Shown here: piece by piece, positions 1 to 19,882 of the stretch | Numbering within the stretch: the first letter of the stretch is position 1 | How the letters are laid out: every line of letters starts with the position of its first letter | Translations under genes and position numbers: made by a program | The notes under the pieces: model-generated | Seen by the model: only the letters and a program-made list of their open reading frames with translations | The model's database searches: none | Told to the model about the DNA's origin: nothing | Assembly: GCA_043799545.1 (NCBI GenBank) | Contig: JAZDNO010000015.1 | Span: forward strand, 1-19,882 | Length of the DNA stretch: 19,882 nt | Direction of reading: 5' to 3' | DNA from: Methanobacteriota archaeon | GTDB taxonomy: Archaea > Thermoplasmatota > Thermoplasmata > SG8-5 > DAIRED01

Positions 1-1
1 C

Positions 2-547
2 GGCAACGAGTACTCCGGCACGATAGGCAAGAAGATAACGGCCTCGCGCTGGAAGGGAATAGAGTACATCAGGAAGTTCTTCGTGCCGCAGAACCCGAAC
101 ACGGTCCTGCAGCAGGAGCACCGCGCCCTCTTCACGGGGGCCGTGGACTCCTGGCACACCCTGACGAGCGAGCAGAAGGACGCCTACGAGCTGATGGCCG
201 TCAAGATGACGGGAATGAACCTCTACGTCAAGAGATGGCTAGAGGCCGCGAGGAACCAGACGCCCCTCCCGGTCCCGCAGCCCCTCGCGGTCCAGGTGAC
301 TGACGCCGAGGGCTACGCCCTCCAGGGCGTCGTGGTCAAGTTCAAGAGGCGCTCGAAGCTCATCCGTGAGATAAAGACCGGCGCGAACGGCCGCGCCAGC
401 CTTGTGCTCCCCCTCGAGGACGCCCCCTATGACGTCGAGACCTCCGCGGACGGCTACACCGTCCAGCGCATGGTCGACCTCACGCCCTCCGCCGCCGGCA
501 CCGTCTCGCTGACCGTAACGCCCGTGGCGCCCCCAGTCCAAGCCTGA
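2..547 (+). CDS. Hypothetical virus-associated-type protein (5' partial); N-terminal P-x-N-P-x-T-x-x-Q...RALF...W domain plus C-terminal carboxypeptidase-regulatory/Ig-like beta domain
   Basis: The frame is open from base 2 (GNEYSGTIGKKITASRWKGIEYIRKFFVPQNP...), so the GTG at 83 is not the true start. The C-terminus (LAVQVTDAEGYALQGVVV...TGANGRA...YDVETSADGY) fits the carboxypeptidase-regulatory-like pattern. Very high GC3. Confidence 0.7.
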   Translation, partial: GNEYSGTIGKKITASRWKGIEYIRKFFVPQNPNTVLQQEHRALFTGAVDSWHTLTSEQKDAYELMAVKMTGMNLYVKRWLEAARNQTPLPVPQPLAVQVTDAEGYALQGVVVKFKRRSKLIREIKTGANGRASLVLPLEDAPYDVETSADGYTVQRMVDLTPSAAGTVSLTVTPVAPPVQA

Positions 548-548
548 G

Positions 549-857
549 GTGGCGCGCGTGGCGTTCATCGAGGAGACGCCGGACGGCCTCATGCTGCGGG
601 GGAAGTTCGGCGACAGGGTCCACTACAAGCGCAACGGCAAATACTACTCCCGGCGCTACGTGAAGCCCCGCGACCCGAAGACCCCCGCCCAGCTCAGGCA
701 GCGAGCCCTCTTCCGTGAGGCCAACACCTTGTGGCACGCCTTCTCCAGCGAGGAGAGAGAGTACGTCAAGAGCCTAGCAGACGAGCAGCCCGCCTTCTCG
801 GAGTTCATGAGGGAATACATCGCCAACTACCCGGAAGAGGAGCTCAGGAAGCCCTAG
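549..857 (+). CDS. Hypothetical protein, paralogue of the N-terminal domain of the upstream gene
   Basis: 102 aa; GTG start 1 nt after the upstream TGA. Shares G..G...R.G..Y.R....P..P.T..Q...RALF..A...WH...SE with 2..547. Confidence 0.75.
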   Translation: MARVAFIEETPDGLMLRGKFGDRVHYKRNGKYYSRRYVKPRDPKTPAQLRQRALFREANTLWHAFSSEEREYVKSLADEQPAFSEFMREYIANYPEEELRKP

Positions 858-919
858 CCTCGGGAAGACTCCACACCCACTCCGCTTTCGCTCCACCATA
901 AACCCGCCCAAAGGTGACC

Positions 920-1195
920 ATGATCCCCAACGACATCCTGCTCTTCGCCTCCCTCGGTTTCGCAGGTGGCCTCCTGCACACCGCCCTGCACTCGGGAGGC
1001 GTCCTTGTCCTCCCCCACGTCTATGACGGGAAGCTATACCTCGGCTGCCTGCTATCAGGGCTCATAGGGCTCGTGACGGCCGTTGCCGTCGATTCTAACG
1101 TGCTCACGGCCTTCTTCTCTGCTGTGGCGCTCCCGGACGTCGCCGAGGGGGCTGTGCGCACGGCTAGGACACGATACAACGGGAGAGGCAAATGA
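920..1195 (+). CDS. Small multi-TM membrane protein, DUF4257/holin-like
   Basis: About three hydrophobic segments (LLFASLGFAGGLLHTAL, LYLGCLLSGLIGLVTAVAV, VLTAFFSAVAL) with an LVLP...LG pattern reminiscent of DUF4257. AGGTGA at 912-917 precedes the ATG at 920; GTG 914 is an alternative start. Confidence 0.55.
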   Translation: MIPNDILLFASLGFAGGLLHTALHSGGVLVLPHVYDGKLYLGCLLSGLIGLVTAVAVDSNVLTAFFSAVALPDVAEGAVRTARTRYNGRGK

Positions 1196-1428
1196 CGCCT
1201 CTCCCGGTCTACGCCAACGAGTTCGTCGTCTGGCTGAACGGCGATGCCGTCGCAATCGAGTTCAAGACCAAGGTCGGCGCGGAGATCGAGGAGCGCGTGG
1301 CCCTTATCATGATGCACCCGGACAAGTTCAGGGAGCTGCTGGAGATGATGATGGGGATTGATGATGGTGTGGAGGGGGCGACGAAGGCAACGCCTGGGGA
1401 GAAATATAAGGGAGTGGAGTTCGGATAA
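1192..1428 (+). CDS. DUF3467-like small hypothetical protein
   Basis: ATGA overlap with the previous gene. The pattern VYANEF...IEF...RVALIMMHPDKFRELL resembles DUF3467. The last 23 codons have atypical codon usage. Confidence 0.55.
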   Translation: MTPLPVYANEFVVWLNGDAVAIEFKTKVGAEIEERVALIMMHPDKFRELLEMMMGIDDGVEGATKATPGEKYKGVEFG

Positions 1429-1434
1429 TACTCA

Positions 1435-2001
1435 TCAAGGCACGAACACCGCAGCTGCCACCGTCGTCGTCCAGCAGCCCTTCTTATCGCCTATGGCGCT
1501 CTGCGTTATATTCGCGGTCTTCACGATGCGCCCGTCTATCTTGAATATCTCCTTCTTCGCGTCGTAGTGCTCGTCGAGGTCGAACTCTATCCCGTAGGTC
1601 GAGGACAGCATCTGAGCCGCCAGGTCTTCCGCGTAGTCGCCGTTCGCCTTCTCGGTCAGCCCGAACGAGTGGTGCTCGCTGAGGTAGCCATAGTGCTTCT
1701 CGTCAGCCGGAATCGCAATTCCTATAGAGGCGGCGACGAGGCGGTTCGGCTCGTTCGATGCGTTGTCGGCCATAACGCAGAATACGACCTGGCCAGCGTT
1801 CAACATGGACAGCCCCTTCTTGCGGGGAATAAGCTTGCACCCCGGGGGGTAGATACTCGACACCCGCACGAGGTTGAACCTCTCGATTCCTGCATCGCGC
1901 AGCGCCATCTCGAAGCTGCTGAGCTTCTCCTTGTGCCTTCCCGTTCCTTTGGTCAAGAAAACGTGCCGTGGCACGTTCCCATTTTCTATGTTCTGTTCCA
2001 T
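1435..2001 (-). CDS. pdaD: Pyruvoyl-dependent arginine decarboxylase
   Basis: SSFEMALRDAGIERFNLVRVSSI (self-cleavage Ser-Ser), YGYLSEHH, C-terminal WTTTVAAAVF. Tandem TGA TGA stops. Confidence 0.92.
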   Translation of the reverse strand: MEQNIENGNVPRHVFLTKGTGRHKEKLSSFEMALRDAGIERFNLVRVSSIYPPGCKLIPRKKGLSMLNAGQVVFCVMADNASNEPNRLVAASIGIAIPADEKHYGYLSEHHSFGLTEKANGDYAEDLAAQMLSSTYGIEFDLDEHYDAKKEIFKIDGRIVKTANITQSAIGDKKGCWTTTVAAAVFVP

Positions 2002-2487
2002 TCAAACACCTCTCTCTTCTTTTGAAGTATTGCCCTTTAATTTGGATCCCAGCCAGCCGATGCTAGTGGCCGCCCTGTCGTCGAATTGCGGAACGTACGG
2101 CTTGATGTCCAAGAGGGGCGTCCCGTCCAACACGTCCAGGCCCTCTACGTCCAGAACGTTGCCCTTGCGCGAAACAAGTTTGACCGTCGAGAGTCCGATT
2201 CGATTTGGCCTCTGAGGAGACCTCGTGGCGAAAACACCGCGCGGCACGTCGTCCAAGAAAGGTTTGACCATGAGGGGCTCGTCCTTGCTCAGATGGAAGC
2301 GGTAGAGAATAGTGATGTGGGAGAAGCCATCTAAGTTACTCAGACCGTCAGCGTACCTCTCGAACACGATAATCCTCCCCTTAATCTTTGAGAAACAAGC
2401 TTGTATTGGGACATCTTCAGGCCTTTTGAGAGGAGACTCTATCGTTCCTATGCTGTAAACCTCGAATGCTGCTTCCTCATTTACCAT
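2002..2487 (-). CDS. tsaA: TrmO/TsaA (YaeB/AF0241)-family SAM-binding protein, short form
   Basis: IGTIESP, GFSHITILYRFH, RGVFATRSPQRPNRIGLS, LDVLDGTPLLDIKPY. Confidence 0.9.
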   Translation of the reverse strand: MVNEEAAFEVYSIGTIESPLKRPEDVPIQACFSKIKGRIIVFERYADGLSNLDGFSHITILYRFHLSKDEPLMVKPFLDDVPRGVFATRSPQRPNRIGLSTVKLVSRKGNVLDVEGLDVLDGTPLLDIKPYVPQFDDRAATSIGWLGSKLKGNTSKEERGV

Positions 2488-2902
2488 CCAGGAACCTCCA
2501 TCCGCGCCTTTTCGCGCAGTCGGCTATTGCGCATCTCAGCGCTGTGATGCAAAGGGTCGCGCAGTGCTCGTGCCCTTCCGGCAGGCCGCCCAGCGCGCTG
2601 ACGATTGCCTCGGGGCGCAGGTTGAAGGCGTCCATGATAGTCTTCCCCTCGGCCAGACGGGTCGTGGCGCTGCCGCACGCGAGCGTCACTGCACACCCAT
2701 TCGCTTGAAAGCAGACCTTACTGATTGCGTGGCCATCCGCTTTGACATAGAACGTCATAGTGTCGCCGCACGGCCCCGTGAAAATGGATTTGCCGTCGGC
2801 GTCGTCCATCATTTCCATATTCCTGGGATTCGTCGCCTCCTCTATCAAGATACGAGATATCCCTCGGAAAGCGTGGCTATCTTCCAGCCTGTCAACGATC
2901 AT
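2477..2902 (-). CDS. iscU: IscU/NifU-N-type Fe-S scaffold
   Basis: NPRN, GPCGD, NGCAVTLACGS, LGGLPEGHEHCA; the three conserved Cys are present. Confidence 0.85.
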   Translation of the reverse strand: MIVDRLEDSHAFRGISRILIEEATNPRNMEMMDDADGKSIFTGPCGDTMTFYVKADGHAISKVCFQANGCAVTLACGSATTRLAEGKTIMDAFNLRPEAIVSALGGLPEGHEHCATLCITALRCAIADCAKRRGWRFLDGK

Positions 2903-3758
2903 TAAGCATCTCCTCGACGCGCTTCCAGGCAGTGGACAGCGCTTTGGCCAGCGTCGTTTCCGGGTACTCCGTGACCGGGCGTCCCTCGACTATTGCCCTG
3001 GTAGCTACGTCGTCGTATGGCAGTTCGCCGATGACCTCTATCCCTTCGGTGGCACAGTATTTCCTCACCGACATGACATTGTCCGCGTTCACGTCCGACT
3101 TGTTTATCAGCACGCTGGCTTGCACGTGGAAATGCCTCGCGACATCGACCATCCGCCTTCCGTCGTGGATGCTGGACAGCGTCGGCTCCACGACGACGAT
3201 GGCCATTTTCGTACCGCCAATCGCCGCTATGACGGGGCACCCAGTGCCCGGCGGCCCATCTATTATAATCGTGTCCCGGCCGCTCTCTCTTGCAAGCCGC
3301 CTGGCGTTCTCCCTCACGAGCGAGACGAGCATCCCGGACGCCTCCTGGCCCGGGTCGAGAAGCGCGTGTGACATCGGGCCGAAGCGCGTCTCGGAGACGT
3401 ACGCCTCGCCGACAACTCTGTCGCTCATCCATATGGCTCCGACTGGACAGACGATTGTGCAAACGGCGCATCCCTCGCACCTGTCCCTGTGAATTGCGAA
3501 CGATTTGTCGATGGCTCCGAACCTGCATGCTTCCAGGCACTTGCCGCAATTGACGCACTTTGAATCTTCCTTGATGGCCGCTTTCATACCGTAGAACTTG
3601 GTACGGCCCTTGATCGTCGGTTTAAGCACCATATAGAGGTCCGGGGCGTCGACGTCCGCGTCAGCGAAGACCGCTCCCTTCGCTAGGGCCGCGAACGCAG
3701 CCGCGACCGTCGTCTTGCCAGCTCCGCCCTTCCCGCTTACAATCACCAGCTCCTTCAA
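2892..3758 (-). CDS. MinD/CobQ-superfamily P-loop ATPase with inserted 2x[4Fe-4S] ferredoxin domain (copy 2)
   Basis: The true start is probably TTG at 3758 (MKELVIVSGKGGAGKTT), with a TTGA overlap onto the upstream stop. Motifs DADVDAPD, CVNCGKCLEAC, CEGCAVCTIVCP, DGPPGTGCPV. The ORF-track extension to 4292 is an out-of-frame overlap. Confidence 0.9.
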   Translation of the reverse strand: MKELVIVSGKGGAGKTTVAAAFAALAKGAVFADADVDAPDLYMVLKPTIKGRTKFYGMKAAIKEDSKCVNCGKCLEACRFGAIDKSFAIHRDRCEGCAVCTIVCPVGAIWMSDRVVGEAYVSETRFGPMSHALLDPGQEASGMLVSLVRENARRLARESGRDTIIIDGPPGTGCPVIAAIGGTKMAIVVVEPTLSSIHDGRRMVDVARHFHVQASVLINKSDVNADNVMSVRKYCATEGIEVIGELPYDDVATRAIVEGRPVTEYPETTLAKALSTAWKRVEEMLNDR

Positions 3759-4612
3759 AGTGCCCCCTCCCCAATAACAGCGAAAAGGAGGCTCTCGAAG
3801 ACCTTTGCGATTTCCGGCAGGTCGCCGACGAGCGTCTTCCCGTTCGAATACAGTGTGGCTATGCGCCTGTCGTTCGGTATCCTCGCAAGGATGGGAATCC
3901 CTTCCGTGGCGCAATACGCCTCGACCGAGCCGTCGCCCAGCCCGTCCCTGTTGATGACGACGCCGAACGGAATCTTCAACCCCCGCACGACCGCTATGGC
4001 AATTTTCAGATCCCCCAGGCCGAACGGCGTCTGCTCCGTGACGAGGATGCAGCGGTCGGCGCCGCGCAAGGTCTCGACGACGGGACACGAGGTACCTGGC
4101 GGAGCGTCCAGGATAGTCAAGCCGGTAGGGTCGGCCATCTTCTTCAACTCCCTGATTATCGGTACGCCTGTCGGCTGCCCGACGTCGAGCGTCCCCTGCA
4201 GAAGGGTCACGCCTTCCGACGCTCCTCGCTCGATCACCCCCAGGCGCTTGCCAGTTTCCACGATAGCACTTTTCGGGCACACCATCTTGCACCCGCCGCA
4301 GCCGTGGCAGAGGTCACCAAAGAACAGATGCTGTTTGCCCACCACGGCGATGGCGTGGAACCTGCAGAACTCCGCGCACTTGCCGCACCTGGTGCATTTG
4401 TCCATGTCGAAGACCGGTATCGGTTTGGTGACTTCGCGGACGGACTCCAGCTTGGCCTTCAGGAAGATGTTGCAGTTAGGCTCCTCGACGTCGCAGTCGA
4501 CGAGTGCGACCCCGCCCGAAGCTGACTTGGAGAGGCTGGCCGTCAGGGCGAGATTCACGGCGACGGTTGTTTTACCGGTCCCTCCCTTGCCGCTCGCAAT
4601 CACGATATTCAT
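3755..4612 (-). CDS. MinD/CobQ-superfamily P-loop ATPase with inserted 2x[4Fe-4S] ferredoxin domain (copy 1)
   Basis: SGKGGTGKTT, DCDVEEPN, CTRCGKCAEFC, CHGCGGCKMVCP, DAPPGTSCPV. Confidence 0.92.
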   Translation of the reverse strand: MNIVIASGKGGTGKTTVAVNLALTASLSKSASGGVALVDCDVEEPNCNIFLKAKLESVREVTKPIPVFDMDKCTRCGKCAEFCRFHAIAVVGKQHLFFGDLCHGCGGCKMVCPKSAIVETGKRLGVIERGASEGVTLLQGTLDVGQPTGVPIIRELKKMADPTGLTILDAPPGTSCPVVETLRGADRCILVTEQTPFGLGDLKIAIAVVRGLKIPFGVVINRDGLGDGSVEAYCATEGIPILARIPNDRRIATLYSNGKTLVGDLPEIAKVFESLLFAVIGEGAL

Positions 4613-4613
4613 T

Positions 4614-5402
4614 TCAGCTTCCCCTCCTGGCAGTGACTGCAGGCCTTCTCATCCGTGTCTGAAAAACGTCCATTGGCTCCACTCTCGGAGCTTTGCCAAC
4701 GCAATCGTAGACCATGCGCACGTTCAGCCCCTTGAACGGAAGCGACAGCTTCCTCATGACATCCATTCCCAGCGGCTTCGCCGCGCATGGCCGAAGCGGC
4801 GTGTTGAGATGCACTTCATCGGGCAGGATATCGTGTGCCAACCTAGCAATCTTTTCAGTATATCTCATGTTCTGCCCGATGAGCATCACGTCGAGGGCAA
4901 GGGATCCACTGTACATCTCCCGGAATCTCTTCAGGCCAACGACCATGGTCTCGAAATCAATCCCCTTTGCCGGGCGATTGATTTGCTTGAAATGCCCCTC
5001 GGAATCCGCATCGAGCTTGGCCACCACGATGTCGAAATCCAAAAGGCCTTCCCTGACCTCCACATCGGCCATCATGGAGGAGTTCGTCAGCAGGGCGGTA
5101 GGGGCCTTCAACATTCTCTTGATGGCTCTGTGCGCGTCGGGCAGGTTTCGTGCCAGAGTTGGCTCCCCGGTCCCCGAAAACGTCACGACATCGTACCGCA
5201 CGGAAGCGCCGAGCGCCTTTAATTCGGCCTCCATTTGGTCTAGATCGACGAAGTTGCCGCGCTCTGTGGTGTGAATGCCGGTTCTGCCCAGCTGGCAGTA
5301 CGTGCAATCGAAGGAGCAGCGCTTGTCCCTGCTGCACAACAGGTCGACTCCTAAAGATCTGCCAAGGCGCCAGGAAGGCACGGGGCCGTAGACGATGCTC
5401 AA
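4614..5402 (-). CDS. Radical SAM protein (COG0731-like, uncharacterised)
   Basis: YGPVPSWRLGRSLG N-terminus, CSFDCTYC (CxxxCxxC), TFSGTGEPTL, LLTNSS. TTG start with GGAGG upstream. Confidence 0.9.
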   Translation of the reverse strand: MSIVYGPVPSWRLGRSLGVDLLCSRDKRCSFDCTYCQLGRTGIHTTERGNFVDLDQMEAELKALGASVRYDVVTFSGTGEPTLARNLPDAHRAIKRMLKAPTALLTNSSMMADVEVREGLLDFDIVVAKLDADSEGHFKQINRPAKGIDFETMVVGLKRFREMYSGSLALDVMLIGQNMRYTEKIARLAHDILPDEVHLNTPLRPCAAKPLGMDVMRKLSLPFKGLNVRMVYDCVGKAPRVEPMDVFQTRMRRPAVTARRGS

Positions 5403-5444
5403 GATGGAGCCTCCGTTCCATCGCGCTTTACATCAAATCTGTAC

Positions 5445-6050
5445 TCAGCCGTTTTCATCCCCCTCTGCTGCCTCCTTCAATCTTTTTTGATAGTACCCTG
5501 AATAGATGGCTCCCAAAGGATTGTGGGCGAGAACCCTGTCCTTCACTGCAATGGTCGTGACGGGTGCGTTTGAGTGTTTCGTGAACAGGATGTCGTGCCC
5601 GATGCACAGCCCCAGGATGATGTTGAGGTCTGTTTGCGCGTCGTTGAGGACATGCGCCTGCCACATGGGATTGCAGATGGCCTCGACGCCATCTCTCTCG
5701 GGGTGAAGCTGCGTGACCTTGAACCGCGATTTATCCATTCCGCAGACCTTGCAGCACACCGAATGCGTTTCGAAGCCCTTCTCGAGGATGCCGTGCAGAA
5801 CCCGGGCCTCCTTCTCCAGCCCGATGCAGAAGGCGATCCCGAGGCGCTTGTGTCCCATGCGCCGGGCGAATATTATCAACTCCTCAATTCGAGTTTTTTT
5901 CATATAGTACTTCGCCTCGATCTCCGAAGATGTCCGCAATGTTTGAAGGTCGATGCCAGTGTACACCTTGGCGGCATCCTCACCGCTTCCGGTGCAGTCC
6001 TTTCCTTTGTAGCAGTCCTTATGATCACACAAAGCGCACTTCATAGTCAT
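5445..6050 (-). CDS. DUF1847 Cys-rich metal-binding protein
   Basis: TRIEELI.FA..MG.KRLGIAFCIGL, SVCCKVCG, ICNP..QA..LN, LGLCIGHD, VKDRVLAHNP. ATG 6044 is an alternative start. Confidence 0.88.
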   Translation of the reverse strand: MTMKCALCDHKDCYKGKDCTGSGEDAAKVYTGIDLQTLRTSSEIEAKYYMKKTRIEELIIFARRMGHKRLGIAFCIGLEKEARVLHGILEKGFETHSVCCKVCGMDKSRFKVTQLHPERDGVEAICNPMWQAHVLNDAQTDLNIILGLCIGHDILFTKHSNAPVTTIAVKDRVLAHNPLGAIYSGYYQKRLKEAAEGDENG

Positions 6051-6100
6051 CAGTCATCCTCACAGCATATGCGACAGCCATCCTGCGATACGCAGAGCCA

Positions 6101-7447
6101 TCACCTCATGTTCTTCAGCGCGAGTTCTGCAGCGTTGACCAGCTGGTAGGCGATCGGGGAAGCGGTCACCGCAGGGTGAGTTCCTATCTGGAACGTTGCG
6201 ATGTCATCAGCTGTCATCTTGTTCTGTATGCATGCGCTGATTGTGTTGATTAATTCGCCAGCGCTCGGCCCGCCTCTTACGGCACCGCCCACCAGCTCGC
6301 CGTTCGCCTTGTTGAATACGAGCTTCACCCACATCTTTGACATGCCAGGCATCCCTCCCGGGTGTCTGTCTGGAGCCTCCGCTTCGCCGGCGACCACCTC
6401 GAAGCCGCAGCTCCGGGCGCCTTTCTCGCTCATGCCAGCCATGGCGACTGTGAGCCCTCCCAGCGCAGTGGAAAACACCCCGACGACCCCCGGATTCTTC
6501 CGGCGGGTGTTGTACAAGTTGGCTCCAGCGATTCGCGCCTCCGTCGTGGCAATCGATGCGAGCCTGAGCCCCGACGGCTGCCCCGTGAAGAACGAGAACT
6601 TGGTGGCGCAGTCGCCGCACGCGAAGATGCTCGGGTCCGACGTGCGCATGTTCGTGTCGACGACTATGCCGCCCTTGTCGACAGCGAGCCCCGCGTTTTT
6701 GGCCAGCTCGACGTTCGGCGTCACGCCTATCCCCACGATAAGGACATCTGCCTTGATTTCACGCCCGTCTCCGAGCTTGACGCCGGTGACCGCATCCTTC
6801 CCGAGGACTTCGACCAGCTTCGCGCCAGTGATGACGTTTATCCCCTTGGAAGAGAGGTCTTGCTCGACCTCCTGGCAGCACTTGCACACTTCCTCGCCGA
6901 ATGCGATTTGCAGGCAATGGTTAAGCATCTCGATGACGGTCACGTTCACGTTGCGGCCCTTCTTGCACTCGTCCGCCAGTTCGACGCCGATGAACCCGCA
7001 TCCGAGGATGACGACGTCCTTCGCCCCATCCACGGCCGACATGACGCCGCGCAGGTAATCCACATCCTTCTGGATGCAGAAGACGTTCTTCTTGTCGATC
7101 CCGGGTATCGCCGGAACGAGCGGCTTCGAGCCAGTGGCTAGGACTAGCCTGTCGTACGCCACGACCTCGCCGCTATCGAGGGTCACCGTCTTCTTCGACG
7201 GGTCGAGGGTCTTCGCCCCATCGACTGCGAGCTCTATCCCAGCCCCCGTCACCGCCGCGTCTGGTATCAGGTTGTTCTCCGGCTTCCCCACGGTCCCGAA
7301 GATGTAAGGGATGCCGCATGGTATCAGCACCTGTTTCTCCTTCCTCACTACCATGACGCTCTTGTCTGGGTAGTGCCTGCGCGCCGTCATCGCTGCGGGT
7401 ACACCCGCAGCGCTTCCGCCTATGACAACAATGTCAGCGTTCTTCAT
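6101..7447 (-). CDS. FAD-dependent pyridine nucleotide-disulfide oxidoreductase (NADH oxidase/CoA-disulfide or persulfide reductase family)
   Basis: VVIGGSAAG, redox Cys in IPCGIPY, LVLATGS, ILGCGFIGVE, TSDPSIFACGDC, C-terminal dimerisation domain. AGGAGGG is spaced correctly for ATG 7447. Confidence 0.92.
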   Translation of the reverse strand: MKNADIVVIGGSAAGVPAAMTARRHYPDKSVMVVRKEKQVLIPCGIPYIFGTVGKPENNLIPDAAVTGAGIELAVDGAKTLDPSKKTVTLDSGEVVAYDRLVLATGSKPLVPAIPGIDKKNVFCIQKDVDYLRGVMSAVDGAKDVVILGCGFIGVELADECKKGRNVNVTVIEMLNHCLQIAFGEEVCKCCQEVEQDLSSKGINVITGAKLVEVLGKDAVTGVKLGDGREIKADVLIVGIGVTPNVELAKNAGLAVDKGGIVVDTNMRTSDPSIFACGDCATKFSFFTGQPSGLRLASIATTEARIAGANLYNTRRKNPGVVGVFSTALGGLTVAMAGMSEKGARSCGFEVVAGEAEAPDRHPGGMPGMSKMWVKLVFNKANGELVGGAVRGGPSAGELINTISACIQNKMTADDIATFQIGTHPAVTASPIAYQLVNAAELALKNMR

Positions 7448-7485
7448 TTTCATCCCTCCTTTTCACTTTCACCCAGCGGTCCCCT

Positions 7486-7845
7486 TCAATGCTGGTGCTC
7501 CTTGCAGGCGTTCTCATCAGTCGCGACCTGCAATTTTTTAGCCTTCCAAAGTTCGATAGTATTTCTAACTGTCCCTTGAGCGCCGACATAAACTTCTATA
7601 CCATAGCCCTCAAACATGGTTATCGCCCGCGGGCCCAGTCCGGAACAGAGCAGCACATTCACGCCTTCCTTTGCAAGGTGCTCCGGCGGTTTACCGACGC
7701 CGCCCATGTGCTCGCTGGTGTTCCGAACGACGCGGACCTTGTTGGTCTCCGTGTCCACCAGCGTGTACGTCGGGACGCGCCCGAAGTGATCCCCTACCTG
7801 CTCGTCCAGTCCCTTGTCTCCATTTGTGGGTACTCCAATTATCAT
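7486..7845 (-). CDS. NifB/NifX-family (FeMo-co-binding fold) protein 1
   Basis: GLDEQVGDHFGRVPTY, CSGLGPRA, C-terminal ACKEHQH. Confidence 0.9.
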   Translation of the reverse strand: MIIGVPTNGDKGLDEQVGDHFGRVPTYTLVDTETNKVRVVRNTSEHMGGVGKPPEHLAKEGVNVLLCSGLGPRAITMFEGYGIEVYVGAQGTVRNTIELWKAKKLQVATDENACKEHQH

Positions 7846-7858
7846 ATTATCCCTCCAT

Positions 7859-8209
7859 TCACATTGATGTCGCGTTTCTACTAATTTTTACGGTTTCGGT
7901 GCTGGTGCAGCGCTCCACCGCCTCGCGGACGGAGCCCTTCGCCCCGGTGACTATCTTCACGCCCGAGCCTTCTAGCATCTTCATCGCGTGCGGGCCGACC
8001 TCGCCGGTCAGTATCGCGTCGGGCTTGAGGTCCAGCGCACCCTGCGCGGCCGCGACCCCCGCGCCGCCAGTGGCCTTCGTACCTGGATTCTCTACAGATG
8101 TCGCTGCCATCGTCGAGCTATCGACCACGACGAAAAACGGGCACCTCCCGAACCTTCCGTCCACTTCTGCATCGAGTCCCCTGTCCTTTGCCGTAACCAA
8201 TATTTTCAT
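7859..8209 (-). CDS. NifB/NifX-family protein 2
   Basis: GLDAEVDGRFGRCPFF, NPGTKATGGAGVAAAQ, LTGEVGPHA. Confidence 0.9.
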   Translation of the reverse strand: MKILVTAKDRGLDAEVDGRFGRCPFFVVVDSSTMAATSVENPGTKATGGAGVAAAQGALDLKPDAILTGEVGPHAMKMLEGSGVKIVTGAKGSVREAVERCTSTETVKISRNATSM

Positions 8210-8252
8210 TTCGCCTCACCTCTCGCTTCTAGTGCGCTCCAGCCCCATCATC

Positions 8253-8414
8253 TCAGGGCTCCTCGTCACGGGCCATCGTGTGCCCGCACTTCGGGCATTC
8301 CTGCCTTAAACATGGCACCCCCCGCTTGTGAGGCTGCCTGTGCCCGCACTCGGGACAGACGCACTCGCCGCCGGGGCCCTTCCCCTTGCCAATCTCTTCA
8401 ATCTTTCTTGCCAT
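8253..8414 (-). CDS. 53-aa double Cys-knuckle (putative Zn/Fe-binding) microprotein
   Basis: [53 protein letters not shown]. It overlaps the end of mrp. ATG 8426 is an alternative start; the ORF-track start at 8537 is unlikely. Confidence 0.75.
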
Positions 8415-9240
8415 TTCCGCCACCATCTTTATTGAACGCAACCACTCCATCGACGATTCCAGAAAACGCTTTGACGGTCGAAGGGCAGTTCGTCTTCCTC
8501 GTAACGAACGGCACACCGTCGTCGCCGCAATCGACAATCGACGGCTCTATCGGTAAACGACCTAGGAACGGCACGCCCATCTGCTTTGCCGCGGCCTCGC
8601 CCCCGCCGACCTTGAACAGGGCGATGCCCTTGCCGCAATGAGGGCAGGTCAATCCGGCCATGTTCTCGACGATGCCCATTACGGGCATCCCGAGTTGTCT
8701 GGCGAACGTTACGGTCTTCCGCGCATCGAGAAGGGCGACCTCCTGGGGCGTCGTAACGATAATTGCCCCCGCGCCGGGCACCTGCTGGGCGATGCTCAGA
8801 GGCTCGTCGCCGGTTCCAGGCGGCAGGTCGACGATTAGGTAGTCGAGTTTTCCCCACTCGACATCGCCGAGGAACTGGTTGATGATGCTCATCTTCATCG
8901 GACCTCGCCATATGACCGCGGCGTCCTCGCTGTCGAGCACGAACGCCATCGACATCACTTTCAGTCCTGGCCTGACTTCGATTGGCTGCATCCCGCCCTC
9001 TCCCTGGGTGACCTTGGAGCGCCCGACCCCCAGCATCTTCGGCACGTTCGGGCCGTGGATGTCGGCGTCGAGCAGGCCGACCTTGAACTTTTTTGCAGCC
9101 AGGGCGAACGCCAGGTTCGTCGCTACAGTCGTTTTACCGACGCCGCCCTTGCCGCTCATCACGACCACCTTGTGGCCGATGTTATCCAGGTTTTTCTTGA
9201 TTTTTCGTTGGGTTTCGACCGCATCAGCATTGCCGTGCAA
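8398..9240 (-). CDS. mrp: Mrp/NBP35 (ApbC) Fe-S cluster carrier ATPase
   Basis: [54 protein letters not shown] start with GAGGAG upstream. Confidence 0.95.
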
Positions 9241-9266
9241 AGTATTCGCTCTCCTCGAAGGCCTGA

Positions 9267-9629
9267 CTACTTGTCTTCTTTCTGCAGTTCTTTGAGCCGG
9301 TCTTTGACCCCGTTGAGGTCGTTCTCTAGCGCCTTCACGGCGTCTTCCAAGTATGCCTTCTCTTCCTCCTTGGTCGGACCCCTGTAAGGTACATATGGCT
9401 CGTCGTAGACGTGCATCGGCTGCGCTGGTCCGAACCGCCTTGGCCCGAAGCCCATGCCGAAACCACGGCCCCTTCCGAAGCCGCGTCCCATGCCGAAACC
9501 CATCCCTCGGCCCCTGCCTCGGGCGGGCCCGCTAGCATATCCTGGCGCCGGGTATCCGGCGCAGTATCCTCGATTCCTACCTGTCATCGGGCCCTCTCCG
9601 TCGGGACCCGTTCTATCTCCTCTTGGCAT
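9267..9629 (-). CDS. DUF5320-family Gly/Arg-rich protein
   Basis: [32 protein letters not shown] repeats, C-terminal coiled coil ([18 protein letters not shown]). Confidence 0.9.
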
Positions 9630-9678
9630 TGTAATTTCCCTCCTATTTCTTCTTCGATTTCTTTTACCACTTCATTTT

Positions 9679-9801
9679 TCATGGGTGGCATATTTTACAC
9701 TCATGAATTTTATGGGATGTACCATCCTTGTGTAAGCAACTGTCTCCCACATGTTTATGATCCTTACACTCAGGATTCGTGCATTTTTGTTCTATAGCCA
9801 T
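9679..9801 (-). CDS. Unannotated 40-aa Cys/His-rich microprotein (metallothionein-like or Zn-finger-like)
   Basis: Manual translation gives MAIEQKCTNPECKDHKHVGDSCLHKDGTSHKIHECKICHP, with 5 Cys and 6 His. GAGGTGA lies 7 nt upstream of the ATG. It is co-oriented and fills the gap between DUF134 and DUF5320. Confidence 0.72.
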   Translation of the reverse strand: MAIEQKCTNPECKDHKHVGDSCLHKDGTSHKIHECKICHP

Positions 9802-9844
9802 GTCGGTTTCACCTCTATTTTTCTCTCAATTAAACGAAACCGCA

Positions 9845-9976
9845 TCAGCAGCTTCCCTTTTTTCCACCTTTCTTCTTTCCTATTCCTACACCAGAAGAGC
9901 TTCCCTTACCTTGTCCTCTTCCGTCTCTTGCTCCTTTTGAGCTATCCCTTGGTCCTTTTCCATCTTTCTTTGGCAT
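9845..9976 (-). CDS. Possible independently initiated 43-aa DUF5320-like peptide, in frame within the DUF134 ORF
   Basis: MPKKDGKGPRDSSKGARDGRGQGKG...KKGSC. It has its own GGGGAGTGA SD and the same ACAATGCCA start context as the genes at 9629 and 10747. Confidence 0.45.
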   Translation of the reverse strand: MPKKDGKGPRDSSKGARDGRGQGKGSSSGVGIGKKKGGKKGSC

Positions 9977-10315
9977 TGTTATTTCACTCCCCTTTTCTTT
10001 TACTTCTGTCTGGCTGACGCGGTAGTCTAGGCCCACGATCTCGAGCGCGCATCCGTTCACAAGTGCGTGAATTACTTTCTTTCTGGCGCTCTCCAGGTCG
10101 TTCCAGAAGCTGCGGCGCGATATGCCCATCTTGACCGCGGCCTCCTCCTGGGTGAGCCCTTCAAGGTCCACCAGCCTCAGCGCCTCGAGTTCCACGAAGC
10201 TCAATTCTATGACTTCCATGAACCTCATCGGGACTCCAGCAGGCTTGTAGTAGGTGACCTCGGGAACGTTTTCTATCCATCTCGGGGACCTGTGTCTTCC
10301 GCGTCTGCATTCCAT
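9845..10315 (-). CDS. DUF134 (UPF0251) predicted HTH DNA-binding protein with a C-terminal Gly/Lys-rich extension
   Basis: YYKPAGVP, ELEALRLVDLEGLTQEEAAVKMGISRRSFWNDLESARKKVIHALVNG. Start placed at ATG 10315 because a TATA box (TTTAAATA) lies ~25 nt upstream; ATG 10327 is an alternative. Confidence 0.88.
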   Translation of the reverse strand: MECRRGRHRSPRWIENVPEVTYYKPAGVPMRFMEVIELSFVELEALRLVDLEGLTQEEAAVKMGISRRSFWNDLESARKKVIHALVNGCALEIVGLDYRVSQTEVKEKGSEITMPKKDGKGPRDSSKGARDGRGQGKGSSSGVGIGKKKGGKKGSC

Positions 10316-10323
10316 AATTCTAC

Positions 10324-10393
10324 ACATATGAGAGAAAGTATTTAAACTTATTGCCGATTTGAGCAATAAATCTATGCAATCCGAATTTTGCAT
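10324..10393 (-). promoter_or_regulatory. DUF134 operon promoter: TATA box plus two adjacent palindromes
   Basis: TTTAAATA on the minus strand (10338-10345); TTATTGC-N8-GCAATAA (10348-10369); ATGCAA-N8-TTGCAT (10374-10393). Confidence 0.7.
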
Positions 10394-10444
10394 CCGCGCA
10401 GGCTTAACTGGGATACTCTGTGGGGCGGTTCTTCCCGAGAACCC

Positions 10445-10747
10445 TTACTTCATTTTCTCGATTTCCTCTTGGACTTCTTTTGCCCCTTCGGCATAAAACT
10501 TTTCCTCATCGGGGGCCAGCTCGCGGAGCAATCTCAGAAATTCTCCAGCATGCACGCGCTCCTCGTCCGCTATGTCCTTGAGCACTTCCACGGCGAGCTT
10601 GTTGTCAGTTGACTCGGCAAGCTGCATGTACATCTGAATCGCCTCGTACTCTGCAGCCACCATGAAACGAATGGCTCTGACGAGCTCCTCAACCGTGAGC
10701 TTCCGAGCGTTTTTCAACCCTGAAAAGGGCGTTCCGAACTCTGGCAT
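10445..10747 (-). CDS. Ferritin-like protein of the EncFtn/Flp (rubrerythrin-like half-ferritin) type
   Basis: ELVRAIRFMVAAEYEAIQMY, LKDIADEERVHAGEFLRLL (ferroxidase E..E / ExxH). GGAGGT SD. Confidence 0.85.
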   Translation of the reverse strand: MPEFGTPFSGLKNARKLTVEELVRAIRFMVAAEYEAIQMYMQLAESTDNKLAVEVLKDIADEERVHAGEFLRLLRELAPDEEKFYAEGAKEVQEEIEKMK

Positions 10748-10778
10748 TGTTGGTTACCTCCTTTTCTTTCTTTTCAAT

Positions 10779-10848
10779 ACATATGAGAATAAATATTAAA
10801 ATTATTGCATGGTTGAGCAAGAAAGAGTCGCAACTCGGACTTTTCGAC
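10779..10848 (-). promoter_or_regulatory. Ferritin gene promoter, a homologous copy of the DUF134 promoter
   Basis: ACATATGAGA..., TTTTAATA-type TATA on the minus strand, TTATTGC-N8-GCAAGAA (10802-10823), GTCGCAA-N8-TTTCGAC (10827-10848). Confidence 0.68.
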
Positions 10849-10890
10849 CGTAGCACGTGGCTACATCGTTCGTGCTACGATTATTAAATA
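10849..10890 (+). promoter_or_regulatory. Inverted repeat directly upstream of the TATA box of the membrane-protein pair
   Basis: CGTAGCACG-N13-CGTGCTACG (10849-10879), followed by TTATTAAATA (10881-10890). Confidence 0.55.
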
Positions 10891-10966
10891 GTTGCTACAT
10901 AAAGATAAAGTACATCGGAGCTCTACGTGGCGCGCAAGCACAGAATATAATGCGGAGTGAAAAAAG

Positions 10967-11257
10967 ATGTGGCTCGTGACATCTCTCATCGCCGCGATTG
11001 CGGTGACAGCGGCGTGGCGTTTCGCCCCGAAGATATACAGGATGGACATTCTCAGCTTGATGTTGTGGGGGCTTACGATGATGATCCTTGTGGACCACGT
11101 CCTCGGCTACGAAGGCGGCGCCTTCCTGCAGATGGAGACGGATGGATTGGTTCAGAACGGTGTCGTGTTGGGAATTATAATGCTCGTCCCAGTGGTCGCG
11201 ATATGGGGCGTTTGTCTCGGACTCTCGATGTATAAGAAAAACGCAGTTAAGGGGTGA
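10967..11257 (+). CDS. Small membrane protein A (uncharacterised)
   Basis: 96 aa, about three TM segments, LMLWGLT....VDH motif, GGAGTGA SD. Confidence 0.8.
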   Translation: MWLVTSLIAAIAVTAAWRFAPKIYRMDILSLMLWGLTMMILVDHVLGYEGGAFLQMETDGLVQNGVVLGIIMLVPVVAIWGVCLGLSMYKKNAVKG

Positions 11258-11262
11258 ATAAA

Positions 11263-11595
11263 ATGGCATGCTTTCTGGTGCCGATGGCGCTGGGGATGGG
11301 GACGACAGGTTTGAGGAACAAGGTACCGGCTAAGTACCACATCAACTGGCTGAACATGCTGCTATGGGGCGGAACGGCTGGATTGGCGCTGGAGCACATC
11401 GCCCACCAGGAAGTAGTCCCGTACTTCCCGTTCCTGAGCGCGATGTCGAGCGCATCTGAGACGATGGTGATGCTGAAGGAGATGGCAACCATAGGAACGG
11501 CCATGCTTTTGGCATGCGTCGCGGTCTGGCTCGTCATGCTGGCTGTGGCATCCAGGTTCGAGTCCAAGGCCGGCGCGAAGGCATCGGCGCAGTGA
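11263..11595 (+). CDS. Small membrane protein B (uncharacterised), paralogue of A
   Basis: MACFLVP start, LNMLLWGG....LEHIAH.EVVPYFPFL, about three TM segments. GGGGTGA overlaps the stop of A. Confidence 0.8.
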   Translation: MACFLVPMALGMGTTGLRNKVPAKYHINWLNMLLWGGTAGLALEHIAHQEVVPYFPFLSAMSSASETMVMLKEMATIGTAMLLACVAVWLVMLAVASRFESKAGAKASAQ

Positions 11596-11637
11596 GCCGG
11601 TCTCGCCAACCGTCAGGCGGCCATCCGCGTGAGACAT

Positions 11638-12267
11638 TCAGCGCTTGGCGGTCGAAATCCCTTTCCTGGCTATTATTTTGTTTATCGGATGCCTGTGCCT
11701 GATCCCGCCGGGGTGCTCGTCCTCCTTAATGTAGCTCTCCTGGCTCAGGATGCTCCAATCATGGTACAATTCGAAGAGCTCACCCTCCCTGAAGACGTCG
11801 CCCATGGTTTCCGCCATGTCGTCAGGGGTCGGTACAGTGTCCGTGAAAACAGCGACGAAATTCACCCCGCCAGGGTTTGTGTGCGCCTTTGCCTCGGCAA
11901 TCAGCCGCTCCCAGCAGCGACGTTCCAGGAATTGCAGCGAGCCGTGCGCGATTATTAGATCGTATTCCCACTCGAATCGGAAATCGCACAGGTCTTGCAC
12001 CCTTGCGTCCATTTTGACATTTCTGCGCTTGCACTCGGACTCGAGTGATTTAATGGCCACCTCGGAAAAATCCACCGCTGTGACGTCGAACCCGCACTCG
12101 CTGAGGAGTATATCGCTCTTGCCCATGCCGCAACCCAGGTCAAGGACTGACGAACCGGATTTTATCAATTTGATAATATCGAGCAGTTCGGGGCTCGGCG
12201 GACTGTCATTGTAGTCCTTTATCCCTTTCGAGAGAAAGATATCGTCCCAGTAATCCTTTTTTTCCAT
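11638..12267 (-). CDS. Class I SAM-dependent methyltransferase, TehB-like
   Basis: VLDLGCGMG, VTAVDFS, YDLII, TNPGGVN, GELFELYHDW, C-terminal EDEHPGGIRHRH. Confidence 0.85.
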   Translation of the reverse strand: MEKKDYWDDIFLSKGIKDYNDSPPSPELLDIIKLIKSGSSVLDLGCGMGKSDILLSECGFDVTAVDFSEVAIKSLESECKRRNVKMDARVQDLCDFRFEWEYDLIIAHGSLQFLERRCWERLIAEAKAHTNPGGVNFVAVFTDTVPTPDDMAETMGDVFREGELFELYHDWSILSQESYIKEDEHPGGIRHRHPINKIIARKGISTAKR

Positions 12268-12312
12268 GGTTCACCTGTTATCATGGCGCGCAGAGCATTA
12301 ATCGGTATGTTT

Positions 12313-12750
12313 TCAATCATACGATTTCCGAATCGATTCGTTTGACAACGTGGGCTTGATGATTTCCTGCCAATCTGCAGACTCCCATGTTCCCAGTTTA
12401 CTGTGCGTCGTATAATATTTTTGAGGTATCGGATGGGTTCCTATCACCACAGGTATCCCGTATTTCTTCTCGATGAAATTTTTAAAATGTGCAATATTCG
12501 GGCACGGCGGATATCCGACGACAAACCCGGTTGCAAGATGGATTGCTTTCGCCCCGTTCTTTATCATTTCTTCCGGAGCGCACTCGACATTCCCGCCTGG
12601 ACACCCCCCGCATGAAGTGTACCCGACTATTTCTAGTGGCTCTTCTTTCTTGTAAATGCTGAAAGCTCCCTCTCGATTCTGCATTGCCCTGAAGCATTTA
12701 CCGCCTGCACAAGCGTGATAACGATCGCAAATGATTATTCCGATTTTCAT
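12313..12750 (-). CDS. CGGC-domain protein
   Basis: MKIGIIICDRY..CAGGKC, SCGGCPG, IHLATG...GYPPCP, VVIGTH. ATG 12750 has an AGGAGA SD. Confidence 0.9.
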   Translation of the reverse strand: MKIGIIICDRYHACAGGKCFRAMQNREGAFSIYKKEEPLEIVGYTSCGGCPGGNVECAPEEMIKNGAKAIHLATGFVVGYPPCPNIAHFKNFIEKKYGIPVVIGTHPIPQKYYTTHSKLGTWESADWQEIIKPTLSNESIRKSYD

Positions 12751-12891
12751 TGTATTATCTCCTGATTTCATATCACGCGTGGCCGCGCTGTTTGGATGGG
12801 GCTGGCAGGTGCCTGGAGCGCCGATTCGTCAATTGTTTTATTGCCATCGCCTCATAGTAATCCATTGCGGGAATATAAGTTTTCTCTGAAG

Positions 12892-14859
12892 CTACATGAA
12901 CAGGAATAGAATTCTGTAAAGAAGCCCGCCCAGCAGCACCGCGAGGCTGATTTCTGCAAAGGATATCGCCGCAGCCCACCTCCACCCGACCTCCTTCACG
13001 AGCGCAGCGATCGTCGAGATGCAAGGCACGTACACCATCACGACGAAACCGAATATGAATATCTGGAGGGGAGTCATTATGGCGATTACGTCTGCGGTCC
13101 CTGCCACAGATGCCAGCAGCACAAGCGTCGCCTCCTTTCTCAGCACACCTATCAAGAGGAGTGCTCCTGTGAATGCCGGCAGGCCGAGCCAAAACACTGT
13201 GACGGGGCTCATGGCGCTTGCTATAGCGTCCAGGTGCCCCGAGAGGCGCAGCCCTTCGAGGACCACGCTCCCGGCCACTATCAGAGGCACGGCCATTGTC
13301 AAGAAAGGCCTGAACCTCGTCCACGCCTGCCTGAGGACGACCTTCGCTGACGGCGTGCGATACTGAGGTATTTCCAGTATAATCCCCACCGAGACTCCCG
13401 GGACGAGCCTGTTCAGCGCCCTCCCGACCACGAATATCAGAGCGAAGTCTATGACGTAGAGGAGCACGGCCCATTGAAAGCCCAAGTAGACCCCGACCAG
13501 CCCCAGGATGACCGCGGTCCTCGCGGAGCAGGGGACCATGGTCGAGAGGAAGGTCGCGATGAGCTTGTCACGCTTGTTCTCCATTATCCTGCAGCCCACG
13601 CACGCCGGGACATTGCATCCAAGCCCGACGATCATCGGGATGCACGCCTTTCCGTGGAGGCCCACGAGGTGGCAAGGCCTGTCCATCAGGTAGGCGACCC
13701 TGGGCAGATATCCGGAGTCCTCCAGCACCCCCAGAATGATGTAGAAAGGCAATAGGAAACCGAGCGCGACGCCGAGCGCTGCATATAGCCCTACAACTCC
13801 ACCATCCCAGGCCAGAGTGGGCCAGAATCCGGCGAGGGCGGGCCTCAGCCCCTCGAACACGTTCGTCAGGAAGCCGGAGACCAATCCGCCGACCGTCGAT
13901 ACGAATGCGAGGATGGCCAACATGACGAAGAACATCATCGCGTAGCCCCAGACGCCGTTCATGCTCAGCGCATCCAGGCGCTCGCCGGGCGAGACCTTGC
14001 CGGATTTGGAGAAATTCTGACTCTCGCCGGCAATCCTCGCGGCCGCCGCATACCTCTCCGAGGATATGACGACGGAGCATGGCTCCCTGTGTGTGCGAGA
14101 AATTTCGTCCTGCAATATCTTCACGGTGTCGAGGACCCGTGGGTTCTTTGAGGCCACAAGCTTTGTCAGTTCCTCGTCGCCCTCTAGCAGCTTGATTGCC
14201 GCCCACCTCTTCGGGTAATCGATTTTCACGTTTTCGAGCGCCCGCTCAATCTTCTCTATCCTCGTTTCTACCTCCGCGCCGTACTTAATGGGATATGGCC
14301 TTCGCCCGGAGGAGGCTACCTCGATTGCCTCGTCCATGGCTTCGTGCACGCCGACGCCCCTGGTCGCTATGACGGGGAAGACCGGGATTCCGAGCCGCGC
14401 CGCCATCTTCTCGTAGTCAATCGATATCCCCCGCTTCTTAGCCACGTCCGTCATGTTGACGGCGACGGCGAGGGGAGCCCCCATCTCGATGAGCTGCAAC
14501 GTGAAGAAGAGGTTCCGCTCCAGCGCCGTGGCGTCGACAACGTTGAGGACGGCGTCCGGGTGCTCCCTCGCTATGTATTCCCTCGACACAATCTCCTCTA
14601 TCGAATAGGTCGAGAGCGAGTAGATGCCCGGCAGGTCCACTATCCTGATTTTCAGCCCATGGTGGACTAGAATGCCCCCGGCCTTCTCGACGGTCTTCCC
14701 GGGCCAGTTTCCGACGGTCTGCTCCGCGCCCGTCAGCTGGTTGAATATCGCGCTCTTTCCGACGTTGGCGGTCCCGGCGAGGGCGATGACCAGCTCCGCG
14801 TTACCGGGCTCGAGTGCACTCCCCTTCTGTGTACGCTCCGCTCGTTCGGCGTCCGCCAT
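12892..14859 (-). CDS. feoB: Ferrous iron transporter FeoB
   Basis: G1 GTANVGKS, G2 VGNWPGKTVE, G3 DLPG, G4 NMTD; gate motifs LEDSGYLPR, GLGCNVP, PCSAR, YVPCIST. Start ATG 14859 follows a GGGTGAGG SD overlapping the dtxR stop. Confidence 0.95.
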   Translation of the reverse strand: MADAERAERTQKGSALEPGNAELVIALAGTANVGKSAIFNQLTGAEQTVGNWPGKTVEKAGGILVHHGLKIRIVDLPGIYSLSTYSIEEIVSREYIAREHPDAVLNVVDATALERNLFFTLQLIEMGAPLAVAVNMTDVAKKRGISIDYEKMAARLGIPVFPVIATRGVGVHEAMDEAIEVASSGRRPYPIKYGAEVETRIEKIERALENVKIDYPKRWAAIKLLEGDEELTKLVASKNPRVLDTVKILQDEISRTHREPCSVVISSERYAAAARIAGESQNFSKSGKVSPGERLDALSMNGVWGYAMMFFVMLAILAFVSTVGGLVSGFLTNVFEGLRPALAGFWPTLAWDGGVVGLYAALGVALGFLLPFYIILGVLEDSGYLPRVAYLMDRPCHLVGLHGKACIPMIVGLGCNVPACVGCRIMENKRDKLIATFLSTMVPCSARTAVILGLVGVYLGFQWAVLLYVIDFALIFVVGRALNRLVPGVSVGIILEIPQYRTPSAKVVLRQAWTRFRPFLTMAVPLIVAGSVVLEGLRLSGHLDAIASAMSPVTVFWLGLPAFTGALLLIGVLRKEATLVLLASVAGTADVIAIMTPLQIFIFGFVVMVYVPCISTIAALVKEVGWRWAAAISFAEISLAVLLGGLLYRILFLFM

Positions 14860-14861
14860 CC

Positions 14862-15539
14862 TCACCCTTCCTGCGGAACGACTAGAATCTTCTCGGCTAT
14901 CCCCCGACCTATGACGAGATTGCAGCATCTCGCGCAGACCTCTACTGGCCCTTTAAGGGGAGCAGCCCTGACCAGGGTGACCATGGTTCCTGGAGTCAAC
15001 CCGAGGTCCGAAAGCCTCTCGACGACCGCCTTGCCGCCCTTTATCGTCGCGACCATTGCTTTATTGCCGGGCTGGAGGCTCGTGAGAGGTACCGCTCCCC
15101 CCTCGGAAATGCAAGCTTCACAGTCCTCCGACTTCGATGCGCATTCCGGTATCGGGCTGCCGTGCGGGCATTCTTTGGGCCCTCCGAGCAATCGGCAAAT
15201 GGCCTCCTCGGTCTCGTCCGATATGGCATGCTCCATCTTGCACGCCTCCTCGTGGACCTTCTTCCCGTCTATCCGGAGCACCTTGGACAAGAAGACCTCC
15301 AGGAGCCTGTGCTTGCGCTTGATGCTGCAAGCCACCTTGAGCCCTTTGTCGGTCAGTTTGGTCCCGGCATAGGGCTTGTAATCGACCAGCCCCCTCGATG
15401 CGAGTCTCTGCAAAACTTCCGTGACGCTGGCCGGGGCGACTCCTAATCTCGAGGCCAAATCGCCGGTCTTCACCTGGTCGTTTTCCCTCGAAAGCTCATA
15501 GAGCGCTTCCAGATATTCGTCGATGTTCTCCTTTGCCAT
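14862..15539 (-). CDS. DtxR/IdeR/MntR-family metal-dependent repressor fused to a FeoA domain
   Basis: ENIDEYLEALY, LGVAPASVTE, RKHRLLEVFL, HEEACKMEH, CPHG, then a FeoA SH3 domain (LSDLGLTPG...APLKGPVEV). Confidence 0.93.
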   Translation of the reverse strand: MAKENIDEYLEALYELSRENDQVKTGDLASRLGVAPASVTEVLQRLASRGLVDYKPYAGTKLTDKGLKVACSIKRKHRLLEVFLSKVLRIDGKKVHEEACKMEHAISDETEEAICRLLGGPKECPHGSPIPECASKSEDCEACISEGGAVPLTSLQPGNKAMVATIKGGKAVVERLSDLGLTPGTMVTLVRAAPLKGPVEVCARCCNLVIGRGIAEKILVVPQEG

Positions 15540-15549
15540 ACAGTCAAGG

Positions 15550-15565
15550 TTTAGGTGTCCCTAAA
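15550..15565. promoter_or_regulatory. Putative DtxR-family operator
   Basis: Perfect palindrome TTTAGG-TGTC-CCTAAA, 10 nt upstream of the dtxR ATG and abutting an AT-rich TATA-like tract. The TTAGG/CCTAA core matches DtxR-family boxes. Confidence 0.7.
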
Positions 15566-15633
15566 ATAAATAGTTATCTCCTGATTGAAAACTTGATGCA
15601 ATCTCGCCGCTCGTCCTCTTTTAAAGCGGAGCA

Positions 15634-15685
15634 TCTTAATAAGAATCATTAAATATTTAATAGGATATGAGATTCACAATGAATC
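15634..15685 (+). promoter_or_regulatory. znuA promoter with palindromes (candidate operator of the NikR-like regulator)
   Basis: 14-bp perfect palindrome ATTAAATATTTAAT (15648-15661) over the TATA box; TCTTA-A-TAAGA (15634-15644); GATTCA-CAA-TGAATC (15671-15685) over the likely start codon. Confidence 0.5.
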
Positions 15686-16572
15686 GCAAGCAACTGGCGC
15701 TCGTCGTGGCAAGCACTGCCGTCGCGTGCGCGCTCGTCGCCGCCGCGCTATTCACCGGCGGTTTGACTTCAAGCGATGAGCGGTTAAAGGTCGTTGCCAG
15801 CTTCTACCCGCTTGCCTATTTTGCCGAAGAAATCGGGGGTGAAAAAGCGAAGGTCGACGTTCTGATACCGGAGAATGCCGAACCCCACGCGTGGGAGCCT
15901 AGCACGTCCGACATCCTGAAGGTGGACAAGGCGGACGTCTTCATATATAACGGCGGTGGCTTCGAGCCTTGGATCGGGAATTTCCTGGATTCCGCGCACA
16001 ACGGCGCGCTGACCGTCGTCGATACTAGCGCAGGCATCGCCATCTCCGGCGACCCACACTTCTGGCTGGACCCGCTGTCGGCTAAGCTGCAAGTCGACAA
16101 TATTTTGGCTGGATTTTCATCGGCCGACCCGGGCAACGCTGGACTCTACGAGGCCAACGCCCAGGCTTTGAAGGGCCGACTCGACAAGCTGAACCAGGAC
16201 TACGTGGATGGCCTCGCCGGACGCTTGAAAAATGACATCGTAACCACCCACGAGGGCTTCGACTACATGGCCAACAGGTACGGTTTCAACGCCCATGCGG
16301 CGATAGGCATATCGGCCGACGAACAGCCATCGGTCCAGGCAATTGCGGACCTGGTGGACATCGTCCACGGCCTGGGCATCCACTACGTCTTCGTCGAGCC
16401 CGTCTACTCCGACCAGTACATGGAGACCATCGCCGCCGAAACGGGGGCGCAAACCCTCGTGCTCGACGGCATCCACGGCAGGACTGGCGTCCACTCCGGG
16501 ATGGACTATTTCGAGATAATGTACGCGAATCTGGAGCAGCTCAGGATTGGCCTTGAGGCGCCAGGAGTTTGA
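15679..16572 (+). CDS. znuA: Metal ABC transporter substrate-binding protein (cluster A-I, ZnuA/TroA-like)
   Basis: N-terminal TM anchor, VVASFYPL, EPHAWEP, DPHFWLDP, THEGFDY, EQPS. ATG 15667 is an alternative start. Zn specificity is inferred. Confidence 0.9.
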   Translation: MNRKQLALVVASTAVACALVAAALFTGGLTSSDERLKVVASFYPLAYFAEEIGGEKAKVDVLIPENAEPHAWEPSTSDILKVDKADVFIYNGGGFEPWIGNFLDSAHNGALTVVDTSAGIAISGDPHFWLDPLSAKLQVDNILAGFSSADPGNAGLYEANAQALKGRLDKLNQDYVDGLAGRLKNDIVTTHEGFDYMANRYGFNAHAAIGISADEQPSVQAIADLVDIVHGLGIHYVFVEPVYSDQYMETIAAETGAQTLVLDGIHGRTGVHSGMDYFEIMYANLEQLRIGLEAPGV

Positions 16573-16578
16573 TGTCAA

Positions 16579-17379
16579 ATGGAAAACGGGGCGGTTGAAG
16601 GCGGCAGGGTGCCAGTCTTGGAGGTCGAGGACCTCAACATATCCCGGGAAAAAGAGGTAGTTGTGAAGAATGCAAGCTTCAAGATTTTCAGGGGCGAGTA
16701 TGTAGGCATCATCGGCCCGAACGGCGGGGGCAAGACCACGCTCCTTCTCGGAATCCTCGGCACGCTGAAGCCGGACCGCGGTATCGTGAAGATTTTCGGC
16801 ACGGATTCGCGCTCGTTCGACCAGTGGGAAAAAGTTGCTTACGTTTCACAGAACGCCGTCAACTTCGACTCCAGCTTCCCCATGACCGTCAGGGAGATGG
16901 TCTCGCTCGGGCGCGTGGGGCGTCGCAACCTCGGCAGGAAGCTCTCCGAAGAGGACTGGAAGTCCGTCGATGAGCACCTGGAATTGCTCGGATTGGGAGA
17001 GATGGCCGGCAAAAGGGTTGGCGAACTCTCAGGCGGGCAGAAGCAGCGGGTCTTCGTCGCCAAAGCCCTCGTCAGGGGCCCTGAGCTGCTGCTGCTGGAC
17101 GAACCGATTGCGGGCGTCGACCCGACCGCCCAGGAGGCGTTTTACAAGAAGCTGAGCGACCTCAACACCGAGCGCGGGCTGACGATAATCATCGTCTCGC
17201 ACGACCTGACGGCGGTCTTCTGCCGGATGTCCAAAGTAATCTGCGTAAGCGGGGAGGTCAACGTTTCGGAAATCGCCGAGGGGTTCGAGCCGACCGAGCT
17301 GCTGCGCAAGGCGTACGGGGAGCACTTCCACTTTGTTTATCACAGGCACTCTTGCGAGGGGGAATTCCGTGGCGCTTGA
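16579..17379 (+). CDS. znuC: Metal ABC transporter ATPase
   Basis: GPNGGGKTT, LSGGQKQR, LLLDEP, VSHD, C-terminal HFHFVYHRH. Confidence 0.92.
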   Translation: MENGAVEGGRVPVLEVEDLNISREKEVVVKNASFKIFRGEYVGIIGPNGGGKTTLLLGILGTLKPDRGIVKIFGTDSRSFDQWEKVAYVSQNAVNFDSSFPMTVREMVSLGRVGRRNLGRKLSEEDWKSVDEHLELLGLGEMAGKRVGELSGGQKQRVFVAKALVRGPELLLLDEPIAGVDPTAQEAFYKKLSDLNTERGLTIIIVSHDLTAVFCRMSKVICVSGEVNVSEIAEGFEPTELLRKAYGEHFHFVYHRHSCEGEFRGA

Positions 17380-18187
17380 TGCGGCCTGGCTTGGCCTTTT
17401 CGGGTACGATTTCTTCCAGAGGGCGCTCCTTGGCGGAACGTTGGCGGCCGCGGCGTGCGCCTGGGTCGGGCTCTTCCTCATCCTGCGGAGGGAATCGATG
17501 CTCGGCGACGGGGTAGCTCACACGGCCTTCGGGGGAATCGCCCTCGGGCTGCTGCTGGGGATTTCGCCGCTCCTGGCGGCCCTAGTTGTGTCGATAGCAT
17601 CGGCCCTCGGCATCGCTTATATGAGGAAGAAGGGCATCGCCAACTCCGACTCGGCCATCGCGGTCATAATGGCCATGGGCTTTGCCATCGGTCTGATAAT
17701 CATCTCGCTGGCCGGCGGGTTCAACGTCGAGATAATGAGCTACCTCTTCGGCTCGATTCTGACAATAAACATGGAGGACTTGGCCATAGTCACGGCCCTC
17801 GCGGTCGTGGTGTTGGTGTTCCTCGGGACATTCTACAAGGAGCTGATGTCCATGACCTTCGACGAGGAGGCGGCGAGGATGTCCGGCATTCCGGTCGGCG
17901 CCATGTCGATCGCCTTCAATATCCTCATCGCGACGACGATAGTCGTTTCGATAAAGGTCATAGGAATCATCCTCGTCACCGCGTTGATGATAGTCCCGGG
18001 GCTGACGGCGCTGCAGTTAAGACTTTCGTTCAGGCGCACGGTCACCGCCACCATCGGGTTCGGGACGCTGGCCACGGTGCTCGGGCTCGCCTTGTCGGCC
18101 ATCTATGCCGTCGCCGCGAGCGGGGTGGTGGTGTTCACCGCGGTCGCCATGCTCGCTTTCGTCGTAGCCTACAGGAGGCTCGGTTAA
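17369..18187 (+). CDS. znuB: Metal ABC transporter permease (ABC-3 family)
   Basis: FFQRAL, GDGVAHTAFGG, YLFGSIL, FDEEAAR, IKVIGIILV. The likely start is GTG 17369 after GAGGGGG. Confidence 0.92.
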   Translation: MALDAAWLGLFGYDFFQRALLGGTLAAAACAWVGLFLILRRESMLGDGVAHTAFGGIALGLLLGISPLLAALVVSIASALGIAYMRKKGIANSDSAIAVIMAMGFAIGLIIISLAGGFNVEIMSYLFGSILTINMEDLAIVTALAVVVLVFLGTFYKELMSMTFDEEAARMSGIPVGAMSIAFNILIATTIVVSIKVIGIILVTALMIVPGLTALQLRLSFRRTVTATIGFGTLATVLGLALSAIYAVAASGVVVFTAVAMLAFVVAYRRLG

Positions 18188-18188
18188 G

Positions 18189-18590
18189 ATGGCCCGCGAC
18201 GCGGCAAAGGTCGTCTCCTTGAGCCTGCCAGACAGCATACTGGGCGACATAGACCGGGCCGTAGCCGATATAGGTTATCCCAGCCGCTCCGAGCTCGTCC
18301 GGGACGCCGTGCGCTCCTTCCTGCGGGAGAGGTCCGAAGTGGCGGCTCTCTCGGGGCACATCAACGGCATCCTGATACTCATTTACGACCATGGCTGCGC
18401 CGCGCGCGTCTCGGAGGTCAGGCACCGCCACATGGGCGTTTTCAAATCATTCATGCATGCCGACTTCGACGAAGGCGAAGACTGCTGCGAAGTTCTGATG
18501 TTCTGCGGGGAAGCGGCCAAGGTGAAAGAATCGTACGACCAGCTCAAGACCATCGTCGGCGTGAAGGAGACGCGGCTCTTCCTGGCGTGA
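18189..18590 (+). CDS. NikR-family (RHH plus ACT-like) metalloregulator with variant metal site
   Basis: VSLSLP..IL..ID, SRSELVRDAVR, then a C-terminal domain RH..........HAD.....CCEV. Confidence 0.85.
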   Translation: MARDAAKVVSLSLPDSILGDIDRAVADIGYPSRSELVRDAVRSFLRERSEVAALSGHINGILILIYDHGCAARVSEVRHRHMGVFKSFMHADFDEGEDCCEVLMFCGEAAKVKESYDQLKTIVGVKETRLFLA

Positions 18591-18633
18591 GCCGCCTGTT
18601 TCCCCTTTGTGTCGCATTACAACTTGGAAGAAG

Positions 18634-18999
18634 TCAATGGCAGCTATGGCCTGCGCAGGCCATGTCCGGTTTGAGCTCGACGAGCTTACCGGCCTTGTAG
18701 TTGGCCACCGCAGAGCTGATGGTTTCACCATCCAAAAGGTAAACCTTGATGCCGGCTTGGTTGAACATGTCGACAGCCCTGCGACCCATGCCGCCGGTTA
18801 TAACTGCGCCGGCCCCCTCACCGGCGATGGCGGCTACCGGTTGGCAGGCGCCGTGCTCGTGCTGCTCGTGGTTGTTCTGAACCATCTTCAGCTTGCCCGA
18901 TTCTACATCGTAAAATGCGAAATAGGGGGCGCTCCCGAAATGAAAGTAGACTTTAGATTCCAGACCCTTGCTCTCCATCGTCGGCATGCAGATTTTCAT
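18634..18999 (-). CDS. NifB/NifX-family protein 3
   Basis: GLESKVYFHFGSAPYF, HEQHEHGACQP, TGGMGRRA, C-terminal ACAGHSCH. GGAGTGA SD. Confidence 0.9.
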   Translation of the reverse strand: MKICMPTMESKGLESKVYFHFGSAPYFAFYDVESGKLKMVQNNHEQHEHGACQPVAAIAGEGAGAVITGGMGRRAVDMFNQAGIKVYLLDGETISSAVANYKAGKLVELKPDMACAGHSCH

Positions 19000-19052
19000 A
19001 TTATCACTCCAAACATGTAGGCTGTGGGCTTAATTTTCACCACAACATACAG

Positions 19053-19075
19053 TTAGGTGAACCCTTAATAAAACA
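19053..19075 (-). promoter_or_regulatory. Degenerate DtxR-type box plus TATA upstream of nifX-like gene 3
   Basis: The minus strand reads TTTTATTAAGGGTTCACCTAA, against TTTATTTTAGGGACACCTAA at the dtxR promoter. Confidence 0.45.
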
Positions 19076-19097
19076 GTATGTTATCTAACTTCCGTTA

Positions 19098-19433
19098 CTA
19101 TATTTTTATTTCCCTGCCAACACCGACTCTACAATCTCCCCTCGCAATCTCCTTCGCCTTCTGTTTCCCCATCTCCGTGAAGACGTACACACCGACCTCG
19201 AGCATCTGCCTCTGGACCTCGTCTGTTATCCACTCACGGTCGTGCTCCGCGACCTCCTTGTTCAGCTCCGCAGCGATGTCGTCAATCAGAGGATCCAGGA
19301 AGTCGTAGAGCTTCGACTTGTGCCTCGTCAAGATGGCCACTGCGTGCCTGCGCAGCCTATCGTTGGCGTATACCTGCACAGCGAAGAACGAGACGATTGC
19401 GACCAGCAGCGCGAAATGCTCCAGGGACATCAT
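19098..19433 (-). CDS. Hypothetical protein with an N-terminal TM helix (flank, virus/MGE-like)
   Basis: 111 aa, AGGTGA SD, hydrophobic HFALLVAIVSFFAVQVY, high GC3 except for the last 13 codons. Confidence 0.65.
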   Translation of the reverse strand: MMSLEHFALLVAIVSFFAVQVYANDRLRRHAVAILTRHKSKLYDFLDPLIDDIAAELNKEVAEHDREWITDEVQRQMLEVGVYVFTEMGKQKAKEIARGDCRVGVGREIKI

Positions 19434-19443
19434 TTTATCACCT

Positions 19444-19462
19444 TGAAATTAAAGAAAAAGGG
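19444..19462 (-). terminator. Possible archaeal oligo-T terminator tract
   Basis: The minus strand reads CCCTTTTTCTTTAATTTC shortly after the stop of 19477..19878. Confidence 0.3.
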
Positions 19463-19476
19463 TTTTGTGGAGGTCT

Positions 19477-19878
19477 TCAGTCGTCGATCTCGGGTTCCGG
19501 GGGCCACATGAACGGGTACACCTCGTGGTACCTCGTCATGTCCACCACGAAGATGCGCGCCTCGTGGCCGAGCGCCTCGATGTCGACCATCGCCTGGTTG
19601 ACCTGGGGCCATTGCTGGTTCCCGGGCGTCACCGGCTCGGCGATGTCCATTATCTCTTCGACGTCGGTCTGCAGCGCCGTCAGCGCCGCGCGGACGTTCT
19701 GGACCCTGGCGCGTATCTGCGCCTTGAGCTGGGCGTCCAGCCCGTCGCAGAGCTCCAGGATCTCCGTGCACTTGTTCCTCGCGGTCCCTATCTGGGTCGT
19801 GGCGTCCACCGATATCGGCTCCAGCACGTCCGGGGTTTCTCCCGGCGCGCTATTCACTTGGGTTGTTCTGTGAACCAT
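19477..19878 (-). CDS. Hypothetical acidic/helical protein (flank, possibly 5' partial)
   Basis: 133 aa, high GC3, heptad-like central segment (LDAQLKAQIRARVQNVRAALTALQTDVEEI). The start is 4 nt from the window edge. Confidence 0.6.
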   Translation of the reverse strand: MVHRTTQVNSAPGETPDVLEPISVDATTQIGTARNKCTEILELCDGLDAQLKAQIRARVQNVRAALTALQTDVEEIMDIAEPVTPGNQQWPQVNQAMVDIEALGHEARIFVVDMTRYHEVYPFMWPPEPEIDD

Positions 19879-19882
19879 TTTG

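Follow-up and report, generated by a model that had tools for sequence, protein, structure and literature searches.

A fifteen-gene operon of an uncultured Thermoplasmatota archaeon appears to be an enlarged, split-gene form of the ORP gene cluster

The combination of an Mrp protein, two NifX-like proteins and a tandem pair of MinD-type ATPases with a ferredoxin insert is known from Desulfovibrio as the orange protein (ORP) cluster, and the closest described system to the locus presented here is the ORP complex of D. vulgaris Hildenborough with its orp operons (Orp3, Orp4, Orp5, Orp8 and Orp9/MrpORP; Fievet 2011, PMC6345978, PMC8359166). In D. vulgaris, Orp3, Orp4 and Orp8 co-purify and are loaded with Fe-S clusters by MrpORP, which carries a [4Fe-4S] cluster on a CXXC motif and transfers it to both ferredoxin-bearing ATPases (PMC6345978). 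The authors of the Desulfovibrio studies favour a link to cell division. A 2026 preprint describes a wider ParA-ferredoxin-insert/NifX/NifU neighbourhood that includes an HTH protein, a Gly-rich protein, a radical SAM protein and NifU, and independently proposes for it a role in metal-cofactor biogenesis (bioRxiv 10.64898/2026.10.19.760177). Partial likenesses also exist to IssA, the thioferrate storage protein of Pyrococcus furiosus (PMC5524996), to the NifB/NifX/NifH/NifEN set of nitrogenase maturation and to the housekeeping Mrp/ApbC/Nbp35 carriers and IscU scaffolds.

In the window (the whole stretch of 19,882 nucleotides analysed), the minus strand carries a run of fifteen tandem genes, from position 10315 down to 1435 (Table 1). 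The intergenic gaps measure, from gene 1 onwards, 43, 49, 26, -29, 43, 13, 32, 50, 42, 1, -4, -11, -11 and 0 nt, 50 nt being the largest. A TATA box precedes gene 1 alone, while each of genes 2 to 15 is preceded at 5–10 nt by a GGAGG-like Shine-Dalgarno site, and no oligo-T terminator (at least 5 T) was found in any gap. The original prediction of fifteen genes on one strand, read as a single operon, agrees with our results in position, gene order, gaps and family assignments; calling it largely translationally coupled was somewhat generous, as genes overlap or abut at 6 of the 14 junctions, of which all but the one between Mrp and the zinc-ribbon gene belong to the distal half (as an example, the TTG start of ATPase B overlaps the stop codon of ATPase A in TTGA). 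The genes also occur together in relatives: dozens of loci, spread over several phyla of archaea and bacteria, repeat the set with its order preserved, so the arrangement is far from chance. From its sequence, we read the locus as a single operon of this anaerobic archaeon.

Table 1. Features of the operon and its upstream neighbour, in the direction of transcription of the operon.
Feature	Position	Strand	Evidence
Ferritin-like neighbour with promoter copy	10445..10848	-	NCBIfam EncB_fam 95.8 bits, above cut-off
Second O1-TATA-O2 promoter copy, before ferritin-like gene	10779-10820	-	motif search
Ferritin-like (EncFtn/EncB-family) gene proper	10445-10747	-	NCBIfam
Operon promoter/operator (putative)	10316..10366	-	O1-TATA-O2 layout, sequence reading
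O1, upstream site	10348-10366	-	sequence reading
TATA box TTTAAATA	10339-10346	-	sequence reading
O2, downstream site TCTCATATGT	10324-10333	-	sequence reading
Gene 1, DUF134 helix-turn-helix	9845..10315	-	Pfam DUF134 3e-23, Sigma70_r4_2 1e-6
Gene 2, 40-aa peptide, 5 Cys and 6 His	9679..9801	-	open reading frame
Gene 3, DUF5320	9267..9629	-	Pfam 7e-25
Gene 4, Mrp/Nbp35-type Fe-S carrier ATPase	8398..9240	-	Pfam ParA/NUBPL 3e-99
Gene 5, small six-Cys zinc-ribbon-like protein	8253..8426	-	weak zinc-ribbon matches, below cut-off
Gene 6, NifX-like, orange-protein type (Orp8-like)	7859..8209	-	Pfam Nitro_FeMo-Co 2e-17
Gene 7, NifX-like, TM/PH0822 type	7486..7845	-	Pfam Nitro_FeMo-Co 2e-20
Gene 8, CoA-disulfide-reductase/NADH-oxidase family flavoprotein	6101..7453	-	Pfam Pyr_redox_2 3e-57 and dimerisation domain
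Gene 9, DUF1847, Cys-rich, flavodoxin-like core	5445..6050	-	Pfam 9e-55
Gene 10, small radical SAM, TTG start	4614..5402	-	Pfam Radical_SAM 2e-15
Gene 11, MinD/ParA-type ATPase A, Orp3/Orp4-like	3755..4612	-	Pfam CbiA, ParA, Fer4
Gene 12, paralogous ATPase B	2892..3758	-	CbiA/ParA and Fer4
Gene 13, divergent IscU/NifU_N-type scaffold paralogue	2477..2902	-	Pfam NifU_N 1e-22
Gene 14, TrmO/TsaA-family	2002..2487	-	NCBIfam TrmO 127 bits, above cut-off; Pfam TrmO_N 2e-39
Gene 15, PdaD, pyruvoyl-dependent arginine decarboxylase	1435..2001	-	NCBIfam 209 bits, above cut-off; Pfam PvlArgDC 2e-62

By sequence comparison, the core of the operon is an enlarged form of the published ORP cluster and no new pathway, which corrects its earlier description as uncharacterised. 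The solved structure closest to gene 6 is that of the D. gigas ORP (2WFB, 8e-18), with MTH1175 second, and the best NCBIfam model for gene 4 is MrpORP (369 bits, below the cut-off of 450). Gene 4, which shares the deviant Walker A and CXXC motifs of Mrp/ApbC/Nbp35 carriers, spans positions 1–251 of the 365 in this model and ends without the fused second domain. That C-terminal domain is found instead as gene 7 (positions 273–358, 1e-11; PDB matches 1t3v, 1o13 and 2yx6 at about 1e-14 to 1e-12), and gene 6 matches it as well. Both ATPases carry an inserted 2x[4Fe-4S] ferredoxin domain; Walker A, the eight ferredoxin Cys, C176 and C234 are invariant in their alignment, and gene 11 is 46–47% identical to a Desulfovibrionaceae homologue. 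The locus thus has in common with ORP a pair of paralogous ATPases, each with two [4Fe-4S] ferredoxin motifs, a NifX-fold protein of one domain whose nearest relative is ORP, an MrpORP-type Mrp/Nbp35 ATPase and an anaerobic host. It differs in that Mrp and the NifX-like domain are separate genes, in its single co-directional operon with a DUF134 HTH protein and a TATA-flanking operator (D. vulgaris has two divergent operons and sigma54/OrpR/IHF regulation), and in the additional DUF5320, zinc ribbon, CoADR-like flavoprotein, DUF1847, radical SAM, IscU paralogue and Cys/His peptide; no Orp5 homologue was identified in the archaeal operon.

We compared 45 related loci from Thermoplasmatota, Hadarchaeota, Methanosarcinales/ANME, Micrarchaeota, Aquificales, Syntrophomonadaceae and Desulfovibrionaceae. 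ATPase B directly follows ATPase A in all of them, and the recurrent partners are the NifX-like proteins (gene 6 family in 35 loci, gene 7 family in 36), Mrp, DUF134 (opening the cluster in 22), IscU-like proteins (15), radical SAM, the zinc ribbon (relatives of 43–64% identity at the same position in 15), DUF5320 and the CoADR-like flavoprotein. A Desulfovibrionaceae locus reads DtxR-FeoB-x-IscU-Mrp-NifX-NifX-ATPaseA-ATPaseB, with Mrp and ATPases 45–48% identical to those of this operon. Other loci add metallo-beta-lactamase (MBL), ferredoxin, HTH, ARMT1 and aminotransferase genes. The present copy, predicted to be unusually complete, is indeed enlarged relative to the ORP core but has neither the MBL gene found after DUF1847 in 22 loci nor the ARMT1-like and additional ferredoxin genes. 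It has the HTH, radical SAM and NifU families of the preprint neighbourhood (bioRxiv 10.64898/2026.10.19.760177) and also its Gly-rich protein, whose C-terminal helix is charged; it lacks the MBL and ARMT1-like genes described there and adds the CoADR-like flavoprotein, DUF1847, TrmO and PdaD. The last two had been counted as pathway members, and their distribution speaks against it. TrmO, the sole copy in the genome, is near the cluster in 5 of the 45 loci (sharing its strand in 3 cases), and PdaD, which has a second copy of 82% identity on contig C10, is linked to it in the sister genome only (1/45). Since TrmO is sporadic and PdaD restricted to the sister genome, TrmO is probably, and PdaD looks like, a passenger on the transcript outside the system.

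Among the smaller or divergent components, gene 2 matched no Pfam or NCBIfam family; the sister genome has an orthologue at the same position (88% identity, 5/5 Cys kept, 6 synonymous and 5 non-synonymous codon changes), and none was found in four further genomes of the order. Gene 5 overlaps the end of gene 4 and may start at either 8426 or 8450. The flavoprotein keeps the N-terminal Cys of its family (PCGIPY), has CoADR models as best NCBIfam matches (237 and 234 bits, below cut-off) and has orthologues of 63–73% identity within the cluster in relatives of the order. Gene 13 contains the GPCGD, GC and HC stretches in which IscU has its cluster ligands. With a score of 80 bits, it is distinct from the IscU of the housekeeping ISC/MIS machinery on contig C10 (160 bits), and its kind is found beside ORP-type clusters in several relatives; SufB/D was not found in any of 22 genomes of this order.

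Parts of the inventory would also suit, as originally proposed, a new complex-cofactor line resembling NifB/NifX/NifH or the H-cluster maturases, with its client encoded elsewhere. With the nitrogenase set the operon shares radical SAM, NifX-fold carriers (a fold that binds complex clusters) and SIMIBI-class ATPases with Fe-S clusters, and the ATPases have a Cys seven residues past the Walker B Asp (DxPPGTxC), presumably the spacing of the cluster ligand in NifH. The radical SAM gene (CX3CX2C at residues 29–36, weak NCBIfam matches only, generic radical SAM clusters as atlas neighbours) recurs in 15 of the 45 loci as relatives of 30–38% identity and about 300–320 aa, against 262 aa here; the sister-genome orthologue is 62% identical. 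DUF1847 has, over 30 aligned sequences, nine invariant and one nearly invariant Cys besides invariant H152, D153 and H176, and comparison of its AlphaFold2 model (mean pLDDT 89) returned generic alpha/beta matches only (Z at most 8.2). In 28 of 77 anchored loci, DUF1847 comes immediately after the ATPase pair or after IscU. Nevertheless, most loci lack the radical SAM gene and most lack DUF1847, which is present in 6 of the 41 genomes of the class, compared to 28 for the tandem ATPase pair. Further differences from the nitrogenase set are that no NifX domain is fused to the radical SAM protein and that the ATPases carry a ferredoxin insert, which NifH lacks. The genome contains no NifD/K/E/N-family gene, no enzyme recurs beside the cluster in the neighbourhoods of related loci, and two candidate client families showed no specific co-occurrence with it in limited profiling. 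The client that neighbourhood analysis and profiling had been expected to reveal did not emerge, and we consider such a cofactor line unlikely; the broader idea of metal-cluster handling with no client fits these observations.

DUF134 is likely the regulator of the operon. The TATA box lies 23 nt from the ATG of gene 1, implying a leaderless transcript, and is flanked by the O1 and O2 motifs, each of which occurs only twice in the whole 2.06 Mb genome, the other copy being before the ferritin-like gene. The O1-TATA-O2 layout is also found 5' of DUF134 in ten other loci. From position and conservation, we predict that DUF134 would bind O1 and O2 around its own TATA box and also the copies of O1 and O2 that precede the ferritin-like gene; the duplicated promoter suggests that this gene is co-regulated with the operon. 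Gene 1 ends in a basic Gly/Lys-rich tail, an in-frame fusion that lies in a different frame in the sister genome. Both the ferritin-like neighbour and the promoter copy before it are observations from this genome only, in which no encapsulin shell gene was found. DtxR/FeoB genes adjoin the cluster here and in seven other loci, and the metal transport genes near the operon are for Fe (Feo) and Zn-type metals (Znu).

This setting could also reflect an IssA-like system that stores or buffers iron sulfide: the NifX-like proteins and DUF5320 would sequester polymeric thioferrate-like Fe-S, the ATPases and flavoprotein would load and mobilise it, and the regulator would be common to the ferritin-like protein. 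The NifX-fold domain (IPR003731) is shared with IssA, and MTH1175, second among the solved relatives of gene 6, is marked in PMC5524996 as the homologue on which the model of the IssA domain was based. DUF5320 combines an acidic helix with a preceding N-terminal half that is disordered, cationic and rich in Gly and aromatic residues (residues 1–75: 23 Gly, 12 Arg/Lys, 9 aromatic, 9 Pro, 1 Cys; pI 11.5), and matches the described single-Cys disordered tail of IssA (PMC5524996), a likeness in composition only. Here the segment belongs to a separate protein, whose RG-rich character means that it could bind nucleic acid instead of Fe-S material. The promoter common to the operon and the ferritin-like gene and the recurrent Feo/DtxR adjacency also favour storage, but DUF5320 is present in just 12 of the 45 loci and the ferritin link is confined to this genome, which makes this reading, too, an improbable one.

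A heterometal thiometallate (Mo/W-Cu) role in handling or detoxification, after the native cluster of the D. gigas orange protein, would agree with the affinity of gene 6 and with the S2MoS2-M-S2MoS2 clusters that form within ORP in published work, yet it is very unlikely, as the neighbourhoods show no recurrent pterin gene and no recurrent transporter for Mo/W or Cu, and the nearby transport genes are for Fe and Zn-type metals. The initial proposal for Desulfovibrio, a MinD-like system for positioning or cell division, has the MinD/ParA class of the ATPases and the published morphological defects upon OrpR inactivation and polar localisation of MrpORP in its favour, but is very unlikely here, where all conserved partners are metal or Fe-S proteins, no division genes recur in the 45 neighbourhoods and the local context is Feo, ferritin-like, IscU and Znu.

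We therefore favour, with a probability of roughly 0.6, a DUF134-regulated, enlarged, split-gene archaeal ORP system that would handle Fe-S or related metal-sulfide clusters within iron homeostasis. Its products would assemble, hold and pass on such clusters: the divergent IscU paralogue and Mrp would build and carry [4Fe-4S] clusters with iron from the nearby Feo system, and an A/B ATPase heterodimer would use ATP for electron or cluster transfer onto both NifX-like proteins, which would hold a labile cluster non-covalently. DUF5320, through its cationic half similar to the thioferrate-binding tail of IssA, may stabilise anionic Fe-S material, and the CoADR-like flavoprotein may supply reducing power or sulfide, or remove oxygen, with DUF1847 and the radical SAM protein as putative accessory Fe-S proteins.

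The genome that carries the operon (G000) comprises 2.06 Mb at 94% completeness, the window being one entire contig of 19,882 bp, and the nearest relatives of its DUF1847 protein come from Thermoplasmatota MAGs (identity up to 78%). Fifteen ORFs form a head-to-tail array on the minus strand, and the gene labels of the original prediction were all borne out by Pfam and NCBIfam. Intergenic distances range from -29 to +50 nt, the final six genes abut or overlap, and the TTG start codon of ATPase B overlaps the stop codon of ATPase A. A TATA box (TTTAAATA) stands 23 nt 5' of the ATG at 10315, a distance that would be expected for a leaderless archaeal transcript; a GGAGG-like site precedes each of the 14 downstream genes, and no run of five or more Ts was found in any gap between operon genes. 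Promoter, GGAGG-like sites and gaps lacking T runs are together what one would expect of genes transcribed as a single unit.

Positions of the operon and of related features, with the occurrence of operon genes among the 45 loci containing both ATPases (gene counts are lower bounds, as contig ends shorten many loci)
Feature	Position	Strand	Family evidence	Loci
Operon, genes 1 to 15	10315-1435	-		
Gene 1, DUF134 with sigma-70 region-4-like HTH	9845-10315	-	Pfam/NCBIfam	22/45
Gene 2, Cys/His peptide, 40 aa		-	no family in Pfam/NCBIfam	
Gene 3, DUF5320		-	Pfam/NCBIfam	12/45
Gene 4, Mrp/NUBPL ATPase		-	Pfam/NCBIfam	24/45
Gene 5, small zinc-ribbon-like protein, six Cys		-		15/45
Gene 6, NifX-like a		-	Pfam PF02579	35/45
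Gene 7, NifX-like b		-	Pfam PF02579	36/45
Gene 8, flavoprotein, CoADR/NADH-oxidase family		-	Pfam/NCBIfam	11/45
Gene 9, DUF1847		-	Pfam/NCBIfam	
Gene 10, radical SAM protein		-	Pfam Radical_SAM	15/45
Gene 11, ATPase A, MinD/ParA type with inserted 2x[4Fe-4S] ferredoxin domain		-	Pfam CbiA/ParA + Fer4	
Gene 12, ATPase B, same type and insert, immediately 3' of A		-	Pfam CbiA/ParA + Fer4	45/45
Gene 13, NifU_N/IscU-like		-	Pfam/NCBIfam	15/45
Gene 14, TrmO		-	Pfam/NCBIfam	5/45
Gene 15, PdaD, pyruvoyl arginine decarboxylase		-	Pfam/NCBIfam	1/45
TATA box of gene 1	10339-10346			
Ferritin-like gene	10445-10747	-	EncB_fam	
Ferritin-like gene region	10445-10848	-		
ZnuA-ZnuC-ZnuB-type metal ABC transporter, then NikR-like ribbon-helix-helix regulator	15667-18999			
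Third NifX-like gene, convergent	18634-18999		PF02579	
Contig-end ORFs	1-1428	+		
Contig-end ORFs	19000-19882			
Second DtxR-FeoB pair, contig C1	124433-127489			
Second PdaD copy, contig C10	19527-20063			

Judged by sequence, the core of this operon is an orange-protein (ORP) cluster, a system of anaerobes known from Desulfovibrio. The D. gigas orange protein is the top solved relative of gene 6 (2WFB, 8e-18; PF02579, 2e-17), which supplies the single-domain NifX-fold Orp8 homologue (IPR003731/PF02579) typical of ORP systems, and the ATPase pair is of the kind of Orp3 and Orp4, two paralogous MinD/ParA-class ATPases with two [4Fe-4S] ferredoxin motifs each. Both window ATPases are 45–47% identical to the tandem pair in one Desulfovibrionaceae genome. 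In that genome the locus reads DtxR-FeoB-x-IscU-Mrp-NifX-NifX-ATPaseA-ATPaseB, all on the same strand; Mrp and both ATPases share 45–48% identity with those of the window, each ATPase being nearest to its own counterpart. Genes 2 and 5 encode small Cys-rich proteins, and ORP systems have a small [2Fe-2S] protein of the Orp5 type. The paralogues Orp3 and Orp4, with their two ferredoxin motifs each, co-purify with Orp8, and an Orp3-Orp4-Orp8 complex receiving Fe-S clusters from Mrp has been demonstrated for the Desulfovibrio proteins alone (PMC6345978).

The archaeal version departs from the Desulfovibrio one in its Mrp and its promoter. MrpORP, a fusion of an Mrp/Nbp35 P-loop domain with a Di-Nase (NifX-like) domain, is absent here. 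Its model (NF041136) is the best NCBIfam hit of gene 4 and is covered in its P-loop part only (positions 1–251 of 365; 369 bits, below the 450-bit cut-off), whereas its second, Di-Nase domain finds its matches in two other genes, 6 and 7; in this operon the Desulfovibrio fusion is therefore split. Since the Mrp-NifX fusion arose several times, with fused and unfused forms mingling in the tree (PMC6345978), a split form is compatible with an ORP system. Unlike the Desulfovibrio ORP cluster, the operon of this archaeon has no sigma54/OrpR/IHF divergent promoters but one TATA promoter with flanking sites and the DUF134 HTH gene first. The wider neighbourhood is the subject of a preprint from October 2026 (10.64898/2026.10.19.760177), which lists ParA carrying a ferredoxin insert, NifX, NifU, HTH, radical SAM, MBL and ARMT1-like genes and one for a Gly-rich protein that has a charged helix, and proposes metal-cofactor biogenesis. 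The original prediction had taken all 15 genes as members of an uncharacterised metallocluster pathway: metal-cluster handling with no visible client stands, but the system was wrongly taken as uncharacterised and not every gene counts as a member.

That prediction also drew a parallel with FeMo-co and H-cluster maturases. No match to the NifD/K/E/N family (PF00148) was found in the 94%-complete G000, with positive controls matching, and a FeMo-co-like pathway was rejected on this ground. In nitrogenase maturation, moreover, NifB is a radical SAM protein fused to a NifX-like domain, and no such fusion occurs here: the sole match of gene 10 is Radical_SAM (residues 28–189), and the four PF02579 matches in G000 all lie in open frames of 118–133 aa. 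Profiling and neighbourhood analysis, which had been suggested as the way to a client metalloenzyme, did not yield one. No recurrent enzyme stands next to the cluster among the related loci, and two candidates were rejected, Prismane (HCP/CODH; 15/28 ATPase-positive vs 7/13 ATPase-negative genomes) and AOR (24/28 vs 8/13), both of which track the ATPase pair in these interrelated genomes no more than shared ancestry gives.

Using tblastn, we compared the window proteins with 77 DUF1847-anchored loci and 20 ATPase-anchored loci from genomes of the same class. Loci came from Thermoplasmatota, Hadarchaeota, Methanosarcinales/ANME, Micrarchaeota, Aquificales, Syntrophomonadaceae and Desulfovibrionaceae. 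The operon genes divide into a conserved core (ATPase pair, both NifX-like proteins, Mrp, DUF134), recurrent accessories (IscU paralogue, radical SAM protein, Zn-ribbon, DUF5320, CoADR-like flavoprotein, DUF1847) and passengers. TrmO and PdaD can be read as passengers; G000 has a second PdaD, 82% identical, and a single TrmO. Within the class, the ATPases occur in 28 of 41 genomes, nearly always in tandem, and DUF1847 in just 6 of 41. The gene order of the window is reproduced in the sister genome G004 across three contigs combined (DUF134-peptide-DUF5320-Mrp; flavoprotein-DUF1847; radical SAM-A-B-IscU-TrmO-PdaD, then DtxR-FeoB). Missing from the window copy are the metallo-beta-lactamase that comes after DUF1847 in 22 loci and the extra ferredoxin, ARMT1-like, HTH_10 and aminotransferase genes that recur elsewhere. 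In Methanococcoides and relatives (L037, L039, L040, L041, L008), a fusion of metallo-beta-lactamase and rhodanese adjoins the ORP-type cluster, which hints at a link to persulfide/sulfur chemistry.

Across 29 aligned A and B ATPases, the deviant Walker A motif and eight ferredoxin Cys are invariant, as are two more Cys, C176 in DxPPGTxC and C234; the D-x6-C spacing presumably resembles that of the NifH switch II ligand. Mrp contains the motifs GKGGVGKT and CPHC, the flavoprotein keeps its N-terminal Cys in PCGIPY, and gene 13 contains GPCGD, GC and HC stretches that we take to be the IscU cluster-ligand positions. The Cys/His peptide is 88% identical in G004, above its neighbours, with five of five Cys retained. 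In DUF1847, nine Cys, H152, D153 and H176 are invariant and one further Cys is nearly so; its AlphaFold2 model (pLDDT 89) gave no Foldseek match at E <= 0.001, and VIA-align returned only generic flavodoxin/CheY/periplasmic-binding-lobe matches (Z <= 8.2). An Atlas search with the radical SAM protein likewise found generic radical SAM clusters only. IssA unites an IPR003731 domain and a cationic, Gly/aromatic-rich tail in one protein, whereas genes 6 and 7 encode proteins of 116 and 119 aa with no tail, and a tail-like composition is found here on a separate protein, DUF5320. Residues 1–75 of DUF5320 (23 Gly, 12 Arg/Lys, 9 aromatic, 9 Pro, 1 Cys; pI 11.5) resemble, in composition alone, the 70-residue thioferrate-binding tail of IssA (15 Gly, 7 cationic, 14 aromatic, 11 Pro, 1 Cys; pI 10.7; PMC5524996).

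The DUF134 promoter carries two candidate operator sites, O1 (TTGCTCAAATCGGCAA) upstream of the TATA box and O2 (TCTCATATGT) downstream, and a second O1-TATA-O2 copy precedes the ferritin-like gene. Each motif occurs at just these two sites in the whole genome, and the layout is kept 5' of DUF134 in at least 10 related loci; at the corresponding position, lineages further away carry a different palindrome. As the arrangement is present at both promoters, confined to them and kept in relatives, DUF134 is likely a repressor of its own operon and, in G000, of the ferritin-like gene. An idealised palindrome (TGCTCATATGAGCA; up to three mismatches) was uninformative, with 40 genome matches vs about 60 expected in 2 Mb (24–33 per Mb in shuffled sequence); specificity is confined to the full O1/O2 motifs. 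The ferritin-like protein belongs to an encapsulin-cargo family, with EncB_fam above cut-off, and no encapsulin shell gene (PF04454) that could be its partner was found in G000. DUF134 itself, compared with L107:1020-1464, has a basic Gly/Lys-rich tail that is in frame in the window and in a different frame in G004; in distant relatives the sequence matching this tail is the N-terminus of DUF5320, the next gene.

The rest of the window holds DtxR-FeoA, FeoB, a CGGC protein, a ZnuABC-type transporter, a NikR-like regulator and a third NifX-like gene, and DtxR/FeoB adjoin ORP-type clusters in several other lineages too. G000 has a second DtxR-FeoB pair, 58–59% identical to that of the window, with a fourth NifX-like gene directly after it. 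In G004, PdaD is followed by a DtxR-FeoB pair with 59% identity to that of the window; the region has thus undergone rearrangement between G000 and G004. At the contig ends, high-GC ORFs face the metal island (the first kb has 65% GC); of five checked, three have no Pfam family, one is CarboxypepD_reg-like just below cut-off and one has a weak match below cut-off.

Could the cluster replace SUF in this order? No SufB/SufD (PF01458) match was found across the order's 22 genomes (G000 and 21 relatives), eight of them at least 90% complete; every one of 14 controls had a match, as did 9 of the 19 remaining genomes of the class. Three genomes of 91–93% completeness have no ATPase pair, and a high-scoring IscU is kept by most genomes of the order, these three included. 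The ORP-type cluster is not, therefore, the sole SUF replacement, and the housekeeping route is probably IscS/IscU. Gene 13 differs from a housekeeping IscU, a high-scoring, lineage-wide NifU_N protein: it scores 80 bits, against mostly 157–177 bits for the lineage-wide IscU of most relatives and 160 bits for the lineage-type IscU of G000 on contig C10. By these scores, the operon IscU is a divergent paralogue, distinct from the housekeeping scaffold. In three genomes of one genus (G007:C48, G010:C30, G014:C424), the IscU-like paralogue has one in-frame TAG within its NifU_N match, which may be a read-through/pyrrolysine-type codon or mark a pseudogene.

The reading we favour is an iron-linked system of ORP type under DUF134 control, in which the IscU paralogue and Mrp would supply Fe-S clusters to an ATPase heterodimer with ferredoxin domains that works with NifX-fold carriers; the steps past the Desulfovibrio biochemistry are our inference. 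A bolder and rather improbable extension is that the operon serves strict anaerobes to buffer and supply iron sulfide. DUF5320 would then act as an IssA-like tail that has become detached and that joins the NifX-like proteins in retaining polymeric or labile Fe-S material; loading or mobilising this material would fall to the ferredoxin-ATPase heterodimer. DUF134 would repress in response to iron or sulfide, here also controlling the ferritin-like protein, and the whole would act as a second Fe-S supply route beside IscS/IscU in an order in which no SufB/D was found.

ORP-type clusters are widespread among anaerobic bacteria and archaea, and to these the locus adds testable handles: a compact operator with two genome copies that connects the operon to a ferritin-like gene, and DUF1847, a Cys-rich family with a confident model and no informative fold match. 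What makes it valuable is an operator in common with the ferritin-like gene, the separation of core from passenger genes, and a host order without detected SufB/D, whose Fe-S supply accordingly appears to rest on IscU-type scaffolds. Taken together, the tie between operator and ferritin-like gene, the gene tiers, DUF1847 and the SUF result point towards a role of the ORP-type system in iron and sulfide homeostasis rather than in cell division.

Follow-up and report, generated by a model that had tools for sequence, protein, structure and literature searches.

What occupies the short gap between a DUF134 gene and a DUF5320 gene in an archaeal metal operon, and, if it is a gene, what might its product do? 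We examined this question in a window of 19,882 nucleotides (the whole stretch of DNA analysed here, contig JAZDNO010000015.1 of assembly GCA_043799545.1) from a member of the Thermoplasmatota. An earlier note had proposed that the gap holds a hidden Cys/His-rich peptide, separately acquired and akin to the metallothioneins. Our overall reading, held with somewhat better than even confidence, is that it encodes a metal-site mini-domain that would work with the DUF134 protein and was brought into the operon on a short cassette.

Genomic setting

Read along the minus strand, the operon runs from a ferritin-like gene of the EncFtn/EncB type through DUF134, the microprotein gene, DUF5320, Mrp, a small Cys zinc-ribbon protein and two NifX-like genes. 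It continues with a flavin disulfide oxidoreductase, DUF1847, a radical SAM protein, two MinD-ferredoxin ATPases, IscU, a TrmO-like gene and PvlArgDC, and genes for DtxR-FeoA and FeoB lie near it (Table 1). DUF134 is single-copy in this 2.06-Mb genome. The best NCBIfam model for Mrp is MrpORP (NF041136, 2.9e-110, below the equivalog cut-off). Functional studies of DUF134, UPF0251 or DUF5320 were not found in the literature.

Table 1. Features of the window around the microprotein gene
Feature	Position	Strand	Detail
DUF134 (PF02001), helix-turn-helix core	9977..10393	minus	E 3.4e-23; Sigma70_r4_2 at 1.4e-6
Direct repeat of 45 nt, upstream copy	9951..9995	minus	leader and first codons of the 43-codon piece; 73% identical to 9604-9648
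Cassette of 347 bp with foreign codon usage	9649..9995	minus	GC3 0.27 and 0.34, against 0.62-0.79 in most operon genes; repeat spacing 347
43-codon piece like the DUF5320 N-terminus	9845..9976	minus	in-frame fusion to DUF134 here; GC3 0.27
Shine-Dalgarno sequence GAGGTGA	9809..9815	minus	7-nt spacer to the microprotein ATG
Microprotein CDS	9679..9801	minus	40 aa and TGA; ATG 9801-9799, TGA 9681-9679
Core of the microprotein family			C12, H15, H17, C22, H24, KDGT25-28, H30, K31, H33; accessory trio C7, C35, C38
Direct repeat of 45 nt, downstream copy	9604..9648	minus	leader and first codons of DUF5320; 347 nt from the other copy
DUF5320 (PF17253), next operon gene	9267..9629	minus	E 6.6e-25
Mrp/NBP35 Fe-S carrier ATPase	8398..9240	minus	PF10609, 2.9e-99
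Small Cys zinc-ribbon protein	8253-8429	minus	C-V-C-x2-C-G...H...G-x-P-C...C-x2-C; overlaps the 3' end of the Mrp gene

A short gene under selection

The ORF is co-oriented with both of its flanks, DUF134 ending at 9845 and DUF5320 starting at 9629, and has no in-frame start further upstream. Its translation agrees letter for letter with the one quoted in the earlier note, and the Shine-Dalgarno sequence and the alignment with the operon stand as described there. Five Cys and six His together account for 11 of the 40 residues (27%), spaced C7-x4-C12-x2-H15-x-H17-x4-C22-x-H24-x5-H30-x2-H33-x-C35-x2-C38-H39. By itself, an ORF of 40 codons is within chance (84 ORFs of at least 30 aa occur in 6 kb). 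This one is raised above chance by homologues at E 1e-12 to 1e-15 in a search against 5.8e9 proteins and by a dN/dS of 0.06-0.20 (Nei-Gojobori, six informative pairs), the pairs differing by up to 13 synonymous as against 8 non-synonymous substitutions. Since the exact protein sequence was not found in a collection of 15 billion proteins, gene callers passed over it both in this assembly and in its congener.

Our searches brought together 14 distinct homologues, each 29-43 aa long (alignment A4), from two related genomes, nine metagenome loci and six database proteins, a small family that includes several close relatives and about seven independent contexts. The congeneric genome G001 carries a copy, 88% identical, in the same place. 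A phmmer search over 1.8 billion representative proteins returned two short relatives, to which a profile search added four and a metagenome scan the nine loci. All members share the core H-x-H-x4-C-x-H-K-D-G-T-x-H-K-x-H, with H15, H17, C22, H24, K25, D26, G27, T28, H30, K31 and H33 invariant across the alignment and C12 replaced only once, by His. An objection named in advance, that homologues with conserved Cys and His might be lacking, fails because such homologues exist.

The conservation could in principle reflect an RNA or DNA element rather than a protein, the ORF then being a chance frame or a non-coding spacer. Its very short length, its omission by gene finders and the unusual nucleotide conservation of the adjoining spacer and 43-codon piece among three close genomes would all suit this explanation. 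Within the ORF, however, synonymous changes per site far exceed non-synonymous ones, and the protein motif persists although the DNA has diverged, on contigs that range over 34-56% GC. The ribosome-binding site and start are also conserved, with a GGTGA core about 7 nt before the start in G001, L053, L054, L055, L056 and L058, and Rfam gave no match for the region at E <= 1. As far as sequence evidence goes, the non-coding explanation is refuted, and we consider it barely credible; the ORF is almost certainly a real gene, and its family is under strong purifying selection.

Beyond the congener, no copy was found in about 400 genomes of the class and about 400 more of the phylum, and a scan of genome contigs likewise returned the microprotein from the congener only. 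Viral contigs held no copy. Fused or longer forms were not detected at E <= 0.1 among proteins of 77-2000 aa, a weak search with a crowded candidate list. The rarity of the family is probably overstated because small ORFs are under-called.

Predicted fold and metal site

Comparison with known families and folds yielded no assignment. Pfam had no match to the window microprotein at E <= 0.1 and, for all 14 members at E <= 10, a single chance match to DUF7565, while NCBIfam gave one chance match (E 0.04, far below its cut-off). A sequence profile of the family searched against the PDB reached a best E of 2, and an ESM Atlas search a best score of 0.86, to unnamed clusters. Structural comparison gave a best E of 1.1 with Foldseek against the PDB and a best Z of 2.7 with VIA-align wide, in both cases from a small model of moderate confidence. 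The microprotein represents a new, previously unnamed family of tiny His/Cys-rich proteins that are likely to bind metal.

AlphaFold models of the window protein (a long form) and of one short form place the same three strands at residues 15-18, 21-24 and 29-31. Confidence is moderate (mean pLDDT 71 and 69, respectively; pTM 0.39) and peaks at residues 21-30, around the K-D-G-T turn (pLDDT about 82). Judged from the strand register, H15 and H17 would face C22 and H24 on one side of the first hairpin. We propose that the microprotein folds as a three-stranded beta mini-domain, which one or two metal ions would hold together. A primary His-rich site would form between the H-x-H of strand 1 and the C-x-H of strand 2, with C12, H30 and H33 taking part. 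C7 is present in all 10 members that have C35 and C38 and in only one of the four that lack them. This joint occurrence in 10 members suggests an optional second site, and in the long forms C7/C12 and C35/C38 might provide a second, Cys-type clasp. That the microprotein binds metal is quite likely; the metal would most likely be Zn, with Fe, Ni or a small Fe-S cluster as other candidates.

Metallothioneins, the bacterial SmtA and BmtA among them, and His-rich Ni-storage peptides (Hpn) are small, rich in metal ligands and found in metal-related contexts, and SmtA also uses His ligands. The microprotein resembles them in its size, its ligand content and its setting, and a largely unstructured peptide that buffers or stores several Zn, Cu, Cd or Ni ions for the operon's proteins would be in keeping with a cluster that encodes DtxR-FeoAB, a ferritin-like protein, Mrp and IscU. 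It differs from them in that Cys is scarce and mostly unconserved. Metallothioneins typically hold about 15-30% Cys in conserved CxC, CC or CxxC arrays, whereas here Cys makes up 5 of 40 residues (12.5%), CxC and CC arrays are absent, only C22 is invariant and only C12 nearly so, and four of the 14 members, the short forms, have one to three Cys. The invariant part consists instead of five His, one Cys and the K-D-G-T turn; the fixed spacing and the invariance of the non-ligand residues K25, D26, G27, T28 and K31 fit a defined fold. No metallothionein model in Pfam or NCBIfam matched even at E <= 10, and the gene is tightly linked to a regulator gene, not to transporters. The label of metallothionein-like peptide was therefore not borne out. 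Since the spacing is rigid and a beta mini-sheet is predicted, we favour a folded metal-site domain over a thiolate-cluster sponge, and we regard a buffering role as improbable.

Among known small metal proteins, the closest kind are the archaeal zinc-finger micro-proteins, which have fewer than 70 aa and paired Cys knuckles, many of them binding one Zn and some having regulatory roles (PMC6562870, PMC11241148, PMC10716476, PMC2253796). They include the C(P)XCG proteins of Haloferax volcanii and Brz of Halobacterium salinarum, a small zinc-finger protein whose gene adjoins the gene that it regulates (PMC2253796). The microprotein is likewise archaeal and, at 40 aa, falls within their size range (up to 70 aa), but it lacks the C(P)XCG motif. 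Its pairs C-x4-C and C-x2-C carry no P/G signature and are optional, the second being missing in four of the 14 members, and its invariant ligands are five His and one Cys. No NCBIfam model matched it, that of the HVO_2753 family included.

A second comparison is offered by the small Cys zinc-ribbon proteins of the same operons, which are of similar size. Their module starts with C-x2-P-x-C and continues with a His and Gly-x2-Cys. We found it again at six or more related loci (alignment A5), where it is frequently preceded by a DUF5320-like or Gly-rich N-terminal part, and the window protein scores below the cut-off of every Pfam and NCBIfam model. The H-K-D-G-T-x-H-K-x-H segment of the microprotein has no counterpart there, and homology between the two families is not detectable (hhalign of A4 against A5, 4.6% probability over 8 aligned columns). 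Both families are present in one locus, L059.

With the ZAS anti-sigma factors the likeness lies in gene arrangement only, a small Zn-type gene standing directly downstream of, and co-oriented with, a gene for a sigma-70 region-4-like helix-turn-helix protein. The ZAS motif is H-x3-C-x2-C, whereas the microprotein has H-x-C-x2-C (H33, C35, C38), and this is itself absent from the short forms. Moreover, no anti-sigma domain was found by Pfam in the microprotein, DUF134 is no sigma factor, and the organism is an archaeon.

Linkage to DUF134 and an ORP-like gene cluster

In five of seven distinct contexts, counted over the two genomes and the nine metagenome loci with the database members P0002-P0007 left out, DUF134 is followed directly by the microprotein gene at a distance of 12-142 nt. 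One is the lineage of the window, G001 and L052. The others are L053 (GC 0.52, 142 nt), L054 (GC 0.44, 38 nt), L056/57 (GC 0.51, about 50 nt) and L058 (GC 0.45, 38 nt). In the remaining two contexts DUF134 is 1-4 kb away. At L059/60 (GC 0.34) the microprotein gene is directly behind a short DUF5320 gene and DUF134 follows 1.06 kb further on, and at L055 (GC 0.53) DUF134 lies 4.2 kb upstream. L059/60 is archaeal by its TBP and S17e genes, and is the only metagenome contig so shown.

The genes that recur around the microprotein are DUF5320, ORP-type Mrp, NifX-like genes, MinD-ferredoxin ATPases, radical SAM and DtxR-FeoAB, and the wider set of the window is found again at L054 and L055 (PvlArgDC, TrmO, radical SAM, MinD-ferredoxin, NifX, DtxR-FeoA and FeoB). 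At L056/57, in contrast, DUF134 and the microprotein form a pair alone, and none of the Mrp, NifX and MinD genes occurs within 5 kb of it. From the comparison of loci, including this stand-alone pair, DUF134 emerges as the sole constant neighbour of the microprotein. At L056 (4609-5111 and 5669-8568) the pair is convergent with an unrelated cluster that encodes an ArsP-type permease, a DsbD-like protein, thioredoxin-like proteins and a ferredoxin. The microprotein of the pair is of the short kind, lacking the C-terminal C-x2-C, and the same regulator pair may control a different regulon here.

A Desulfovibrio complex offers a point of reference for the surrounding genes. The 'orange protein' (ORP) complex includes a NifX-like protein (Orp8), MrpORP (Orp9) and the MinD-like Orp3/4, which carry two [4Fe-4S] motifs (PMC6345978). 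The minus-strand gene set at 1435-10393 of the window, with its MrpORP-type Mrp, two MinD-ferredoxin ATPases and two NifX-like genes, parallels the Desulfovibrio ORP genes and extends them by IscU, radical SAM, DUF1847, TrmO-like and PvlArgDC genes, an extended set seen again at L054 and L055. By gene content, the clusters around the microprotein are ones of predicted Fe, Fe-S or NifX-like cofactor handling, resembling the Desulfovibrio ORP gene set.

Such a setting raises the alternative that the microprotein is a small carrier of an Fe-S cluster or cofactor in an ORP-like line, passing it between Mrp, the MinD-ferredoxin ATPases and the NifX-like proteins independently of DUF134. The operon holds the partners that this would call for, namely MrpORP-type Mrp, IscU, two MinD-ferredoxin ATPases, two NifX-like proteins and a radical SAM protein. 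In addition, PMC6345978 cites a report (its reference 23) of [2Fe-2S] binding by a small Cys-rich protein that an ORP operon encodes. We nevertheless consider a carrier role unlikely. The partners are missing from L056/57, where the microprotein is paired with DUF134 alone, typical Fe-S ligation would need more Cys than the short forms possess, and there is no detectable homology to the operon's own Cys zinc-ribbon family.

The radical SAM gene, which belongs to the cluster in the window, L054 and L055, likewise suggests that a Cys-containing peptide of about 40 aa could be the precursor of a SCIFF/ranthipeptide-like RiPP modified by that enzyme. The enzyme shows only the PF04055 core and weak, sub-threshold NCBIfam matches, with no SPASM-type maturase model, and no radical SAM gene is present within 5 kb at L056/57 or L059. 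Furthermore, the invariant residues of the microprotein are His rather than Cys/Ser/Thr pairs, its whole length is conserved and hence shows no division into leader and core, and no NCBIfam peptide-precursor model matched at E <= 1. A RiPP precursor is accordingly very improbable.

How close the tie of the microprotein to DUF134 may be is also reflected in the phylogeny and domain structure of the DUF134 proteins. In the DUF134 tree, five of the six members of one clade (100/100 support) are linked to a microprotein, and the proteins of the window, G001 and L053 nest apart from that clade, among their order relatives. At L059 (6152-6628, plus strand) we also identified a DUF134 protein whose C-terminal part, attached by a Gly-rich linker, is a Cys zinc-ribbon of the type encoded at 8253-8429 of the window. 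Read from predicted domains, this fusion is a Rosetta-stone tie between DUF134 and the clusters' small Cys proteins, and a precedent for a regulator joined to a small metal module. In the window, DUF134 has a Gly/Lys-rich tail and is then followed by a separate Cys/His module, the microprotein. Most DUF134 genes have no such partner, none having been found in about 800 other Thermoplasmatota genomes, so the microprotein would be accessory at best to DUF134. The adjacency could also mean that the microprotein is co-expressed with all genes of the cluster and has no specific tie to DUF134.

A cassette behind a native DUF134 gene

The locally AT-rich patch described in the earlier note is real, with GC of 0.37-0.40 in 120-nt windows across 9640-9879 as against 0.53-0.68 in the flanking genes. 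The microprotein ORF itself has a GC of 0.39 and a GC3 of 0.34, compared with a GC3 of 0.62-0.79 in 16 other operon genes, and the same divide separates it and the 43-codon piece before it from the DUF134 core (0.69) and DUF5320 (0.66). The low GC3 is not due to amino-acid composition, because codons redrawn for the same residues from operon usage give an expected value of 0.73, and 20,000 simulations never reached the low value observed; an origin in the Lys, His, Cys and Ile codons could thus be ruled out. The sole other low outlier nearby is a CGGC-domain gene (12313-12771, minus strand; GC3 0.47), possibly another late arrival.

The foreign codon usage coincides with a cassette bounded by a 45-nt direct repeat and present in three genus-level genomes (the window, G001 and L053). 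It consists of a leader, the Gly/Lys-rich 43-codon piece resembling the N-terminus of DUF5320, and then the microprotein gene between two spacers, the second of them conserved and rich in purines. In 20 genomes of the same order, no small Cys/His ORF is found between DUF134 and DUF5320, and the two genes abut. Together with the native position of the local DUF134 in the tree, the other linked DUF134 proteins forming a separate clade, these features support well the earlier proposal that the microprotein was acquired separately into a metal operon. We propose that recombination placed the cassette at the 5' end of DUF5320, immediately after the native DUF134 gene. Its source may have been a lower-GC donor, from which the microprotein gene would have landed again right behind a DUF134 gene; we infer this donor step from the codon usage and the tree.

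Parts of the cassette show conservation of their own. The 43-codon piece, which is a separate ORF overlapping the DUF134 stop in G001 (L002 1011-1488), is nearly invariant in DNA among the three genomes, synonymous sites included. This exceeds the conservation of the microprotein gene, and suggests either extra constraint at the nucleotide level or recent gene conversion. The spacer after the microprotein stop (9630-9690, minus strand) is purine-rich and near-identical in the three genomes, reading ATGAAGTG and then AAAAGAAATCGAAGAAGAAA. The frame through it to the DUF5320 start varies among them and is open in frame in L053 only, so this spacer is conserved as DNA or RNA and not as protein.

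The 43-codon piece ends in Gly-Ser-Cys, at the point where the operon's Cys zinc-ribbon would begin. We considered whether the piece and the microprotein are the halves of a split Cys zinc-ribbon gene, and rejected this on the hhalign result given above and on the reading frame, which runs through from one to the other in G001 only and not in the window or L053.

A possible role with DUF134

We propose that the microprotein and DUF134 together form a module in which the former would act in trans as a metal-binding sensor or cofactor, coupling the cluster's transcription to the metal or redox state. That the microprotein works with DUF134 at all has, from the comparison of loci, about even or slightly better chances. 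The more specific reading that we prefer, in which it is a sensor acting through DUF134, is tentative. More doubtful still is a particular form of it, drawn by analogy with the anti-sigma arrangement, in which the microprotein would be a metal- or redox-responsive partner, either a sensor subunit or an antagonist, that switches the DNA binding of an otherwise sensor-less DUF134.

DUF134, DUF5320 and the ORP-like clusters of Mrp, NifX and MinD-ferredoxin genes are widespread in anaerobes, and their function is still unassigned. The gene described here is a clean case of a selected microprotein overlooked by gene callers, and the way in which its 347-bp cassette entered an existing operon can be traced in detail. 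Its strictly conserved and unusual His5-Cys site behind DUF134 is readily accessible by peptide synthesis, and could reveal the metal or signal of the regulon. If true, the switching of DUF134 by the microprotein would provide a first mechanistic handle on DUF134 and on the control of archaeal ORP-like metallocluster operons.
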